From assembly GCA_965262145.1 (NCBI GenBank), contig OZ253501.1, positions 2,148,946 to 2,212,945 on the forward strand: 64,000 bases of DNA, written 5' to 3'. The position numbers and the translations under genes were made by a program. Of the stretch, positions 1-64,000 are shown in pieces; positions within the stretch are counted from its first letter, which is position 1, and each line of letters starts with the position of its first letter. The notes below the pieces were generated by a model. That model was not told the DNA's origin and searched no databases. It saw nothing but the letters and a program-made list of their open reading frames with translations. This stretch comes from Candidatus Latescibacterota bacterium (GTDB lineage: Bacteria; Latescibacterota; UBA2968).

Positions 1-2550
1 CCGGATCTCGCACGCAAGCTGGAGGCTGAACCAGATTTAAAGGCGGCACTCATACGGCTCGGTCTAAACGTCTACCCGACGGAGGACGATCAGACGACAG
101 GGCCGGAGTTGCTTGAAGCCTTGGCCGCTGCTTGGGACGCCCAAAAGGTGCCCATCCAACGATTTGACGTATTTCTCGGACAGGTACGTGAGGCATGGAA
201 ACATCTCGACCCGGACAAGGGACTCCCTAAGACATTCCTCGTCAAGACAGGCCGACGAACTTTCTCGACATGCGGATCAGATGAGTTGACAGATGTTTAT
301 CTTCCAGACAATCGGGACCGTACTCGATCGCTTCAAGAGCATGGAAAGCGGATCTTGGAGATGGACCCGCGCGACGCCACTCGCAAGGCCAGTGCACTTG
401 CCTTTACGAATATCAGACGGGCATTGAACCTTAAGGAGCGGTTTCTCATCGACGGTGTCCCCTGGACAAGGGAGGTTGACGGAATACCATCTCTCGAAGA
501 GACAGAGTACGCTACGTGGCTGCCAGTTATTCTACTCACCGTCGCTGCGCATGGAGGTACCAGCCCGACCGGTGCGACAACAAATACATGGCTCCAAGTA
601 GCTGACAGACTCCGGCGTACCCATGTCTTGGAGTGCGAGAATATTGTTACCGAGTTGGTCGATAAAGACCAACTCGTCGCCTCAATCGAGTTGACGGCAC
701 AATGGTTGCCCGGCGATGTACTCGCCATACAGCGCGATATGGAACTGTCGTATGAGAGACTCGCTCCAGCAACGCAGGCGATGCTTGATCGGCAAGACCT
801 CCTCAAGGACCTTCGGCTCGTATTGGGGGCACTCGCTGGTCAGGAGGTCCCGACACCAGAGCAGATCGAGGCGGCGATGGAGCTAGCAGAGATCGACGCC
901 CAAGCTCTTGAGGATATTCGCCAACAATGGGCCGGTACTACCAGCCTGCTGGTAGACCGCATCCGGCCAGTATTGGAACTGCTCGAGATACCTACCAGTG
1001 GGTTCGAGATGGCAGCGATGAACATCGAAAACCTGACTGAATGGCTATCATCCAACCTCCAGCAATGGCCAGCTTCGGAGATACTTTCGGCAGCGCGGCG
1101 AAGTTGTGATGACTGCACAATGGGCGAGGCTACTTGGCGCGCCTTAGGTGATGTCGCCGAACTTCCCGTGTGGAACAAAGCCCTCGCTACGCTCGGGGAT
1201 CAATACGTTGCCGTCAAAAATAACGATGTAGAGGAGCAAAGGGACGCCCATCTTAAAGAAGCCGCGCCATTGCTTCGCGGTCTTGCCCGCCACATCGCTA
1301 TTGAGGTGGACAATCCGAGTCTGTTCCACAAGATTGAAGCCCTGCACCAGAGTTTCAAAAGCGACAAAGATTGGTCAACGCGATGGTGGGAAGTGCCGTT
1401 CAAAGCTGTCATTGATAAGTTGTCCACTTGTTACTCCGAAATCTCTGGTGCCGAGCACTATCTGGAGGTGATTGAGGGAGCAACGACTATCGCCGACCTG
1501 CGCACCGCATTCCAAACGAAAGGTATGGCGACCCACCCCGACCCATACGAGACCGCCGATGCGAATAAGAGAAAACTCGAAGAGGTCATCCGTCAAGTTT
1601 ACGATCTTCACCGGGCTTGGGTGGAACTCCGTACTCCAGGCCTAATAGCACCAGAGCCTCCCGAATCACCTGACGAAATTGATTCAGTGGCCTACCTGCA
1701 CCGCTGGTCAGAAGCAGAGTTGCTTGAGCAAGCCTTATATATTATGGACGATTCCGAGTTCGTCAGCGCATGTAATGACTGCGTCAGTCTCAACGATATC
1801 CGTGAACGTCTTAAACTCGACTCCAAGGTCATTAATGCTCAACAGCAGCAGCGACTCCAACGCGAGCAGGAAATAGCACGTAAACGGCTACGCAAACGAC
1901 GAATAATCAATGTTGCTGGCGATCCCTTTGAAGTTGGAATGTCAAGCTATAGTAAGCTCTTCGAGCGTCTCAATAGTCTTGCTATTCCAGAGGGACCGCA
2001 CGCGAGTGAGGATGCATTAACGCCTCTATCAGCTACCCGCTTAATCAGGGGTAACTCGGGTGGAGGTTCCGCTGGGAGGGGCAAGACTTCTCATTTGCGT
2101 CCCTCGGCCGAGCATCGCGATCTGGTGGGTATCGTCGGTGAGATACACGCCTACCGCTTCCTGCGTGCAGAGTTTGGGAACGAAGTTGTGACTCGGGACG
2201 CTTGGGTCTCAGAAATACGGCTGAAAGTCCTGCCGCCGGTGAAGGGAGAGTTGGATAATACGAGCGATAGTCATGGCTTCGACTTTCAGTTCAGTCATCG
2301 CCGCAAGAATTGGTACGTTGAGGTCAAGGCGACGGCAGGAGACGATCCGCAATTCGATCTCGGGATTAGCGAGATCAATGCGGCGACCGGCCTTGCCCGG
2401 CGAGGTAGGAGATGGAGAATCCTAAGGGTTCGATATGCGCTGTCGGATCAGCCAGAGTTCGACTGGCTTCCCAACCCATTTGAGAAGAAATACAAGGAGT
2501 ATTTCCGATTGCATAAAGGCGGGATGGTGGTATCCTACAGACGTAAGTAG
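1..2550 (+). CDS. 5'-truncated large protein (continues beyond left edge) with C-terminal DUF3883-like (restriction-endonuclease-fold) domain
   Basis: Frame 1 is open from nt 1 with no stop before the annotated Met, so the gene starts outside the window. The C-terminal ~120 aa (HLRPSAEHRDLVGIVGEIHAYRFL...GFDFQF...WYVEVKAT...FDLGISEINAA...WRILRV) matches the DUF3883 pattern from memory. The 5' portion is helical with no recognisable motif. Local GC ~58% is higher than neighbouring genes. Confidence 0.55.
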   Translation, partial: PDLARKLEAEPDLKAALIRLGLNVYPTEDDQTTGPELLEALAAAWDAQKVPIQRFDVFLGQVREAWKHLDPDKGLPKTFLVKTGRRTFSTCGSDELTDVYLPDNRDRTRSLQEHGKRILEMDPRDATRKASALAFTNIRRALNLKERFLIDGVPWTREVDGIPSLEETEYATWLPVILLTVAAHGGTSPTGATTNTWLQVADRLRRTHVLECENIVTELVDKDQLVASIELTAQWLPGDVLAIQRDMELSYERLAPATQAMLDRQDLLKDLRLVLGALAGQEVPTPEQIEAAMELAEIDAQALEDIRQQWAGTTSLLVDRIRPVLELLEIPTSGFEMAAMNIENLTEWLSSNLQQWPASEILSAARRSCDDCTMGEATWRALGDVAELPVWNKALATLGDQYVAVKNNDVEEQRDAHLKEAAPLLRGLARHIAIEVDNPSLFHKIEALHQSFKSDKDWSTRWWEVPFKAVIDKLSTCYSEISGAEHYLEVIEGATTIADLRTAFQTKGMATHPDPYETADANKRKLEEVIRQVYDLHRAWVELRTPGLIAPEPPESPDEIDSVAYLHRWSEAELLEQALYIMDDSEFVSACNDCVSLNDIRERLKLDSKVINAQQQQRLQREQEIARKRLRKRRIINVAGDPFEVGMSSYSKLFERLNSLAIPEGPHASEDALTPLSATRLIRGNSGGGSAGRGKTSHLRPSAEHRDLVGIVGEIHAYRFLRAEFGNEVVTRDAWVSEIRLKVLPPVKGELDNTSDSHGFDFQFSHRRKNWYVEVKATAGDDPQFDLGISEINAATGLARRGRRWRILRVRYALSDQPEFDWLPNPFEKKYKEYFRLHKGGMVVSYRRK

Positions 2551-2732
2551 ACATAGATGGCTTCCTATAGCTTCGTAGCTAAAGGGCAGTGGGGACCATA
2601 AATTTGGTTAATTTTCGCCAGACCAATCGGCTTTAGTGTCTGCGCTCTATTGTTTTCTTGACTTCTATTTTTAAGTGGTTCATGCATGCCTTGTCGCGTC
2701 TTTTTTTGTTCGAATTTTCAATGGAGTTTATC

Positions 2733-3674
2733 ATGACCATCCAGGAGCAGTTGCACTACGAGCAGTTGAATGATGAGTCGCTGAGTTTTCTCAAAGCGAT
2801 TGGCGTTGACTATCTGACGATCAATCCGTCGATGGATATGCGCGATGGCAAAGACCGCCGCGCGTACTGGGAAGAGATGCGAGATAGGGCCGACGACCAC
2901 GGCCTGATTTTGCGCAATGCCGCCAGCTATGGTTGGGATGAATTTACCTTGGGTTTGGAAGACAGTGACGAAAAAATTGATGCCTGGTGTATGTTCATCC
3001 GCAACCTGGGTGAGGCAGGGATACCCACTTTGGGATACAATTTTAAGCCGATTGGCAATTTTCGCACAGAATCGGCGACGGGGCGCGGCGGCGTCAAATA
3101 CAGTACGTTTGATTACGACGAATGGGCGCGCGAGCGCGTGTATGTTCCCGATAAAGTGATCTCAGAAGCTGGCATGTGGGAAAATATTGAATATTTTCTG
3201 AAGCGCGTGGTGCCCGTGGCCGAGGAATACGGCGTGCGGATGGCATTACATCCGGATGATCCGCCCATCCCCGAACCCATGGGTGGGGCCGCTCGCATTG
3301 TATCGACTTTGAAACAATATCACCGCATCTTTGACCTTGCCCCCAGTTCGTGCAATGCCATGCTATTTTGCCAGGGTTGCGTATCTGAAATGGGCGAAGA
3401 CGTTTGTGAAGCAATCCGCGATATTGGCGGTCGGGATAAAATTGTGTACGTGCATTTTCGAGATATTCAGGGTACGCCGAGAAGTTTTCGAGAGGTGTTT
3501 ATCGATGAGGGACAAAACGATATGCACAAAGCGATGCAAACCTACAAGGAGGTGGGGTTTAATGGCCCGTTTATGATGGACCACACCCCCAGGTTCTGGC
3601 AATCGGGGACTGAGTGGGCTGGGCGCGCCTTTGCCGTGGGGTACATGCGTGCGTTGATTCAGGCGGTTTATTAG
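2733..3674 (+). CDS. uxuA: mannonate dehydratase (UxuA family)
   Basis: The motif PVAEEYGVRMALHPDDPP matches the UxuA signature and the product looks like a TIM-barrel protein. GGAG sits 6 nt before the ATG at 2733; the ORF-track start at 2658 is probably too long. The stop codon is TAG. Confidence 0.7.
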   Translation: MTIQEQLHYEQLNDESLSFLKAIGVDYLTINPSMDMRDGKDRRAYWEEMRDRADDHGLILRNAASYGWDEFTLGLEDSDEKIDAWCMFIRNLGEAGIPTLGYNFKPIGNFRTESATGRGGVKYSTFDYDEWARERVYVPDKVISEAGMWENIEYFLKRVVPVAEEYGVRMALHPDDPPIPEPMGGAARIVSTLKQYHRIFDLAPSSCNAMLFCQGCVSEMGEDVCEAIRDIGGRDKIVYVHFRDIQGTPRSFREVFIDEGQNDMHKAMQTYKEVGFNGPFMMDHTPRFWQSGTEWAGRAFAVGYMRALIQAVY

Positions 3675-3701
3675 GATAGGTGTCTTTAAAAGGAGAGCAA
3701 T

Positions 3702-4694
3702 ATGGAAAAGAATACAGCAAATTCTCAGCAGGTCGTCAAGGTTGCCATGATCGGTGCGGGAGGGCGGTCGCGCAGTGTACACTATCCCTCGCTGAACGAT
3801 ATGGACGATGTCAAAATGGTGGCCGTATGCGAATTGAATGAAGCACGTATGACCGAGGTTGCGGGGGAATACGATATTCCCGCACGGTACACCAATTATG
3901 TGACGATGATCGAACGGGAAAAACCCGATGTGGTTTATGCGATTATGCCACCGCATCACATATACGATCTGGCAGCAAATATTATGGAGATGGGCGTCAA
4001 TATCATCATTGAAAAACCGCCTTCGGTAACGACCGAACAGGCCAAACAGATGGCGTTGCTGGCAAAAAAGAACAATGTGATTACAGGCGTGACATTCCAG
4101 AGACGGTTTGCGCCGGTGATCCGCACGGGAAAAGAAATGTGCGAGAAAAATGGGCTGATTCACAGCGCGGCAACGTATTTTTATAAAAACGAAGTGGGCG
4201 GGCAACCCATTTACAAGGGGGCGCTGGAAAAACTGACCTGCGATGGCATTCACGCGGTGGATACCCTGCGGTATTTGTGTGGTGGAGAGGTAGAAGCCGT
4301 GGCGAGCGATGTGCGGCGATTGGATGCCACGTTTAGAAATATGCACACAGCTCTGGTGAAGTTTTCGTCTGGCGCGACAGGTGTGCTACAAAATTGTTAT
4401 ATGATGGGACGGCGGATATTCACTGTGGAAGTGCATTCAACCGGCATTTCGATGTTTGGCGACCCCGAAGAGGGAGGGCAGGTATTTGCAGATGGCAAAG
4501 TCGAGCCTGTGCGTGCGCTCGATCCCTGGGCGTTGAGCGAAAGCAAGAAGCCACATGTCGCTTTTGGGGCATATGCTCTCAATCGCCATTTTATCGATTG
4601 CGTAAAAACAGGGCAACAACCCGAAACAAATTTTGAAGATGCGGCAAAATCTATGGAATTGGTTGATGCGATTTACGATTCGCAAATCGGGTGA
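3702..4694 (+). CDS. Gfo/Idh/MocA family NAD(P)-dependent oxidoreductase
   Basis: N-terminal Rossmann motif VAMIGAGGRS..VAVCE with the typical EKP motif (IIIEKPPS). AGGAG lies upstream of the ATG. Confidence 0.8.
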   Translation: MEKNTANSQQVVKVAMIGAGGRSRSVHYPSLNDMDDVKMVAVCELNEARMTEVAGEYDIPARYTNYVTMIEREKPDVVYAIMPPHHIYDLAANIMEMGVNIIIEKPPSVTTEQAKQMALLAKKNNVITGVTFQRRFAPVIRTGKEMCEKNGLIHSAATYFYKNEVGGQPIYKGALEKLTCDGIHAVDTLRYLCGGEVEAVASDVRRLDATFRNMHTALVKFSSGATGVLQNCYMMGRRIFTVEVHSTGISMFGDPEEGGQVFADGKVEPVRALDPWALSESKKPHVAFGAYALNRHFIDCVKTGQQPETNFEDAAKSMELVDAIYDSQIG

Positions 4695-4728
4695 GATGTG
4701 GCAGGCAGTGATTGGGATAAATGAGGAA

Positions 4729-4763
4729 AGGCGGGATCTATTGCATCCCGCCTTTTTGTTTTT
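4729..4763 (+). terminator. Rho-independent terminator after the oxidoreductase gene
   Basis: Stem aggcgggat / atcccgcct with a 7-nt loop, followed by TTTTGTTTTT. Confidence 0.6.
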
Positions 4764-4845
4764 AGAATACGGATTGTCTGTTTGTGCGATTTCTCAAAGC
4801 CTCAGGTCATCGGTTGCGTGACATGGGAATTCCCCGGTGATGGTT

Positions 4846-5445
4846 TTATAACAGATGTCCATTTCCGCGTGTTCGACGTTTTACTTCGCGTAGGGTGACG
4901 AGTGACTTTTCGAGTGCATTGGACACGGTTTTGAGGCGTTCGTTGGGTGAAGTGCTTTCCAGAAGTGCTTGCTGCTCGTCGAGGGATAAGGTGAGATTTG
5001 CTGCGAGGATGTATGAGAGTACACCCAATTCCATGGCGGGTATTTGGGGCGATATCCAGCCCGATGAGAGCTTCAGGGCTTCGGAATAGAGTTTTTTGGC
5101 GCGGTTCCCCAAAGCAATGTCAAAGGCTTCATCGGCGTCTTCTACTTCTTCTACAAAGCCCGATATATACGGATGAATATCGTATTGCTGAATAACGCGA
5201 AAGCGTCGCGTCCCCTCAATTAAAATGTTCATTCGGCCATCGGGAAATCGATTGAGCAGACCGACAACACGCGCCGCGCATCCAATGTCTTTAAAATTGT
5301 CGTCTGTACCCCATACAAGACCAAATTCGGTGTCGTTGTCAAGGCATTCACCGATCATTTGCTTGTATCGCTCTTCAAAGATGTGCAGGGGAACACGCCG
5401 GTGTGGCAGCAGCACCATGTCGAGGGGAAAGAGGGGGAGTTCCAT
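4846..5445 (-). CDS. LON N-terminal (substrate-binding) domain protein
   Basis: MELPLFPLDMVLLPHRRVPLHIFEERYKQM is the classic start of a Lon N-terminal domain. The likely start is the internal Met (ORF track gives 5478). Confidence 0.65.
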   Translation of the reverse strand: MELPLFPLDMVLLPHRRVPLHIFEERYKQMIGECLDNDTEFGLVWGTDDNFKDIGCAARVVGLLNRFPDGRMNILIEGTRRFRVIQQYDIHPYISGFVEEVEDADEAFDIALGNRAKKLYSEALKLSSGWISPQIPAMELGVLSYILAANLTLSLDEQQALLESTSPNERLKTVSNALEKSLVTLREVKRRTRGNGHLL

Positions 5446-5458
5446 AGAAGAAATGGGA

Positions 5459-6355
5459 TCAGGGGGCAGGTTTTTCAACGGTGTTTAAGAGCATATCGAG
5501 CAATTTTTGGGTGGCGATTGACAAACTGCGTCCTTTGCGAAAGAGGATACCCAACGGCCGATCAAAATCTCGTTCTACAAAGTGCAGGCATGAAAGGGTG
5601 TTGCGAGCGAGTTCTTGCTCAATGGCATTGAGTGGCACAATAGAGATGCCAATATCGACTTCTACGGCGTGTTTGATGGTGGCGATGTGATCGAGTTCCA
5701 TGACGATATTGGGGCGTATTTTGTGTTTTTTTAAGAACTGATCAATCGCACGCCTCGTTGGAGTTTCGGGGGTAAAGAGAACCAACGGAAATTTGTTGAG
5801 TTCTTGTGGCACGAATGCGTTGCGAGAGGCCAATTCATGCCCGGGATGCATGGCCACGACCATCTTGTCTCGTGTAAAGGGAATCACATCTACATTGCGC
5901 AGGGTGCGGGGGTAAGACACAATGCCCAAATCGACTTCGCCATTGCCGACATCGTCATAAATTTTCTTTACCTGATCGTATTGGAGACGGAAATTAACCT
6001 TGGGATAGGCTTTGAGATAGGTTTTGAGATAGGGCGTGAGTTCGAGCATTCCCACGCTGTAAATAGATGCCAGACGAACAGTTCCCGAAACCACCCCACC
6101 CAGAGCCTGGATGCGATGTTCCATTTCTTCGTAGCGTCGGACAATTTCTCGAGCGTAGGAATAAAAAATTTCGCCTTCTGCAGTGAGTGTCAGCCGTCTT
6201 TTTTCTCGTTCGATGAGTTGTTTGCCCTGACGTTTTTCAATGCTTTTGAGTTGCTGGCTTACCGCGGATTGGGTAACGGAATTGAGGATAGCTGTTTTGG
6301 AAAAACTCTGTGTTTCAATCAGGTCGCAGAAAACTTTTAAACTTGTAATCAGCAA
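5459..6355 (-). CDS. LysR-family transcriptional regulator
   Basis: N-terminal HTH (SFSKTAILNSVTQSAVSQQLKSIE) followed by a LysR substrate-binding domain. It is divergent from accD. Confidence 0.85.
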   Translation of the reverse strand: MLITSLKVFCDLIETQSFSKTAILNSVTQSAVSQQLKSIEKRQGKQLIEREKRRLTLTAEGEIFYSYAREIVRRYEEMEHRIQALGGVVSGTVRLASIYSVGMLELTPYLKTYLKAYPKVNFRLQYDQVKKIYDDVGNGEVDLGIVSYPRTLRNVDVIPFTRDKMVVAMHPGHELASRNAFVPQELNKFPLVLFTPETPTRRAIDQFLKKHKIRPNIVMELDHIATIKHAVEVDIGISIVPLNAIEQELARNTLSCLHFVERDFDRPLGILFRKGRSLSIATQKLLDMLLNTVEKPAP

Positions 6356-6621
6356 GGGGCTTTCTCCATAGTTAAAAGTATAAGAGGATATAAAATTGTG
6401 AGAGGATGCAAATTAGGAGGGCAAATATATAAGAGAATTGAAACTATGTCAATAGAAAAACTGGTTATGGAAAAAAGTGGCCATTTTGGACAGCGTATAG
6501 AAACAATCGGAGTACGATCTTGGTAAAACTGATTGCCAAAACGCCAATTTTGGATTTGCTCTTGTAAAAAATGCCAGAACATCTTATACTTCAATTTGTT
6601 ATCGCTATATGGAGATCGCTT

Positions 6622-7491
6622 ATGAACTGGTTTAACAAGCTCAAATCGGGTATCCAAACGCTCGTGCGCAAGCGTATGCCCGAAAATATTTGGATCAAGT
6701 GCGAGCGTTGTGAGCAAATGGTTTACCGGAAGAAACTCGAAACAAATACAGGTATTTGCCCGCATTGCAAACATCACTTTCGCATATCCAGCACCGATTA
6801 TATCGCTGCTGTGCTCGATGAAAATTCGTTTGAAGAAATAGGCCGGGAAGTCAAATCGACCGATCCGCTCTCTTTTGTTGACCTACAGCCTTACCCAGAT
6901 CGAATCAAGGAATATCGCAAACGCACCAATATGGATGCCGCTGTGTTGGCTGGCGTGGGTAAGATCAATGGTGCGCCTGTGGGCATTGCCGTGCATGAAT
7001 TTGGTTTTATGGGCGGGTCGCTCGGTTCAGCTGAGGGAGAGCGAATTTGTCGGGTGATTGAGCGATGTATGCGCGATCAATTGTCGCTGATTATTGTGTG
7101 TCGGTCCGGCGGCGCGCGCATGCAAGAGAGTATTTTTTCGCTGATGCAAATGGCCAAAGTTAATGCCAAGTTGTCGCAATTTTCAGATGCGGGACTGCTG
7201 TTTATTTCTGTTCTGATAGATCCCACAACAGCCGGCGTAAATGCCAGTTATGCGTCGATTGGCGATATCAATATCGCCGAGCCAAATGCGTTGATCGGAT
7301 TTACGGGATCGCGTATTACGGGGTCTTCCGTGAGTGCCTCCGAGATGGAAGCCCTGCGCCAGGCACAGCGCGCTGAGCAAGTGCTCGAACACGGTTTTGT
7401 CGATATGATTGTTTCTCGAGATAAAATGAAAGCCACTCTGTCTCAGTTGGTTGAGATGTTGAGTAAAAAGCCCCCCGAGGTTACTTCATGA
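6622..7491 (+). CDS. accD: acetyl-CoA carboxylase carboxyltransferase beta subunit
   Basis: MNWFNKLK start, a Zn-ribbon (CERCEQ...CPHCKHH) and the carboxyltransferase core. The ORF track begins at 6571, but the conserved AccD N-terminus begins at the Met at 6622. Confidence 0.9.
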   Translation: MNWFNKLKSGIQTLVRKRMPENIWIKCERCEQMVYRKKLETNTGICPHCKHHFRISSTDYIAAVLDENSFEEIGREVKSTDPLSFVDLQPYPDRIKEYRKRTNMDAAVLAGVGKINGAPVGIAVHEFGFMGGSLGSAEGERICRVIERCMRDQLSLIIVCRSGGARMQESIFSLMQMAKVNAKLSQFSDAGLLFISVLIDPTTAGVNASYASIGDINIAEPNALIGFTGSRITGSSVSASEMEALRQAQRAEQVLEHGFVDMIVSRDKMKATLSQLVEMLSKKPPEVTS

Positions 7492-7931
7492 AGATTCTCG
7501 TTTTACAAGGTCCCAATATCAACATGCTGGGGAGGCGCAAAGCAGAGCACTATGGTAATGTGACAATGGACGAAATTCATGCGCATCTCAAACAAAAGGC
7601 GGATCAACTGGATTGCGAGATTGCGTGTTTTCAGTCGAATTATGAGGGGACACTCGTTGAAAAAGTGCAGGAGATGCGCGATTCTATAGATGGTATTCTT
7701 ATGAATCCCGCGGGGCTGACGACAACAAGTGTATCGCTGCGGGACGCGCTTGAAGACGCGGGTTTACCATTGGTCGAAATTCATCTGTCCAATATCCACG
7801 CGCGAGAAGCCTGGCGGCGCCATTCTCTGTTTTCAGAAATTGCGGTGGGCATTATTGCCGGATTCAGGTGGCGCGGCTATGTGTCGGCACTTGAGATGCT
7901 GGTGGGCATGTTGCGAGATTTAGAATCATAG
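7488..7931 (+). CDS. aroQ: type II 3-dehydroquinate dehydratase
   Basis: MKILVLQGPNINMLGRR...HLSNIHARE. Overlaps accD by 4 nt (ATGA). Confidence 0.9.
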   Translation: MKILVLQGPNINMLGRRKAEHYGNVTMDEIHAHLKQKADQLDCEIACFQSNYEGTLVEKVQEMRDSIDGILMNPAGLTTTSVSLRDALEDAGLPLVEIHLSNIHAREAWRRHSLFSEIAVGIIAGFRWRGYVSALEMLVGMLRDLES

Positions 7932-7964
7932 CTTTGGTTGTTTAACATTTTTGCCATAGACTTT

Positions 7965-7990
7965 ACGCCCCGAATTGCGGGCGTTTTTTG
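7965..7990. terminator. Rho-independent terminator between convergent aroQ and nucleotidyltransferase genes
   Basis: acgccc-cgaattgc-gggcgt followed by TTTTTT. Confidence 0.55.
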
Positions 7991-8044
7991 TTGGCATTGA
8001 CGCCAAGGCACGGCTTTGGCGTTGGTGGGCTGGCCGCTGACAGC

Positions 8045-8773
8045 TCAAGTTCGATAGAGGTCGAATGTCTTAATAAATTGGGCGATTGTTTTTGGCACGA
8101 GGTCTGTGATCGTTTCTCTTGCTTTGATGCGTTTGCGTACCTCGGTGGAGGAGATATCGCCAAAGGACGGGGGTAGCTGGAGGGGGTGGACGCAGTTTGC
8201 AAAAGGTACGCATTCGGGGCGAGTCATAAATCTGTGAAAGACTTCCTGTGAAGGGTTTTCGCGGTTGGCAGATACAATGTGGCAAAGTGAAAATAGCACT
8301 TCGAGTTCGGCGGGCATGTCGGTGTAATAGCGCGGATCAAAGATGCGTATCAGGGTGTCGTGTCCGACGAGAAAGTAGATTTGGGTATCGTGTAAAAAAT
8401 GTGCTCTGAGTGCGTGTGCTTTGTCGATAAAGCGGGCATGGCTGCATCCCGCAATTGACAGGCAGGTGCCCAATCGGGTATCAGAATCCGCGTAATTGAC
8501 CATCATGGCGAGGCGTTGGCCCAAATCTGCACCAAAGAGGGCTTTATCGACATTGGTTTTGGCGAGCAGGAGTACGATTTCGTCAAAGTTAAAAGCATCT
8601 TGTGCATGGTGTACAAGTGCCTCGTGGGCAAGGGTGAATGGATTGAAGGATGCGTCTAGTACCCCGATATGTTTTGGTTGCTGGGATGCAGCCCGATGTG
8701 CAAATTGTACCACAGGGGGACTTTGGGGGTCGAGGCTATCCATGAGGATGCGGTAGTTTTCGAGGGTGTTCAT
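8045..8773 (-). CDS. cytidylyltransferase-like nucleotidyltransferase, NadD-like (nicotinate/nicotinamide mononucleotide adenylyltransferase family)
   Basis: GVLDASFNPFTLAHEALV matches the (H/T)xGH-type motif and FGDISSTEVRKRI matches the ISST(x)IR motif. Confidence 0.55.
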   Translation of the reverse strand: MNTLENYRILMDSLDPQSPPVVQFAHRAASQQPKHIGVLDASFNPFTLAHEALVHHAQDAFNFDEIVLLLAKTNVDKALFGADLGQRLAMMVNYADSDTRLGTCLSIAGCSHARFIDKAHALRAHFLHDTQIYFLVGHDTLIRIFDPRYYTDMPAELEVLFSLCHIVSANRENPSQEVFHRFMTRPECVPFANCVHPLQLPPSFGDISSTEVRKRIKARETITDLVPKTIAQFIKTFDLYRT

Positions 8774-8901
8774 GGTGAGGGAAATTTATGTTAGAGGCAG
8801 ATGCGGGGCAAGAAGAAATAGCGATTGGTTCAAACTCTCCCAAAATCAGCTATTGGCGATTGGAAATGGTCAACCCGGCAAAGCCTGTGAGGATATTACA
8901 A

Positions 8902-9654
8902 ATGATTTACCGACTGTTTTTTATGGCACTTGTCATCCTATTTGTCAATTCCGTTGTGCCGTTGGCATCCGCGCAGGATGTGGAAAATATTGTCAAAAAA
9001 ATTGACGAACTTTACCGCAGTGCAACCAGTGTGGCGGATATGGAGATGCAGATTGTTACGCCGCACTGGGAACGGACGCTATCGCTGCGGGTATGGACGA
9101 AAGGGCTGAATAAAACTTTCATCCGCATTGACGCACCCAAAAAGGAGAAGGGCGTTACGACGCTGCGCATTGGCAACGAGATGTGGAACTATCTTCCAAA
9201 GACCAACAAGGTGATAAAGGTTCCGCCGTCGATGATGATGGGGTCGTGGATGGGGTCGGACTTTACGAACGATGACCTTGTCAAAGAGTCGTCGATGCTC
9301 AATGATTATACCTACGAGCTGATTGCGCCGCCTGACGGGAAACCAGATCATCTTTACATCCAGTTCATTCCAAAGGAAGATTCTCCGATTGTTTGGGGCA
9401 AGCTCATCACGGCTGTGCGAGTTGATGATCTGGTTCCGGTATGGCAACATTTCTACGACGAGAAGGACAATTTGATGCGGGTCTTGAATTTCAAGGAAAT
9501 TGTGTCGTTTGGCGGCAAGACAATTCCATCTGTGATGGAGATGGTGCCACAGAACAAGGATAGGCACAAAACGGTTATGCGTTATCTCAAGGCCGAGTTT
9601 GATGTGCCGATCGATGACGATGTGTTCACGCGGCGCAATCTTCAAAGGAAATGA
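8902..9654 (+). CDS. LolA-like outer-membrane lipoprotein-sorting family protein (signal peptide)
   Basis: Signal peptide MIYRLFFMALVILFVNSVVPLASA. The motif WNYLPKTNKVIKVPPSMMMGSWMGSDFTNDDL resembles the LolA-like family. It is the first gene of the operon with two FtsX permeases and an ABC ATPase. The start was moved to the Met with AGGA upstream. Confidence 0.55.
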   Translation: MIYRLFFMALVILFVNSVVPLASAQDVENIVKKIDELYRSATSVADMEMQIVTPHWERTLSLRVWTKGLNKTFIRIDAPKKEKGVTTLRIGNEMWNYLPKTNKVIKVPPSMMMGSWMGSDFTNDDLVKESSMLNDYTYELIAPPDGKPDHLYIQFIPKEDSPIVWGKLITAVRVDDLVPVWQHFYDEKDNLMRVLNFKEIVSFGGKTIPSVMEMVPQNKDRHKTVMRYLKAEFDVPIDDDVFTRRNLQRK

Positions 9655-10868
9655 AAATGCTCAAAATAGCATTTCGCAATATCTTTCGCCAAAAGCGTCG
9701 CACTGTATTGACCTCGCTTGCACTGATCGTCGGGTTCACGCTCTCGTCGGTCTTTATTGGCTGGTCAGATGGCGCGTATTCGGACATTATTTCAATGTTC
9801 ACGCGGAATCGCATCGGGCATATTCAGGTGCATCGCGCGGGCTATCTCGACAAGCCATCGCTTTACGATGTGATCGACAGTTATGAATCCATTGGCGAGA
9901 AGATTGCCAGCGTTAATGGGGTAGAGGCGTGGACGCCGCGCATCTATTCGGCGGGACTCGGTTCGGTGGGCGATAAGACGATGGCGGTGCAAATCATCGG
10001 CGTCGATGTGGGGCGCGAGGTGAAGGCTACGCGATTTGATCGAAAGGTTATCAATGGGGCGATGTTTTCAGATGCTGCCGCGCGCGAAGCGATTCTCGGC
10101 GTTGGGTTAGCGCGCATCTTGAAAGCGGGTGTTGGCAGTGAAATTGTGCTCGTCACGCAGGGTATTGATGGCGCGATCGCCAATGATTTGTACACGATTA
10201 TCGGCATTGCGGAAAGCGGCGACAAAGCGACTGATCGAATGGCGTGCTATCTCAACATCGATGACGCACAGGACTTGCTCGTGCTCGTCGGGCGCGTTCA
10301 TGAAATTGTGGTGATCGCCGAAGCATTGGATCGCGTCCCTAAAATCACCGCGGCGATTGAGGCGCAGCTCAACGATGCAACGCTTGAGGTGTCGCCGTGG
10401 CAAGTCGTTGCCAGGTCATTTTACCGCGCGATGCAGGCCGACAGGCAGGGCGACCTCGTCGGGCGTATGATTATTATGCTGATTGTCGCTATTGGCGTAT
10501 TGAACTCGGTGCTGATGTCGGTGCTGGAGCGAACGCGGGAGTATGGCGTGTTGAAAGCGATGGGGACAAAACCGAGGCAGATTTTCGGGGTGGTGGTGGT
10601 CGAGGTGGTGTTCATCGCGCTTGGCAGCATTGTCATTGGCGCGCTGTTTGGCGCGGGTCTCAACTATTTGCTGTCGATTTACGGTATCTCACTGCCGCAC
10701 GAGTTCTCCTATGGCGGCATGGCGTTTCAAAAAATGTATGCCACTGTCAGCGTGCGAAGTCTCACCATTCCCGCGATTACAGTCCTTGTCTCAGCAATTG
10801 CGGTCAGCCTGTTCCCCGCGCTGAGAGCGGCGCGAATTGCTCCGGCCAGCGCGATGAGAACGCATTAG
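9651..10868 (+). CDS. ABC transporter permease, FtsX/MacB/LolCE-like
   Basis: N-terminal TM, large periplasmic domain, and a C-terminal FtsX domain with 3 TM segments. Confidence 0.85.
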   Translation: MKMLKIAFRNIFRQKRRTVLTSLALIVGFTLSSVFIGWSDGAYSDIISMFTRNRIGHIQVHRAGYLDKPSLYDVIDSYESIGEKIASVNGVEAWTPRIYSAGLGSVGDKTMAVQIIGVDVGREVKATRFDRKVINGAMFSDAAAREAILGVGLARILKAGVGSEIVLVTQGIDGAIANDLYTIIGIAESGDKATDRMACYLNIDDAQDLLVLVGRVHEIVVIAEALDRVPKITAAIEAQLNDATLEVSPWQVVARSFYRAMQADRQGDLVGRMIIMLIVAIGVLNSVLMSVLERTREYGVLKAMGTKPRQIFGVVVVEVVFIALGSIVIGALFGAGLNYLLSIYGISLPHEFSYGGMAFQKMYATVSVRSLTIPAITVLVSAIAVSLFPALRAARIAPASAMRTH

Positions 10869-10881
10869 GAAATTTATATTT

Positions 10882-12111
10882 ATGTCCTGGATATTGATAA
10901 AGCTCGCGTGGAAGAATATCTTGCGGCATAAACGCCGTTCCATCATTGCTGCGACAGCTATGGGAATCGGGCTTGCAGCACTTATCTTTGCCGATGCGCT
11001 CTGGTTGGGGATGGAGCGAAATATGGTCAAAACGGCGACGGCGTCATTTCTGGGAGATGGGCAGATTCATCGAGAAGGGTTTTCCGACGAACAAACGGTC
11101 GAGTTGACGATTAACCAACTCGATGCGGTTGTTGACAATCTTCGGCGAGAAGGCGTGGTGGCGCACTTCACTTTGCGGACATTCGCCTTTGGCATGATAA
11201 CCTCACCTGGAACTGTCGCGGCGATTAATCTCGTGGGCGTCGAGCCATCCACGGAGCGGTATCTGTCCCAAATTGACGATGCGATCATTGAAGGCGCTTA
11301 TCTTGAGGGATTAAATCCTCGGGACATCGTCATCGGCGAGGAACTTGTGGAACGCCTCGAGGTGGGGTTAAACGACAGGATTATTGTGACTGTAGCGCAA
11401 GCCGGGAGCAGCGATCTCTCGCAGGAGATGTTTCGCGTCTCTGGTATCTACCGTTTTGCCGATGAAGAGATGAATAGCGGCATGGCGTTCATTCGATTGG
11501 AGAAGGCGCAACAGATGCTCGCACTCGGCGCGGATGTACACGAGATCGCGCTGAAGTTTATCGATTCGACATCCGCCCAGGATCAGAACCTGCCGTTTTG
11601 GAAAACCTATTCACAAGGCGGGAACAAAGCGCGCAGTTGGACAGAGATTTTGCCAGAGGTGCAAGCGATGTTCGAGATGTCGAAGTTCAGCAAGTACATT
11701 ATGGGCATCGTGCTGTTTGGCGTGGTTGTTTTTGGGATTGTCAATACGCTGTTTATGTCGCTTTACGAACGGATGTTTGAATTTGGCGTGTTGCGAGCGA
11801 TTGGTACGCGGCCGTTTGGCATGGCGCGGTTGATTCTGTTTGAGGCGGGGGCATTGGCAGTTCTCAGCATCATTTTGGGCACGATTTTTGGTTTCTTTGT
11901 TACCCTGATTTTCGCAACGATTGGTATTGACTATACAGGGATTGAGATGATGGGCATCACCATGCAGGAGTTGATCTATCCGGCCATTCGTATCCAGCCG
12001 TTCATTTTTTATTCGATTTGGATCTTTGTCTTCACACTCGTTACGGGGCTATACCCGGCATGGTATGCGGCGAAGATGTCTGCGGCAACGGCAATGCGAA
12101 AGAGTTTTTGA
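10882..12111 (+). CDS. ABC transporter permease, FtsX/MacB/LolCE-like (second copy)
   Basis: Same architecture as the preceding permease (LAWKNILRHKRRS...FtsX C-terminus). Confidence 0.85.
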   Translation: MSWILIKLAWKNILRHKRRSIIAATAMGIGLAALIFADALWLGMERNMVKTATASFLGDGQIHREGFSDEQTVELTINQLDAVVDNLRREGVVAHFTLRTFAFGMITSPGTVAAINLVGVEPSTERYLSQIDDAIIEGAYLEGLNPRDIVIGEELVERLEVGLNDRIIVTVAQAGSSDLSQEMFRVSGIYRFADEEMNSGMAFIRLEKAQQMLALGADVHEIALKFIDSTSAQDQNLPFWKTYSQGGNKARSWTEILPEVQAMFEMSKFSKYIMGIVLFGVVVFGIVNTLFMSLYERMFEFGVLRAIGTRPFGMARLILFEAGALAVLSIILGTIFGFFVTLIFATIGIDYTGIEMMGITMQELIYPAIRIQPFIFYSIWIFVFTLVTGLYPAWYAAKMSAATAMRKSF

Positions 12112-12123
12112 AGGAGATTTCCG

Positions 12124-12815
12124 TGGCACCTGTGATTGTGACAGAAGGGGTGACCAAAGTGTATTCGGGCAATGGCGTGCCCGTTCACGCCTTGCGCGGG
12201 ATTGATCTCACCATTGAGCGCGGCGAATTTACGGCACTGGTTGGGCCATCTGGGTCCGGAAAAACGACTTTTCTCAATATTATCTCTGGGCTGGATACAC
12301 CAACGGACGGGAAGATATGGCTCAATGACAAACTTTTGTCGCGCATGAGCGGTAACGCACTTTCGGATTTTCGGCGGGATAATATTGGATTTATTTTTCA
12401 AGCGTACAATTTGATTCCGGTGCTAACCGTCGAGGAGAATATCGAATATATCATGATCCTGCAAAAGTTGCCCAAATCTGCACGGCATGAGCGCGTGCTG
12501 GCAATACTGGAAGAGGTGGGGCTGGGCGGGATGGCGAGTCGCAAGCCGACTCAACTTTCGGGTGGGCAGCAACAGCGGGTCGCGATTGCACGGGCCATGG
12601 TGTCTCAGCCGGCGATTATTTTGGCGGATGAACCGACAGCGAATCTCGATTCAAAGATCGGCGCAGAGTTGCTCGATATGATGTATCGGCTCAATACACA
12701 GACTGGTATGACATTTATTTTTTCGACACACGATCCGATGGTGATGGCGCGCGCGAGGCGGTTGATTATGCTGAAGGATGGGCAGATTGAGCGCGATGAG
12801 GTGGGGACGTCATGA
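12124..12815 (+). CDS. ABC transporter ATP-binding protein (LolD/MacB-NBD-like)
   Basis: Walker A GPSGSGKTT, signature LSGGQQQRVAIARA and Walker B ILADEPT. GTG start with AGGAG 7 nt upstream; the ORF-track start at 12018 overlaps the permease and is unlikely. Confidence 0.85.
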
Positions 12816-13882
12816 GATGGCTCGTTGGGCCAATGATCGTGCTTTTGCCACATGTTGGCATGGCTGCACAACTGAGCGGTTTTTACAAGAGTTTTTCCGT
12901 TGGCTTTGATTCGCCCCAAGCAGGCGACCCTATGACGGGTATGGTGAGTAATCGGCTGCGGCTTAATCTCGCCGATTCATTCAGTGAGCACCTGTCGTTT
13001 GATCTCGGCTACGACTTTATCCTGCGTATTCAGGATCCGTCGCTATTTGAGAATCAGGCGGAGGTCGCCAGCATCGATCCGCTCGATTATCGTATTGCCG
13101 ATCTGGATTCGCCTGTCTATCCCGGCGGCAATGATCCCATCGGTAGCGTTGGCGTGTTTCAAAATCTCGACCGCGCGAATGTAACAGCGCGTCTGGCATT
13201 TGCAGATGTGATTCTCGGACGCCAGGCGATTGCGTGGGGAAGTGCGCGGGTTATCAATCCGACGGATGTGATCGCGCCGTTTACATACGGCGAATTGGAC
13301 ACGGAAGACCGCACCGGTGTCGATGCTTTGCGGGTGCGCGTCCCGATCGGAGCACTGGGCGAAGTTGATGCGGGTTATGTGTTTGGTCGAGACTTTGCGG
13401 CTGATCGGAGTGCGTTTTTTGTCCGCAGTCAATTCAATGCGGCGGAAACCGATCTGTCGCCGCTGTTCGTCCGATTCCGCGAACAATTGCTTGTTGGCAT
13501 TGACGTCGCGCGTGGCATTGGGGGTTTTGGGGCGTGGGTAGAGGGTGTTCGCGTTTTTACGATGGGGCGAGATGCCGCGATTAGCGACTATTTTCGCGTA
13601 TCTACGGGTATGGATTACAGCTTTGGCGGTGAGACTTATGGATTTATCGAATACCACTTCAACGGAGCGGGGGTGCGCAATCCAGAGGATTATGTCACCA
13701 ACTTAGATCGCCCGACATATCGCGATGCTGCTGTCTATCTCATGGGTACTCACTACTTCGCGCTCGGCACCACCCATCAACTCACGCCGCTGATCGCGTT
13801 GAGCGGGCAGTCTCTTGCCAATCTCACCGACCCGTCGTTCTTTTTCTCTTCTATGATTGAGTCCGCTCCGAAAAGGGTGTAA
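12812..13882 (+). CDS. outer-membrane beta-barrel protein of the ABC export operon, 3' end disrupted by IS insertion
   Basis: Start overlaps the ATPase stop (ATGA). The body has an alternating beta-strand pattern. The last 7 codons (ESAPKRV*) are read from the IS inverted repeat. The native C-terminus (MIEYNIAQ...FAFRIYY*) lies at 15692-15838 on the far side of the IS. Confidence 0.65.
   Translation: MRWLVGPMIVLLPHVGMAAQLSGFYKSFSVGFDSPQAGDPMTGMVSNRLRLNLADSFSEHLSFDLGYDFILRIQDPSLFENQAEVASIDPLDYRIADLDSPVYPGGNDPIGSVGVFQNLDRANVTARLAFADVILGRQAIAWGSARVINPTDVIAPFTYGELDTEDRTGVDALRVRVPIGALGEVDAGYVFGRDFAADRSAFFVRSQFNAAETDLSPLFVRFREQLLVGIDVARGIGGFGAWVEGVRVFTMGRDAAISDYFRVSTGMDYSFGGETYGFIEYHFNGAGVRNPEDYVTNLDRPTYRDAAVYLMGTHYFALGTTHQLTPLIALSGQSLANLTDPSFFFSSMIESAPKRV
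13858..13875. repeat. IS left terminal inverted repeat
   Basis: tGAGTCCGCTCCGAAAAG; pairs with 15674-15691. Confidence 0.8.
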
Positions 13883-15690
13883 TAGAGTGTAATAGAGAGT
13901 ATAGGTTTTTTGTGAGCGTTGGGTCTGTCTGTGTCGCCTTTGGTGGTGACGTATGGTATTGGGGTCGTGTATAGAGTGCCCGTGCTTTGCAGGCGTGCTG
14001 ACGAGGTTACAACGTGCATGTTTGGGTCAACAGGGTGCACCTATTGGGGGGTCTTCATTTGGCTGGGCGAGATAATTCTTGATCCTTACCAGATTGATCC
14101 ATAAACTGCGACACCATGCCCAGACTTGATGGGGCAAAAGCCGACGATAACGCGTTTTACCCCCTGTTGTATGATAGCTCAACTGGAAGATGCTGGCCTC
14201 AACATTATGGCGTCGATTGCGGATGTGCACAGGCATGTCTTCAATCTGTTTTCGCCGGTGATAGGCAAGGATGTCTTGTTGGGTAATATATCGCGGCTTC
14301 CCTGCGATGAAGAGTTTGTATTTGCCCGGTTTATATTCTTGTGCAAGCTGAATTTCTCCACTGTGTCGATCAATGACTTCAACCCCTTCTTCTGTGCGTT
14401 CATATATCAAACGTCCCGGTCTGCCTTGTAGCCCACTGTAATAGAATTGCTTGTCCTCTTTGTCGGCATACGCACTGTTGCAAGCCGCATGGTAAGCCCC
14501 ATCCATCGACACGTCCGAGACCTGTCCGACCACCTCCTGTGTCCGTTCTATGGCCGGTTGGACAAAAGCGTTATCCGCAGCCGTTGCCGCTTTGACTTCT
14601 ACATCCGTGATCAAATTGAGGCCCTCCCCATCACAGGTCTCAGTGAGATTGACACTATATCCCTTGACCTTTTGCACCCCTTTTCTGCGAAAGGTCGCAT
14701 CTGGATCATGGACAGACTGTAAGGAGGAAGAAGAAATAGATTGTGATGGCTTGGGAAGCACTGATTTTTCACTGGCGGAGACACTGACGGTGTATTGGTC
14801 AGAAAAAATACGCACGATGAGACCATATTCATCGCTGTCTTTCTCCTGATAGGCCGCCAACAGTCTGCACAGTAACAAACCGAGGGCTTCGAGCTTCTCC
14901 CCTTTTTCTGCACTGCTGAGTGGATACCCAACCTGATGCGGCTTCACCTTGAGCAAGGCGTCCAAAACCTCGCGGTCTGCTGCGCATAATCGTTCCTTTG
15001 CGCCCTTGTCTAACGAGCCCCAGAACCCTTGTAAGCACCCAATGACCAACTGCAAGCGACAACAGGTGGCAATATTGGCGCCGATTAACTTGCTGTCCAT
15101 TCGCACCTGCTGACCCGTCACGCCAAAGACTTTAGCCTGTGTCTTGGTTAAGCTGGAAAACGTCTCCCCAATCAGATTGCGACCCCTTTGCAGGCCATAG
15201 GCATACAGGGACTGCTTGAACAGATAATACGTCGAAGCCACAGGCACCTCATCCGACAGATTCATCAACCCTAAAGCACGCATCACCAAGATGTTGAATC
15301 CACACTGCTCAAAAAGTTGCGCATCGCTCCACCCAAAGCCCTCTTTCAAGATCATCATCGACACCAAGCGGCGCACAGAAGCATTGGGACGGCCTTGCTC
15401 ACGATCAAACAAGACCGAAAAGACATCTTCATCTATCTTGCAGGTAATATGTGCGTAGAACACATTATGCCAAGCACTCGGATCATTCAACTGCGCCTGC
15501 TTGCGCCCTTTGAAATGGGACTCAAAACTCGAAAACAGATCCGGTTGGCTTGATGGGGCACTTCTTCTAAACATTGCGATACTCCCACAGGATTACTTTA
15601 TAGGTTATACATCCGTTACGAGGCCACAGCCTCACACACGTAATTTAACTCTTTTTACATAAAAATAAAATCGACTTTTCGGAGCGGACT
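13859..15690. mobile_element. insertion sequence (~1.83 kb), IS1182/IS5-superfamily-like, with 17-18 bp perfect terminal inverted repeats and a target-site duplication
   Basis: The left end GAGTCCGCTCCGAAAAG (13859-13875) is a perfect reverse complement of the right end CTTTTCGGAGCGGACTC (15674-15690). Flanking direct repeat ATGATT(GA) lies at 13853-13858/60 and 15691-15696/98. A single 515-aa DDE transposase ORF lies inside. The insertion splits the OMP reading frame exactly at the duplicated MIE codons. Confidence 0.8.
14027..15574 (-). CDS. DDE transposase (IS1182/IS5 superfamily-like)
   Basis: 515 aa. The motif SVHDPDATFRRKG...GYSVNL resembles the D-x-DA-x-x-K/R...GYK core of IS1182/IS4-IS5 transposases. 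Lies between the terminal IRs. Confidence 0.8.
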   Translation of the reverse strand: MFRRSAPSSQPDLFSSFESHFKGRKQAQLNDPSAWHNVFYAHITCKIDEDVFSVLFDREQGRPNASVRRLVSMMILKEGFGWSDAQLFEQCGFNILVMRALGLMNLSDEVPVASTYYLFKQSLYAYGLQRGRNLIGETFSSLTKTQAKVFGVTGQQVRMDSKLIGANIATCCRLQLVIGCLQGFWGSLDKGAKERLCAADREVLDALLKVKPHQVGYPLSSAEKGEKLEALGLLLCRLLAAYQEKDSDEYGLIVRIFSDQYTVSVSASEKSVLPKPSQSISSSSLQSVHDPDATFRRKGVQKVKGYSVNLTETCDGEGLNLITDVEVKAATAADNAFVQPAIERTQEVVGQVSDVSMDGAYHAACNSAYADKEDKQFYYSGLQGRPGRLIYERTEEGVEVIDRHSGEIQLAQEYKPGKYKLFIAGKPRYITQQDILAYHRRKQIEDMPVHIRNRRHNVEASIFQLSYHTTGGKTRYRRLLPHQVWAWCRSLWINLVRIKNYLAQPNEDPPIGAPC

Positions 15691-15691
15691 C
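15674..15691. repeat. IS right terminal inverted repeat
   Basis: CTTTTCGGAGCGGACTCa is the reverse complement of the left IR. Confidence 0.8.
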
Positions 15692-15838
15692 ATGATTGAA
15701 TACAATATCGCGCAGGATTTCTACCTTTCTGCGGGCGCGTTTATCGGCATTGGCGATCGCCCGAAAGGTGAGGATTTCCAATCCGAGTTTGGCGGGTATT
15801 CCAATATCCTGTTTTTTGCGTTCCGAATTTACTATTGA
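15692..15838 (+). pseudogene. displaced 3' end of the IS-interrupted outer-membrane beta-barrel gene
   Basis: Encodes MIEYNIAQDFYLSAGAFIGIGDRPKGEDFQSEFGGYSNILFFAFRIYY*, ending in an aromatic-rich beta-signal-like C-terminus. It begins with the duplicated target site ATGATTGA. Confidence 0.6.
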
Positions 15839-15948
15839 TTGGCGCAATCCAGACTTGTATCATTTTTCTTGACTTCGCCTTCACAAGGCGTTTTCATATC
15901 AGCGAATCTGAGACAACTGATAACAGTTTTTTATTAGGAGGTAACACT

Positions 15949-16812
15949 ATGCATGTGGGTATGCGAATCCCGCCGATGGGTCGGGAAATGGGGTTGGAAG
16001 GCATTATTCAGTGGGCAGCAGAAAATGGTTTGGGATCAATTGATTTGCCGGAAGTAGATGCTGAAATTCGCAAAATATGTGACAGTGCTGAAATTGGGAT
16101 TGGTACTGTAGATTGGGGGGCAGGAGGTGGGTTATTGAGCAAAGATGCCAGTGCGCGCGAAGAAGCTGTGGCTGCGATGAAAGCGCGTATTCAGGCAGTT
16201 GGCAAATACGGTTCAGGGGTGATTTTTTTGTGTTTGGCTCCCGACGACCGATTGCAGGCGCGGGCCGAAACATTTGAGGTGTTCAAACAGGTCTATCCAG
16301 AGATTGTGAAAGAGGCAGAAGCACACGAGGTTTTTCTCGCCATTGAACCCTGGCCTGGCCCGGCACCTGCGTATCCGAATTTGGGTTGTACGCCCGAAAC
16401 TTTGCGGGCGGTTTTTGAGGTTGTTCCGTCACCCAATCTGGGAATTTGTTATGATCCGTCGCATTTTGCGCGCATCGGCGTTGATTACAAGCGGGTGTTG
16501 ATGGAGTTCGGCAGTCGGGTGCGGCATGTGCATGCAAAGGATACCGAGTTATTGGCGGATGGACTGTACGAGTTTGGCTGCCTGGGCCAATCGTTTGGTC
16601 AGCGCTATGGTTATGGCGAAGGGTGGTGGCGTTACTGCATTCCCGGATGGGGTGTGGTGGATTGGAAATGGGTGATTGCGCGTCTGGAAGAAGTAGGCTA
16701 TGACGGACCGCTGTCTATTGAATTGGAAGACCACCGCTACAGCGGCAGTGCCAAAAAGAATGCGGCGGGTGTTTTGGCAGCGAAAAGCTATCTCGAAGAT
16801 GTTTTGGGATAA
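15949..16812 (+). CDS. sugar phosphate isomerase/epimerase (xylose-isomerase-like TIM barrel)
   Basis: AGGAGG lies 8 nt before the ATG at 15949; the ORF track starts earlier at 15835. Motifs typical of AP-endonuclease-2/TIM-barrel isomerases (FLAIEPWP, HVHAKD, SIELEDH). Confidence 0.75.
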   Translation: MHVGMRIPPMGREMGLEGIIQWAAENGLGSIDLPEVDAEIRKICDSAEIGIGTVDWGAGGGLLSKDASAREEAVAAMKARIQAVGKYGSGVIFLCLAPDDRLQARAETFEVFKQVYPEIVKEAEAHEVFLAIEPWPGPAPAYPNLGCTPETLRAVFEVVPSPNLGICYDPSHFARIGVDYKRVLMEFGSRVRHVHAKDTELLADGLYEFGCLGQSFGQRYGYGEGWWRYCIPGWGVVDWKWVIARLEEVGYDGPLSIELEDHRYSGSAKKNAAGVLAAKSYLEDVLG

Positions 16813-16839
16813 AGCACTTTTTAATAACATGTTATTCAA

Positions 16840-16885
16840 AAAATCCTCCACGAGAAATTGCTTGTGGGGGATTTTAGTTTTTCGC
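16840..16885. terminator. bidirectional Rho-independent terminator between convergent sugar-isomerase gene and the TIR/ATPase operon
   Basis: Stem aaatcctccac / gtgggggattt (one G-U pair) flanked by A-run and T-run on both sides. Confidence 0.5.
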
Positions 16886-17102
16886 TTAAATAGCTCGCTA
16901 TTCTGGTTTTAAAGGCATTCCATTTTCATAACTTTTTTAATTCCTCTTCAAGGTTTTCCACTGCCTCTATAGCCTCGGAAATCTCTTTTTTTATGATGTT
17001 GACAATGGTAGCATGGCTTAGCGGGTTCAGGATAATTTTGCGGTACAGTTCAATCTCGTTAATGAGAGACTCTTGTAAAAAGTCTCCATCTTTTATAGGC
17101 GT

Positions 17103-18332
17103 CTAGAAATCGTCACTTGGCAATTTCTTCGGATCTTCGGAGTAGCGGACAGGAAGTCTCTTTTTGTCGCAAAATTTCTTGATTGCCTCTTCAAAAGCGG
17201 TGCGAAGGTAAATTGCACAGGCTTTGTAGTCGTTGGCAGCGAAATACTCCTTCGCCTTTTCAAGATACGCTCGATCTTCTTCATAGACCGGAATTTCGTT
17301 TTTTGGAGTTTTTCTAAAGTAGAATTCAGCGTATTTCCATTTGCTATCTTCCGTCCGCTGCCTGACAATTTCATACCAGGTGCGATCATAGGTCAGGAAA
17401 AATATCTGATAATCAGAGAAGTATTCTTCTAAAATGTCAATCACCGGCAAGCGGTTTGACATGTCCAGGCCGATTAGCACATCATCCAATGCCAGAATTT
17501 TCATATCGCTTTCTGGCTGAACCAGTATTGACGAAAAGTAAATCGCAATAGCAATCGCGGACAGTTTTGCTTCATTCAGGAAGCGGTGATGTAAAGGGAT
17601 GTCTTTGTCAAAGAACTTGACCTTCAAGAGTATCTGCTCACCATCAAGCGTTTTTCTGGCGCGATTATATGTGATACCCTGAAAGTCGAAGTCGATGACA
17701 ATGTCGTATCCAAATTTTTCGAGGATTTCGAATGCTTTCGTTTGCAATTCTGTTAATCTGTCTGCTAATTCGAGGTTGAAATTCTCTATCTGTTCTTCAA
17801 GAATTGCAATTTGATTTGTCGCGCTTCGGCGTGGAAATGGTGGCTGAATGTCTTCCCAATCGTCGGCAAGGTTTCGACCTGTCAGAGCACTGATAGTATT
17901 TGCCAGGAGATTCTTAACCAGCAAATCGAAAACATTTACAATACCACTTTCGCGATGGACATAGTGTGTATCCAGAAGTGCCTTATAGTCGAGGAATCCC
18001 TTTGACTTTGATGCTTCAATAAACAGAGGATCATTTGTCTCTTTAACGTTCTGTGACCATTTGTAGGTTTGTTCATTTGACCGTCGGTCAGCGCGGAGAT
18101 GTAGTTTGATGTAGCCAGCATCCGCAATAAAGATGTTCTGATAGTTTTCAAATTGGTAGGAATCATCCTCACTCGATTCAAGAAAGCATTCTAACGCGAG
18201 ATAGAGAGATGATTTCCCACTTCCATTTTCACCATAGATTAGCAGATTTTTTCCTGCCCTATGCAGATTGATTTGATATGTCCCATAAAAGGCTCTGAAA
18301 TTTTTTATTTCAATTTTGGTAATTCTCACCAC
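17103..18332 (-). CDS. SMC/RecF-like ABC-type ATPase (AAA_15/AAA_23-like), second gene of a TIR-effector operon
   Basis: N-terminus ITKIEIKNFRAFYG...LIYGENGSGKSSLYLAL (Walker A), ABC signature-like LNEAKLSAIAIAIY, Walker B/D-loop ILALDDVLIGLD. GTG start overlaps the TGA of the upstream gene (GTGGTGA), indicating translational coupling. GC ~38-42%. Confidence 0.8.
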   Translation of the reverse strand: MVRITKIEIKNFRAFYGTYQINLHRAGKNLLIYGENGSGKSSLYLALECFLESSEDDSYQFENYQNIFIADAGYIKLHLRADRRSNEQTYKWSQNVKETNDPLFIEASKSKGFLDYKALLDTHYVHRESGIVNVFDLLVKNLLANTISALTGRNLADDWEDIQPPFPRRSATNQIAILEEQIENFNLELADRLTELQTKAFEILEKFGYDIVIDFDFQGITYNRARKTLDGEQILLKVKFFDKDIPLHHRFLNEAKLSAIAIAIYFSSILVQPESDMKILALDDVLIGLDMSNRLPVIDILEEYFSDYQIFFLTYDRTWYEIVRQRTEDSKWKYAEFYFRKTPKNEIPVYEEDRAYLEKAKEYFAANDYKACAIYLRTAFEEAIKKFCDKKRLPVRYSEDPKKLPSDDF

Positions 18333-20938
18333 TTGCCCTCAATGATACGGATAGGTTTTAAGCTATCGAGAAAGAAAAGATTCTTCCGGACCGCATGTGT
18401 TCTTTCATATAAATGCTCAAAGATACCCCGGAATGCAGCCATTTTATCACCCGGGATCTCGTCCGGTTGCGGCAATTGTTCGTCTAAAAGCGGTTTGAAG
18501 AAATATTTCTCACCTTGATAAAGTGCGTCGGGCAGATAGCACTCGTAAACCAATCCGTCAATGATTCGCTCAAAATATTTGAGCATCATATAGTCACGGG
18601 CATGTGCCAAATCTTTGCTATTTGTCGTTGGCTGTTTCTGGAGATAGATGAGATAATTGACGATTTTGCCAATCAGTGCCTTTTGGGTTGAGATGACATT
18701 GGGGATAGGGATCTGCTGCATATAACCACTGAGTGCTCGAAGTTCATCGGCTGTTAATTGGTCTGACATCTGTGAATAAAACCATTCCACAACGCTGGAA
18801 TTGAGGATACCGCATAACCATGTTTCCTCAGTTGGGATAAGGTAGCAGGTATCCCCACAGTAAAGGCCATTCGTATCCACAGCGAAAGTTTGGTGGTTAT
18901 AGTGGTTTGGACAGACCAGCTTTGGTTGTGTAAAATACTCGGAATTACCGGGGACGGCCTGTAGCTCGTACCATTCCTGTTTTCCCGCTCTTTTGATCAA
19001 GGAATCCCTGTATTTTTTAAGGTGTTTCTGAATTGCCGGATAGGCGTCTATATCTACTCCTTGATGGGCAAAGATCAACCACAAATCCTGTGCATCCACC
19101 TGCCAGCGTCTTATATCCCGTCCGTGCAAAAATGGCTTCAAAATGTCAGCAGATAAAGGATGGTCGGCAATGAGCTTATCCCGCGTCTTTCCATCTACCA
19201 CAAACGCATCGTCCATACCTGTCTTGATACCGAAATGAGATGGTATATTGACATATTGTCCTAACGGTATTCCTGTGTTGCGAAGTTCCTCGAGCAAATT
19301 CACTACATCAGGCGATTGATTAGCACTTAAAATTTCTTCCATATTACGGGAATAGTCCCATTCGTCCGAGTATTGGTCTTGACGGGAGGGGAATCTCGGT
19401 GGACGAAGAGATGCGTGTTGGCTCAAGCCTTTTTGCATCTTGGGAAAACGGCTCCGTCGCCGTTGCGTGAGGATCGCCGCAATGTCTTTTGGTAACTGAA
19501 AACCATGCCTCCGCTCAAATGCCTCAACATTTTTGTAATCGTTGCGAAATGCCGCGATAATATCCGCCCCCCTGCTTTTGGCAACAGTCAGGTCAGATCT
19601 GGCTCCTTGCCAATTTTGCAAGTGCAACCAGCACACACCGCGACTGTAATAAGCCAAGGCAGACTTTGGGACTAGTTCTATCGCCTTGTTATAGTCTTCA
19701 ATGGCCAGGTTATACACGCCTTTTCTATAATAAATAACACCGCGATTGTAATAAGCGAAGCCATAATCCGGATTTAAGTGTATCGCCTTGCTGTAGTCCC
19801 CAAAGGCGAGATCAACTTGGCCGTTGCTGACGTAGGCATTGCCACGATTGTTATAGGCTTGGACATCATCCGGATTTAGCTCTATCACCTTATTGTAGTC
19901 TGCGATAGCACGGTCAAGCTCACCTTGGTTGCTATAAGCATTTCCGCGATTGTAATAGGCATCGACATAATCTCGGTTCAGTTCTATTGCCTTGTTGTAG
20001 TCTGCGATAGCACGGTCATATGCGCCTTTGCTGAAGTAAGTATTTCCGCGATTGTTATAGGCCACGGCAAGCTTTGGATTTAGTTCTATTGCCTTGTTGT
20101 AGTCTGCGATAGCACGGTCATATGCGCCTTTGCTGAAGTAAGTATTTCCGCGATTGTTATAGGCTTCGGCAAACTCTGGATTTAGTTCTATCGCCTTGTT
20201 GTAGTCTGCGATAGCACGGTCATATGCGCCTTTGCTGTGGTAATCAACACCGCGATTGTAATAGACAGGGGCAAGCTCTGGATCAAGTTCTATCGCCTTG
20301 TTGTAGTCTGCGATAGCACGGTCAAGCTCATCTTGATTGCTATAAGCATTTCCGCGATTGTTATAAACAGCGGCATAACGTGGATTACGTTCAATTACAT
20401 GTGAGTAGGCTTCTATCGCATTGTCGTTTTGCTTTAGCATCATCCGAAAATTACCCTGTTGAAATAACCATTTTATTTCTTTTTCGATACTATCAGATGA
20501 CTGAACTCGCATTTCGCCAACGACTTTTCGAAGACCCGCTACCACACTTTGCCAGCCTTTACTCTCAGGTTGCCATTCGTTAATGGGCTTGCCTTGATCA
20601 GGCAAAGCTTGGATGTCGCTGAGTTCATGATTTAGCCAATCGCAACGCTCAAGAATTATGGGGATGACTTTTATATTTTCCTTTAATACTTCTACCAATT
20701 CTTTGTTGTAGTTTTTAGAGGCAAGACTCGAAGCGGAGACGAGGTAGAGTAGAATGTCCGAATCGGCAAGATTTTTAGAAATGTCTTCATACCACTTGTC
20801 GCCCGGGAGGATTTCATCATCATGCCAAATTGTTATCATGCCTTGTTGTTCCATTACATTAAGGCACTGTCTCAATTTGTCCTTTGAGCCTGTATCCTCA
20901 TGCGAATAAGTAATAAATACTTTTAGTGGTTCGCCCAT
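18326..20938 (-). CDS. TIR domain - TPR repeat (~9) - TaqI-like C-terminal target-recognition domain fusion protein (870 aa)
   Basis: N-terminal VFITYSHED...DILLYLVSASSLASKNYNKEL is a TIR fold with the conserved Glu retained. The middle region has ~9 34-aa TPRs (AIADYNKAIELNP...AYNNRGN). The C-terminus has IPSHFGIKTGMDDAFVVD...LKPFLHGRDIRRWQV plus the downstream pattern typical of TaqI/Eco57I/MmeI-type TRDs. GGAG lies 7 nt before the ATG. GC ~41%. Confidence 0.8.
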   Translation of the reverse strand: MGEPLKVFITYSHEDTGSKDKLRQCLNVMEQQGMITIWHDDEILPGDKWYEDISKNLADSDILLYLVSASSLASKNYNKELVEVLKENIKVIPIILERCDWLNHELSDIQALPDQGKPINEWQPESKGWQSVVAGLRKVVGEMRVQSSDSIEKEIKWLFQQGNFRMMLKQNDNAIEAYSHVIERNPRYAAVYNNRGNAYSNQDELDRAIADYNKAIELDPELAPVYYNRGVDYHSKGAYDRAIADYNKAIELNPEFAEAYNNRGNTYFSKGAYDRAIADYNKAIELNPKLAVAYNNRGNTYFSKGAYDRAIADYNKAIELNRDYVDAYYNRGNAYSNQGELDRAIADYNKVIELNPDDVQAYNNRGNAYVSNGQVDLAFGDYSKAIHLNPDYGFAYYNRGVIYYRKGVYNLAIEDYNKAIELVPKSALAYYSRGVCWLHLQNWQGARSDLTVAKSRGADIIAAFRNDYKNVEAFERRHGFQLPKDIAAILTQRRRSRFPKMQKGLSQHASLRPPRFPSRQDQYSDEWDYSRNMEEILSANQSPDVVNLLEELRNTGIPLGQYVNIPSHFGIKTGMDDAFVVDGKTRDKLIADHPLSADILKPFLHGRDIRRWQVDAQDLWLIFAHQGVDIDAYPAIQKHLKKYRDSLIKRAGKQEWYELQAVPGNSEYFTQPKLVCPNHYNHQTFAVDTNGLYCGDTCYLIPTEETWLCGILNSSVVEWFYSQMSDQLTADELRALSGYMQQIPIPNVISTQKALIGKIVNYLIYLQKQPTTNSKDLAHARDYMMLKYFERIIDGLVYECYLPDALYQGEKYFFKPLLDEQLPQPDEIPGDKMAAFRGIFEHLYERTHAVRKNLFFLDSLKPIRIIEGKW
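19870..20330. repeat. near-identical 102-bp tandem direct repeats (in-frame TPR-coding units)
   Basis: The unit ttctattgccttgttgtagtctgcgatagcacggtcatatgcgcctttgctgaagtaagtatttccgcgattgttataggc... recurs at ~19984, 20086, 20188 and 20290 with only a few substitutions. More diverged copies flank these. Confidence 0.8.
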
Positions 20939-21136
20939 TTTCTTTCTCCACGGTCAGGATCAGAATTTTCAGGATTCTACCCTTCTATCACCCACCTCTT
21001 CACATTCCATACTTCAAGCCAGAGTTTTCGGATGGGGAGATTTAATCTGTGTGAAGCGATGTACAACTGCGATAGCAGTTCATCCTTTAATCTGCCTCAT
21101 CCGAGGTCCAGACATTTTTACTACAGGCGATACTTT

Positions 21137-22027
21137 TTACCAACTGCGATATTGGTCAATATTCTCTTTGGCGTCAGGCCACCAGGATGGTTGAGAAGGC
21201 TGATTCTGCGGATCCCATGAGCCGATGAGTTGTGGCCCTGTAGGCATGATTATAAAATACCAGTATTTGTTATAGATGCAACCTGATGGACAATCTCCCC
21301 AGGCATCTCGAAATAAGTAGGAAAAACCGCTCGGTGTGGATAGTGGGTAAATATTTGGAGAATCACCTGCGTAACCATCGGGTTCGGCATATTTCACACC
21401 GGGCAGGTTGGCATAGAGATTCGCCAGATGTCGCGGGTGGAGAATGCCGTCAAAGGAGAGCACCACCCATGGATTGGGTGTATCAAAGGAAGTTGTCTTA
21501 ATCTCCGATATCTGGTATTTCAGATTCAAGACATCCCAGGCGCGATAACTGCCTTCCTTTATCATTCTGTTGGTAGTCGTGTCAACGCCAATAATAATGC
21601 GACCTGGTACCCAGGGTGGGCGGTATGAAAGGGAGTTGATTGCAGCATCTATGTTCCCGTATTCCGCTCGGATCTGGGTGAGATGTGCTTCAATGTCATG
21701 TGAAAGAGATTGTGGAGGTTGGATCTCTCCTGAAATGGAGAGTGCGATCAACTGCGCTTCCTCTGAGACTGGTGGTTGAATCGTCTTCCCGAAGTCTGCG
21801 GCGAAAAGTAAAAAATCTTCAAAATCGACGATGCCATTGTTGCTGAGGTCGAAAATGTCGAGGTCAGCAGATGTCTCGGAACCAAAAGCACCTGCAAAAA
21901 GGATGAAGTCAGCGAAATCGACAGTTCCGTTATCATTGAAGTCCGGACTCTTTGTTTGTGCGCCTGTCAGACCTGGCATTATTGCAAGTGATAGATAGCT
22001 CGCAATGAGAACAACGTGCTTTGCCAT
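21137..22027 (-). CDS. secreted protein with two dockerin-type (EF-hand-like Ca-binding) repeats and an uncharacterised C-terminal domain
   Basis: Signal peptide MAKHVVLIASYLSLAIMPGLTGA, then DFNDNGTVDFADFILFAGAFG and DLSNNGIVDFEDFLLFAADFG (dockerin type I pattern). GC ~43-47%. Confidence 0.55.
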   Translation of the reverse strand: MAKHVVLIASYLSLAIMPGLTGAQTKSPDFNDNGTVDFADFILFAGAFGSETSADLDIFDLSNNGIVDFEDFLLFAADFGKTIQPPVSEEAQLIALSISGEIQPPQSLSHDIEAHLTQIRAEYGNIDAAINSLSYRPPWVPGRIIIGVDTTTNRMIKEGSYRAWDVLNLKYQISEIKTTSFDTPNPWVVLSFDGILHPRHLANLYANLPGVKYAEPDGYAGDSPNIYPLSTPSGFSYLFRDAWGDCPSGCIYNKYWYFIIMPTGPQLIGSWDPQNQPSQPSWWPDAKENIDQYRSW

Positions 22028-22070
22028 ATTTCGACCTCTTAGCAGGCATCAGCATTTAGTTTCTCTAAGC

Positions 22071-22958
22071 TTAACCCGATAGGGTGCGTTTCATTGTTGC
22101 GCCCATTTCAGCAGGGCTTTCGCACACGTGAATACCCGCATCCTCAAGCGCGGCCATTTTATCGGCGGCGGTGCCTTGTCCGCCAGAAATAATCGCGCCC
22201 GCATGCCCCATGCGTCGGCCCGGAGGTGCTGTTTGTCCTGCGATAAAGCTGACCACGGGTTTGTCGAAGTGCGCTTTAACATAAGCGGCGGCTTCTTCTT
22301 CGGCGGTGCCGCCAATTTCCCCGATCATGATAACGGCGTCTGTGTCGGAGTCGTCCTTAAAGAGCGCGAGGCAATCCGTAAAGGTTGTACCTATGATGGG
22401 ATCGCCACCAATGCCCACACACGACGATTGACCAAAGCCACTATCGGTGAGTTGCGAGACTGCTTCATAGGTGAGCGTACCGCTGCGCGAAATGACGCCA
22501 ATGCGACCTTCGCGGTGAATCGCGCCGGGCATAATGCCAATTTTGCACTTGCCCGGAGAAATCAGGCCCGGACAGTTGGGGCCGATCAAGCGCGTATTTT
22601 TATCGGCCAGATAGTGTTTGGCTTTTAGCATGTCGAGCACGGGTATGTTCTCAGAGATGCAAACGACCAGAGGCAGACCTGCATCGGCTGCTTCCATGAT
22701 GGTGTCGGCGGCAAAGGGCGCGGGAACAAAATTGGCCGATGCCGTGGCTCCTGTTTGTTCTACGGCATCGGATACGGTGTCAAAAACCGGTATGCCATCA
22801 ACGCTCTCGCCACCTTTGCCCGCGTTGACCACGCCGACGATTTGAGTACCGTATTCGACCATTTGCTGCAGATGAAATCGCGCTTCGCCACCCATTGCTC
22901 TGCTGCTGGAAAAGCTCTGGACGATCACGCGGGTATTGTTGTCAATGAGAATACTCAT
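22071..22958 (-). CDS. sucD: succinyl-CoA synthetase alpha subunit
   Basis: [14 protein letters not shown]...[18 protein letters not shown]...SRSGTLTYE...GIGGDPI...MGHAGAII. No sucC is adjacent. Confidence 0.9.
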
Positions 22959-22976
22959 AAAATCTCCAGTGTTTGT

Positions 22977-23654
22977 TTACTCAAGGGTTCGTTCTTCGAT
23001 TGTGCCATCTGTTTTGCCGATGATGATGTGATCTGTCAGTCCTATAAAAAGGCCGCATTCGACGACGCCGCACAAGGCGTTGATTTTTTTTTCGAGTGTG
23101 GGCGGGGCGTCAATGCGACCAAAGTCGCAATCGATGATGTAATTGCCGTTGTCTGTGACAAAAGGCGTATTGTCCTGTGCGTTGCGAAGTGTGGGGTGAC
23201 AGCCCAGGTCTGCGAGCAGGCGTTGTATGGCTTGCCAGCCAAATGGGATGACCTCAACGGGCAGGGGAAAAGCTCCCAGGTGCGCCACCGGTTTGGATTC
23301 GTCGGCGACGATGATTTCTCTGTCGGATAGTGACGCGACGATTTTTTCTCGCAAAAGCGCGCCACCACCACCTTTTATGAGATTAAAGTACGGGTCAAAT
23401 TCATCTGCGCCGTCAATGGTTAAGTCTATACGGGTGACTTTGTCGAAGTCGATGAGGGGAATATTTTCCGATTCCGCCTGAATGCGCGATTGCTCTGAGG
23501 TGGGTATGCCACATATATCGAGTCCTTCAGTGATGTGCTGGCCGAGTTTTTGAATTGCAAAAAAAGCCGTTGATCCTGTGCCCAGACCGACGACCATACC
23601 ATCTTCGACATATTCGGCAGCCCGTTCTCCTGCCAATTTTTTAGGATGAATTGT
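22977..23654 (-). CDS. rpiA: ribose-5-phosphate isomerase A
   Basis: VGLGTGST...DGADE...LIKGGGGALLREK...AIQRL. Start taken at MTIHPKK; the ORF track gives 23720. Confidence 0.85.
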   Translation of the reverse strand, partial: TIHPKKLAGERAAEYVEDGMVVGLGTGSTAFFAIQKLGQHITEGLDICGIPTSEQSRIQAESENIPLIDFDKVTRIDLTIDGADEFDPYFNLIKGGGGALLREKIVASLSDREIIVADESKPVAHLGAFPLPVEVIPFGWQAIQRLLADLGCHPTLRNAQDNTPFVTDNGNYIIDCDFGRIDAPPTLEKKINALCGVVECGLFIGLTDHIIIGKTDGTIEERTLE

Positions 23655-23824
23655 CATGGCTCTCCCATTTCGAATGATGAAAACAAGCGAAAAGATAAAT
23701 GTAAGATAATGATTTGGCAACGATTTTGACCCATACAGGCATGGTTTTTTTTATTTCTTTTTTTTTGAAATTGTTATACTCTATCAAATAGATAGGGCAA
23801 ATATGATTAAATTTGGAGAAAAAT

Positions 23825-24661
23825 ATGGCTTATCGCACACTGGAAGATTTTTTTGGTGATATTGTAGGGAAAGCGCGTCGGGGACAGGGGATTTCGGAAT
23901 CGGAGTTGGCGCAACAGGTGGGGCTGAGTGTCCGACAAATTGAGCAAATAGAATCGTACGAGCTGACACCTGATGAGCAGAACATTTGCAGACTTGCAGA
24001 CGCGCTGCATCTCGATGGCGAAAAACTGGTAGAAGTGGCGCGTGGATGGGTGCCACTACAGGGCAATGCGGTGTTTGAAGACGAGGCCATGCGGGTTGAC
24101 CGATTGATTCTCGATGCGGGTATGACGGTGAATTGTTATGTACTAACCTGCAAGGCATCGGGCAAAGGGGCTGTGATTGATCCCGGTGGGCAGGCGCAGT
24201 TGATATTGGATGCGATTGCCGATATACAGGTAACGCACATTTTGCTCACACATGGACACGGCGATCACGTTGGGGCACTCGAAGTAGTTGCTGATGCGAC
24301 ACAGGCGCAGGTATGCGGTTGCGAGCGCGATTTTGCGTTGATGGGCGGGCGCAGCCAGCGGGTGACTGAACGCGTGGATGAGGGGTGGCAAACAGCGATT
24401 GGTGAACTCGGTATTGATACGGTGAGTTTGCCCGGGCACACAGGTGGTGGCATTGGTTATTATACTGTACCCATATTTTTTTCGGGTGACGCGCTATTTG
24501 CGGGTTCTCTGGGAGGGGCAAGAGGGGATGCCTACCGTGGGCAAATTCAGGCCGTGCGTGCGAAGGTGCTTTCTCTGCCAGGGGAGACGACCATTTTTCC
24601 GGGTCATGGTCCAATTACGTCTGTAGCACAGGAGTTGGCGCATAATCCCTATTTTGTTTGA
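23825..24661 (+). CDS. XRE-type HTH domain fused to MBL-fold metallo-hydrolase (glyoxalase II-like)
   Basis: HTH ISESELAQQVGLSVRQIEQIE, then HILLTHGHGDHVGA and later H/D ligands. ATG at 23825 has GGAG upstream; the ORF track used a TTG at 23813. Confidence 0.7.
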   Translation: MAYRTLEDFFGDIVGKARRGQGISESELAQQVGLSVRQIEQIESYELTPDEQNICRLADALHLDGEKLVEVARGWVPLQGNAVFEDEAMRVDRLILDAGMTVNCYVLTCKASGKGAVIDPGGQAQLILDAIADIQVTHILLTHGHGDHVGALEVVADATQAQVCGCERDFALMGGRSQRVTERVDEGWQTAIGELGIDTVSLPGHTGGGIGYYTVPIFFSGDALFAGSLGGARGDAYRGQIQAVRAKVLSLPGETTIFPGHGPITSVAQELAHNPYFV

Positions 24662-24668
24662 GATGGGT

Positions 24669-24702
24669 CCCTGTGCTGAGATCCAGGGCTTTATTTTTTT
24701 TT
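24669..24702 (+). terminator. possible Rho-independent terminator after the HTH-MBL gene
   Basis: Short stem ccctg / caggg followed by an 11-nt T-run. Confidence 0.4.
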
Positions 24703-24888
24703 AGATGCCTGGGTTTCAACCCATTGTCCAATGGCCTGTCGTATGGATTCGACTGCGGCTTTTTTGCGCTCAAGACGATCAATATGCGTACGTAGCTGAT
24801 CGATTTGTGCGTTGAGGTCTTGAAGTTCTCCATTTGCTGCTTCAAGTGCTTGTTGATACAGAGGTTCGCTATGGGTCGGTTCTGCCAT
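24691..24888 (-). CDS. small coiled-coil protein (65 aa), function unknown
   Basis: A strong RBS AAGGAG lies 8 nt upstream of the ATG. It does not overlap neighbouring genes and the residue composition is heptad-like. Confidence 0.45.
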   Translation of the reverse strand: MAEPTHSEPLYQQALEAANGELQDLNAQIDQLRTHIDRLERKKAAVESIRQAIGQWVETQASKKK

Positions 24889-25016
24889 GAATTAGGCTCC
24901 TTGTAGTAAAAAATGAAATATGCGATCCATCTAAACATAACCTGTGCGGCCTTGGGTCGTCAAGCGCGAAAAAGTCCGCTCGCAGTTGATTCGACAAAGC
25001 GGTGTATTTTTTTATT

Positions 25017-25045
25017 TGCAACCTGTTACAATTTTTTACAATTTT
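25017..25045 (+). promoter_or_regulatory. candidate sigma70-type promoter for the large OMP gene
   Basis: TTGCAA, ~16-nt spacer, TACAAT; ~150 nt upstream of the ATG at 25190. Confidence 0.3.
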
Positions 25046-25189
25046 CATGGGAACGAAGTGACCCAGCCGGTTGTTTAATGCTGTAAGTGTAGATTTTCAA
25101 GGTATGCAACTTTCTTTTCATTCACGCATTTAAAAAGAAGGTCGTAAGTTCCAATACATAGCGAGATAGGATATTCAAAGGAGCTAAAC

Positions 25190-28100
25190 ATGGCTCGGTG
25201 GTGTGTTTCCGCGCGAAGTACAATACTGATCAATCTGTTCGTCCTTATTTTGGGTGTTTCAACTTCTGCTTTTGGCCAGGAGTATTTTGGCAAAAACAAG
25301 GTCAATTACAGCCAATATACATGGCATTATATCGATAGTGAACACTTCACGATTTATTTTGATAAAGGTTCGCTGGGCCTGGCCGAGTTTGTTGCCAAAG
25401 AAGCCGAAAGGTCTTTGGTACACATTGAGAAAACCCTGAAATATACGCTGAAGGATCGCTATCCTATTGTTATTTACAATTCTCACAATGGGTTTTCGGT
25501 GTCCAATATTTCCAGCATGGAACAGTCTGAGTTTACGGGTGGGTTTACCGAGTTTGCACAGGGGCGCGTGGTGATTCCATTTACGGGATCTTATGGCGAT
25601 TTGCAACATGTTATTCACCATGAACTGGTTCACGCGGTTACGATTGAGTTGTGGACAGGTGGTGGCTGGTTGGGGTCTCTGGTTTCGCAAACATCGATAT
25701 TGCCTCCCTTGTGGATTGCCGAGGGTATCGCCGAGTACGTGTCTCGATATGGCTGGCACAAAGAGCACGACAATTTTATGCGCGATGCAACCATTACCGG
25801 ATATGTACCGACTATCGAAATGATGTCCCTGAGTTATTTTGCCTATCCCGGTGGCAATTCGGTTTTTTATATGATCGAACAGGAATACGGTAAGGATAAG
25901 GTGGCGTCCTTTATTTCTTCTTTCCGCACAGCCAAAAATCCCGATAAAGCACTCAAAGCATCTCTGGGATTTGGGATGAAGGAATTGGAAGAAAAATATC
26001 AATTGTGGCTCAAGCGGCAATACTGGAATGAGATCAATTTGCGCCATACACCCAAAGAGATGGCAACAAATTTGACGGAAAGCGAAGATAGGCGCTCGTT
26101 TTATAATCTGGCTGCTGCGTTATCCCCACAAGGCGACAAGGTTGCGTATTTGACCGACCGAAATGGGACTTTTGACATTTATTTGATGTCGGCGATTGAC
26201 GGCAAAGACCTGGGGCGTTTGGTCGAGGGACAAAAGTCGTCTGATTTTGAGTCGATGTTTGTTTTGCGGCCCGGATTTACCTGGTCGCCGGATGGCCGGC
26301 ATATTGCATTCGCCGCCAAATCAAATAATAAGAATACCCTGTATATCCTCGATGTTAAAAAGAAGCAGATTCGCAAGCGATTTAAGTTTGACCTTGACGG
26401 GCTGTTCGAACCCACCTGGTCGCCCGATGGAGAAAAAATTGCCATCGCGGGTATTGAAGATGGCTGGTCCGATATCTATGTGGTCGATTTGAACGACGAG
26501 TCGCTTACGCGGCTTACAAATGATCCCTATGACGAGCGGCATCTAGATTGGTCGCCCGATGGCACGTGGATCGCCGTGAGTTCTGATCGTCCCGATACCC
26601 ATTTGAAGTTTAGCGGCGAGAAGGATTTTGTGTTTGGGCAGTACGATATTTTTCTTGTGCGTGCAGATGGCTCTGAGATGCGCCGCATTGTTGCGTCTAA
26701 AGACGCCGAAGATTCGCATCCCGTGTGGGGTGCCGATAGCAAACACGTCGCCTTTGTTTCTGACCGCACGGGTGTGGGTAATATCTATGTTGCCAATATT
26801 GACAGTACACAGGCGATATATCCCATTACCAATTTGCTGTCGGGAGCGCAATATCTCGATTGGTCAGCTGATGGCAAAAAGATCGTGTTCAATGCGTTTC
26901 ACAAGGGTGCCCTGGATATATTTGTGATGCGCGACCCACTTACACAGCGAAAAGAAATGGCGGATTTGCCGCGTACCCGCTTTGTCAAGCGCCTTGCCGG
27001 TGAAGATGAAAAGATGTTTGTCGAGTTGCAAAAAGAAAAATATGCGAGTCGCAATATTGCCAAAGTAGAAGCCGACAGTACCGTGGTCGATTCTACGGTA
27101 GAAAAAACAGAAAAGAAAGTGGCACAGTGGATTTCCGATCAGGAAGCACTTGCAGCGACAGAAAGTGCGCCTGCTGATAGTACGGTTGAAATCGATACCA
27201 CGCATCCCGTCGCTGGCAGTCCAGAAATGGCAGATACCGGCAAACAAGGGGTGAAAAACTGGGGTGAAAAGGAATTTTTGGTTAAAAAGTACAAGCTGAA
27301 ATTCAAACCCGAACTGTTTGGTGCTCAGGCGGGGTTTGATACATTCTACGGTGTGAGTAGTTCTATTGTATTGTCGATGAGTGATGTGATGGGTGATCAC
27401 CGCGCCACGTTGGTGACGAGTTTGAATTTTTCGCTCAAAGACAGTGATTTTCTGCTCGGTTATGCCTATTTGAGGAATCGCACAAATTACGGGGCACAGC
27501 TTTTTCACACGCGGTTCTTCTTCTTTGATAATACAGGTCGTCTGACTGCAGATCGATATTACGGGCTTGCCGGGGGTCTTGAGCGACCGTTTAATCGGTT
27601 CGCCCGTTTGGAACTCAGTACGCGTTTTGTATCTGTTGATCGCGAAGAGTTGGTTACCAATAGCAACACTCCTAATGATTATTTGTACCAGCCGGGCTTT
27701 CGCGGCGTTGGGCGGTTTACAGGCGTATTGATCAACCGCCGTCGGGCGGCTATTGGCGAAGTGGCTTTGGTGGGCGATAGCGCGCTGTACAGTTTGTTTG
27801 GCGCGGTAGATGGGCATCGCTATAGGTTGAATTTTGAAGGCTCTGGAGCGGGCATGAAGTTTGCCACATTTACGCTGGATTATCGCAAATATATGCGGTT
27901 GTTAAACGAATATACCTTTGCCATCCGCATGTCGGGCGGGACGAGTTACGGCCCCAACAGCACTGTGTTTTTTCTGGGCGGCGTGAACAATCCAGTCAAT
28001 CCGACATTTTCAACCATTGCCAGTGTTGATCAGAGTCGCGTATTTTTCTCTTCTTACGTCTGGCCCTTGCGCGGCGCGAGGTTGCTCGAAATGGCGGGTG

Positions 28101-28474
28101 ATTCTTATGTACTGGCCAATGTCGCATTTCGATTCCCGCTCATCCGGCAATTGGCTATGGGCTGGCCCCTGCCGTTTTTCTTCCAGAATGTACAGGGCGA
28201 ATTGTTCTTCGACATTGGAGGTGCCTTTGACCGCGCTCAGTGGAGAGATGGGTGGGTCTCCCGAGATGGGGGGTTTGAGCTCAATACGCCGCAAAACTTT
28301 AATACGGCGGAAATCAGGAAAACAAAACCGCAGATAGCCGCCGGGTATGGGTTTGGCGTGCGGGTAAATTTGGGCTATTTCCTATTTCGATACGACCTGG
28401 CATGGCCCACGGATCTCGCGCAAACATATCATCCACACCAGTATTTCTCAATTGATTTCACGGGCTTGTTCTAA
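25190..28474 (+). CDS. large outer-membrane protein (1094 aa): N-terminal HExxH zincin-like region, TolB-like beta-propeller repeats, C-terminal Omp85-like beta-barrel
   Basis: Signal peptide, then HHELVHA...EGIAEY, then repeated WSPDG...IAF... blades typical of TolB/WD40-like propellers. The C-terminus ends ...YFSIDFTGLF*, an aromatic terminus. Confidence 0.65.
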   Translation: MARWCVSARSTILINLFVLILGVSTSAFGQEYFGKNKVNYSQYTWHYIDSEHFTIYFDKGSLGLAEFVAKEAERSLVHIEKTLKYTLKDRYPIVIYNSHNGFSVSNISSMEQSEFTGGFTEFAQGRVVIPFTGSYGDLQHVIHHELVHAVTIELWTGGGWLGSLVSQTSILPPLWIAEGIAEYVSRYGWHKEHDNFMRDATITGYVPTIEMMSLSYFAYPGGNSVFYMIEQEYGKDKVASFISSFRTAKNPDKALKASLGFGMKELEEKYQLWLKRQYWNEINLRHTPKEMATNLTESEDRRSFYNLAAALSPQGDKVAYLTDRNGTFDIYLMSAIDGKDLGRLVEGQKSSDFESMFVLRPGFTWSPDGRHIAFAAKSNNKNTLYILDVKKKQIRKRFKFDLDGLFEPTWSPDGEKIAIAGIEDGWSDIYVVDLNDESLTRLTNDPYDERHLDWSPDGTWIAVSSDRPDTHLKFSGEKDFVFGQYDIFLVRADGSEMRRIVASKDAEDSHPVWGADSKHVAFVSDRTGVGNIYVANIDSTQAIYPITNLLSGAQYLDWSADGKKIVFNAFHKGALDIFVMRDPLTQRKEMADLPRTRFVKRLAGEDEKMFVELQKEKYASRNIAKVEADSTVVDSTVEKTEKKVAQWISDQEALAATESAPADSTVEIDTTHPVAGSPEMADTGKQGVKNWGEKEFLVKKYKLKFKPELFGAQAGFDTFYGVSSSIVLSMSDVMGDHRATLVTSLNFSLKDSDFLLGYAYLRNRTNYGAQLFHTRFFFFDNTGRLTADRYYGLAGGLERPFNRFARLELSTRFVSVDREELVTNSNTPNDYLYQPGFRGVGRFTGVLINRRRAAIGEVALVGDSALYSLFGAVDGHRYRLNFEGSGAGMKFATFTLDYRKYMRLLNEYTFAIRMSGGTSYGPNSTVFFLGGVNNPVNPTFSTIASVDQSRVFFSSYVWPLRGARLLEMAGDSYVLANVAFRFPLIRQLAMGWPLPFFFQNVQGELFFDIGGAFDRAQWRDGWVSRDGGFELNTPQNFNTAEIRKTKPQIAAGYGFGVRVNLGYFLFRYDLAWPTDLAQTYHPHQYFSIDFTGLF

Positions 28475-28500
28475 CCTGCAAAATCAACCGCTGAATTTTG

Positions 28501-28532
28501 GGAGAGGCGTGCTGTGCGTCTCTCCTTTTTTG
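28501..28532 (+). terminator. Rho-independent terminator after the large OMP gene
   Basis: ggagaggcgtgctgtgcgtctctcc followed by TTTTTTG. Confidence 0.6.
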
Positions 28533-28608
28533 TGAGGTTGATGGATGGCGATTTTTTGTGTATTATTGAAGTGAGCAAAACGCGAGTTAAACCACGCGTT
28601 CCCTGTGA

Positions 28609-28950
28609 GTGAGATTTTTTGATGAGGACTTTGTTATGGCAGCAAAAGAATATTACATGGTGGGGTTGAGTAAGTTAGGAACTGGAGACCTGGAAGGCGC
28701 AATTGTCGAATTTGAGAAGGCTGTTACAGACGATGCTTCGTTTTACATGGCACATCTGGGATGGGCGCAGGCATTGGATCGGCAAGGGAAGATTGACGAG
28801 GCGATTGAACAGGTCAATCGCACTTTGGAAATTGTTCCCGATGAGGCACTGGCACATACGAGTCTGTCGCGATTGTATCAGCAGAAAGGCATGATTGAAG
28901 AGGCTGAAGAGGAAATGGCTATTTCTCACAGACTTTCTCAAAATATTTAA
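28609..28950 (+). CDS. small TPR-repeat protein
   Basis: TPR-like helices (AHLGWAQALDRQGKIDEAIEQ...); the real start is probably the Met at 28636. Confidence 0.5.
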   Translation: MRFFDEDFVMAAKEYYMVGLSKLGTGDLEGAIVEFEKAVTDDASFYMAHLGWAQALDRQGKIDEAIEQVNRTLEIVPDEALAHTSLSRLYQQKGMIEEAEEEMAISHRLSQNI

Positions 28951-28953
28951 AAA

Positions 28954-30990
28954 ATGACGCGTGTACTGGAAATGAGGACGTCCTGTTTGGGCGTCCTTTC
29001 TGTTTTTATATTGTTGGCGTGTGTGACAGCAAATGCAAATTCAGTTGATTCTCTGCTTGTGCGCGCGCAAAGCGATACTTCGAAGCCGCTTGACTACCGC
29101 ATTGGTTTGCTCAGAAAAGCACTCAGTATGGATGGCGACCGTGCAGATGTCTGTGCGGCATTGGGCGCGTTGTTTATGCAAAAGAACACGCCTGCGAGCA
29201 GGTTGCGTGCAGATCGCTATATTTATCGCGCGATTGTATTGGATCCCGAGAATATAGATTACCATCTATCTTACGCGACCCTACAGCGCAAGAAGGGCTT
29301 TCGGTACAATGCCAGGAAATATTTTGAAAAGGTGCTCAGCATAGATTCAACACAGGTTGAAGCAGCCTGTGAAGTGGGCGATTATTATTTGCAGGATATG
29401 TTGAAATACGTTGATGCCCGGCGTTTTGACGGTGGTGGGAGTATGCGGTCTTTTGCGATGGAGAGCGTGCAAACTGCTGCGAATTACTACCACTACGCGC
29501 TTGCTTATGATCCCTATTGCAGGCGCGCGTATTACGGGTTGGGTCTGCTGAGTATAGAGGGTGGGTATAAAGAGGATTTAATTGTCATTGCACAGGCACT
29601 TTTAGACCGATGGCCGCAGGATCGAGACGGACTTTTGTTTTTGGGATTGGGATATTACGCGGTCGAAAAGTTTGAGGCGGCGGGCAAAGCATTTGATCGC
29701 GCGTACGCACAGACGGATTCGATTGGGCAGGCTGCAATGACTTCAATAGAATTGTTGGGTGGCAGGGATGAGGCGCACGCGCTTTTTTGGCGAAAGCGCG
29801 ATCCTTTGTTTCTCACACCTGTGAACGAAAGAAAGCTGGCACATCGCGGGCGGGTTGCTTATGCAAATTTGAGATTTGGTCTGCCCGATGAGAGGATTGC
29901 GGGTTGGGAAACGGATATGGGCAAGGTGTGGATTCGCTATGGCCGCTATGTCAATCGCGTGAGAACGCTTATTCCGCACCGGGAGATCTGGATATACGAA
30001 GATTTTACAATAGATTTTTTTTCCTACGATTCCGTGCACTGGAAATTGGAGTCGATGAAGGATGAGCGATGGGCACTCGTTCCGGGCGGATGGGGCCGAA
30101 GTCAGATTCTGTCTTCTGATTTTTATTTGCCCGAACGCTATGTCGATCCATACGGAGATCAGAAATACAGATTGCCTGTGCAGGTAGGATTTTTTAAGGC
30201 GAGAGAAGGACAGGTCAAGGTGGCGCTATCGTGGGGCTTGCCCAAGCGTCAGCTACAGTATCTCAAGCTCTATGAGACCTATCAGGTCGATTTAGATGCC
30301 GGTATTTTTGTCCACAGACGCAATGGGCAAGAGGTAACGAATGTCAGGTGGGAACCAGAGGCATTTCGGGATGTTTGGACTGATTCATTAAAGAAACGCT
30401 ATTTGTTGGGCAAACGCGATCTGGTTTTGGCACCGGATCAAATTGCTTCGCAGTCGGACGCCGATTCACTTGCGCTGTCTTTAGAAATCAGAGATATGGG
30501 AAAGAAAACAGTGGGCGTGTTCCGCGATACCATTTTTTTACAGGCATTTCCCGATGATGTAATTTCTATGAGTTCTGTATTGTTGGCTTCACATGTGGGG
30601 GATGGCAAAGAGGGAATTGAGGTGATACCCAATCCATTGAGAACTTTTGATGCGGACGAGTTGTTGTATATCTATTTTGAGATCTACAATCTGGTACGCG
30701 ATGAGTTTGGTCAGACCGACTTTTCTGTGACGTACAGAATAGGACCGCCAGATTTGCGGCGTTTTTCTGATAAACGAGACCGAAAGGCGGTTGCGCAATT
30801 GGGTATAAGTGATGACAGGTGGCGTATTTCTGTTAGTACGGATTATCGAGGTGAGGATATGCTGGAGCCGATTTATTTGTCCGTTGACTTAAGTGAGCTG
30901 GGGCCTGGCGTGCATCTGCTATCCGTAGTTGTCACTGACCGCAAAACCGGGTTACAAACCTGGCGAGAAACCCTGTTTCGCATTTTGTGA
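28954..30990 (+). CDS. GWxTD-domain protein with N-terminal TPR region (secreted)
   Basis: Signal peptide, TPR-like N-terminal region, then ...RKRDPLFLTPVNE...RIAGWETDMGKVWIRYG containing the GWxTD signature. Confidence 0.65.
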   Translation: MTRVLEMRTSCLGVLSVFILLACVTANANSVDSLLVRAQSDTSKPLDYRIGLLRKALSMDGDRADVCAALGALFMQKNTPASRLRADRYIYRAIVLDPENIDYHLSYATLQRKKGFRYNARKYFEKVLSIDSTQVEAACEVGDYYLQDMLKYVDARRFDGGGSMRSFAMESVQTAANYYHYALAYDPYCRRAYYGLGLLSIEGGYKEDLIVIAQALLDRWPQDRDGLLFLGLGYYAVEKFEAAGKAFDRAYAQTDSIGQAAMTSIELLGGRDEAHALFWRKRDPLFLTPVNERKLAHRGRVAYANLRFGLPDERIAGWETDMGKVWIRYGRYVNRVRTLIPHREIWIYEDFTIDFFSYDSVHWKLESMKDERWALVPGGWGRSQILSSDFYLPERYVDPYGDQKYRLPVQVGFFKAREGQVKVALSWGLPKRQLQYLKLYETYQVDLDAGIFVHRRNGQEVTNVRWEPEAFRDVWTDSLKKRYLLGKRDLVLAPDQIASQSDADSLALSLEIRDMGKKTVGVFRDTIFLQAFPDDVISMSSVLLASHVGDGKEGIEVIPNPLRTFDADELLYIYFEIYNLVRDEFGQTDFSVTYRIGPPDLRRFSDKRDRKAVAQLGISDDRWRISVSTDYRGEDMLEPIYLSVDLSELGPGVHLLSVVVTDRKTGLQTWRETLFRIL

Positions 30991-31004
30991 CGCCATCAGG
31001 GAAC

Positions 31005-31997
31005 CTATTTTTTCGCTTTTTTGTGCCAGAGGAGGCTAATAAGTGGAGGGCCGCCAAATAAAAGAAAGCCAAAGATTCCGACTGCGTGTACAGACGTGGC
31101 AAATGCCAATGCGATTTCTGTTGGCACATGATAGAAATGGTGGAGGGTTTGAGAGCAAAAGAAATGATAGGTGCCTATGCCGCCCGGGGCGGGAAGGACA
31201 AATCCGATCGTGGCGATAGTCATAACAACCATAGCTTCAAATAAGCCGAGGTTGTAATTATGTGATAGACCAAAACTGTAGAAGGGCAAGTACATGGCGA
31301 ACAAATAAAGACTATTGAGAACCAGGGTCGATACCAAAATCCCCGCGTAGCCCTCCACAGTGTGAATGGCTCTCATGCCCTGTAAAAAAGAACGCAAAAT
31401 ATGGGTTGCACCATCGGCCAGCCTGGGAGAGAGGCGCGCCAGCAGACGGTGAACAATGGACAATCCGCGTTCTCCGCGGGCAGAGAGCAATCCCAAAAAT
31501 ACGAAAGCAAACAGAATGACGGGCAATGTCAGCAAGGCGACTTGTTCAAGTCCGGGAAATGCCTCGCCGATCTGCTCTCTGGCAAAAAATAAAACCACGC
31601 CAAAAATGACCAACAAAGTGAGTACATCGAGCAAGCGTTCTACAATCACTGTCGCCAGGATTGCACTGATGCCGGTGGGGTGATCTCTTTCGAGTGCGAG
31701 GGCACGTGCAACTTCGCCAGCGCGTGGAAATACAATATTACCCGCATAGGCGATCATTACAGCCCAAAATGCCGAGCGAATGGAAATATTTGGGGCAATA
31801 GGCAATAGCAAAATGCGCCAGCGCCAGGCTCGGGGTAAGCCAGAAACGATTAGGGTGATGGCCGATAAGAGCAACCACAAGGGGTTGGCTGTTTGCAGGG
31901 TCTCTTTGAGGAGCATCCCATCGACATTTCTAAACGCTGCCCAGAGAAAGCCCCCCATTAGCACGAGACTGGCTGCGAGTTTGAGAAAGGTTTTCAT
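31005..31997 (-). CDS. polytopic membrane protein, lysylphosphatidylglycerol-synthase-TM-like / flippase-like family
   Basis: Eight predicted TM segments. The N-terminal pattern LPRAWRWRILL...IRSAFWAVMIAYAGNIVFPRAGEVAR is typical of that family. Confidence 0.55.
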   Translation of the reverse strand: MKTFLKLAASLVLMGGFLWAAFRNVDGMLLKETLQTANPLWLLLSAITLIVSGLPRAWRWRILLLPIAPNISIRSAFWAVMIAYAGNIVFPRAGEVARALALERDHPTGISAILATVIVERLLDVLTLLVIFGVVLFFAREQIGEAFPGLEQVALLTLPVILFAFVFLGLLSARGERGLSIVHRLLARLSPRLADGATHILRSFLQGMRAIHTVEGYAGILVSTLVLNSLYLFAMYLPFYSFGLSHNYNLGLFEAMVVMTIATIGFVLPAPGGIGTYHFFCSQTLHHFYHVPTEIALAFATSVHAVGIFGFLLFGGPPLISLLWHKKAKK

Positions 31998-32884
31998 GAC
32001 AGGCCATATCCCAAGCTGCGAAGAGAGATGTCTTTTTTTCGCCAGTTCTCATAGACTTTAACGTGCAAGTCGAGGTAAATTGGGCGTTCCAAAAAGGCTT
32101 CGATTTTTTTACGTGCCTGATATCCAATGGTTTTGAGGGTTTTGCCCCCCCGTCCGATAACAATGCCTTTTTGAGAATTGCGTTCGACAATGATGTTGGC
32201 CTGAATATAGACTTTGGGGCGGTTTTCTTCAAAAGCCTCAATGTCGATTGCCGTTGCATAAGGCAATTCTTGACGGAGTTGGTGGAACACTTCCTCGCGA
32301 ATGAGTTCTGCAACAAAAAATCTTTCAGGCTGTTCGGTGAGCATATCCTCCGGGTAGTATTGCGGACCTTCTGGCAGTGCATGGCGCAAGGCTGTGTGAA
32401 GGTCTGGTATGCCCTGTCCGCTGATGGCCGCTACAGATAAGACGGCCCGCGTGGCGAGTGAAGCGCGAATCTGTTGTTCGCAGTGTTGGGCTTGCGTGCG
32501 CGAGATAAGGTCGGTCTTGTTTACAGCGATGATTTTGGGAATATCCCATTGTCCAAAGGTTTGTTGTACTTCGGCGTCATAAGAGGTGTCAAATTTTGAA
32601 CCATCGACAATGCCCAAAAGCACATCGGCACTTTGATAGGCTCGTCCAATTTGTCGGTTCATAAATTCGTGAAGGCGATAGCGCGCAGACAAGATACCGG
32701 GGGTGTCGATGAATATCATTTGAGACTGTTTATCTGTCACAATTCCCAGAATATTATTGCGGGTTGTTTGGGGTTTGGGCGAAATAATGGATAGACGCGC
32801 GCCCACAAGCGCATTAAAAAGTGTGGATTTGCCGACATTGGTGCGTCCCACAATTATGACATATCCAGATTTGAAAGCCATCAC
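31994..32884 (-). CDS. era: GTPase Era
   Basis: GRTNVGKSTLFN, DTPG and NKTD motifs plus a C-terminal KH domain. Overlaps the downstream membrane gene by 4 nt. Confidence 0.9.
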   Translation of the reverse strand: MMAFKSGYVIIVGRTNVGKSTLFNALVGARLSIISPKPQTTRNNILGIVTDKQSQMIFIDTPGILSARYRLHEFMNRQIGRAYQSADVLLGIVDGSKFDTSYDAEVQQTFGQWDIPKIIAVNKTDLISRTQAQHCEQQIRASLATRAVLSVAAISGQGIPDLHTALRHALPEGPQYYPEDMLTEQPERFFVAELIREEVFHQLRQELPYATAIDIEAFEENRPKVYIQANIIVERNSQKGIVIGRGGKTLKTIGYQARKKIEAFLERPIYLDLHVKVYENWRKKDISLRSLGYGLS

Positions 32885-32891
32885 TGTCCAA

Positions 32892-33851
32892 TCAAAAAAA
32901 TAAAGTGGCTGAAATGCGATACGTGCTGTCGAGTTGGTCGTGTTCCATAAAGGCGAGATCTACGCTAAACCGACGAAGTTGTAGGCCGGTGCCTGCTGTA
33001 AAGTGTCCGTCCTTGTATCCAAGGCGAAATGCAAGGCGGTGTTGAAGGCGGTATTCTATACCTAGTTGTATGCTGCGCGCTTTTTCCAGTGTCGTTTTTT
33101 TATCGTTCAGGTGCGTGCTAAAACCAGCTGTCATATCTCCGCCGGGTATTCTGCGTTGGAGGGCAGCGCCAATGATAAGAGACGGCGATATGCGATCTGC
33201 GATGCCGTCGGGAAATACAATGCGCGTCTTTGTGAGATCGCGTATGGTCGCGCCAATGCAAAACTTTGATGTGGGTAGATAGAGCAGCCCGATGTCCAGG
33301 CCAAAGCCGCTTCCGATGCCCACGCTGAGATCGCGTCTGATCATTTTTAGACCTGCCCCAAGACGCCATTTATCTGTGATATACCGTCCATAAGCGATTC
33401 GAAAGACGTAATCAGCAGTGCCGATTTTATCGATTATTACGGGTCGATTGTCTGGGCCAATTGGACGGTCTGGATCTTCCAGGCCCGTCAGAGCAATCCC
33501 ATCAACGCCAGCGCGAACAATGCCCAGACCTATACCGCCTTTTCTTATGGGCAAGCGCAATGCAAAAATATCGTGGTTCACACTGCCGCCGAATTGCTCT
33601 GCATGTTGTACGTGAATCTCGCGTTTTGGCGGCAGTGAACTTCTAACGAAGCCCGGCCTGGCAAGTCCTGCGGGATTCCAATAGACCGCTGTTGCATCAA
33701 AACTGAGCGCGACATAAGCACTGCCCATGCCCAGGGCACGTGCACCCGCTCCCAATAAGAGTGGATCACCTGCATAATGGGATGTCTGTGCATGGGTTGC
33801 ACTTGTAAGCGCACACGCGCAACACAACGCCAGGGTAGCAAAGCGTTTCAA
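32892..33851 (-). CDS. outer-membrane beta-barrel protein (PorV/FadL-like family candidate)
   Basis: Signal peptide. GAGARALGMGSAYVALSFDATAVYWNPAGLA is an N-terminal motif seen in PorV/FadL-like barrels. Alternating amphipathic strands throughout. Confidence 0.45.
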   Translation of the reverse strand: MKRFATLALCCACALTSATHAQTSHYAGDPLLLGAGARALGMGSAYVALSFDATAVYWNPAGLARPGFVRSSLPPKREIHVQHAEQFGGSVNHDIFALRLPIRKGGIGLGIVRAGVDGIALTGLEDPDRPIGPDNRPVIIDKIGTADYVFRIAYGRYITDKWRLGAGLKMIRRDLSVGIGSGFGLDIGLLYLPTSKFCIGATIRDLTKTRIVFPDGIADRISPSLIIGAALQRRIPGGDMTAGFSTHLNDKKTTLEKARSIQLGIEYRLQHRLAFRLGYKDGHFTAGTGLQLRRFSVDLAFMEHDQLDSTYRISATLFF

Positions 33852-34444
33852 TGATTGGCCTCTGCATAGGGGATGAAGATAGCGACATTCCCGGAACGCA
33901 ATGCCGATCCCAAGGCTTTGATATCGACAGGAGATAACGTGATGTGCGGTGTAGCACCTGTTGAAATTCCGTCCGCTCGAATGACGAGGTCTGGCGTAAA
34001 ATAGAGGCGGGAATGATGGCGAGGCCCTTCTATCAAGCGTCCGAAAAAGTTGAGGGGTAAAAGCCGCCCGCGAAGTAGCAGGTCTGCATTGCCGGGTTCC
34101 TTAGAGATGGGATCAATTCTGCTCACAAAGTGGTAATTCTGGGTGTGGCGTTCTGCTCTGGACGACAAGTGGAGAATGGGGCATGTTCTCAAAATATTGC
34201 CATGAGTTTTGAGGTGAATTTGTTTTGATGGGATGTCGATGATAAGGTAGAAATCGTCCGGTGCTGTTTCGACTAGATCGAGTTCGCGAATTAGGGCTTC
34301 CCGGTAGTTTTGGAGAACGATTTTGTTCTGACCAAATACATGGGTTTCCACAAGAAGCAAACAAATTAGTAGATATAGACCCGGTCGCCAACTTGAAGTG
34401 AGCGATACACAAAGGCCAGGTCCTCGTCGTTGAGGCGAATACAT
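33848..34444 (-). CDS. hypothetical secreted protein; N-terminal region resembles the non-catalytic part of the adjacent L,D-transpeptidase (start uncertain)
   Basis: Overlaps the upstream gene by 78 nt in another frame, so the true start is probably internal. LIIDIPSKQIHLKTHGNIL echoes YIVIDTVHNRLQVWHNNQMI in the neighbouring gene. No HGT...SHGC catalytic motif. Confidence 0.35.
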   Translation of the reverse strand: MYSPQRRGPGLCVSLTSSWRPGLYLLICLLLVETHVFGQNKIVLQNYREALIRELDLVETAPDDFYLIIDIPSKQIHLKTHGNILRTCPILHLSSRAERHTQNYHFVSRIDPISKEPGNADLLLRGRLLPLNFFGRLIEGPRHHSRLYFTPDLVIRADGISTGATPHITLSPVDIKALGSALRSGNVAIFIPYAEANH

Positions 34445-34950
34445 CCGTGTGTGATATGCCGTCCGAGCAATGCGGGATAAAGGGTGCCGTGAATCTCGTA
34501 CCCATCGCCCAATTTAAGGGCATAGGCACCTAAGGTTGTCTGGTCGAGGCGTCGAAACTCCCAGGGCAATACGGTGGGTTTTTCCCCATTTTCGATAAAG
34601 GCCCACAGGGGTTTGGCCCAGATGGGGTCTGTCACTTTGTACAAAATAGTTCTGACACCCAGTGGCGTGTGAAATTGCCAGCGTGCCGAGGCACCCGGAT
34701 GGAGCAGCACTTTGCCGCTGCCTGTCGCACACGTCGCTTCTCGTATCATCTGGTTGTTATGCCACACTTGAAGCCGGTTGTGTACGGTGTCAATAACGAT
34801 GTAGGTTTCTGCTGTGTGGCGTTTCAATGCTTCCTTGAGTGATGCGATATCAGCCTTGAGCTGTCCGGTCTCTGTTTCCTGTGCAGGTAGTTGCAGGCAA
34901 AAACTGAAGAACAAATAGAGAGCGAGCAATATGGTGTGAAAGCTGTGCAT
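34366..34950 (-). CDS. L,D-transpeptidase (YkuD-type catalytic domain)
   Basis: Signal peptide; catalytic motif HGTLYPALLGRHITHGCIRL. Confidence 0.75.
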   Translation of the reverse strand: MHSFHTILLALYLFFSFCLQLPAQETETGQLKADIASLKEALKRHTAETYIVIDTVHNRLQVWHNNQMIREATCATGSGKVLLHPGASARWQFHTPLGVRTILYKVTDPIWAKPLWAFIENGEKPTVLPWEFRRLDQTTLGAYALKLGDGYEIHGTLYPALLGRHITHGCIRLNDEDLAFVYRSLQVGDRVYIY

Positions 34951-35029
34951 GTATGGCTCTAAAATTGCAAAACCGAGGTGCTTTTTATGCGCCTCGGTTT
35001 TGTCTTTTTAAGAAGATATTTGGATGTTG

Positions 35030-35656
35030 CTACAGGCGGAAATACCAGGGTTTGTTTCGTTCTTTCCAGTCTTCGACTTTCTGAAGCGCGACCAAAACAG
35101 AACCCTGAACCTCAGTAAGTTTGGTTTCTGCATCCTGAGCTTGAGCAAGAGCATCTTGGTATTGCCCATTGTCAAGGCTGCCACGTGCATCGCTTATGTT
35201 GGCCTCGGCTTGATTCAGGTCGGCGTTGAGCTGATCGAGATCATCATCCGCGCCTTTCCCCCGAGGTGCCTCACCTAAACCGACCCTGGTCTCTGAAATG
35301 CCGGGCATCACGCGTTCGATAATCGCCTGGGTATCGGCCTCCATTTGCCTATTGGTATCAGCTTCTGATTTGGCGCTATCAGCTAATTCCTGGGCTTCTA
35401 CATAAAGAGGCTCTGCCTCGTCAAATTTATTGAAGAAAAAGAACTTTTTTTCTTCAAACTTCTTGCTGGCACTGTCTATGGCAGCGGTTGCCATACGATA
35501 TGCGGTGGGCGCATAAACCTCTGCTTGAGCTGCCTGGGCTGCGGCATAAGCTGCCTCAGTATCTGCTTTTAATTTTACCAATTGTTCGGAGGGCCCACAA
35601 CCCGTTATGGCAAGTGCCAAAACCAGAACAGTGCAAAGACTTAAAATGGATCTCAT
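35030..35656 (-). CDS. coiled-coil lipoprotein
   Basis: MRSILSLCTVLVLALAITGC has a lipobox; the remainder is helical and Ala/Gln-rich. Start set at the internal Met. Confidence 0.5.
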   Translation of the reverse strand: MRSILSLCTVLVLALAITGCGPSEQLVKLKADTEAAYAAAQAAQAEVYAPTAYRMATAAIDSASKKFEEKKFFFFNKFDEAEPLYVEAQELADSAKSEADTNRQMEADTQAIIERVMPGISETRVGLGEAPRGKGADDDLDQLNADLNQAEANISDARGSLDNGQYQDALAQAQDAETKLTEVQGSVLVALQKVEDWKERNKPWYFRL

Positions 35657-35808
35657 CCTTAGACTCCTTAGTTTGTCGTCAATGAGGACTTTACGCATTG
35701 CTTTCTTTATTGCTTTCTTTGCGGAAGATAAAACACAAATTTCAGCTTGTCAACACCAATTTTGGGATATGGAAATGGCGTTGGGCAGTCGTGTGAGATG
35801 TATTCTGT

Positions 35809-36660
35809 CTATCGCCGTTCACTTTTTTTGTAGAAGAGTTTGTTCAGTGGGCTTTTAGGGTCCGTAAGGTATTTGGCTTCGTCGGGAGTCAGAGCTTTGT
35901 CAAAGATAGCGATTTCGTCGATTTGTCCGGGGTATTTGTAATGATTAAATCGCATCACGAGGGTTTCTATGTCCCAGGTCACATTCTGCTGAAGCGGACC
36001 TATGCGCCCTGCTTCTTTACCATCTATATACAATGCCCATTCTGCGTCGGCCTTGCCGCTGTTGAAGTTAGACCATGTAATCGCAATGTGGTGCCAGTCA
36101 TTTGCACGCCAATTGACTGGCACTGAAATCACGTATTTAGAGACCTCTTCCTCGCCAATTTCCTGTGTTTTGTCGGGATAGCATCCAAATCGGAGCGTGC
36201 CATCTTCTTTTTTGAAATCGACAAATACGACTGCATCATCCCACGGGTATTTTCCGGCAACGGTTTTTCCAATGTGAAAAGGTTCGGGATAGTTGGATTC
36301 AAAGCTGGCGATGTCGGTTTGAAGCCAGAGTGCAATGCTGCCAGACCACGCGCTGTTTGCACTGTAGGCGAGGTTATTTTTACCACTGTAATTGAGTGCG
36401 CCTGCATTTGGGTTAAAAGACAGATACCCGTCGGGATTGCCGCCCTTTGTGATGTGGTTGGTGTTGGCAGTGTCAAAGGTGGCCAACGGATCGCCAAGAC
36501 TGTCGAGGGCATCCACGCCTTTTTCAAAGTTGACAAAAAAAAGTATGTGTGCTCGCAAGCTCTCTTCAATAGCCTTTTCGGGACCACCACAAGCTGTTGT
36601 GATCGCCAAAAATATGACGGTTAGAGTGCCGCGAGATAGATGGGGAAGATGGAATGCCAT
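35809..36660 (-). CDS. lipoprotein with concanavalin-A-like lectin/LamG-type domain
   Basis: Lipobox LAITTACGG. The remaining composition is typical of LamG/laminin-G-like beta-sandwiches. Confidence 0.5.
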   Translation of the reverse strand: MAFHLPHLSRGTLTVIFLAITTACGGPEKAIEESLRAHILFFVNFEKGVDALDSLGDPLATFDTANTNHITKGGNPDGYLSFNPNAGALNYSGKNNLAYSANSAWSGSIALWLQTDIASFESNYPEPFHIGKTVAGKYPWDDAVVFVDFKKEDGTLRFGCYPDKTQEIGEEEVSKYVISVPVNWRANDWHHIAITWSNFNSGKADAEWALYIDGKEAGRIGPLQQNVTWDIETLVMRFNHYKYPGQIDEIAIFDKALTPDEAKYLTDPKSPLNKLFYKKSERR

Positions 36661-36813
36661 GTATGAGGTCTCCTAAAAAAAGAAGTTCAGCGCATTGTGA
36701 AGTTGGGTACTTAAGTTGATATACTCCCAAAACGCGGGTATGTCAATACGAAAATAATGAGATAAAGATAGCTTAAATGCTCGAAAAATCAATAGTGTGT
36801 CTCGGAAATTGTC

Positions 36814-36842
36814 TTGACATCTCACAAGTTATTTATTAGCAT
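36814..36842 (+). promoter_or_regulatory. candidate sigma70-type promoter for the M28-FtsX fusion gene
   Basis: TTGACA, 17-nt spacer, TAGCAT; ~50 nt upstream of the ATG at 36893 (RBS AGGAG). Confidence 0.35.
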
Positions 36843-36892
36843 AAAAATTCAATTCCCCCAATACGTTCGGCATTTTAACAGGAGCCTCCGCG

Positions 36893-39800
36893 ATGCGTAA
36901 AATCGGCACAGGTATTCTCTGGATTATCACGATTTTGATGTTGTCTTCGGTGACCATTTTTAATCCGGGACAGGTGACGGATTTTTTTGTAACGCTCTTT
37001 AATATTAAACCGAGTATTCCCGAACTCAAACCCATTGAAATTTCAGAACGCGATCGGGAAATTCGGTCTGTTGCCGAGTCCCTTAGACAAGAAGATGTGC
37101 ACCAAATCATTGCCGACCTGTCGGGGATGGGGTCTCGGGTGCCCGGCTATGTGGGGCATCGGCGGGCTTTTGAATATGTCAAACAGTATTTTGAGCAAAT
37201 TGGTCTCGAAGACATTGAGGTCGAAGAGCACACGGTAACGGTTCCCATTGACAAAGGTGCTTCACTCACTTTGGCGGATACTGGCGAAGAGATTTCGGTT
37301 TACGGTCTTTGGCCCAACCATATACAAACGCCCTCTGTGCCCAATGCTGGGATTTCGGGGACACTTATTTATGGAGGCAAGGGGGCATTTTCAGAACTCA
37401 ATGGCAAAAAGGTCGAAGGCAGCATTGTCATAATGGATTTCGATTGTGACCAGAGCTATTTAAGCCCGCGTATGCTGGGGGCACAGGCCATTTTATTTTA
37501 TGACAATGGGCGGGTTACACGGGGCCAGGCAATGGATAAGTTTTTGCCCGTGCCCGTTGATGTGCCCCGGTTCTGGGTCGAAAAAGACGATGCTTTGCGC
37601 TTGCTCGAATTGGCCCAAACGCAATCGCCTGAAGTGCTTTTAACGTCGAAGATGGATTGGGAAGAGGTGCCGACCTGGAATATTTTTGCAACCCTTCCCG
37701 GATCCGAAGATTATATTACGGAGCGCGAAGAGCGCAAGTGGAAAGACCAGCAGATTGTGCTGAGTGCTTTTTACGATGCCATTTCCGTTGTACCTGCTCT
37801 CGCGCCGGGTGCTGAAAATGCGTCGGGGATGGCTGCACTTTTGCATACTGCCCGCGTTTTGAAACAGCATCCGCCAAAATATTCGGTGACCTTTTTGGCA
37901 ACTGGTTCTCATTTTCAGGGCCTGTCGGGTATCAATGATTTTGTATATCGCCATTCGCGCGAAAGCGATCATTTCCGCGAGTTGATTCCCGATAGTGTGT
38001 CGGCTGCCGGCGCTTATCTCGATGGCGAACTTATTCCGCGCGACAGCGAAGATTTTGAAGAGCTCATTCCCGGCAGCTATAAAATTGATTTTCGGTTATT
38101 TATCGGGTTAGACCTGTCGAGTGAATCCGACCAGTTGGCGAGCTTTTCTCACGGCACTTTTAACAACCCAAATTGGCAGACAGATAATTATCTGAATAAT
38201 CTGCTGGCGCCTTATGCGGACAAATTCGATAAATATATGGCCAAAGTCTTTTCGGGCGAAGAAGCGCGCCATGTCGATGCGATTGCACCGCCAAAACGCA
38301 CGTGGAAAAATTTTATGCCCATTCGCCTGGGATTCGATAGCGAGGCCGTCACTTTTGTTGGGAAAGAAGGTATTACACTGGCAACGCCATCAACTGTGCG
38401 GCGTTTTGTTGATACGCCCATTGATCGCGTTGAGCATGTCAATATGGACAATTTGACGCGCCAGGTTCAAACGGCGATAGCCGCCATGATGAAAGCGGGT
38501 GAAGATCCCGAGTTTTTCAGGGTATCCAAACTCAAATTGCAAGATCGCGGACACAGTTTGAAAGGGCGCGTGTTGTGGTTTGATCGCAATGTCGATTTCG
38601 CGTTGCCTCGCGTGCCCGTGCCCGGTGGGGTTGCGACGTATCGGCAGCCGGGCAATGTTCACAGTTGTGCGGGGGTGCGGACGCTGATTATTGACAAGAC
38701 GACAGACGGTCCCATTTACGATATCAGATTGGCAAAAAATAAAACAGATGCAGACCCAAACTTGTATGGCGATCCAGATGATGTCAAACAAACGGGAGAG
38801 TTTTTCTTTAATATTATGCGCAATCGGTTTACCAATCGCATTTTGGCTTATGATATTGACGAAGAGGGGAATATTACGTCGGCACCCGACATGGGTTCTG
38901 AGGGCGATAAGAAATTTCCACTGACACAGCGATATGGCTGGTGGGAAAATGAAATGATGACGGTTCTGTTTAAGAGCCGCTCTATCAGTGTTTTTGAAAT
39001 TATCGATTCGAGCTATTTGTCGGCACTTGATTTTATGACAGTGCTCAACGACAACGATACGCAGCCCCTGGAATTTGGCTATACGTATTTGCCGGGGCAA
39101 AGCACCAAAGAGGGCGATGTGACACGCGCTGCAGTGACGTTTGCGCAGGTGGATGAACACACGGGGAAAGCCGAACGGTTGAAAATTTTGATGAGCACGG
39201 GCTTGTTTGGTGTTAAGTATTTGTTGATCAATGCACCCCAGAAGTTTTTGGATAATCCGGTTGATAAACGCATGGTGAATTCCGATCTTCTGGAAGAGGC
39301 GCGAGGTGAAGGGTATGAACCCGGCGTCATTTTCACGCCCTCGTATCAGGCCGCTAGAGATATGTGGGTGATTGACGATGTGCGGATGAAACAGTTGGCG
39401 CAATTTGGTATTGAGAACAATCGCCTTACCCTGTTGCACAACAGTGCGCGCGAGGCACTGATCGAAGCGCGTCAGCACCTTGAAAATTTGGATTACGAAG
39501 GGTTTATGGCCGCATCTCGGCGGGCATGGGGGCTGGAGGCGCGGGGGTATCCCGAAGTGATGGCTACGGCCAATGATACTGTGCGGGGCATTATTTTTTA
39601 TTTTATTTTGTTGTTGCCATTTTCATTTTTCTGCGAGCGGTTGTTGATTGGCGCGTCGAGTATTACCGCGCGCTTGAGCTGGTTTGCTGCGTTTTTTGTG
39701 TTTTTCTTTATTGTTCTGCGCTTTGTCCATCCGGCTTTTCAGTTGAGCAATTCTCCCTATATTATTTTTCTCGCATTTGTGATTATGGCCCTCGGCGGTG

Positions 39801-41740
39801 TGGCAATGGTCATTGTGGTGTCTAAGTTTGGCGATGAAGTTCGCAAAATGAAGCAGGCTTCTGCCGGGACTTATGAAGCCGATGTCGGGCGCATTAGCGC
39901 GACATCGGCCGCGGTTGTGCTGGGCATTTCAAATCTGCGAAAGCGCCCCATGCGCACGGGGCTGACGGCGATTACCTTGACCTTATTGACGTTTACGACC
40001 CTGTCTTTTACCTCGGTGCAGACTTCGTTGAAGTTTTACAAATTGCCCCGCGACAACGAGCCATCTTATCAGGGGGCACTCGTGCGCGACCGATCTTGGC
40101 GCGGGATGCAGGAATCGGTTCTCAATTATCTCAATAGCGCTTTTAAAGGCCGCGCCGATATTGTGCCGCGATCGTGGTATTTGTCACAGGTTCGGGGCGA
40201 GCGCGCTTATGTGAATTTTTCTCGCGTGACAGAGGCCACCGCCGATATGGGTCCCAAGGAGATTTACGTCGATTTCGATGTGGGTATTACCACGGGGAAA
40301 GACAGTTTTGTCAATGCGCTGCTGGGGCTTACGCCAGACGAACCCAAAATTACCGGAGTGGATCGCTATTTGATGAGCGGGCGGTGGTTTGAACCCGGAG
40401 AAGAGTTCGTTTGTCTGGTGCCCAATGATCTGGCCGAACTTGTCGGTATTTTCCCCGAGGATGCTGGCACGGCTAAAATTGAAATGCAGGGGCAGATTTT
40501 TACGGTGATTGGCATTCTCGATTCTGAAATGTTTAACAAATTCAAAGATCTGGATGATGAAAAACTGACCCCTGTTGATACGGTGAAAGAAAAAGACGAT
40601 TTGGCAGATGCACAGGATCAGGACCCGCGGGTCGTCGCGGCTGCGCCTATTGAAACCTTTACCCATTTGGAGTCAACCAATGTGCTCGTTGTGCCCTATG
40701 AGTATATTCGGGATATTGGGGGTGTGTTGGCTTCGGTAGCGATTGCGAATTTTAAGGATGAGAGCGGGCAGCCCAAGTTGAATTTTGTCCCCGACATTGA
40801 AGAGTTTATGGCGCGCGTGTCTTTGACCATGTTTGTGGGCAAGGATAATGGCGTAACCGTTTATAGTTCGATTGGTTCAACGTCGCTTTCTGGATTGGGC
40901 AATTTGTTTATCCCGATCTTGATTGCGGCACTCATTGTGCTCAATACTATGATGGGTGCTGTGTATGAGCGTTTCCGGGAGATTAGTATTTATTCTTCGG
41001 TGGGGTTGGCTCCTAATCATATTGCTGCACTTTTCCTCGCGGAGGCCGGCGTGTTTGCCACACTCGGTGCGGTTATGGGATATTTGATTGGACAAGTGCT
41101 CGTGCTCATACTTTACAATGAGGGATTGTTGGGTGGCCTGGAATTGAATTATTCGTCGCTGTCTGCAATTTCCGCCACGTTGATTGTGATGGCAACGGTA
41201 TTTCTCTCCGCGCTTTATCCAGCGAAAAAAGCCGCGGATATGGCTGTGCCTGATGTGACCCGCAAATGGGAATTTCCCGATCCGGATGGCGATCGGTGGG
41301 TATTTGATTTTCCCTTTACCGTAGGTGGTGCTGAGGTATTGGGCATGTACTCCTATTTGACCCGAGTTTTCGAATCTTATGGCGAGGGATCGGTGGGTGA
41401 TTTTGTTGCAGATCATGTGAAGTTTTGGTCTGAGGATCACGAGGGAGAACCGCAATACAATATTGACCTGACGGCATGGTTAGCGCCTTATGATCTGGGG
41501 ATTAGCCAGGAAGTGCAGTTAAAAGCCATTCCAACAGGTGAGCACAATATTTATAAAATTGAAGTGGTGATCAATCGCTTGAGTGGCGATGTGGCGTCCT
41601 GGAAACGGATCAATCGCGGATTTTTGAATGTGTTGCGAAAGCGATTCCTTGTCTGGCGTACGATTCCGGGTGACATGAAGTTCAATTATGCAGAAGACGG
41701 ACGCCGGGCGTTGTCTGGCGAAGTCGCGGCAATAGCATAA
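36893..41740 (+). CDS. 1615-aa fusion: N-terminal TM anchor + PA/M28 peptidase-like ectodomain, then MacB/FtsX-type permease module and C-terminal extra domain
   Basis: The N-terminal half shows IYGGKG...KVEGSIVIM (PA-domain-like) and ...GAENASGMAALLHTARVL (M28 Zn-site-like). From ~aa 1000, NLRKRPMRTGLTAITLTLLTF is an FtsX N-terminal TM, followed by a periplasmic core domain and ...FIPILIAALIVLNTMMGAVYERFREISIYSSVGL (FtsX domain). Confidence 0.7.
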   Translation: MRKIGTGILWIITILMLSSVTIFNPGQVTDFFVTLFNIKPSIPELKPIEISERDREIRSVAESLRQEDVHQIIADLSGMGSRVPGYVGHRRAFEYVKQYFEQIGLEDIEVEEHTVTVPIDKGASLTLADTGEEISVYGLWPNHIQTPSVPNAGISGTLIYGGKGAFSELNGKKVEGSIVIMDFDCDQSYLSPRMLGAQAILFYDNGRVTRGQAMDKFLPVPVDVPRFWVEKDDALRLLELAQTQSPEVLLTSKMDWEEVPTWNIFATLPGSEDYITEREERKWKDQQIVLSAFYDAISVVPALAPGAENASGMAALLHTARVLKQHPPKYSVTFLATGSHFQGLSGINDFVYRHSRESDHFRELIPDSVSAAGAYLDGELIPRDSEDFEELIPGSYKIDFRLFIGLDLSSESDQLASFSHGTFNNPNWQTDNYLNNLLAPYADKFDKYMAKVFSGEEARHVDAIAPPKRTWKNFMPIRLGFDSEAVTFVGKEGITLATPSTVRRFVDTPIDRVEHVNMDNLTRQVQTAIAAMMKAGEDPEFFRVSKLKLQDRGHSLKGRVLWFDRNVDFALPRVPVPGGVATYRQPGNVHSCAGVRTLIIDKTTDGPIYDIRLAKNKTDADPNLYGDPDDVKQTGEFFFNIMRNRFTNRILAYDIDEEGNITSAPDMGSEGDKKFPLTQRYGWWENEMMTVLFKSRSISVFEIIDSSYLSALDFMTVLNDNDTQPLEFGYTYLPGQSTKEGDVTRAAVTFAQVDEHTGKAERLKILMSTGLFGVKYLLINAPQKFLDNPVDKRMVNSDLLEEARGEGYEPGVIFTPSYQAARDMWVIDDVRMKQLAQFGIENNRLTLLHNSAREALIEARQHLENLDYEGFMAASRRAWGLEARGYPEVMATANDTVRGIIFYFILLLPFSFFCERLLIGASSITARLSWFAAFFVFFFIVLRFVHPAFQLSNSPYIIFLAFVIMALGGVAMVIVVSKFGDEVRKMKQASAGTYEADVGRISATSAAVVLGISNLRKRPMRTGLTAITLTLLTFTTLSFTSVQTSLKFYKLPRDNEPSYQGALVRDRSWRGMQESVLNYLNSAFKGRADIVPRSWYLSQVRGERAYVNFSRVTEATADMGPKEIYVDFDVGITTGKDSFVNALLGLTPDEPKITGVDRYLMSGRWFEPGEEFVCLVPNDLAELVGIFPEDAGTAKIEMQGQIFTVIGILDSEMFNKFKDLDDEKLTPVDTVKEKDDLADAQDQDPRVVAAAPIETFTHLESTNVLVVPYEYIRDIGGVLASVAIANFKDESGQPKLNFVPDIEEFMARVSLTMFVGKDNGVTVYSSIGSTSLSGLGNLFIPILIAALIVLNTMMGAVYERFREISIYSSVGLAPNHIAALFLAEAGVFATLGAVMGYLIGQVLVLILYNEGLLGGLELNYSSLSAISATLIVMATVFLSALYPAKKAADMAVPDVTRKWEFPDPDGDRWVFDFPFTVGGAEVLGMYSYLTRVFESYGEGSVGDFVADHVKFWSEDHEGEPQYNIDLTAWLAPYDLGISQEVQLKAIPTGEHNIYKIEVVINRLSGDVASWKRINRGFLNVLRKRFLVWRTIPGDMKFNYAEDGRRALSGEVAAIA

Positions 41741-41777
41741 CGCGCAGATTTTGTGAATTTCCTTCTGGGAGGCAATT

Positions 41778-43832
41778 TTGGCAACTGAACCACGAGATAC
41801 GGAAGAAACTGAAGAGGATCTGGCCGAATACGAACAGATTATGCCAGAGGACGCGCCCTTTGAAGATGGCTTTGGCTGGAAGACGATATGGGCGACCATG
41901 TTCGTTGGGATTATCATGTTGCCGGGGGCGATTTATTTGGGCCTGGTGACCGGGCAGAGCATGGCTGGCGCGTCTGAGTGGGTGACGATTATTCTCTTTT
42001 TGGAGATTGCCAAGCGATCTTTTGTTCGGCTCAAGACACAGGAAATTTTGATCATCTATTGGGTCGCCGCGGGGCTGTTGGGCATTGGGGTAAAACTCGG
42101 TTCTGGCGCGCACCTGTACGGCGGGCCTTTTGGTGGGTTGATCTGGGATCAGTATTTGATTCAGTCACCCGCAGCGCAAGGTCTGGATAAGTATATTCCG
42201 GGGTGGGTGACGCCGCCTTTGGATTCGCCGGTTTATGCCGAGCGCACGTTTATGCATACCGACTGGCTTTTGCCGGTGTTGATTCTGTTTCTGGCCATGA
42301 TCATCAATCAGACTGCGCGGTTGTCCTTTGGGTATGTGATGTTCCGAATTACCAGCGATATCGAGCAATTGCCTTTCCCGATGGAGCCCGTTCATGCACG
42401 CGGTGTCACCGCACTGGCTGAAACATCGGCCAAAACCGAGGGTTGGCGTTGGCGCGTGTTTAGCACGGGAACGTGTATTGGTCTGGTATGGGGGCTGCTC
42501 TATGTGGTTGTGCCCACGTTGTCGGGCATTTTTCTGACGGAGGTCGTTCAGGTCTTGCCAATTCCATTTATCGATTTTACAGCCGAGGTAAAGACTATAT
42601 TGCCCGCTGCCGTGTTTGGTATAGGGACGGATTTGGGGCATTTGTTGATCGGTTTTGTCCTGCCGTTTTACGTAGTAGTTGGGTCGTTTATCGGTGCTGT
42701 GCTTGCCAATCTGGTGATTAATCCATTGCTTTATACCTACACAGATATTTTGAGCCGGTGGGCACCGGGGATGACGGCGATTCCCGCAAGTATTTCCAAT
42801 CGTTTTGACTTCTGGTTGAGTTTTGGGATCGGAACTTCGATCGTGATCGCGCTCACCGGGTTTTATATGGTGGGTAAAACCCTGTTGGAGCAGCGCAAGG
42901 TGCAACAGGAAACAGGGCATCATTCGGTGAAAATTAGTATGGAGGATTTGCCAGAGGGCCGAGGGGATATACCGATGAAGTGGCCTCTTGTTTTGTGGGT
43001 TATGGGTTCTTTGGCCGCCATTGGTTTGTGCCAGTGGCTCGTACCGGAATTCCACTGGTTATGGCTCGTTTTCTTCGCGTTTATTTATACGCCTGTTTCG
43101 TCTTATATCGGTGCCCGGATGATCGGTCTTACGGGCAGCCCTTATGGGGCGAGCGTTCCCTATATTCGAGAAGCGGCCATTTTCTTATCGGGGTATAAGG
43201 GTGTGGCGGTGTGGTTTGCCCCTATTCCACTGCACGACCACGGGCTGGCCGTGCGGCAGTTTAAGCAACTGGAATTGACCAAAACAAAGATCGGCAGTTA
43301 TATCAAAATGGTGGTGATTACGACATTTGTGATTTTCCTGTGCAGCTTTTTGTTTTATGAGTTTATCTGGCGGTTGGGTCCCATTCCTTCTTCGACATAT
43401 CCCTACGTGCAGTTGTTCTGGCCGTTTGAAGCTACGATGCAAACAATGTGGCTCAAATCGACTTTGCCACCAGGAGAAGTACAGGGTGCTGCTGGTCTGG
43501 AACTGCTGACGGATATTATCAAGCTAAAATATATCATCACTGGTTTGGTGTCGGGTGGGCTTCTCTATCTGACGCTGGTCGCCATCAAGGTTCCCGTGCT
43601 GGCATTTTTCGGTTTTGTGAATGGCCTGGCGCAATGGCCGCACTTTGTCATTTTGAATTTTGCCGGGGCGATGCTGGGGCGATACCATTTTTCCAAGCGG
43701 TTTGGCGAGTCCAAATGGCAGGCTTACGCGCCTATTTTATTGGCGGGTTATTCCTGCGGCATGGGGCTTATTGGCATGACCTCAATTGCCGTCGCTTTGA
43801 TATCCAAAGCCGTGTCTCAGGTTGTTTTCTAA
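41778..43832 (+). CDS. polytopic membrane protein (about 16 TM), possibly an OPT-like transporter
   Basis: 684 aa, very hydrophobic. The start is 37 nt after the fusion gene. Confidence 0.5.
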   Translation: MATEPRDTEETEEDLAEYEQIMPEDAPFEDGFGWKTIWATMFVGIIMLPGAIYLGLVTGQSMAGASEWVTIILFLEIAKRSFVRLKTQEILIIYWVAAGLLGIGVKLGSGAHLYGGPFGGLIWDQYLIQSPAAQGLDKYIPGWVTPPLDSPVYAERTFMHTDWLLPVLILFLAMIINQTARLSFGYVMFRITSDIEQLPFPMEPVHARGVTALAETSAKTEGWRWRVFSTGTCIGLVWGLLYVVVPTLSGIFLTEVVQVLPIPFIDFTAEVKTILPAAVFGIGTDLGHLLIGFVLPFYVVVGSFIGAVLANLVINPLLYTYTDILSRWAPGMTAIPASISNRFDFWLSFGIGTSIVIALTGFYMVGKTLLEQRKVQQETGHHSVKISMEDLPEGRGDIPMKWPLVLWVMGSLAAIGLCQWLVPEFHWLWLVFFAFIYTPVSSYIGARMIGLTGSPYGASVPYIREAAIFLSGYKGVAVWFAPIPLHDHGLAVRQFKQLELTKTKIGSYIKMVVITTFVIFLCSFLFYEFIWRLGPIPSSTYPYVQLFWPFEATMQTMWLKSTLPPGEVQGAAGLELLTDIIKLKYIITGLVSGGLLYLTLVAIKVPVLAFFGFVNGLAQWPHFVILNFAGAMLGRYHFSKRFGESKWQAYAPILLAGYSCGMGLIGMTSIAVALISKAVSQVVF

Positions 43833-43939
43833 GATAAAAAGATTGTGGAACTTTTGTCCGGGCATGTGTCGTCTAATTTTTTGCGATACATGCCCGGATT
43901 TTTATGGGCATTTTTTCAACTTTTTCAAAGGAGCAGGTT

Positions 43940-44446
43940 ATGCAGAGGTTTCGACTCTTCGGTTTTTTGGCAGTGGCAATGCTTATGGCCGCGTCCTGCG
44001 ATGTGTGGGCACAGCCTCAAAGAGGTGGTCAAGGTCAAGGGGAGCGTGGGGGGGCACGCGGGGGCGTTCAGGTGTCGCGTTTTTTGCCAGTTGAACAGGT
44101 GCTGACGTATTTGTTGTTTGATGAGAATGTCGGTTTGAGCGATGAGCAACTCGTCAAGGTGCGCACGTCACTCAAAGGGGTTTATACAAAACGCCAGGAA
44201 TTGCAAAGAAGCCTGCGCGGAAGCAACGATCAGCAGGCGGCGATGCAAAAAGTGCGCGCACTGCGAATGGAAATGACACAGGGCCTGACAGCCATTCTCA
44301 ATGAGGATCAGACAAAGGCATTTCAAGGAGAGATGCAGCGGATGAGCCAGCGCGGGCAGCGCGGGCAGCGCGGGCAAGGGCAGCGCGGAGGTCAAGGTGG
44401 TCAGGGTGGTCGCCGTGGTGGTGGCGGTGGTGGCGGTGGTGAATAG
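43940..44446 (+). CDS. Spy/CpxP-family periplasmic protein (LTxxQ motifs) with Gly/Gln/Arg-rich tail
   Basis: AGGAG lies before the ATG at 43940 and there is a signal peptide. LSDEQLVKV and LNEDQTKAFQ are LTxxQ-type motifs. The C-terminus QRGQRGQRGQGQRGGQGG...GGGGGGGGE is encoded by short tandem repeats. Confidence 0.6.
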   Translation: MQRFRLFGFLAVAMLMAASCDVWAQPQRGGQGQGERGGARGGVQVSRFLPVEQVLTYLLFDENVGLSDEQLVKVRTSLKGVYTKRQELQRSLRGSNDQQAAMQKVRALRMEMTQGLTAILNEDQTKAFQGEMQRMSQRGQRGQRGQGQRGGQGGQGGRRGGGGGGGGE

Positions 44447-44485
44447 CTGAGATGTCCATCTGTCTGTTCTGTGTTGGAGATGTCG

Positions 44486-44526
44486 AAACGCGGGTTTCTT
44501 TGAAAGAAACCCGCGTTTGTTTTTTG
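44486..44526 (+). terminator. Rho-independent terminator after the CpxP-like gene
   Basis: aaacgcgggtttc-tttgaa-agaaacccgcgttt followed by GTTTTTT. Confidence 0.7.
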
Positions 44527-44570
44527 GGTAAGCTTGTTTATAGTGAAAAAATGGGTTACATTATCGCACA

Positions 44571-45944
44571 TTGCAATGGGAGGGTTCTGTGATACCTGAG
44601 TCTATTAAACATCTCAAGCGGCCTTTTTCATTTGCGGTTGTGAGTGACACGCATTTTGTGACGCGAGATTTTATCGGGCAGGCGTTTGATGCGACAAGAC
44701 CGCTCAGTACTGAGGGGTATGTGGAAAATGTGACCTATTCGCTCGCGCCAATGATGGATGCACTGCGCGATCTCAAACCGGATTTTCTAATTTTGACTGG
44801 CGATGTGGCTGAACCCCCGCTGGATCCAGAACGCCACCGCGAGAATCTCAAGGCTGCACTGGATTTTTTTGCCACATGCGATATTCCCATAGTCGTCGCT
44901 CGCGGCAATCACGATGGCACTTCGGCTTTTGATGAGGTTGTGGGGCCGCGTATTGCACAGTTTTTAGGCGAGACGCCCAAAGCGCATTATTTTTTCTTTG
45001 AGGTGGATGGTTGCCAGTTTATTATTTTGGATACGCCGTATTGGAATACCGAGCAATGTCAGTGGCTCGACGCCGTGTTGAAAGAAAATGCTTATACACC
45101 GTCCTTTTTGGTGGGGCATCATCCTATATGGCCGGTAGCACGCGCTTTTTTTTACAATCGCGATTTTCAGACGGATATGGTCAATCTTCTGTCCCAGCAC
45201 GGGATTGATGCCTATTTTTGTGGGCATTCACACAATCAAAGTATTGTGTTGCACCGCACGCCCTATTTGCCGGTATTGCAGTGTATGGGGGCTTTGGTTG
45301 GATTGTCTGACGCATCGCCGCTTCCGCTCAACCGCGTTCAGGCCCTTTTGCCCACATCCGATGATCTCATGGCTGTTTGGCCCGGATATATTGAAAATAC
45401 GGCTCCGGGATGGTTTATGGGATATGTTGCACAGGGTCAGGCGCGTGTGGAATGGCATCATATTAACCGCGGGGCGGAAGCCATGGTGCGTTGGTTTCGC
45501 CCTGGGGACATTCAGACTTTTTGGACAATGGATCCCGCGCCACCTGCCCAACTCATTGAAGCAAATTTGCGGCGTATTCGCCAGGGGATGCTCCGTTTTT
45601 GTGCCTGGGATAGTATGGGAGATGCGCGCGTATTTCTCAATGGAAATGAGATTGGCCTTTTGCCGCGTGCAGATAATTTTACGCCCAGTCGCCTGTCTTT
45701 ACCACCCAACGCGCTCGCTGGTTTGCAGATGGAAAATAAGGTGCGTATTGAACCGGCTGAGGGTAGTGAGATGACGCTTGGCAATCTGGTTCTCGAAGTG
45801 GTATTGCCCGGTGGTCGTTATGTGCGCTCGCTGGTTTTTGAAGATATTTATACGTGGTCTAACCGGTGGGATGGATATGAATATGAGACGCTGCAAAAGA
45901 TGCAACCGGGACGACCGTTAACGACGGTGTTGTCTTTCAGGTGA
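44571..45944 (+). CDS. calcineurin-like metallophosphoesterase
   Basis: Motifs DTH..., GDVAE, GNHDG and GHHP, with a C-terminal beta-rich extension. Confidence 0.65.
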
Positions 45945-47989
45945 GGATTATGACAAACACAAACAAGACCAATAGACTGATCCACGAGACCAGCCCGTAT
46001 TTATTGCAACATGCACATAATCCCGTCGCGTGGTTTCCGTGGGGGGAAGAGGCGTTTGAAAAGGCCGTTGCCGAAGACAAGCCTATTTTTTTAAGTGTGG
46101 GATATGCAGCCTGTCACTGGTGTCATGTGATGGCACACGAGTGTTTTGAAGACGAGGAAATCGCGCAGATTATGAACGCGCATTTTGTCAATGTGAAGGT
46201 CGATCGAGAAGAGCGTCCCGATGTCGATGAAATTTATATGAATGCAGTACAGGTTATGACCGGTTCCGGCGGGTGGCCTATGAGTGTGTTTTTGACACCG
46301 CAGGGCGTTCCATTTTACGGGGGCACATATTTTCCACCTCAGAGTCGGCACAATATACCGGGCTTTCCCCATGTCCTGGAATCCGTTGCCAGACATTATC
46401 GGGAAAAGGGTGAAAATGTCGCAGATGTGGCGAATCGGTTGTACGAGCACTTGCGGGCGATGGCGCATATTGATGCGTTGGCAGATGGCCTTAGTGAAGC
46501 GGATTTTGATGGTGCGTTTCAAAAGATCAGAGCGAATTTTGATTTCCAAAATGGCGGGTTTGGCACGCAGCCCAAGTTCCCCAATTCGATGAATCTCGAT
46601 GTATTTTTGCAAACTTATTTGCGTACGGGGAACGAAGAGGCACTTGCGATGGTGACATTGACGCTGGAAAAAATGGCGCGGGGAGGCATTTACGATCAAC
46701 TCGGCGGGGGATTTCACCGCTATTCTGTAGATCGCCACTGGCTGGTACCCCATTTTGAGAAGATGCTGTATGACAATGCACTGCTCTCACAGCTTTATAC
46801 GCAGACTTATCAGGTGACGAAGCAACCGCTTTTTGCGCGCATTGTTAGGTCAATTTTGGATTATACGCACCGAGAGATGACCGCACCAGAAGGCGGTTTT
46901 TATTCTACGCAAGATGCCGATAGCGAAGGGGAAGAGGGCAAATTTTTCGTGTGGACTCCGCAGGAGGTGATGGATTTATTAGGCGAAGACGATGGAGCGG
47001 CATTTTGTCGGTATTTCGATGTGACGGCGCGAGGCAATTTTGAAGATAAAAATATCCTGAATATTCCGCAGACCTACGAGGTGGATGAAGACGCAATGGC
47101 ACGCGGATGTGACTGTTTGTTTGAAAAGCGAGAAAAGCGCGTGAAACCCGGGCGCGATGAGAAAATTCAGGTGAGTTGGAATGGGCTGATGATTTCGGCT
47201 TTTGCGCAAGCGTATCGGGTGTTTGGCGATCCGGTTTATCTGAAGGGGGCGTCAGATGCAGCTCGGTTTATCGACGAGAATATGCGTACAGATCGCGGGT
47301 TGTTGTTGCACACCTATACAGATGGTCGCGCGCGTTTCAATGCCTATCAGGATGATTATGCCTGTCTGATTGTTGGGTTAATTGATCTGTACGAATCGAG
47401 TTTTGAGCCTTCTTATCTCGTTGCTGCCCGCGATTTTATGGAGGTAATGATCGATCAGTTTTGGGATCGAGAAGATGGCGGATTTTTTTATACGGGGAGA
47501 GATCACGAAGCATTGATTGTGCGTTCAAAAAATCCTTTTGACAATGCCACGCCCTCTGGCAATTCGATGGGGGCGATGGCGTTGCTGCGATTGGGAACGT
47601 TGCTGGAGCGCGAAGAATGGCGGGGTATGGCCGCCCGTATTTTGCATCTTTTTGGCAGGCATATTCAGGAGGTGCCTTCGGGTTTTGGCAATATGATTTG
47701 TGCTTTGGATCTCTATTTGCAAGGGCCAGTGGAAGTCGCTGTTTTGGGAGATCGAGAGGGGGCGGATACGGTTGCACTGCTCGATGTAGTGAATAAAACA
47801 TGGCGACCCAATGTGGTTTTATGTGGAGGAAGTGATCCCGTGTCCGATGCCATTCCACTTCTGAAAAATCGCGGCATGATCGACGGACGCGCCACAGCTT
47901 ATGTCTGTCGCAATTTTGTCTGCTCTGAACCCGTTACAGATGCCGAGGCACTGGAAAAATTACTGGATGAATCGAGTTCGGGATACTAA
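45941..47989 (+). CDS. thioredoxin-domain protein YyaL/DUF255 with six-hairpin glycosidase-like domain
   Basis: [22 protein letters not shown]...[11 protein letters not shown] is the YyaL signature. Overlaps the upstream gene by 4 nt. Confidence 0.85.
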
Positions 47990-48029
47990 TTTGAACGGAG
48001 GCGTTAACAATCTAACAGCTAAATCCTAA

Positions 48030-48590
48030 ATGAAAGGATATGTTATGGCAGATGTTTTGATTATAGGCGATGGACCTGCGGGGTTGAGTGCCGCGTTGTT
48101 TTTGGCAAAGAATGGTCAAAATGTGACGGTGTTTGGGCAAGACGGGACGCCGATGCACAAGGCTATGCTCTACAATTATCTGGGCATTCCCGAGATAACG
48201 GGCAGTGAGTTTCAGCGGGTAGGTCGAGCGCAGGTCCAGAATTTGGGTGGCAAAATTGAGGATGTAGAAGTGACCGATGCTGAAAAGACCGATGGCGGTT
48301 TTGCGGTTACAACGGCGGATGGAGATCGAAAAGAGGGGAAATATCTCATTTTAGCCACCGGCACAAATACCAAATTGGCCGAAGGTCTGAGCCTGGCTAA
48401 GGAGAACAAGGGTATTGTTGCCGATGGAGATGGCCGCACTTCGGTTGAAGGGCTTTTTGCGGTGGGTTGGAATACGCGCCTTATCCGCACACAGGGGATT
48501 ATTTCCGCCGGGCAAGGCGCCGCAACTGCGCTGGAAATTTTATCGCTCGAAGCCGGTGAAGATTTCCATGACTTTGATGTTGTTGAATAA
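48030..48590 (+). CDS. short FAD-dependent oxidoreductase, thioredoxin-reductase-like without an NAD(P)H domain
   Basis: VLIIGDGPAGLSAALFLAKNG (FAD GxGxxG) and a C-terminal ...GLFAVGWN...GQGAATALEIL, but only 186 aa. Confidence 0.55.
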   Translation: MKGYVMADVLIIGDGPAGLSAALFLAKNGQNVTVFGQDGTPMHKAMLYNYLGIPEITGSEFQRVGRAQVQNLGGKIEDVEVTDAEKTDGGFAVTTADGDRKEGKYLILATGTNTKLAEGLSLAKENKGIVADGDGRTSVEGLFAVGWNTRLIRTQGIISAGQGAATALEILSLEAGEDFHDFDVVE

Positions 48591-48609
48591 GGTGAAATAA
48601 ATTTCTCCG

Positions 48610-48665
48610 GGAGGTTCCATGCATGCCCTATACAGACAGACGGGCATCTGGAACCTCCTTTTTTA
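48610..48665 (+). terminator. strong Rho-independent terminator
   Basis: 10-bp stem ggaggttcca / tggaacctcc with an inner atgccc/gggcat stem, then TTTTTT. It lies inside the ORF-track N-terminal extension of the next small gene, supporting the later start. Confidence 0.7.
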
Positions 48666-48706
48666 TCCTGAATAATCGGGACCAAGAATGGAATGGAGGA
48701 ACTGGT

Positions 48707-48904
48707 ATGGCTGGACAAGGTTCAGGCGGCAATGTTTTGGCAGCTTTGTGTAGCTTTTTTATCCCGGGTTTGGGCCAGTTGCTTCAGGGACGTTTGCTCA
48801 TTGCCCTTTTCCAATTTGTTCTGGCGGCCATCCTGTGGTTTATATGGATGGGCTGGTTGATCCATATTTGGTCGGTTTTGAACGCGGCTCGGTGGAGACC
48901 ATGA
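48707..48904 (+). CDS. small membrane protein (65 aa, two TM; TM2/YIP-like GLGQ motif)
   Basis: GGAGG lies before the ATG at 48707; sequence MAGQGSGGNVLAALCSFFIPGLGQLLQGR... Confidence 0.5.
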   Translation: MAGQGSGGNVLAALCSFFIPGLGQLLQGRLLIALFQFVLAAILWFIWMGWLIHIWSVLNAARWRP

Positions 48905-48922
48905 GATTAAGAGGAACTCCAG

Positions 48923-50032
48923 ATGAAAATTGATGCCGCGGAAATTCGATATGTCGAGTTGCCACTGATTTCGCCGTGGCGCACGGCTTATGGTGAGGAT
49001 GCGACGATTCATTCGGTGATGGTTAAACTTTCGGGTGGAGGAACTGCGGCCTGGGGTGAGGCTACGCCGTTTTATGCGCCGACCTATTCGCCGGAGTCAG
49101 CCCGATCTGTTTATGAGACGGCGCGGGAGTTTTTTTTGCCGCATCTGGTGGGAGAGCAAATAGAGACTGCTGCGGAAATGATGGCGCGGATTTCGGTGTT
49201 TAAGGGCAATCCCTTTGCCAAAGCGGCTGTGGAGACCGCGTGGTGGGCATTGGATAGCAAGTTGAAGGGCATACCACTCTGGCAGTCGCTGGGTGCGACT
49301 GATCCAACGGTGGCATGTGGTGCTGATTTTGGTGTGCAGGATACAATTGACGAACTTTTATCGCTGATCCAGGGTGCTGTGGCTGCGGGGTATCCGCGGA
49401 TAAAGCTGAAGGTACGACACGGATGGGATATCGAGATGCTCAAAGCCGTGCGCTCGGCTTTTCCCGATCCCGTGATTCATGTGGATTGCAATTCGGGATA
49501 TGATTTGAGCACGGATTTTGATACGCTCAAGGCATTTGACCAATTCAATTTGGCTATGATCGAACAGCCATTGGATCATCTGGATCTGATCGAGCACGCG
49601 GAGTTGCAAAGCCAAATTGAAACGCCCGTGTGTTTGGATGAGTCGGTCAAACGCCCCCGGGATTTTGAACTCGCTTTGAAGATTGGCGCATGTCGCGTGA
49701 TCAATGTAAAACCCGGTCGTGTGGGTGGCTTGTTGAATGCCGTGAAAATTCACGACATGGCGTGCGATGCGGGCATGGATGCGTGGGTGGGCGGGATGTT
49801 GGAGAGCGGTGTTGGTGCCGGGATTTGTGCGGCGTTGGGTACGTTGCCGGGATTTAACTATCCAGCAGATGTGTTTCCATCCCGCAAGTTTTACGTTGAA
49901 GATATTACAGATCGGTGGATTGAGCAGGATGAGAATTGCAATGTGGTGCTGGATAACACGCCCGGCGTTGGGTTCGATCCGATTCCCGAACGTCTGGAGA
50001 AGGTGACGGTTATGAAGGCGGTTGTAAAATAG
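48923..50032 (+). CDS. enolase-superfamily enzyme (o-succinylbenzoate synthase / dipeptide epimerase-like)
   Basis: MKIDAAEIRYVELPLISPW... followed by KLKV and D-x-N...E...D metal-ligand spacing typical of the MR/MLE subgroup. Confidence 0.75.
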   Translation: MKIDAAEIRYVELPLISPWRTAYGEDATIHSVMVKLSGGGTAAWGEATPFYAPTYSPESARSVYETAREFFLPHLVGEQIETAAEMMARISVFKGNPFAKAAVETAWWALDSKLKGIPLWQSLGATDPTVACGADFGVQDTIDELLSLIQGAVAAGYPRIKLKVRHGWDIEMLKAVRSAFPDPVIHVDCNSGYDLSTDFDTLKAFDQFNLAMIEQPLDHLDLIEHAELQSQIETPVCLDESVKRPRDFELALKIGACRVINVKPGRVGGLLNAVKIHDMACDAGMDAWVGGMLESGVGAGICAALGTLPGFNYPADVFPSRKFYVEDITDRWIEQDENCNVVLDNTPGVGFDPIPERLEKVTVMKAVVK

Positions 50033-50044
50033 TGGTAGCGGCTT

Positions 50045-50299
50045 TCACGGTTCAACTAACTCCTTTTCTACAATTTTTCCTTCTCTAACTTCGGCAATTG
50101 ACTGGCGCAAATGATCTGCATTGACAGGATTTGAAAGCAGGTACAGGGTTTCCTGCCAGGAATTAAATTCTTCCAAAGATAGGAGGACGACTTTCTGACT
50201 TCCCTCCCCACAAATAATCATCGGTTCAGCATCGGCTGTAACGCGCTCAATGACGCGCCCCAGATCATTTTTTGCTTCATTTACAGTGATGGCATTCAT
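50045..50299 (-). CDS. Phd/YefM-family type II antitoxin (orphan)
   Basis: MNAITVNEAKNDLGRVIERV...EPMIICGEGSQKVVLLSLEEFNSWQETLYLLSNP. Start placed at the internal Met. No toxin ORF is downstream. Confidence 0.65.
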   Translation of the reverse strand: MNAITVNEAKNDLGRVIERVTADAEPMIICGEGSQKVVLLSLEEFNSWQETLYLLSNPVNADHLRQSIAEVREGKIVEKELVEP

Positions 50300-50402
50300 A
50301 GATAACCGCCTCGAGTTAAAAAATTCGAAAATTTTTTCTGCACAAAATATACTGTAATTGCAACACTCGGTCAATCCGGTTAGATTGGCTTCTTGGTTCA
50401 TT

Positions 50403-50722
50403 ATCCTTTAAGCGGGCGCAAATTTGCTCTCTATTGATTCTACGGTGACAGATACGGTGAGTGTGTGTTGACCTCCGCCCAGGACCACGCCTTTGAGGGG
50501 GGTGACATCGGCAAAGTCGCGGCCCTAGGCCACGGTGATATGTCGGTCATCGGGCAGGAGGTTGTTGGTTGGGTCAAAGTCGATCCAGCCGTGATTGGGC
50601 AGGTACACAGAGAACCAGGCGTGGGAGGCATCCGCGCCAATCAGGTGTTCTTTGTCGGGGGTGGGCTGGGTCTCGAGGTAGCCGCTCGGATGCGGTAGCG
50701 ACTTTGGGAGAATCGAGTACAA
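50403..50722 (-). pseudogene. transglutaminase-like cysteine protease remnant with in-frame TAG
   Basis: ...ADASHAWFSVYLPNHGWIDFDPTNNLLPDDRHITVA-TAG-GRDFADVTPLKGVVLGGGQHT. The TAG (revcomp of 50525-50527) replaces the conserved Arg of the HIxLARGRD(Y/F)ADV motif. The Cys-containing N-terminal half is missing. Confidence 0.6.
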
Positions 50723-51192
50723 ATTGGTGCACAGAGAGGCGATTGGGACCGTTTTTGAGGATGTGGCGCACAGTTTCCCAGGGCATATCGCTGGTCAGTA
50801 TAGGCCGAGTTGTAGATGCCGGGGGTGAGTAAAACAACCGTTGGCCATGTGACATGAGGAGGAGCCAAAGAGCGCAATGTGTTGAGCAATTGAGCGGGAT
50901 AGTCATCGACGTGTCGCACATGAGAAGCTTCAAATACGATTGGGAATATGCGTTTGAGAACCTCGCGATTTTCAAGCACATAAGACACGCCAGAAGGACA
51001 ACGCAGGTTGTCTTCGAGGATGTAAAACTGGCCGTCTTTATCGCGCACGATGTCAATGCCGGAAATGTGACACCACACATCTTTGGGTGAACGACGGATC
51101 GGGGTTTTAGGAGATGAGCAGGAGGAAAGGCGGGAGGTATCCGCAGATGGATCGTCACATCTCACCACCATTGCATTGACCACGTACTGCAA
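50641..51192 (-). pseudogene. 5'-truncated, frameshifted remnant of a circularly permuted ATP-grasp protein
   Basis: [43 protein letters not shown]...[15 protein letters not shown] matches CP-ATP-grasp core motifs, but ~300 N-terminal residues are absent and the frame is lost after ...NSAY. Other frames overlap. Confidence 0.5.
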
Positions 51193-51254
51193 TTGCAGTA
51201 TATTTTCTATTACTTGTCTTTTACTTTAGGCCATTATTTTGAGGAGGTATGGTT

Positions 51255-53102
51255 ATGGCTATCGCTACTCAAAGTTTCCAAGATCGACTCATGGACGGGG
51301 ATATGACCCTGGATGTTTCTCCGGAGGTGGATCCGAGCAATCTGGTGTATTACAAATTGTGCTCTGCTGATGATTTTGAAGAAGGCGAAGGGAAGCCGTT
51401 TACGGTGGAGGGCACCCACATCGCCGTTTTCCGCTACGAGGGGAGGTTCAATGCGGTGGACAACCGGTGTCCGCACATGGGATATCCGATGTCCGAGGGC
51501 AGCGTTCGGGACGGGGTCCTAATCTGTCACTGGCACCACTGGGAGTTCGACCTTAAGACGGGCGGCTGTTTCATAACCTCCGGAGCTGGAAACGATCTGA
51601 AGAGCTTTCCCGTGGAGGTGCGGGACGACGGGTGTCTGTACGTGGGGCTTACGCCGGGCGAAAAAGAGGCGGCCAGACGCCGGCGGATTGACCGGGGGAA
51701 GTATATTCTTGAGCAGGGTCTGAAAGATCGGAGCTCGCTCCTGATTGCCAAGGCGATTACCGCGCTAAGGGCTGTGGGCGCCACGCCGCAGGAGATGATC
51801 CAGCAGGGACTTTTTTACGGGGCATATAAATCGAATGAGGGTTGGTCATCGGGGGTGGCCATTTTGACGCTGGCTGCAAATATGTGGGAAGATGTGGACG
51901 AGAAGGACCACAATCTTTTCTTGGTCCACGGGCTGACGCAGATTTCCAGACGCACATCAGGAGGTTCGCGGCGGCAGGGTTTCTCTTTGCCCAAAACATC
52001 GGACGAACCGGACTTGGCGACCCTCAAACGCTGGTTCCGGCGGCTGGTGGACCAGCGCAGCAGCAGCGCTGCACAGCGCATTCTGATGACCCTGTACGAC
52101 CGTGGATATTCACCAGAAGATATTGCGGATATCGTTTTTACCACGGCGACGGATTTCTATTTTACCGGGGACGGTCATGCGCTCGATTTCGCGAATAAGA
52201 TGTTCGAGGCCTTAGATTATGTGGACTGGGAAGGGGCGAATGAGATTTTGCGACCGATTGTGGTGGACTTAGTGGGCAGGGAACGACACGAGGAGACCGC
52301 CCGGTGGGAAGATAGCGTGCCGGTCTTGGAAGATATTTTCACCCGTCTGGACGAGATATGGGAAGCGAACCAGGAGAACGAGGCATCGCTGGATATTTCT
52401 GCTTTTACGCAGACGCTGCTGGGGGAGGAGTTCGAGCCGATTGTCGCCGAGATCGAAGACAAATTGCGCGAGGGTGTGAAGCCCACGGATATCTGCCGGG
52501 CGATGACCTATGCCGGGGCCATCCGCACGGCGCGGTTCCACCTCAAGAACGAGGGGGACTGGCACGATGTGGCGAATATTTACTCTTACGCCCATGCCCT
52601 CTATCGCGCTTTCCACCGGGCGCCGAGCGAAGAGCTTTTGCGCGGTATTTTTCACGGTGCTGTGTTTATGACCTATTTGCGCTGGCTCAACATGCCAGCG
52701 GCCCGCCTGCCCAGGGAAGGACAGCGGCTGGACGAGACGTTCGTGGCTGAGGACAAGATGTTGGACCGGCTACAGGAGTTTGCGGATTTCCAGAAGGTCT
52801 TCGAGGCTGAGGTGCTGGTAAGCCAGTACCTGGAGGAAGGATACGATATCGCGAAGCTCAGGCATACTTTGGCCCATATTATGCTGCGCGAGGATGCGGA
52901 GCTGCACATGTTCCAGGTGCTGGAGGTGGCGTTCCGGCACTACGACCTGTCGGACGATCCGAAGGAGAAGCGTATGCACCTGCTGGCGGCGACCCGGTAT
53001 ATTACCGCCCAGAAGGTGATGAAGGGGATTCTGTGGTCCACGGAGAACGCGGAGCGGCTGCAGCGCGGGGAACTGCTAAGCGAGCGGGATGATGATAATT
53101 AG
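51255..53102 (+). CDS. Rieske [2Fe-2S] domain protein fused to a ~480-aa uncharacterised alpha-helical domain
   Basis: CPHMGYPMSEG...CHWHHWEF is the Rieske CxH...CxxH motif. GGAGG lies 8 nt before the ATG at 51255. The C-terminal part has no catalytic-iron motif that I recognise. Confidence 0.7.
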   Translation: MAIATQSFQDRLMDGDMTLDVSPEVDPSNLVYYKLCSADDFEEGEGKPFTVEGTHIAVFRYEGRFNAVDNRCPHMGYPMSEGSVRDGVLICHWHHWEFDLKTGGCFITSGAGNDLKSFPVEVRDDGCLYVGLTPGEKEAARRRRIDRGKYILEQGLKDRSSLLIAKAITALRAVGATPQEMIQQGLFYGAYKSNEGWSSGVAILTLAANMWEDVDEKDHNLFLVHGLTQISRRTSGGSRRQGFSLPKTSDEPDLATLKRWFRRLVDQRSSSAAQRILMTLYDRGYSPEDIADIVFTTATDFYFTGDGHALDFANKMFEALDYVDWEGANEILRPIVVDLVGRERHEETARWEDSVPVLEDIFTRLDEIWEANQENEASLDISAFTQTLLGEEFEPIVAEIEDKLREGVKPTDICRAMTYAGAIRTARFHLKNEGDWHDVANIYSYAHALYRAFHRAPSEELLRGIFHGAVFMTYLRWLNMPAARLPREGQRLDETFVAEDKMLDRLQEFADFQKVFEAEVLVSQYLEEGYDIAKLRHTLAHIMLREDAELHMFQVLEVAFRHYDLSDDPKEKRMHLLAATRYITAQKVMKGILWSTENAERLQRGELLSERDDDN

Positions 53103-53136
53103 GACAGGGGCCAAGTGAAGGCAGAGGGTTGAACAG

Positions 53137-53172
53137 GCAGTAGCAGGCAACATCCTGCTACTGCTTTTTTTT
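53137..53172. terminator. bidirectional Rho-independent terminator
   Basis: Perfect 11-bp stem gcagtagcagg / cctgctactgc followed by TTTTTTTT; lies between convergent genes. Confidence 0.7.
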
Positions 53173-53180
53173 GTGCATCA

Positions 53181-54176
53181 CTATCTGATCGCTAAAAATT
53201 CCCCACCTTTTTTCGCCGATTCCTCGGCTGTAATGCAGGCATTGGCAACGGCGAGGGTATCGTCTGTTGAGATGACGTTTTCTTCGCCGCGCGAGAGTGC
53301 ATTGATCATATTTTCAACAAATGCGTGATTGGTCGAGGATGGAAGTTCGGGTTCGTAAGTGCCCGATTTGTTGGAGACAATGAGCACATGGTCGTCGGCA
53401 TAGGCGCGCAAGTGTGCCGAGCCTTCAGTGCCCATAATAATGAATCGCGTATCGCCAAAAGATCGCGCATCTTTGGGGGTGAGCCAATCGGCAGTGGCGG
53501 TGGCAAGTGCGCCATTGTCGAGTTGAAACGACGCCTGGACATGATCAAATGTGAGGCCAGAGCCAATGTGCTTTTTGAGTGTGCCGAGCGCGTGAACACC
53601 CGTGTATTCTGCGCCGGTGAGCCAGCGGACTTGATCCACGCCATGGCCTGCCAGGTCGTGGAATGTGCCCACATATTTGTCTGCATCGAAGTAGAGCGCG
53701 GGGGGGGTGGCGCCGAGTTTGTGCGGATGCGTGGTGATAAGGCTCACGAGGTCACCCAAATCGCCGTTTTGAATCGCCTGTCTCAAGGCGATAAAAGCCC
53801 CATAACTGCGAGACGTAAAAAATGTGGAGAGTTTGATATTGTTCTTTTTTATAGCCGTTTTGATCCGTTGCAACTCCTCCCGAGTTCGGCAGAGCGGTTT
53901 GTCGAGTAGCATGTGGACGCCGGCCGCCGCGCACGTTTCAATGACGCGCGCTTTTTCGTGGTGTGCGAGGCCCTCGATTACCAGGTCGGGTTTTGCTTTT
54001 TCGAGCATCAGATCGAGTGTGGCAAATCGGGTGATATTGTGATCTGCGGTATATTTTTCATAAAGTGCGTCATCGGATTCTACAATGCCGACAATTTCGC
54101 CATTTGGCGCGCTGGCAGCCGAGTGAAACATACCGCCTATATGTCCGTAGTGCATGCCCATAATACCGATTTTCAT
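53181..54176 (-). CDS. Gfo/Idh/MocA family oxidoreductase
   Basis: MKIGIMGMHYGHIG... Rossmann N-terminus and the characteristic C-terminal dimerisation domain. Confidence 0.8.
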   Translation of the reverse strand: MKIGIMGMHYGHIGGMFHSAASAPNGEIVGIVESDDALYEKYTADHNITRFATLDLMLEKAKPDLVIEGLAHHEKARVIETCAAAGVHMLLDKPLCRTREELQRIKTAIKKNNIKLSTFFTSRSYGAFIALRQAIQNGDLGDLVSLITTHPHKLGATPPALYFDADKYVGTFHDLAGHGVDQVRWLTGAEYTGVHALGTLKKHIGSGLTFDHVQASFQLDNGALATATADWLTPKDARSFGDTRFIIMGTEGSAHLRAYADDHVLIVSNKSGTYEPELPSSTNHAFVENMINALSRGEENVISTDDTLAVANACITAEESAKKGGEFLAIR

Positions 54177-54189
54177 AATAGCATCCTTC

Positions 54190-54966
54190 CTACGCCCGCC
54201 ATCTGCGCGATTCGAGCACCGTATGTGTTAAAAAGAGAAAAAAAGCCGCCGCACTTATAAAAAATACCACGTCGTGCGTATCGACAACGCCATGAATCAT
54301 GTCTCGGGTGTGTTCTATCAGGGAAAGAAATTTCAGAATGACAAAAAATATGTCGCCGGCAAAACGCGCGGCCCAGTCGATGATCCACAACAGAATTAAA
54401 AAGAAAAAAGACAGCACAGCAGCAATAATCTGATTCTCAGTCAAAGACGAAGCCAAAATGCCCACACTGATAAATGTGGCACCAATCAGCACCACAGCCA
54501 GCGCACCGGAAAATATGGGCCCCCAATCCAATTGCGCGTACATAGACAATACGCAAATATAGCCGAAGGCCATCACTTCGATAAGCAAATACAAGACATA
54601 ACACGCGAGAAATTTGCCTATCAAAATTTGTGCCGAAGTAATGGGCGAAGTCATCAGCAACTCATACGTGCCCCCGCGTTTTTCCTCGGCGTAGAGACGC
54701 ATTGTGAGCATTGGAATCACAATCATCCAGATAAAAATCTGAAAGTCAAAAAATGACGTGATAACTTCTGTATTGACATTTAGCTGAAGTTTTTCCGCGC
54801 GTTCTGCCAATTTTAGATACACGCTCATATCGTGAAATTCGAGCAATTGGTTACGAAACACAAAGCCGCTAAACAACAAAAAGACGCCAGCCATCACATA
54901 AGCAATTGGCGAGCCAAAGTACGACCGCATCTCTTTGCCAAAAATTGCCATAGTACTGCCCATCAC
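54190..54966 (-). CDS. ABC-2 type exporter permease
   Basis: Six TM segments and the ABC-2 family pattern. Overlaps the ATPase gene by 4 nt. Confidence 0.7.
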   Translation of the reverse strand: MMGSTMAIFGKEMRSYFGSPIAYVMAGVFLLFSGFVFRNQLLEFHDMSVYLKLAERAEKLQLNVNTEVITSFFDFQIFIWMIVIPMLTMRLYAEEKRGGTYELLMTSPITSAQILIGKFLACYVLYLLIEVMAFGYICVLSMYAQLDWGPIFSGALAVVLIGATFISVGILASSLTENQIIAAVLSFFFLILLWIIDWAARFAGDIFFVILKFLSLIEHTRDMIHGVVDTHDVVFFISAAAFFLFLTHTVLESRRWRA

Positions 54967-55922
54967 ACTCCCTCCTCATGCACGGTCAGCGCGTGAAAAA
55001 CTTCTTCCAAAGACATGGTCTCTTGCTTTATTTCCATCAGTCCCATGCCCAATTCGACAACGCGCGCCGATACTGCGGCACTCAAATCCACTTCAGCCGG
55101 CCAATGGACATGTAGCCCATCTCTTGCTCGCGTCACGTCGCTAATCCCTTTAATATTGGAAATGGCTTTGGCCGCAACATCCACATTGCCCGATATCCGA
55201 ACAAAAGATCGCGTTGTGTCGCGCATATTAGCCGTAAGATTTTCAGGAGTATCAACGGCAACAATTCTGCCTTCGTGAATAATGATCACGCGATTGCAGG
55301 TCATTTCAACTTCGGGCAAGATATGCGTACTCAAAATCACCGTGCGCTCCTGGGCCAGTTCACGGATCAATTGTCGCACTTCAATAATCTGATTGGGATC
55401 GAGGCCCGAAGTTGGCTCATCCATGATAATCACCTCGGGGTCGTGCAAAATCGCCTGTGCAAGCCCTACCCGCTGCCGATATCCTTTAGACAAATGACCG
55501 ATGAGTTGCGCGGTGCGATCCACAAGTCCGCATTGAACAACGACCTCATCGATCCGCCGCCTGGCTTCCACTGGCGCAACGCCCTTGATTTTAGCGATAA
55601 ACTCCAGGTATGTACGCACGCGCATATCGCGATACAGGGGTGGCAATTCGGGCAAATACCCAATGCGCTTTTTGACTTCCAATGGGTTGTAAAAAATATC
55701 GTAGCCGCCAATGCGCGCCGTGCCTTCTGTGGCGGGCAAGAAACAGGTGAGTACGCGCATGGTCGTGGTTTTTCCCGCGCCGTTTGGCCCCAGAAAACCG
55801 ACAATTTCGCCTTTCCCCACCTGAAATGAGATGTCGTCAACAGCCGTAAATGCGCCGTATCGCTTTGTGAGGCCATCAACTTCTATCACACCGCGCTCCT
55901 TACTTTTAACACGGGCGGGCAC
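54963..55922 (-). CDS. ABC transporter ATP-binding protein (ABC-2 exporter NBD)
   Basis: Walker A GPNGAGKTT, signature LSKGYRQRVGLAQAI and Walker B IIMDEPTSGLD. Confidence 0.85.
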   Translation of the reverse strand: MPARVKSKERGVIEVDGLTKRYGAFTAVDDISFQVGKGEIVGFLGPNGAGKTTTMRVLTCFLPATEGTARIGGYDIFYNPLEVKKRIGYLPELPPLYRDMRVRTYLEFIAKIKGVAPVEARRRIDEVVVQCGLVDRTAQLIGHLSKGYRQRVGLAQAILHDPEVIIMDEPTSGLDPNQIIEVRQLIRELAQERTVILSTHILPEVEMTCNRVIIIHEGRIVAVDTPENLTANMRDTTRSFVRISGNVDVAAKAISNIKGISDVTRARDGLHVHWPAEVDLSAAVSARVVELGMGLMEIKQETMSLEEVFHALTVHEEGV

Positions 55923-55942
55923 AGGGGTATGCCCCTATCCTT

Positions 55943-56848
55943 TTATCCCTTAATTTTTTTTGCCCGCATCCTGAAAAATTGTATTAATGGTTCGTGATAT
56001 GCCCCTTGAGTCGAAATATTCACGGCGTCTAAGCCCATGCGCCGAAACAACGCTTCTCGTTCATCACGCTCTTTCCTCGTCAGTTTTTGAAATGCGTCGC
56101 GCACTGCTGCATCGCCAAAATCGACTAATATGCCTTCGCCCGTCTCGGCATCTTCCAACTCCACAATGCCAATTGCAGGCAGATCGTACTCCCGTGGGTC
56201 TTCCAGCGCTATCGCCACCAGGTCGTGCCGCCGATTGGCAACACGCAGTGCTTTCTCGTAGTCAGAAGCAAAAAAATCCGATACCAGAAATACCACACTG
56301 CGTCGATAGGTTACGCGATTCAAATATTCCAATGCCACATCGATATTTGTATTTCGCCCTGAAGGTTGAAAGTACAACAATTCTCGAATCACCCGAAGTA
56401 CGTGCTTTTTGCCCTTTTTGGGGGGTATAAACAACTCGACCTCGTCAGTAAAAATGATCAGCCCTACGCGATCGTTATTTTGTATTGCGGAAAAGGCGAG
56501 TAAAGCGCAAATCTCAGCACCTATCTCGCCTTTCATTTGCGCCACCGTTCCAAAGTCGCCCGACGCACTCGCATCCACCATCAATATCACGGTGAGTTCG
56601 CGCTCTTCGTCGAACACCTTGACAAAGGGGTCGCCCATACGCGCTGTCACGTTCCAGTCAATTGTGCGAACATCATCGCCGGGTTGATATTCTCGCACTT
56701 CTGCAAACGCCATGCCCCTGCCCTTAAATACCGAATGGTATTCGCCGGCAAATATCGTGTTCACCAGATTGCGTGTACGCAACTCAATGCGCTTCACTTT
56801 TTTTAGGATTTCTGTTGGAATCATAGGAATCGGTAAGAGGTGAGACAT
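55943..56848 (-). CDS. DUF58 domain protein (MoxR partner, VWA-like)
   Basis: ...FAEVREYQPGDDVRTIDWNVTAR... is the DUF58 signature. Confidence 0.8.
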   Translation of the reverse strand: MSHLLPIPMIPTEILKKVKRIELRTRNLVNTIFAGEYHSVFKGRGMAFAEVREYQPGDDVRTIDWNVTARMGDPFVKVFDEERELTVILMVDASASGDFGTVAQMKGEIGAEICALLAFSAIQNNDRVGLIIFTDEVELFIPPKKGKKHVLRVIRELLYFQPSGRNTNIDVALEYLNRVTYRRSVVFLVSDFFASDYEKALRVANRRHDLVAIALEDPREYDLPAIGIVELEDAETGEGILVDFGDAAVRDAFQKLTRKERDEREALFRRMGLDAVNISTQGAYHEPLIQFFRMRAKKIKG

Positions 56849-56885
56849 AAGAGGTGAAAGGTACCCCTCTCACCTCTTACCGCCT

Positions 56886-57881
56886 CTAAGGCACTTCAAT
56901 GTGATCGAATATTTGACGCGCGATTTCTTCGGAGTCAATCTCTTCGGCTTCTGCCTCATAAGTTACCAGCACACGGTGGCGCAACACATCCAGGCCAATG
57001 GCTTTCACATCTTCGGGGGTGACATAGCCGCGATGGCGCAAAAACGCATGCGCTTTGGCTGCGCGGGTCAGGGCAATAGACGCGCGTGGTGATCCGCCAA
57101 ATTCGATCAGGGCGCGCAAATCACCCAGGCCATAAGCCTCCGGATCCCGGCTTGCCAACACGATATCGACGATATAGTCTTTGATTTTGCCATCCACGTA
57201 AATCTCGTCGACTACGCTTCGCGCGCGAATGAGATCATCGGTCGTTATGACTGTCTCGATTTGAGGGGTTGCATCGCGGCTCATGCGATCGACGATGGTG
57301 CGTTCTTCCTGCTTATTGGGATACGTCACACGCACTTTCAGCATAAAGCGATCGACCTGTGCTTCGGGCAGTGGATAGGTCCCTTCTTGTTCAATGGGAT
57401 TTTGCGTGGCCAGCACCAAAAAGGGATCGGGCACGGCAAATGTTTCGTTCCCAATGGTAACCTGACGCTCTTGCATGGCTTCAAGCATGGCGCTTTGTAC
57501 TTTTGATGGTGCGCGATTGACTTCATCGGCTAGTACAAGTTGGGCAAAAATAGGCCCCTTTTGGGCCACAAACTGACCTGTCTCCCGGTGATAGACCATC
57601 GTGCCGATCAGGTCAGCGGGCAACAAGTCAGGTGTAAACTGAATGCGCTTAAAAGACGCCTGAATCGCTTGAGCCAATGAATTGACGGCCAAAGTCTTTG
57701 CAAGGCCGGGAACGCCTTCGAGCAGGACATGACCGTTGCACAACAGGCCGATTAGCAATCGCTCAATCATGTCCTGTTGCCCGACAATGACCTTGCCCAC
57801 TTCGACCAATAACCGATCGACAAACGCGCTTTCGCGCCCAACTCGTTCATTGATTACTTGAATATCTTGTCCAACTGTCAT
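56886..57881 (-). CDS. MoxR-family AAA+ ATPase
   Basis: HVLLEGVPGLAKT (Walker A), LADEVNRAPSKVQSAMLEAMQE, and a C-terminal AAA lid. Confidence 0.9.
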   Translation of the reverse strand: MTVGQDIQVINERVGRESAFVDRLLVEVGKVIVGQQDMIERLLIGLLCNGHVLLEGVPGLAKTLAVNSLAQAIQASFKRIQFTPDLLPADLIGTMVYHRETGQFVAQKGPIFAQLVLADEVNRAPSKVQSAMLEAMQERQVTIGNETFAVPDPFLVLATQNPIEQEGTYPLPEAQVDRFMLKVRVTYPNKQEERTIVDRMSRDATPQIETVITTDDLIRARSVVDEIYVDGKIKDYIVDIVLASRDPEAYGLGDLRALIEFGGSPRASIALTRAAKAHAFLRHRGYVTPEDVKAIGLDVLRHRVLVTYEAEAEEIDSEEIARQIFDHIEVP

Positions 57882-57885
57882 TGCA

Positions 57886-58368
57886 TTACTCTCGACTTAT
57901 TGGTTTGGTACGCAACCATTGATCGGGCGATTTGCCCAAATTTTCGATCGAAAATTTGGCATCATCCACTAACTCAGAGTTTGGATAGGTATCAATCACT
58001 TGCTGATAAGCCACCCGCGCCTGTTCGTAATCGCCGAGTTGATCGTGGATATAGCCAATCATAAACTGTGCCTGTACACAATATCGGCTCTGCGGAAAAC
58101 GCGCGATCAGGGTTTCGTATCGCGCAATGGCTTCTTTGTGTTTTTGCTGATTCATCAACACCCGCGCCAGGGCTTGCAGGGCCACCTCAGCGCGAGGATC
58201 GTCAGGGAACCGCGCCAGAAATTCAGATAATTTGACCTTGGCTATGGGATACGACGCCATATCATGCGTGGCAGCTTCACCCGCTTGAAACAACACATCC
58301 GCGGACTGCTCCTGCTCTCCACAGGCCCAAAACAGTGGCAAAAAGAATAAGAAGCGAAATCTGTTCAT
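57886..58368 (-). CDS. TPR-repeat lipoprotein (YbgF/BamD-like)
   Basis: MNRFRFLFFLPLFWACG has a lipobox, followed by TPR helices. Start placed at the internal Met. Confidence 0.55.
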   Translation of the reverse strand: MNRFRFLFFLPLFWACGEQEQSADVLFQAGEAATHDMASYPIAKVKLSEFLARFPDDPRAEVALQALARVLMNQQKHKEAIARYETLIARFPQSRYCVQAQFMIGYIHDQLGDYEQARVAYQQVIDTYPNSELVDDAKFSIENLGKSPDQWLRTKPISRE

Positions 58369-58457
58369 CTTTGCCCATCTCCTTTGCTTATTCAAATGTT
58401 TCAAAAACGCTTTTAAACAGCTCAAGTTCCCATTTTTTCTTTTTTTACTTGGTGTGA

Positions 58458-59753
58458 TTAGATTGGACAGTTTATATTAAAAAAACGTCCTATTCTCGTC
58501 AAGATTTCCGTGCGTCTAAAAAGTAAAGAAACGATGCCCACCACGGCTAATCCTCCGTATTCTATCCACTGAACCCACGCGGCTTCTTCCCACACGCCGT
58601 GGGCCTGGTATTGGATTAAAATGTGATAGGATAAGACCACCAGGAGTGAGAAAGTGATCCAGGCCAGATGCCGATAAAAAACGAGAAATGGGACCAACCA
58701 CACGACATACCACGGATGGAGCGTAGGGGTCAGCAGAACAAAAGCCGCCGCAGTCAGATATGCACAGCGCAATAGGGGGACGCGCTTCCAGACCAGCAAT
58801 AGCACCACACTTGAAAAGAGCACGCCAATAATGCCACGCGCAATCTGTCCATCGCCGCAAAGCAGAATGAGTACATCAAATATCGCGCTGTTAAACGACC
58901 AGTGTTGTGCATAAGTGCCCAGGCTACCCAAAACAGATGCGCCGGTCCATGCATAGGGCAAATATCCCAGAATCACAACACAGGGCACCATGAGCAGTGC
59001 CGACCAATTGGTTGGCCGCCACCCTTTCCGGCGCACAAAACTCGGCAAAAAAACAAGGGGAAGAAACTTTACCAAAACAGCCCCGCCCAGTGCACTTAGC
59101 GCAATGTGATCTCGTCCTTTTAAGAACAAATACAATGCGGCCAACAAAGCGACAATGCCCAGCGATTCCATATGTCCATTTCCTGCAATTTCTACCACGA
59201 CCAGCGGATGCCAGAAGTAAATCAAAACCCATTGTGCCCGTTGCTCGAAATGCCTGAGCAAATAGATTAAAAGCCATCCCACAATCATGTCGGCACACGT
59301 GAGCAACACCTTGATGCCCAGTATGCCACCCGAAATGCCATATCCCACCCAGAATGCGATTTGGGCGATGGGTGGATATATGGTCGGAAATTCGGGGTGG
59401 TTAATTTTGGGAAAAATAAGTGCGTCTCTCACCTGCACCAGTTCTTGTGCCGCAGGTGCATACCAGTAGGGATTGATGCCCGCCCACTGTACGCGTCCAT
59501 CCCACACATAGCGATAAATATCATCGGATAGCGCGGGGATAGAAAATAAAAGGCTCAGTCGAAATACAGCGGCAGCGATCACAATAACCTTCAATGACAC
59601 ATATTTACAATGCCAGACTGCAATGAGATAGGCCACAGATGCAATGCCGAAAAGAATAAAAAAAACCGGCACTTGCTTGCCCAATGCCGGCATTGCAGCA
59701 AAACTGCCCGCCATGACCAGCCCCATCAAAAGGGGCACGATCCACCGCTGCAT
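58458..59753 (-). CDS. polytopic membrane protein, GT-C/DUF2029-like glycosyltransferase candidate
   Basis: At least 10 TM segments, an aromatic-rich loop, and typical length. Confidence 0.45.
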   Translation of the reverse strand: MQRWIVPLLMGLVMAGSFAAMPALGKQVPVFFILFGIASVAYLIAVWHCKYVSLKVIVIAAAVFRLSLLFSIPALSDDIYRYVWDGRVQWAGINPYWYAPAAQELVQVRDALIFPKINHPEFPTIYPPIAQIAFWVGYGISGGILGIKVLLTCADMIVGWLLIYLLRHFEQRAQWVLIYFWHPLVVVEIAGNGHMESLGIVALLAALYLFLKGRDHIALSALGGAVLVKFLPLVFLPSFVRRKGWRPTNWSALLMVPCVVILGYLPYAWTGASVLGSLGTYAQHWSFNSAIFDVLILLCGDGQIARGIIGVLFSSVVLLLVWKRVPLLRCAYLTAAAFVLLTPTLHPWYVVWLVPFLVFYRHLAWITFSLLVVLSYHILIQYQAHGVWEEAAWVQWIEYGGLAVVGIVSLLFRRTEILTRIGRFFNINCPI

Positions 59754-59803
59754 AAATATCTCTTAGCGCAATATGTTCATTACCACCGGTCTTGTCCAAT
59801 GTG

Positions 59804-60721
59804 TTACCGGTGTGCGTTAATTTGCAAAACGATTTTGCCCTGCTTAAATACGCGAACCGTTCCGGTTGACTCAGAAATAGCAAGGGCTATAGCTCGGGTG
59901 GTTTTGGTAATCGCCGCCGCCGCAACATGCCGCGCACCCAACCCCTTGGGCAAAGTGAGACCGCGCACATTTGCTGAAATATAGCGCCCTCCAGATAGAA
60001 TAACCCCATCTTCTCGAATGATAAATGCGCCATCCATCAGCGATACTTCTTTGACACCTTCGTGAACATCGGGATTGCAGATATTTTTTTCATTGTCGGA
60101 ATATCCGCGAAAAGGATCAAATGTCATGGACCGCGAATGGTGCAAAACCCGTTTGGAATCGCCAATGACAAATAAGGTGCCGACCGGTTCGCCTTCGCGA
60201 CCTTCCTTACCAATATTGATGGCAAGATCGAGCGTGGTTTTGACAACTTTGAGTGATAAATCGCCCGCTATGGCCGAAATTTCGGCCGAATCGTAAACAT
60301 CAAACCCAATACTGGTATCCATCACTGTTATCGCATCTACACCCCGCGAGGCCAGCGTGCGACTCAGGCATACCAATCGTGCATCTCGGCGAATATACCC
60401 ACTCTCCAGGCCCCTGATAACGCATTGTCGCAATTGTTCAAAGTGCGTGCCATGACTTCTGCGATAATCATAAGTCAAGCGCAGCACACCCTGCTCTTCA
60501 ACCCCACTCAAAAACTGTTTTTTTCGCGTAACAATCAGGACCTGGCAGATGGTGCTTAGCTTGTGAACATCTGCATGGGTCACGCCGGAATTGGTCACGA
60601 GGAGGATCATATCGGCGCAGAATTCCCTCACCAAATTTTTGGTGGTACTCAGCAAGGGCTGCGTATAATTTTCGTGTGATTTAGTCATAAAATGTTTTGT
60701 GAACCTGCCCACAACTATCAT
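59804..60721 (-). CDS. diadenylate cyclase (DAC) domain protein with N-terminal ~170-aa soluble domain
   Basis: The C-terminal half has GTLFVIGD...MDGAFIIREDGVILSGG...GLGARHVAAAAITKTTRAIALAISESTGTVRVF (DGA and RH(R) motifs of DisA/CdaA-type cyclases). The second Arg of RHR is Val. Confidence 0.7.
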   Translation of the reverse strand: MIVVGRFTKHFMTKSHENYTQPLLSTTKNLVREFCADMILLVTNSGVTHADVHKLSTICQVLIVTRKKQFLSGVEEQGVLRLTYDYRRSHGTHFEQLRQCVIRGLESGYIRRDARLVCLSRTLASRGVDAITVMDTSIGFDVYDSAEISAIAGDLSLKVVKTTLDLAINIGKEGREGEPVGTLFVIGDSKRVLHHSRSMTFDPFRGYSDNEKNICNPDVHEGVKEVSLMDGAFIIREDGVILSGGRYISANVRGLTLPKGLGARHVAAAAITKTTRAIALAISESTGTVRVFKQGKIVLQINAHR

Positions 60722-60725
60722 TTAA

Positions 60726-61349
60726 CTACCGCCCGGACGAGAAGCGCCGCCGCCGACCATAAGTCGGATTTTCTGGCTCCTGAGATATGTTATGCGATGT
60801 TAGGGTCTCTCCCTGTTCTAAATCCAAAAATTCACCGGGAATATGTTTGGTTAATACGGTTGGACCACAATCGTAGAAATGCACGCCAGCTTGATGGGCG
60901 CGGGTCGCGGCAATGCGTATGACAGCCCCTCGGCGTCCGGGTCTGGCACTCAACCGCGCAGCAACATCGGCGTCAAACGACAAATGTATATAATCGCGAT
61001 CATCTGGCGCCAAGCCCTCAGACAACAACCGCTCAACATCAGCAGAATCTACTCCCTTATATAAAAATTCGGGCGGTTCTGACGGCTCGAGGCCCAGATC
61101 GATGGAAAAACTGTGCCCATAACGCGCTCGAATGCGATTTTCCACAATCTCGAAACGCTGTTTCTCTCCATCATAAACCACTTTTTCAATATCTTCAAGA
61201 GTAAATGTCGAATCTCGGTCTTGAAATGCACGCAAAACCGCGTCGAGATCGGCAAAACCATAGCGATTGACTTGTAGTCCAAACTCATCGGGCCTGTGCC
61301 GCAACATCAATGACAACAATTTGGAAATGTATACAATTCTCGGTGCCAT
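60726..61349 (-). CDS. kptA: RNA 2'-phosphotransferase Tpt1/KptA
   Basis: ISKLLSLMLRHRPDEFGLQVNRYGFADLDAVL...H-x-T motif region. Confidence 0.8.
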   Translation of the reverse strand: MAPRIVYISKLLSLMLRHRPDEFGLQVNRYGFADLDAVLRAFQDRDSTFTLEDIEKVVYDGEKQRFEIVENRIRARYGHSFSIDLGLEPSEPPEFLYKGVDSADVERLLSEGLAPDDRDYIHLSFDADVAARLSARPGRRGAVIRIAATRAHQAGVHFYDCGPTVLTKHIPGEFLDLEQGETLTSHNISQEPENPTYGRRRRFSSGR

Positions 61350-61373
61350 GCGCTTTCTCCGTAGTAATAATCT

Positions 61374-62741
61374 CTATGAAAACACCACATCTTGTGCAGC
61401 ATCCACATCCTGAACGCCAATCAACGACAGGCCGTCGGGAATGCGCGCCCCACTCAAATTTGCTTTGGCGGCAATACATCGCGTAAAGCCCAGTTTACGC
61501 GCTTCGGCCACTCTGCGTTCAATTTGGCCAACCGCACGCACTTCTCCGCCCAATCCTACTTCGCCAATCACAACCGTATCGCGGGACATCTGTCTGCTGC
61601 GAAAGCTCGACGCCATAGCCATAGCCACACCCAGATCGACAGCGGGTTCATCAATGCGCAAGCCTCCTGCGACGTTTAAGAAAATATCCTCAGCACCCAG
61701 TTGCAGGCCCGACCGCTTTTCGAGTACGGCAATTAAAATCGCCATCCGTCGCGGATCAAATCCCGTAGCCACGCGCTGCGGGTATCCAAAATTGCTGCGA
61801 CTGACCAATGCTTGCACTTCGACTAAAATGGGACGCGTGCCTTCAATTGTGCAAACAATGGCTGTGCCTTCTCTATCGGCTTCGCGTTCGGGCAAAAATA
61901 CCCGTGAGGGATTATCCACTTCGACCATCCCCCGATCACACATTTCAAAAATGCCGATTTCATTTGTCGAGCCAAATCGGTTCTTTGCCGCCCGCAAAAT
62001 GCGAAACGCACCGTGCTGTTCGCCCTCCAGATAAAGTACGGTATCGACGATATGTTCGAGTACGCGCGGCCCAGCGACCGTGCCTTCTTTGGTGACATGT
62101 CCGACCAGAAAAATCGATGTACCTGTGCGTTTGCCCAGTGCTACCAGCTTTGCAGAAGATTCTCTGACCTGCGCCACACTTCCGGGCGCGCTTTGTAGAT
62201 CTGGGCTAAAAATGGTCTGCACCGAATCGACCACAACCGCGACGGGCTGCATCTCTTCGATATAGCCGCAAATGAAATCGAGATTGGATTCGGAAATCAA
62301 GTATAATTCATCGGATAGCGCGCCGATTCTCTGGGCGCGCATCCGCGTTTGGCGGGGGGACTCTTCTGCGGATACGTATAGTGTCTTCATACCCGAAAGC
62401 GCGAGTTGTGCAACCCCTTGCAACAGCAATGTGGATTTGCCAATGCCGGGGTCGCCGCCGACAAGCGCGGTCATGCCGGGCACAATGCCGCCACCCAATG
62501 TGCGGTCAAATTCACCGATAGCCGTCTCGATGCGATCTTCTTTGCCGCCCACTATTTCAGTAATCGGCTGCGGCGGATTTGCTTTGATCCATTCGCCCGC
62601 GTGCCTGTTTTGTTTTGTATCTGACGATGCGGCCTCTTCGACACAGGTGTTCCATTCTCCACAGGATACACACCGCCCAAACCACCGTCCTGAATCCGCA
62701 CCGCATTGCTGACACACATAACGCACGCGCACTTTGCCCAT
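61374..62741 (-). CDS. radA: DNA repair protein RadA/Sms
   Basis: Zn finger CQQCGADSGRWFGRCVSCGEW, Walker A GDPGIGKST, KNRFG motif and a Lon-like C-terminal domain. Confidence 0.9.
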   Translation of the reverse strand: MGKVRVRYVCQQCGADSGRWFGRCVSCGEWNTCVEEAASSDTKQNRHAGEWIKANPPQPITEIVGGKEDRIETAIGEFDRTLGGGIVPGMTALVGGDPGIGKSTLLLQGVAQLALSGMKTLYVSAEESPRQTRMRAQRIGALSDELYLISESNLDFICGYIEEMQPVAVVVDSVQTIFSPDLQSAPGSVAQVRESSAKLVALGKRTGTSIFLVGHVTKEGTVAGPRVLEHIVDTVLYLEGEQHGAFRILRAAKNRFGSTNEIGIFEMCDRGMVEVDNPSRVFLPEREADREGTAIVCTIEGTRPILVEVQALVSRSNFGYPQRVATGFDPRRMAILIAVLEKRSGLQLGAEDIFLNVAGGLRIDEPAVDLGVAMAMASSFRSRQMSRDTVVIGEVGLGGEVRAVGQIERRVAEARKLGFTRCIAAKANLSGARIPDGLSLIGVQDVDAAQDVVFS

Positions 62742-62752
62742 GGACTTATTCC

Positions 62753-64000
62753 TCAGGGAAATCCGCGATAGATTTCGGGCTCTTCAAATCGAAGATACTC
62801 AGCTACAAAGGTCAAAAAAACACTGCCAATTGGCCCGCTGCGCTGCTTGCCCAAAATGATCTCGGCCACGCCTTCTTGGGTATTGCCCTCGTCATCCATA
62901 ATGCCATATACTTCAGGGCGAAAGAGAAACATCACCACATCCGCATCCTGTTCCAGTGAACCACTCTCGCGCAGGTCGGACAATTGCGGTCGCTTATCCG
63001 TGCGGCTTTCCACTGCCCGCGACAATTGCGCGCAGGCAACGAGTGGAATATCCAGTTCTTTAGCGAGTGCTTTTAGGGAACGCGAAATATAGGCGATTTC
63101 CTGTTCGCGGCTGCCAAAATTTTCAAATGCGGTCATCAGTTGCAGATAATCGACAATGATTAACCCAATATTGTATTCGGATTTCACTCGCCGCGCTTTG
63201 GCACGCAGTTCCATTACGGAAATTGCAGGTGTGTCATCGATGTATATGGGCGCGTCGATCAACTTTCCCGTCCACTCGGACAAGCGCTGCCATTCCTCTT
63301 CTGACAACCTGCCTGTTCGCAAACGGTGGGAACTTACGCGCGCTTCTGAACACAAAAGGCGCTGCGCGAGTTGCTCTGTTGACATTTCCAACGAAAAATA
63401 CAGCACAGGCGAACGGCCCTTTATAGCGGCATTGCGCGCCATGCACAATGTGAGTGCTGTTTTGCCCATCGATGGGCGAGACGCCAGGATGATCAGGTCC
63501 GAAGACTGCAAGCCCGCTGTGATCTCATCCATTTCCGTATAGCCTGTGGTCACGCCAGTCAGCGCGCCAGGCTGTTCGTGCGCGCGCTCAATCGCCACAT
63601 AAGCCTCTTCAATTGCAGATGCAAGAGGTATGACGCCTTTGCCCAATTCGCCTTCGGCAATTTGAAAGACCCGCTGTTCGGCGCGGTCGATGAGTTCGCG
63701 CACATCCTCGGTTTCTTCATAGCTTTCTATAATCGTTTGTGTTGCTGCGGAAATCAACCGTCGCCGTTGCGCCTTTTCCAGCACGATCTGCGCGTGGTAT
63801 TCGGCATTGGCTGCCGTCGCCATTTCACTCGCCAATTCGGCAATTAAAACCGCGCCGCCGACATCGTCGAGTTGTCCCCGGCGTAAGAGTTCCTCGGTTA
63901 ATGTCACTTGATCGACAGGCTCGCCGCGCTCAGACAATTTTTGAATTGCCGCATAAACTTTTCGATGTGGCGTATGGTAAAAAGCCGTTTCATCCCCCAA
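62753..64000 (-). CDS. dnaB: replicative DNA helicase DnaB (N-terminus beyond right edge)
   Basis: Walker A GSRPSMGKTALTL plus DnaB-family H2-H4 motifs. The ORF is open at nt 64000. Confidence 0.9.
   Translation of the reverse strand: MGDETAFYHTPHRKVYAAIQKLSERGEPVDQVTLTEELLRRGQLDDVGGAVLIAELASEMATAANAEYHAQIVLEKAQRRRLISAATQTIIESYEETEDVRELIDRAEQRVFQIAEGELGKGVIPLASAIEEAYVAIERAHEQPGALTGVTTGYTEMDEITAGLQSSDLIILASRPSMGKTALTLCMARNAAIKGRSPVLYFSLEMSTEQLAQRLLCSEARVSSHRLRTGRLSEEEWQRLSEWTGKLIDAPIYIDDTPAISVMELRAKARRVKSEYNIGLIIVDYLQLMTAFENFGSREQEIAYISRSLKALAKELDIPLVACAQLSRAVESRTDKRPQLSDLRESGSLEQDADVVMFLFRPEVYGIMDDEGNTQEGVAEIILGKQRSGPIGSVFLTFVAEYLRFEEPEIYRGFP

What the first reader, a model, noticed from the sequence alone, without database searches (positions are those of the whole stretch)
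17103..20938. Low-GC two-gene operon: TIR-TPR-TaqI_C-like fusion protein translationally coupled to an SMC/ABC-type ATPase. Candidate undescribed anti-phage system.
Directly in the sequence, an 870-aa protein with an N-terminal TIR fold (FITYSHED...SxxxxSxxYNKEL, catalytic Glu retained) is followed after a 7-nt overlap (GTGGTGA) by a 409-aa RecF/SMC-like ABC ATPase (GENGSGKSS, ABC signature, Walker B/D-loop). Both sit in a ~4 kb stretch of ~40% GC inside a ~55% GC chromosome, next to an IS. From established knowledge, TIR domains are NAD+-cleaving effectors in Thoeris, Pycsar/CBASS-associated and other abortive-infection systems. Small ABC/AAA_15 ATPases are the sensor or partner subunit in two-gene defence systems such as Septu (PtuA), PARIS (AriA) and Gabija (GajA). 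I know of no described system that pairs a TIR effector carrying its own DNA-recognition domain with a PtuA-like ATPase. The inference is a sensor (ATPase plus DNA-reading domain) and effector (TIR NADase) Abi-type module.
Basis: partly seen in the sequence, partly recalled or inferred. Interest (0 to 1): 0.9.

Follow-up and report, generated by a model that had tools for sequence, protein, structure and literature searches.

The report
TIR-TPR-TRD protein with HEPN ATPase
A conserved two-gene cassette of sponge-symbiont bacteria joins an NAD-cleaving TIR head and the DNA-reading tail of a restriction enzyme to a PrrC-like ATPase–RNase; it is probably an untested suicide-type anti-phage module, and the copy in this window is broken by a stop codon.

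Summary
Both ORFs are real and the domain calls hold: TIR, eight or more TPRs and a TaqI_C recognition domain in gene A, and an ABC ATPase in gene B.

Three corrections:
- The 409-aa ATPase is truncated. A single TGG>TAG change at base 17104 removes 58 residues. A near-identical genome and about 870 family clusters encode 467–500 aa.
- The lost part belongs to a C-terminal HEPN domain. The protein is a Rad50/SMC-like ABC head plus HEPN, which is the PrrC/RloC architecture, not PtuA-like.
- The pair is a derived branch of a widespread three-gene restriction-like operon: HKD-SNF2 helicase, Eco57I-type methylase with TaqI_C, and ABC-HEPN ATPase. In 87 of 96 loci with an upstream ORF the ATPase follows a protein ending in TaqI_C plus a ~69-aa tail, usually with a 4-nt overlap.

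In sponge symbionts of three phyla the helicase is gone. The methylase part is replaced by TIR-TPR, FRG-TPR (another NAD-consuming fold) or TPR alone.

No PADLOC or NCBIfam system model fits.

Best reading: an uncharacterised abortive-infection module, a new variant built from known parts, with about a third of copies decayed. Function is inferred, not shown.

The parts
18326..20938 (-). Gene A, 870 aa: TIR-TPR-TaqI_C(TRD)-tail fusion protein (stop codon 18326-18328)
   Evidence: ORF. Pfam and PADLOC domains. 100% identical at nucleotide level to the L001 gene.
20489..20938 (-). TIR domain (aa 1-150; Pfam TIR_2 hit aa 7-111 = 20606-20920). The putative catalytic Glu is E80.
   Evidence: TIR_2 8.3e-16, TIR 1.4e-6 and ThsB_TIR 6.5e-5 on the isolated N-terminus. 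PADLOC ThsB1 2.9e-24. E80 is invariant in 28 homologues.
19574..20461 (-). TPR array (aa ~160-455, eight or more repeats). It includes a 102-bp x 5.4 tandem DNA repeat at 19820-20365.
   Evidence: TPR_1 7e-85, 8 stretches. TRF result. Repeat number varies between homologues, whose proteins run from 651 to 1254 aa.
18536..19303 (-). TaqI_C-type target-recognition domain (aa ~546-801), homologous to the C-terminal part of Eco57I/type IIG enzymes
   Evidence: Pfam TaqI_C 2.7e-15. PADLOC REase_MTase_IIG 1e-26, aa 546-800 against profile 868-1131 of 1148.
18329..18535 (-). C-terminal ~69-aa tail (aa 802-870). It is shared only by TaqI_C proteins that are followed by the ATPase, so it is the inferred ATPase-docking element.
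   Evidence: Matches to ATPase-coupled partners run to query position 397-400 of the 400-aa C-terminal query in more than 70 loci. Neighbouring stand-alone Eco57I-type enzymes stop matching at position 289-331 and end 15-47 residues later.
16926..18329 (-). Gene B, an ABC-HEPN ATPase, 467 aa if read through. It is interrupted by an in-frame TAG at 17103-17105 (W409*, G>A at 17104).
17325..18329 (-). Rad50/SMC-like ABC ATPase head (aa 1-335). Walker A GENGSGKS is at 18210-18233. Walker B is ILALDD, with Asp where Glu is usual. The H-loop position is Tyr.
   Evidence: SMC_N 4e-12, aa 3-321. PDB profile search best hit is the Rad50 head 3qku, 1.2e-13, over positions 1-316. Foldseek on a low-confidence model returns SMC, Rad50 and RecF heads. 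Motifs are read from alignment A3.
16929..17276 (-). C-terminal HEPN-fold domain (aa ~352-467) with family-conserved motifs YxRxAFE and ExxRxxvLNPLSH. The stop codon removes everything from aa 409 on, including the LNPLSH motif.
16840..16875 (.). 15-bp-stem hairpin between gene B and the convergent downstream gene. It is a likely bidirectional terminator and lies after the full-length gene B stop, not after the premature one.
   Evidence: The T-run on the minus strand is visible.

Best explanation
Gene A and gene B form a real, conserved two-gene cassette. It is a derived branch of a widespread restriction-like operon.

The ancestral operon encodes three proteins:
- an HKD-nuclease/SNF2-helicase;
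- an Eco57I-type N6-methylase that ends in a TaqI_C recognition domain plus a short tail;
- a translationally coupled ATPase made of a Rad50/SMC-like ABC head and a C-terminal HEPN domain. This is the architecture of the anticodon nucleases PrrC and RloC.

In sponge-symbiont lineages the helicase gene was lost. The nuclease/methylase part of the middle protein was replaced by an NAD-consuming head (TIR, or FRG in sister loci) plus a variable TPR array. The TaqI_C domain, the tail and the ABC-HEPN partner were kept.

Shown: the domains, the coupling, the conservation, the head swapping and the descent from the three-gene operon.

Inferred mechanism:
1. The TaqI_C+tail module docks the ABC-HEPN ATPase.
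2. The complex monitors DNA or a phage factor that targets restriction enzymes. The TPR array provides ligand binding or oligomerisation.
3. ATP-dependent activation switches on the TIR NADase, and possibly the HEPN RNase.
4. The infected cell stops growing (abortive infection).

The copy in this window has a recent nonsense mutation that removes most of the HEPN domain, so it is probably impaired.
For: Domains.

Truncation: the window differs from L001 by a single base in the 4-kb pair, and that base makes TGG into TAG.

Obligate coupling:
- 87 of 96 loci with an upstream ORF have a TaqI_C+tail protein directly before the ATPase.
- 57 of those have a 4-nt overlap.
- ATPase identity across these loci goes down to 31%.

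Ancestral triad:
- 30 full-length methylase partners carry Eco57I and TaqI_C domains (PADLOC type IIG, down to 4.5e-239).
- 24 of the 30 are preceded by an HKD-SNF2 gene (PADLOC 'HKD+Snf2', 4e-127).
- The triad also occurs on IMG/VR viral contigs.
- A minimal TaqI_C + ATPase pair sits on a conjugative Nostoc plasmid.

TIR branch:
- Intact pairs occur in Latescibacterota, Poribacteria and Gemmatimonadota at unrelated chromosomal sites.
- The TIR motif and E80 are invariant.
- The N-terminal head swaps between TIR of two subtypes, FRG, or none. FRG belongs to the ART superfamily and has been proposed to act as an NADase (PMC9503650).
- TPR copy number is variable.

Precedent: PrrC is an ABC NTPase plus HEPN RNase. 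A linked restriction-modification enzyme keeps it silent, and it fires when phage inhibits that enzyme (PMC1484252, PMC3710099).

Other: low GC relative to flanks. The ATPase family has 872 clusters at 50% identity with E<=1e-30.
Against: - No experiment shows defence, NADase or RNase activity for any member.
- The locus is not in a defence island. Its neighbours are housekeeping genes.
- No methylase accompanies the pair in this genome, so a self/non-self rule based on DNA recognition is unexplained.
- The HEPN motif is non-canonical: Leu replaces the Arg of RNxxxH, and an Arg sits 9 residues before the His. RNase activity is therefore uncertain.
- Walker B has Asp-Asp rather than Asp-Glu and the H-loop His is usually Tyr, which suggests weak hydrolysis.
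- About a third of the sponge-clade loci examined are disrupted: the window, L006, L012, L013, L014 and L104. That fits either cost of carriage or relaxed selection.
- The full-length ATPase model was poor (pLDDT 66).
- Physical contact between the tail and the ATPase is inferred from co-occurrence only.
Confidence: 0.58

Rival explanations
1. PrrC-like guard in which the HEPN RNase of the ATPase is the primary effector. The TaqI_C+tail fragment serves as a built-in bait that mimics a restriction enzyme's DNA-binding module. Phage anti-restriction proteins such as DNA mimics bind the bait and release the ATPase-HEPN. TIR or FRG is an added second effector.
For: - The ABC+HEPN architecture equals that of PrrC and RloC (PMC3710099).
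- Minimal pairs of TaqI_C-only protein plus ATPase, with no other effector domain, exist on a Nostoc conjugative plasmid and in L023.
- TPR-only partners without TIR are intact (L015).
- The TaqI_C domain of gene A is unusually conserved between genomes, at 63-82% identity. Neighbouring restriction-enzyme recognition domains diverge to 24-66%. That fits a fixed bait better than a variable specificity module.
- N435 and H439 of the HEPN domain are invariant across the family.
- Some members carry tandem HEPN copies.
Against: - The canonical Arg of the HEPN Rx4-6H motif is missing.
- No PADLOC or NCBIfam PrrC/RloC model matches.
- Nothing shows that anti-restriction proteins bind TaqI_C domains.
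- The TIR Glu is under clear conservation, so TIR is not a passenger.
Confidence: 0.2
2. TIR (or FRG) acts as a signal generator, as ThsB does in Thoeris. It makes an ADP-ribose-derived messenger that activates an effector encoded elsewhere, or the HEPN domain, rather than depleting NAD+ itself.
For: - The best PADLOC match of the TIR is ThsB (2.9e-24), and Pfam ThsB_TIR is above its cutoff.
- PMC9503650 lists TIR and Frg domains among signal-generating enzymes.
Against: - No ThsA-like, SLOG, Macro, CARF or SAVED sensor domain is present in either protein or in neighbouring genes in any of the loci examined.
- Neighbours differ between genomes, so no third conserved gene exists in the TIR branch.
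Confidence: 0.1
3. Not a defence system. The TIR-TPR protein is a eukaryote-like protein used by sponge symbionts to interfere with host signalling. Alternatively, the cassette is a decaying remnant of a restriction system with no present function.
For: - The TIR/FRG branch was found only in sponge-associated MAGs and sponge metagenomes.
- Roughly a third of the loci are disrupted, including this window.
- There is no defence-island context.
- That TPR and TIR proteins are recurrent 'eukaryote-like' features of sponge symbionts is general knowledge, not tested here.
Against: - No signal peptide or secretion-associated genes are evident. The N-terminus is MGEPLKVFITYSHED.
- Gene A is fused to a DNA-enzyme recognition domain and translationally coupled to a cytoplasmic Rad50-like ATPase. 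Relatives of that ATPase always sit in restriction-like operons, on plasmids and on viral contigs.
- Intact copies retain 60-90% identity across three phyla, with invariant catalytic motifs. This argues for purifying selection on a working cassette.
Confidence: 0.1

Closest known systems
PrrC (and RloC) anticodon nucleases linked to type Ic restriction-modification EcoprrI
   Same: The partner protein has the same two-part build: an N-terminal Rad50/SbcC-like ABC NTPase and a C-terminal HEPN domain (PMC3710099). The family is genetically welded to a restriction-modification-type methylase/recognition protein.
   Different: - No sequence-level membership. No PrrC or RloC model hits it.
- The HEPN motif is LNxxxH rather than RNxxxH.
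- The partner is an Eco57I/type IIG-like protein, not a type I HsdMSR enzyme.
- In this branch the partner has lost methylase and nuclease and gained a TIR-TPR head.
- No tRNA cleavage is known.
Thoeris ThsB and other bacterial TIR effectors (TIR-STING, TIR-SAVED, SPARTA, TIR-NLR)
   Same: A ThsB-like TIR domain with the conserved Glu. It is the expected NAD+-cleaving or signal-making module.
   Different: - No ThsA, cyclase, Argonaute or STAND NTPase is present.
- TIR is fused to TPRs and a restriction-enzyme recognition domain.
- It is paired with an ABC-HEPN ATPase.
Type IIG restriction-modification enzymes of the Eco57I/MmeI family
   Same: The last ~330 residues of gene A are homologous to the TaqI_C recognition region of these enzymes. 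The ancestral partner of the ATPase is a full-length enzyme of this kind.
   Different: Gene A has no methyltransferase or endonuclease domain. It carries an extra ~69-aa tail that stand-alone enzymes lack.
ABC-ATPase two-gene defence systems (PARIS AriAB, Septu PtuAB, Gabija GajAB, HEC-01 to HEC-03)
   Same: The general logic is an ABC ATPase paired with an effector-bearing protein. PARIS senses an anti-restriction protein.
   Different: Only the P-loop region matches those ATPases. No TOPRIM, HNH, NERD or PIN partner is present. The head is closer to Rad50/SMC than to the OLD family.
Helicase-methylase-ATPase systems (Hma / BREX-related 'BR' type 2, class 1 DISARM, MADS)
   Same: The ancestral triad shares an HKD-SNF2 helicase and an N6-methylase with BR type 2. 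It gives partial DrmD, DrmMI and HmaA hits. MAD3 is the only PADLOC ATPase model that aligns over most of the head (2.5e-11).
   Different: The ATPase is a 470-aa ABC-HEPN protein, not DUF499 (PMC12839542). DrmA and DrmB are absent. NCBIfam MAD3 scores 12.8 bits against a cutoff of 420.

Membership tests
Thoeris | ThsB-type TIR protein | tested here: met
   PADLOC ThsB1 2.9e-24. Pfam ThsB_TIR 23.7 bits against a cutoff of 21.2. This holds at domain level only.
Thoeris | Adjacent ThsA effector (SIR2 or TM domain with a SLOG/Macro sensor) | tested here: not met
   Neighbouring genes are a dockerin-like protein, sucD, rpiA and an AP_endonuc_2-like gene. None is seen in any related locus.
Septu (PtuA/PtuB) | PtuA-family ATPase | tested here: not met
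   NCBIfam PtuA scores 15.5 bits against a cutoff of 500. PADLOC PtuA hits cover only residues 3-102.
Septu (PtuA/PtuB) | HNH nuclease PtuB | tested here: not met
   No HNH domain in either protein or in the neighbours.
PARIS (AriA/AriB) | AriA OLD-type ABC ATPase plus TOPRIM AriB | tested here: not met
   The AriA model matches residues 1-67 only. No TOPRIM protein is present.
PrrC/RloC anticodon nucleases | N-terminal ABC NTPase fused to a C-terminal HEPN nuclease domain | tested here: met
PrrC/RloC anticodon nucleases | Sequence membership, and the canonical HEPN Rx4-6H catalytic motif that PMC3710099 assigns to PrrC and RloC | tested here: not met
   No PrrC or RloC model hit in NCBIfam or PADLOC. 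The motif is R-x8-H / L-N-x3-H, not Rx4-6H. R376, E380 and H439 are conserved and loosely recall the PrrC Arg-Glu-His triad of PMC1484252. Their equivalence is not established.
PrrC/RloC anticodon nucleases | Embedded in, and silenced by, a restriction-modification enzyme | tested here: inconclusive
   The family is always coupled to a methylase/recognition protein. In this window only the recognition-domain remnant is left. Silencing is not testable here.
PrrC/RloC anticodon nucleases | tRNA anticodon-loop cleavage | not testable with these tools
   Needs biochemistry.
Type IIG restriction-modification enzyme (Eco57I/MmeI) | TaqI_C target-recognition domain | tested here: met
   Pfam 2.7e-15. 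PADLOC type IIG 1e-26.
Type IIG restriction-modification enzyme (Eco57I/MmeI) | N6-adenine methyltransferase domain and N-terminal endonuclease in the same chain | tested here: not met
   Gene A has no Eco57I, N6_Mtase or MmeI_Mtase hit. Full-length partners in other loci do.
STAND/NLR-like TIR-NTPase-TPR immune proteins (Avs, bNACHT, TIR-NLR) | Central STAND NTPase between effector and repeats | tested here: not met
   TIR ends near aa 150 and the TPRs start near aa 160. No NB-ARC, NACHT or STAND hit. The PADLOC TIR-NLR hit covers the TIR only, at 0.0012.
MADS | MAD3 ATPase equivalog together with MAD6-8 | tested here: not met
   NCBIfam MAD3 scores 12.8 bits against a cutoff of 420. No other mad genes are nearby.
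Hma / BREX-related (BR) systems | DUF499 ATPase (HmaC) | tested here: not met
   The ATPase is a 467-aa ABC protein with no DUF499 hit. The definition of Hma is taken from PMC12839542 and 10.1101/2024.01.29.577857.
Lamassu | LmuB SMC with long coiled coil, plus an LmuA effector | tested here: not met
   LmuB hits are partial, 5.7e-12 over residues 171-335. No coiled-coil arm of SMC length and no LmuA.

The most novel reading that the evidence does not exclude
The cassette is an 'integrated-decoy' guard. A restriction enzyme's DNA-recognition domain has been detached from its enzyme and kept as bait for phage anti-restriction factors. The bait is wired through a Rad50-like ABC switch to two suicide effectors at once: a TIR or FRG NAD+ consumer on the bait protein, and a HEPN RNase on the ATPase. 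This would be a bacterial counterpart of plant NLR integrated decoys and a TIR-armed descendant of the PrrC principle.
Probability: 0.15. Interest if true: 0.85.

Novelty: new variant of a known kind. Interest (0 to 1): 0.6.

Why it matters
If the pair works as inferred, a restriction-enzyme recognition domain can be reused as the sensor of an abortive-infection module. It would also show that a PrrC-type ABC-HEPN guard can be re-armed with NAD-consuming heads, either TIR or FRG.

The work exposes a large unnamed family: about 870 clusters at 50% identity of ABC-HEPN ATPases. These are welded to Eco57I-type methylases and HKD-SNF2 helicases, and current defence-finder models do not capture them as a system.

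The TIR/FRG branch is very abundant in sponge microbiomes. Thousands of 90%-identity clusters were found, so it may shape phage–symbiont dynamics there.

For this window specifically, the practical message is that the ATPase is truncated. Any cloning should use the intact allele.

Tried and rejected
- **Hma system.** Its ATPase is DUF499, a different family. Rejected.
- **MADS.** MAD3 is the only PADLOC ATPase model aligning over most of the head, but NCBIfam MAD3 is far below its cutoff and no other mad genes are present. Rejected.
- **PtuA, AriA or GajA identity.** Only the P-loop region matches. Rejected.
- **IS as a mobility vehicle for the pair.** The IS is absent from the near-identical genome and is separated by another gene. 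Rejected.
- **Dedicated methylase partner.** In five Poribacteria loci an Eco57I-type enzyme lies just upstream. These enzymes are highly diverse (24-66% identity), lack the tail and do not co-vary with gene A's recognition domain. They are absent in Latescibacterota and Gemmatimonadota loci. I treated this as possible co-location, not a component.
- **'TaqI_C-only 385-aa' proteins as a separate architecture.** The two I inspected (L014, L104) are fragments of disrupted genes, one by frameshift and one by IS insertion. Genuine minimal pairs do exist elsewhere (L103, L023).
- **Full-length AF2 model of the ATPase.** It had pLDDT 66 and the P-loop region was below 50. Its Foldseek hits (TM 0.2-0.3) are used only as weak support.
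- **PADLOC scan of ten C-terminal domains.** It found nothing but one weak Cas13a-HEPN hit.
- **Krishnan et al. 2020 ABC-ATPase survey (PMC7544218).** It could not be read, so prior description of the ancestral triad there cannot be excluded.
- **Literature searches for TaqI_C/TIR/ATPase combinations.** These found no description of the pair.

Full report
**1. The observation**

The two minus-strand ORFs exist as described: 18326..20938 (870 aa) and 17103..18332 (409 aa).

Gene A:
- Pfam gives TIR_2 (aa 7-111, 1.1e-15), eight TPR_1 stretches (7e-85) and TaqI_C (aa 601-745, 2.7e-15). All are above the curated cutoffs.
- PADLOC matches the N-terminus to ThsB-type TIR (2.9e-24). It matches aa 546-800 to the C-terminal part of type IIG restriction-methylase models (1e-26).
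- No methyltransferase or nuclease domain is detected in gene A.

Gene B matches SMC_N, AAA_23 and AAA_15.

The pair is the lowest-GC 4-kb stretch of the window, at 43.2% against 50.1% elsewhere.

**2. The ATPase in this window is truncated**

The closest database protein, P0001, is 100% identical over the 409 residues but is 467 aa long.

Its genome (L001, a 7.1-Mb contig) has the same neighbourhood. Aligning the two DNAs shows one difference at the end of the ORF: TGG in L001 and TAG in the window.

Across the whole comparison:
- gene A is identical at every base;
- gene B differs only at 17104 (W409*);
- just two other differences lie between 15.7 and 22.1 kb.

The frame continues undisturbed to 16929, and a strong hairpin terminator follows at 16840-16875.

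The mutation is therefore very recent. Alternatively it is a population variant or a consensus error.

The IS at about 13.9-15.7 kb is absent from L001 and has nothing to do with the pair.

**3. What the ATPase is**

The N-terminal 335 residues are an ABC head.
- A profile of 30 diverse family members finds Pyrococcus Rad50 heads best in the PDB (3qku, 1.2e-13, over positions 1-316), then SMC heads.
- PtuA of retrons appears only at 2e-4 and only at the P-loop.
- PADLOC and NCBIfam models for PtuA, AriA, GajA, LmuB, PbeC and MAD3 match weakly or only at the P-loop.
- Walker B reads ILALDD, and the H-loop position is Tyr, His or Phe.

The C-terminal ~115 residues carry family-conserved positions: D367, E380, N435 and H439 are invariant, and R376 is nearly so. 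The motifs are YxRxAFE and ExxRxxvLNPLSH.

Evidence that this domain has the HEPN fold:
- Six of 30 members hit Pfam HEPN (best 1.9e-4) and three hit DUF4145.
- A 59%-identical relative, P0241, has two tandem copies and passes the DUF4145 cutoff.
- An AF2 model of the domain alone has pLDDT 74.7 and pTM 0.70.

The protein is therefore a Rad50-like ABC NTPase fused to HEPN. That is the architecture Anantharaman et al. describe for PrrC and RloC (PMC3710099).

The canonical Arg of RNxxxH is replaced by Leu, so catalytic competence is open.

The stop codon in the window removes everything after helix 2 of this domain, including LNPLSH.

**4. The pair is conserved**

A genome scan found ten loci, all in Latescibacterota or Poribacteria MAGs (one is labelled only as an uncultured bacterium). 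In nine, a TIR-TPR-TaqI_C protein lies directly upstream of the ATPase. In the tenth (L011), a full-length methylase takes that place.

A Gemmatimonadota sponge MAG has the same pair at an unrelated site.

Latescibacterota relatives share the window's flanking genes.

TIR sequences from 28 homologues keep the SxxSLxSxNCNxEL motif with the Glu invariant.

TPR number varies widely. Proteins range from 651 to 1254 aa, and two near-identical contigs give 751 and 887 aa. The window itself has a 102-bp x 5.4 DNA repeat.

The N-terminal head is exchangeable:
- a second TIR subtype (L010);
- an FRG domain (L016 and L017; PF08867, 6e-15);
- no head at all (L015).

FRG is an ART-superfamily domain that has been proposed to act as an NADase or signal generator in prokaryotic immunity (PMC9503650). 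A TIR-to-FRG swap is what one expects of an NAD-directed effector position.

Six of about nineteen sponge-clade loci are disrupted: the window, L006, L012, L013, L014 and L104.

**5. Where it comes from**

A metagenome scan with an ATPase profile returned 80 loci at 31-69% identity. Over all 104 loci held:
- 96 have an upstream same-strand ORF;
- 87 of those are homologous to the last ~330 residues of gene A, right to its C-terminus;
- 57 overlap the ATPase start by 4 nt.

Thirty complete partners are 1100-1450-aa Eco57I-type methylases with TaqI_C (PADLOC type IIG, down to 4.5e-239). Twenty-four of them are preceded by a ~1100-aa PLD/HKD-nuclease + SNF2-helicase gene (PADLOC 'HKD+Snf2', 4e-127).

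The same triad occurs on IMG/VR contigs.

A minimal pair (338-aa TaqI_C protein + 477-aa ATPase) sits on a conjugative Nostoc plasmid, annotated only generically.

Stand-alone Eco57I-type enzymes next to some Poribacteria loci lack the final ~69 residues. That tail is specific to ATPase-coupled proteins, and I infer that it docks the ATPase.

The ATPase family comprises 872 clusters at 50% identity with E<=1e-30.

TPR-containing partners are confined to ATPases at least 59% identical to the window's. The TIR/FRG branch therefore looks like a single derived clade.

**6. Mechanism**

Shown:
- the domain content;
- the translational coupling;
- co-conservation of TaqI_C+tail with ABC-HEPN;
- descent from a helicase-methylase-ATPase operon;
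- effector-head swapping.

Inferred:
- The ancestral triad is an ATP-dependent restriction-modification-like system with a built-in PrrC-type second-line RNase.
- The sponge branch has discarded DNA cleavage and methylation. It keeps the recognition-domain/ATPase core as a sensor-switch that controls a TIR (or FRG) NAD+ consumer, and possibly the HEPN RNase, giving abortive infection.
- The TPR array may bind a phage protein or drive oligomerisation of the TIR domains.

What the core senses is unknown. Gene A's recognition domain is conserved at 63-82% identity between genomes, while neighbouring restriction enzymes' domains diverge to 24-66%. This argues for a constant ligand rather than variable DNA specificities. 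It leaves room for a 'bait for anti-restriction proteins' reading.

**7. Comparison with known systems and novelty**

The cassette fails the membership tests for Thoeris, Septu, PARIS, Gabija, Lamassu, MADS, Hma/BR, STAND-type TIR proteins and type IIG enzymes. Details are in the membership table.

It works most like PrrC (ABC-HEPN tied to a restriction-modification protein) combined with a TIR effector.

I found no description of the pair or of the triad in the searchable literature. The 2020 ABC-ATPase survey by Krishnan et al. could not be read and may mention the triad.

I rate the finding as a new variant of a known kind: a candidate defence module made of familiar domains in an undescribed combination and with a clear evolutionary origin.

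Interest is moderate to high for defence-system specialists. It is tempered by three things: the complete lack of functional data, the non-canonical HEPN and ATPase motifs, and the fact that this window's copy is truncated.

Noticed in passing
window 13861-15691: Insertion sequence encoding a 515-aa DUF772-type transposase. It is absent from the near-identical genome L001. Its ends are inverted repeats (GGAGCGGACTCA), and an 8-bp overlap of the flanking alignments (ATGATTGA) suggests a target-site duplication.
   Followed up: partly
window 22152-26565 versus L001: 42 of the 46 single-base differences between the window and L001 in the 12.6-kb block cluster in 4.4 kb of housekeeping genes. The 6 kb containing the cassette is almost identical. 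This looks like a recombination tract or mixed-strain assembly.
   Followed up: no
L011, L024, L047, L100, L101 and about 20 further loci: A widespread, apparently unnamed three-gene operon: HKD-nuclease/SNF2 helicase (~1100 aa), Eco57I-type methylase with TaqI_C (~1200-1350 aa) and ABC-HEPN ATPase (~470-500 aa). It is also present on IMG/VR viral contigs.
   Followed up: partly
L103 (Nostoc cf. commune plasmid NZ_AP025734.1, 195530-197976): A minimal two-gene form on a conjugative plasmid of a cultured cyanobacterium: a 338-aa TaqI_C-only protein with a 4-nt overlap to a 477-aa ATPase. This is a convenient experimental entry point.
   Followed up: partly
L016 4515-7004 and L017 1791-7004: Sister loci carry FRG-TPR-TaqI_C proteins (829 and 1737 aa) in place of TIR-TPR-TaqI_C. 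FRG is an ART-superfamily fold proposed to consume NAD+.
   Followed up: yes
P0241 (L098 8001-9821) and P0266: ATPase variants of about 600 aa with two tandem copies of the C-terminal HEPN domain. Other family members of 590-740 aa have C-terminal extensions with no Pfam match.
   Followed up: partly
L007, L009, L010, L013, L014 (Poribacteria): A diverse Eco57I-type type IIG enzyme lies on the same strand just upstream of the TIR-TPR-TaqI_C gene in all five Poribacteria genome loci. It is absent in Latescibacterota and Gemmatimonadota loci. Whether this is a functional link or a shared insertion site is unresolved.
   Followed up: partly
L019, L020, L025: In three loci one to four small ORFs (112-165 aa, no match to the query domains) sit between the methylase and the ATPase. 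This recalls the 'embedded gene' pattern described for other defence operons.
   Followed up: no
window 21137-22027 (minus strand): A 296-aa predicted secreted protein with two dockerin/EF-hand-like DxNxDGxVDFxDF repeats and no Pfam hit. It is syntenic with the cassette only in Latescibacterota relatives, so it is probably unrelated.
   Followed up: no
window 19820-20365: A 102-bp unit repeated 5.4 times at 82% identity, encoding near-identical TPRs. Copy number differs between near-identical contigs elsewhere (L096 against L097), which suggests ongoing repeat expansion and contraction.
   Followed up: partly

What the first reader, a model, noticed from the sequence alone, without database searches (positions are those of the whole stretch)
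36893..41740. 1615-aa single polypeptide fusing an M28/PA peptidase-like ectodomain to a MacB/FtsX-type permease, with no cognate ABC ATPase nearby
MacB/FtsX/LolE-type modules normally carry or partner with an N-terminal cytoplasmic NBD. Here the N-terminal ~880 aa are instead an anchored PA + M28 aminopeptidase-like domain, followed by three TMs and then a complete FtsX module (TM, periplasmic core, FtsX helices) plus a ~170-aa C-terminal domain. No ATPase gene is adjacent; the next gene is a 16-TM protein. This could be a mechanotransmission-type complex coupling an extracytoplasmic protease-like domain to membrane remodelling, or an FtsEX-like regulator of a hydrolase. I am not aware of this architecture being characterised.
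Basis: partly seen in the sequence, partly recalled or inferred. Interest (0 to 1): 0.65.

Follow-up and report, generated by a model that had tools for sequence, protein, structure and literature searches.

The report
Peptidase-like FtsX giant paired with transporter
A 1615-residue membrane protein of an uncultured Latescibacterota bacterium joins a catalytically altered aminopeptidase-like outer domain to a MacB/FtsX-type membrane module without an ATPase. It is the founding example here of a large, unstudied family that always travels with, and is sometimes fused to, a peptide-transporter-like protein.

Summary
ORF 36893-41740 encodes a 1615-aa protein with this layout:
- signal anchor
- PA+M28-fold ectodomain
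- beta-rich domain
- helical stalk
- 3-TM bundle
- complete MacB/FtsX 4-TM module with a periplasmic core domain
- family-specific 174-aa cytoplasmic C-terminal domain

It has no P-loop and no adjacent ABC ATPase.

1. The M28 site is not canonical. The catalytic Glu is His in 130/130 relatives, and the zinc ligands are replaced (Asp to Glu, Glu to Phe, His to Tyr/Phe).
2. The downstream "16-TM" gene is a divergent OPT-superfamily (peptide-transporter-like) protein. It, or its distant homolog DUF6785/DUF6784, lies within 10 kb in 75 of 80 related loci. The DUF6785/DUF6784 type is fused in frame to the giant protein in at least two metagenomic sequences.
3. The family is large: at least 561 loci in species genomes and 1455 clusters at 50% identity. 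It is often multi-copy, occurs in Latescibacterota, Gemmatimonadota and allies, and I found no paper on it.

Best reading (about 0.4): a stable inner-membrane complex that captures periplasmic peptides for the OPT-like permease. The energy source is unresolved. This is a new variant of the type VII ABC permease fold.

The parts
36814..36842 (+). sigma-70-like promoter candidate (TTGACA-17-TAGCAT) in the 232-nt intergenic region upstream of the giant ORF
   Evidence: 10 of 12 matches. The region-wide count is not above shuffles, so this is only a candidate. No Rfam element in the leader.
36893..41740 (+). giant ORF, 1615 aa: PA/M28-like ectodomain fused to 3 TMs, a MacB/FtsX module and a C-terminal domain
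36902..36958 (+). N-terminal signal anchor (aa 4-22)
   Evidence: Hydropathy 2.06, with MRK before it.
37025..38512 (+). PA + M28-fold domain (aa ~45-540) with a remodelled site: F293 (Y/F/H in the family), D295, E308, H340, F341, D407, E484
   Evidence: HMMER alignment to 2ek8/6hc6. Foldseek 2ek8 E 7e-24, TfR1 and GCPII E 1e-17 to 1e-19. Residue census in 130 relatives.
38555..39322 (+). beta-rich ectodomain region (aa ~555-810) with no detectable relative
   Evidence: Strands in the model. No PDB sequence hit even with the family profile.
39338..39589 (+). three long helices (aa 816-899) forming a stalk into the membrane
   Evidence: Model secondary structure H794-815, H821-842, H846-877 in sub-sequence numbering, +22 for full-length.
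39590..39817 (+). family-specific 3-TM bundle (aa 900-975) with invariant FYF..LPF..ER and HPAF motifs
39956..41215 (+). MacB/FtsX-type module: TM1, periplasmic core domain (aa 1043-1330), TM2, coupling-helix loop (aa 1351-1376), TM3, TM4
   Evidence: Pfam FtsX. NCBIfam partial MacB, LolC and ADOP hits. Foldseek MacB, LolC/E, HrtB and FtsX. PF12704 in relatives.
41216..41737 (+). cytoplasmic C-terminal domain (aa 1442-1615), alpha/beta, rich in invariant Trp/Phe, ending in a basic amphipathic helix; found only in this family
   Evidence: 1455 hits. Among the 150 best listed hits it lies at the C-terminal end of long proteins, or before a fused DUF6785 or another C-terminal extension. Model pLDDT about 79. 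No Pfam or PDB sequence match.
41778..43832 (+). conserved partner gene: 684-aa polytopic protein, a divergent OPT-superfamily (peptide-transporter-like) member, 38 nt downstream
   Evidence: Synteny. 3/17 relatives hit OPT. Relative P0214 passes the Pfam OPT cut-off. NCBI names relatives 'peptide transporter'. hhalign to DUF6785: 90.9%.
43904..44446 (+). 180-aa lipoprotein-like gene (lipobox LMAAS|C, Gly/Gln/Arg-rich ends), last gene of the apparent operon; conserved only in close relatives
   Evidence: no significant Pfam hit.
44486..44518 (+). terminator-like hairpin (15-bp stem, T-run) closing the three-gene unit

Best explanation
The gene encodes the central subunit of a conserved inner-membrane complex.

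**Shown:**
- A transferrin-receptor/GCPII-like PA+M28-fold ectodomain whose di-zinc catalytic centre is replaced by a different, almost invariant set of residues (E308, H340, F341, D407, E484).
- This ectodomain is held on a helical stalk above an 8-TM membrane part. The membrane part contains a complete MacB/FtsX (type VII ABC) permease fold and a family-specific cytoplasmic domain, but no nucleotide-binding domain.
- It is co-transcribed with an OPT-superfamily polytopic protein.
- The DUF6785 type of partner is fused in frame to it in some organisms.

**Inferred:**
- The two proteins form a stable complex.
- The peptidase-like ectodomain, together with the MacB-type periplasmic domain, captures periplasmic peptides or unfolded protein ends. 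It does so by binding, or by a non-canonical cleavage.
- It passes them to the OPT-like permease for proton-driven uptake.
- The FtsX module acts mainly as a scaffold or gate. Any ATP input would come from an ATPase encoded elsewhere.
For: **Architecture and folds:**

**Non-canonical site, in 130 relatives:**
- catalytic Glu replaced by His in 130/130
- bridging Asp replaced by Glu in 123/130
- Glu ligand replaced by Phe in 112/130
- His ligand replaced by Tyr/Phe in 111/130
- D407 present in 129/130 and E484 in 122/130

**Partner:**
- The downstream gene is immediately adjacent (4-290 nt, same strand) in about 40 of 80 loci, including those only 38-40% identical.
- 75/80 loci carry a d1-type or DUF6785/6784-type gene within 10 kb. 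Four of the five exceptions are short contigs.
- The two partner types are distant homologs: hhalign 90.9%, E 1e-6.
- The d1 type reaches Pfam OPT: P0214 scores 39.6 bits against 25.8, and sources name relatives 'peptide transporter'.

**Fusion and fission:**
- P0357 is one 6363-nt ORF on a 123-kb contig. It encodes ectodomain + FtsX + C-terminal domain + DUF6785 + DUF6784.
- P0363 repeats this fusion.
- In L084 the ectodomain is a separate gene just upstream of the membrane module: hhalign 99.95%.

**Neighbours and operon:**
- Lipoprotein PPIases occur in 17 loci and TPR proteins in 18, which fits handling of unfolded polypeptides.
- Operon structure in the window.

**No ATPase:**
Against: - No biochemical or genetic datum exists for any member.
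- Uptake direction and peptide substrate rest only on the OPT relationship. That relationship is distant: the window's own protein gives no Pfam hit. OPT relatives also carry metal chelates and glutathione.
- The cytoplasmic TM2-TM3 loop, which docks the ATPase in MacB, LolC and FtsX, is among the most invariant stretches of the protein: 15 of 26 positions are invariant. That argues for a cytoplasmic partner, possibly an ATPase, rather than a passive scaffold.
- In 4 of 80 loci from two clades, a MacB/LolD-class ATPase with a minimal FtsX permease lies in the same gene string.
- Invariance of the remodelled site could mean real, unknown catalysis rather than binding.
Confidence: 0.4

Rival explanations
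1. It is a genuine ATP-driven type VII ABC machine whose ATPase is encoded elsewhere. One candidate donor is the LolD/MacB-class ATPase that pairs with a minimal 214-235-aa FtsX permease lacking a periplasmic domain. ATP-driven mechanotransmission through the FtsX module moves the periplasmic core and the peptidase-like ectodomain. That motion would extract or present a substrate, as YbbAP does for TesA or FtsEX does for EnvC.
For: - The coupling-helix loop N-x-M-x-x-x-V-x-E-R-x-R-E-I is almost invariant and matches the MacB pattern.
- Small FtsX + ATPase follow big-d1 on the same strand in L017, L055, L057 and L060. The big genes there are 53% and 40% identical to the query, i.e. two clades.
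- The pair is widespread in the same phyla. It exists elsewhere in a MAG that carries a big gene: L082 versus L053.
- Orphan FtsX permeases have a precedent in the ADOP family, which gives a partial hit.
- YbbAP-TesA shows a type VII ABC system teamed with a hydrolase (PMC12646458).
Against: - 76/80 loci lack it.
- In L017 a PqqD-like ORF sits between, so the ATPase pair may belong to a separate unit.
- The 174-aa C-terminal domain directly follows TM4, where an NBD would dock.
- The strongest conserved partner is a secondary-transporter-like protein, not an ATPase.
Confidence: 0.25
2. It is an envelope protein biogenesis or quality-control complex. The inactive M28-like ectodomain would act as a substrate-recognising lid on a polytopic membrane core, as nicastrin does in gamma-secretase or nicalin in the ER multipass translocon. 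It would work with periplasmic chaperones.
For: - The family profile weakly matches nicalin (E 1.6e-4) and the transferrin receptor (E 2e-6), both catalytically dead M28 folds.
- PPIase lipoproteins and TPR proteins recur in the cassettes.
- The site degenerates further in the split form L084, where GAENA becomes GAGQA.
Against: - This is analogy only.
- No Sec, YidC or Bam genes are linked.
- Multi-copy paralogs and the OPT relationship fit nutrient handling better.
Confidence: 0.1
3. It is an active, non-canonical metallohydrolase. A mononuclear Glu/His/Glu/Asp site would trim substrates at the membrane, and the OPT-like partner would import the products.
For: - E308, H340, D407 and E484 are 94-100% conserved at the positions of the former metal and catalytic residues. 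Such conservation implies selection on the pocket.
- Glutaminyl cyclases show that M28 folds can work with one metal (established knowledge, not tested here).
Against: - No known M28 member is active without the Glu general base.
- Spatial clustering of these residues could not be checked, because no coordinates are available.
- The split homolog L084 lacks E308 and H340 equivalents.
Confidence: 0.15
4. It is an FtsEX-like regulator of a cell-wall hydrolase, or a MacAB/LolCDE-type exporter.
For: FtsX fold. ftsY lies directly upstream of the big gene in L057 and L060.
Against: - There is no FtsE, MacA or LolA partner next to it.
- A separate LolA-like + LolC/E-like + LolD-like cluster exists in the same window.
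- Genomes carry 2-3 paralogs.
- M28 is not a peptidoglycan hydrolase family.
Confidence: 0.05

Closest known systems
MacB / LolC-LolE / FtsX / YbbP (type VII ABC transporter permeases)
   Same: 4-TM core with a large periplasmic domain between TM1 and TM2. Conserved E-R-x-x-E-I coupling loop between TM2 and TM3. Pfam FtsX domain. Structural match over ~500 columns.
   Different: - No fused or adjacent nucleotide-binding domain.
- Preceded by an ~880-aa ectodomain and a 3-TM bundle.
- Followed by a unique 174-aa cytoplasmic domain.
- The conserved partner is an OPT-superfamily polytopic protein, not an ATPase, adaptor or carrier.
PA-domain M28 aminopeptidases (Aneurinibacillus 2ek8, B. subtilis BSAP/YwaD, P. 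aeruginosa PaAP)
   Same: Fold and domain order: M28 core with an inserted PA domain. Recognisable GA-x-NASG and G-L-x-G motifs.
   Different: - Catalytic Glu replaced by His.
- Zinc ligands replaced.
- Long extra domains.
- Membrane-tethered at both ends.
Transferrin receptor 1, nicastrin, nicalin (catalytically inactive M28-like ectodomains on membrane complexes)
   Same: PA+M28 fold used without the di-zinc centre, anchored to the membrane. Profile hits: TfR1 E 2e-6, nicalin E 1.6e-4.
   Different: Those are eukaryotic, single-pass proteins with unrelated partners. Here the substituted residues are themselves almost invariant.
YbbAP-TesA and FtsEX-EnvC (type VII ABC systems teamed with a periplasmic hydrolase or hydrolase activator)
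   Same: A MacB-fold membrane module coupled to a hydrolase-like periplasmic element (PMC12646458; PMC7668044).
   Different: Those systems use separate proteins and a dedicated ATPase. Here the element is fused in cis, probably not hydrolytic in the classical sense, and no ATPase is linked.
ADOP (acidobacterial duplicated orphan permeases, TIGR03434)
   Same: FtsX-fold permeases that are multi-copy and not next to an ATPase gene. Partial hit E 1.7e-4.
   Different: ADOP proteins are tandem duplications of the permease unit. They lack a peptidase-like domain, the C-terminal domain and an OPT-like partner.
OPT oligopeptide transporters (PF03169) and DUF6785/DUF6784 proteins (for the partner gene)
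   Same: About 650-aa polytopic proteins. One relative passes the OPT cut-off. Profile-profile link between the two partner types.
   Different: The window's copy is too divergent for Pfam. No OPT protein is known to work with an FtsX-type protein.

Membership tests
MacB/FtsX-type (type VII ABC) permease superfamily | FtsX C-terminal domain (PF02687) above the curated threshold | tested here: met
   48.8 bits against a 25.5 cut-off, aa 1339-1449.
MacB/FtsX-type (type VII ABC) permease superfamily | Four TM helices with a large extracytoplasmic domain between TM1 and TM2, N-terminus of TM1 in the cytoplasm | tested here: met
   Hydropathy and positive-inside count. Model helices and strands. 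Foldseek to MacB, LolC/E, HrtB and YbbP over ~500 columns, E 2e-11 to 1e-9.
MacB/FtsX-type (type VII ABC) permease superfamily | MacB-like periplasmic core domain (PF12704) | tested here: inconclusive
   No Pfam hit for the window protein. PF12704 is recorded for several relatives and is weak in P0357. The structural alignment spans this region.
MacB/FtsX-type (type VII ABC) permease superfamily | Cognate ABC ATPase, fused or encoded next to the permease | tested here: not met
   No Walker A or signature motif in the ORF. Adjacent genes are not ATPases. ABC ATPase ORFs lie within 10 kb in only ~10 of 80 related loci, and only 4 are in the same gene string.
MacB/FtsX-type (type VII ABC) permease superfamily | ATP-driven mechanotransmission | not testable with these tools
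   Needs biochemistry or structures in different nucleotide states.
M28 metallopeptidases | M28 alpha/beta fold, here with inserted PA domain | tested here: met
   Foldseek 2ek8 E 7e-24, 6hc6 E 3e-22. Pfam M28 35.4 bits against 21.3. PF02225 is recorded in relatives.
M28 metallopeptidases | Five co-catalytic zinc ligands (His, bridging Asp, Glu, Asp, His) | tested here: not met
   Aligned positions are F293 (Y/F in 111/130), E308, F341, D407 and E484. The last two equivalences rest on motif spacing, not on a structure superposition.
M28 metallopeptidases | Catalytic general-base Glu (first Glu of the EE motif) | tested here: not met
   His340 in 130 of 130 relatives.
OPT oligopeptide transporter family (partner gene 41778-43832) | Match to PF03169 above the curated threshold | tested here: inconclusive
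   The window protein has no hit. Three of 17 relatives hit, best E 8.7e-6. Relative P0214 (58% identical) scores 39.6 bits against 25.8. Precomputed OPT hits exist in 93-95% identical relatives.
FtsEX-type cell-wall hydrolase regulators | FtsE ATPase partner, small periplasmic domain that binds a coiled-coil activator or hydrolase, single copy in a division context | tested here: not met
   No FtsE next to it. The periplasmic domain is ~290 aa and MacB-like. There are 2-3 paralogs per genome and varied non-division neighbourhoods.

The most novel reading that the evidence does not exclude
The MacB/FtsX fold is used here without any ATPase. Proton-driven conformational cycling of the OPT-superfamily subunit, bound or even fused to it, would replace ATP hydrolysis as the motor of mechanotransmission. 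The family-specific C-terminal domain would sit in the place of the nucleotide-binding domain. That would make it the first proton-motive-force-coupled member of the type VII ABC fold, operating a nicastrin-like pseudo-peptidase lid in bacteria.
Probability: 0.1. Interest if true: 0.85.

Novelty: new variant of a known kind. Interest (0 to 1): 0.62.

Why it matters
- Type VII ABC permeases (MacB, LolCDE, FtsEX, YbbAP) are defined by ATP-powered mechanotransmission. A large, conserved family that keeps the fold but has swapped the ATPase partnership for an OPT-like polytopic protein would widen what this fold can do.
- It gives a bacterial example of a catalytically altered M28 ectodomain mounted on a membrane complex, as in the transferrin receptor, nicastrin and nicalin.
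- Practically, these genes are annotated 'M28 family peptidase'. They are therefore likely to be counted as extracellular peptidases in metabolic reconstructions of Latescibacterota and Gemmatimonadota, for example the M28 counts in PMC11316326. They lack the catalytic residues, so their role in protein degradation should not be assumed.
- The phyla concerned are abundant and uncultured. A multi-copy system of this size probably matters for how they feed.

Tried and rejected
- **Assembly or annotation artefact:** rejected. The full-length architecture is present in at least 390 clusters and at least 561 genome loci.
- **ATPase hidden in the ORF or next to it:** none. The motif scan and Pfam scans of 20 window ORFs found nothing.
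- **LolA-like/LolC/E-like/LolD-like cluster at 8788-12815 as the partner:** it is self-sufficient and 24 kb away. It cannot be assessed in the ±10 kb flanks of relatives.
- **Upstream divergent genes (Laminin_G_3, DUF4398, YkuD, PorV-like) and downstream Metallophos and DUF255 genes:** conserved only in the 12-15 closest loci, so they are not part of the system.
- **Riboswitch in the leader:** none.
- **C-terminal domain identity:** no Pfam, NCBIfam or PDB sequence match. Weak Foldseek hits to START/Bet v 1/PsbP-like folds (E ~0.01, rmsd 9-14 Å) were judged unreliable.
- **180-aa downstream lipoprotein as a Spy/CpxP-like chaperone:** LSDEQ/LNEDQ motifs are visible by eye, but there is no significant Pfam match.
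- **Literature:** searches for DUF6785/DUF6784 and for FtsX+M28 fusions or orphan MacB-type permeases found no description of this family.
- **Small FtsX + ATPase as an obligatory partner:** not supported by synteny (4/80 loci). Kept as a lead.
Full report
**The observation**

Window 36893..41740 (+) is a single ATG-initiated ORF of 1615 aa with an AGGAG box 8 nt upstream.

Pfam finds two domains:
- FtsX (PF02687) at aa 1339-1449, 48.8 bits against a cut-off of 25.5.
- Part of Peptidase_M28 (PF04389) at aa 282-361, 35.4 bits against 21.3.

NCBIfam gives only partial, sub-threshold matches to MacB, LolC, ADOP and FtsX for the same C-terminal stretch. Sequence searches of the PDB match MacB, YtrF, LolC and LolF at aa ~1322-1450, and the PA-containing M28 aminopeptidases 2ek8 and 6hc6 at aa 47-360. 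With the family profile these reach E 5e-13 and 6.5e-11. The transferrin receptor (2e-6) and nicalin (1.6e-4) then also appear.

**Anatomy**

Hydropathy and charge counts give this layout:
- signal anchor, aa 4-22
- ectodomain, aa 23-899
- three TM helices, aa 900-975
- basic cytoplasmic linker (9 K/R)
- FtsX TM1, about aa 1022-1042
- periplasmic domain, aa 1043-1330
- TM2-4, aa 1332-1441
- 174-aa cytoplasmic tail

Two AlphaFold2 models were built on 52-sequence alignments.

The N-half model (pLDDT 88, pTM 0.87) shows a PA+M28 fold, then a beta-rich region, then three long helices leading into the membrane. Its best PDB matches are 2ek8 (E 7e-24), BSAP, PaAP, transferrin receptor 1 and GCPII.

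The C-half model (pLDDT 74.5) matches MacB, LolC/E, HrtB, YbbP and FtsX over about 500 columns. Its last 174 residues form an alpha/beta domain (pLDDT about 79) with no convincing relative.

**The M28 site is not canonical**

In the HMMER alignments to 2ek8 and 6hc6:
- The H-x-D motif reads F293-Y294-D295.
- GA(D)DNASG reads GA-E308-NASG.
- The catalytic/ligand pair EE reads H340-F341.

In 130 family sequences:

| Canonical M28 residue | Position here | Residue found |
|---|---|---|
| Catalytic Glu | 340 | His 130/130 |
| Bridging Asp ligand | 308 | Glu 123, Asp 7 |
| Glu ligand | 341 | Phe 112, His 16 |
| First His ligand | 293 | Tyr 76, Phe 35, His 18 |
| Second Asp ligand (by motif spacing) | 407 | Asp 129/130 |
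| Last His ligand (by motif spacing) | 484 | Glu 122/130 |

The protein fails the defining features of an M28 peptidase, yet its pocket is under strong selection. In a divergent split form (L084) even E308 and H340 are lost.

**Family and origin**

The window is 96-97% identical in this protein to chromosomes of uncultured Latescibacterota.
- Full-length relatives of 1450-1750 aa number at least 390 clusters in the protein database.
- At least 561 loci occur in species-representative genomes, mainly Latescibacterota and Gemmatimonadota, plus some Planctomycetota and Omnitrophota.
- Several genomes hold two or three copies.
- The C-terminal domain alone finds 1455 clusters at 50% identity. In the 150 best hits listed it lies at the C-terminus of long proteins, of fragments, or ahead of a fused extra module.

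Source annotations read 'M28 family peptidase', 'FtsX-like permease family protein' or 'hypothetical'. I found no paper on the family.

**The conserved partner**

The 684-aa polytopic gene lies 38 nt downstream (41778-43832). It is immediately downstream in about 40 of 80 related loci, including those only 38-40% identical, and within a few kb in others.

Other clades carry a DUF6785+DUF6784 protein of about 640 aa directly before or after the big gene. Some carry both types: L074 reads DUF6785-big-d1, L028 reads big-DUF6785-d1, and L013 has DUF6785 on both sides.

Seventy-five of 80 loci have at least one of the two. Four of the five exceptions are short contigs.

The two partner families are distant homologs: hhalign 90.9%, E 1e-6. 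The d1 type belongs to the OPT superfamily:
- Three of 17 members hit PF03169.
- A 58%-identical relative scores 39.6 bits against the 25.8 cut-off.
- NCBI names relatives 'peptide transporter'.

The window's own copy is too divergent for Pfam.

**Fusion and fission**

P0357 is one 6363-nt ORF on a 123-kb contig. It contains the whole big-type protein followed by a complete DUF6785/DUF6784 protein: Pfam E 9e-120 and 3e-29, and BLASTP E 2e-87. P0363 shows the same join.

Conversely, in L084 the ectodomain is a separate 841-aa gene just upstream of a 745-aa stalk+3TM+FtsX+C-terminal-domain gene: hhalign 99.95%, E 3e-38.

These rearrangements are the strongest evidence that ectodomain, FtsX module and OPT-like protein act as one complex.

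**The ATPase question**

The ORF has no P-loop or ABC signature. The window's two ABC ATPases belong to a LolA-like/LolC/E-like/LolD-like cluster 24 kb upstream and to an ABC-2 transporter 13 kb downstream. ABC ATPase ORFs occur within 10 kb in only about 10 of 80 related loci.

In four loci (L017, L055, L057, L060; two clades) a LolD/MacB-class ATPase follows big-d1 on the same strand. It comes with a 214-228-aa FtsX permease that lacks a periplasmic domain. In L017 a PqqD-like ORF intervenes.

That small pair is widespread in these phyla, with at least 7995 hits. It stands alone among housekeeping genes in a MAG that also has a big gene. It is a candidate ATPase donor, but nothing more.

The TM2-TM3 loop that docks the ATPase in MacB-type proteins is nearly invariant here. 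Some cytoplasmic partner is therefore likely. It could be a trans ATPase or the family's own C-terminal domain.

**Operon and other neighbours**

In the window a promoter-like site (36814-36842) and a 15-bp terminator-like hairpin (44486-44518) bracket three genes: the big gene, the partner, and a 180-aa lipoprotein-like gene. The lipoprotein-like gene is conserved only in close relatives. No Rfam element lies in the leader.

In other clades, lipoprotein PPIases (17 loci) and TPR proteins (18 loci) recur in the cassette. Flanking genes in the window (Laminin_G_3, DUF4398, YkuD, Metallophos, DUF255) are not conserved with the family.

**Interpretation**

Shown: the architecture, the altered M28 site, the family's size, the obligatory OPT-superfamily partner, the natural fusions, and the lack of a linked ATPase.

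Inferred: the proteins form an inner-membrane complex. The peptidase-like ectodomain and the MacB-type periplasmic domain capture periplasmic peptides or unfolded polypeptide ends. They hand these to the OPT-like permease for proton-driven uptake. I put this at about 0.4.

Rivals:
- An ATP-driven type VII ABC machine with a trans-encoded ATPase, YbbAP-TesA-like: 0.25.
- A non-canonical metallohydrolase feeding the permease: 0.15.
- A nicastrin/nicalin-like biogenesis or quality-control complex: 0.1.
- An FtsEX- or MacAB-like role: 0.05.

These readings overlap in part. They differ mainly in energy source and in whether the ectodomain binds or cleaves.

**Novelty**

All folds are known. The combination is not described: no NBD, a cis-fused inactive M28/PA ectodomain, an extra 3-TM bundle, a unique cytoplasmic domain, and an OPT-like partner. 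I class it as a new variant of the type VII ABC permease kind.

The most novel reading not excluded is a proton-motive-force-coupled MacB fold in which the OPT-like subunit replaces the ATPase (about 0.1).

Noticed in passing
window 8788-12815 (+): A complete separate MacB-type system. It comprises a LolA_like protein (PF17131), two LolC/E-like permeases (405 and 409 aa, MacB_PCD+FtsX) and a LolD-class ATPase. It shows the genome has canonical type VII ABC systems alongside the ATPase-less giant.
   Followed up: partly
window 25190-28474 (+): A 1094-aa ORF combining Peptidase_MA_2, PD40/WD40-like beta-propeller repeats and a C-terminal Omp85 domain. This is an unusual peptidase-propeller-outer-membrane-barrel fusion.
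   Followed up: no
window 43904-44446 (+): A 180-aa lipoprotein-like ORF (lipobox LMAAS|C) with Gly/Gln/Arg-rich low-complexity ends and LSDEQ/LNEDQ motifs reminiscent of Spy/CpxP-type periplasmic proteins. There is no significant Pfam hit. It is the last gene before a strong terminator-like hairpin.
   Followed up: partly
L057 16357-17768, L060 16726-18117, L055 18164-19685, L017 9505-11110: A minimal FtsX permease (214-228 aa, only a ~30-40-aa periplasmic loop) plus a LolD/MacB-class ATPase lie downstream of the big-partner pair. The small-permease family has at least 7995 database hits and is otherwise a stand-alone two-gene unit (L081, L082). Its function is unknown.
   Followed up: partly
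L017 7999-9501: A 354-aa ORF without Pfam hits and a PqqD-like (RiPP-recognition-element-type) 133-aa ORF lie between the partner gene and the small FtsX/ATPase pair. L055 has ORFs of similar size (311 and 139 aa) in the same position.
   Followed up: no
L083 6001-12363: The natural triple fusion (ectodomain + FtsX + C-terminal domain + DUF6785/6784, 2120 aa) is flanked by four FG-GAP/UnbV_ASPIC proteins and a sulfatase.
   Followed up: no
L084 4366-9238: A split version of the system. An 841-aa ectodomain protein with a further degenerated M28 site is followed by a 745-aa stalk+3TM+FtsX+C-terminal-domain protein. A DUF6785 gene lies about 6.7 kb upstream.
   Followed up: partly
P0241, P0242, P0244 (2769-3053 aa): Much longer family members with extra N-terminal modules, for example Big_5 in P0241. 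P0307 has extra TM helices and a C-terminal Cys-rich extension.
   Followed up: no
L057 8690-9628 and L060 8711-9634: ftsY (SRP receptor) lies directly upstream of the big gene. The string reads ftsY - big - partner - small FtsX - ATPase - GGDEF, which loosely recalls the E. coli ftsY-ftsE-ftsX operon.
   Followed up: no
L025 4150-5799, L029 197-1903, L030 8-1225 and 14 other loci: Lipoprotein PPIC-type peptidyl-prolyl isomerases (Rotamase_2) are part of the cassette in the ~50%-identity clade. TPR proteins recur in 18 loci.
   Followed up: partly
window 45941-47989 (+): A 682-aa DUF255 thioredoxin-like protein with a C-terminal glycosyl-hydrolase-like (six-hairpin) region overlaps the stop of a Metallophos gene (44571-45944) by 4 nt. 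It is conserved only in close relatives.
   Followed up: no
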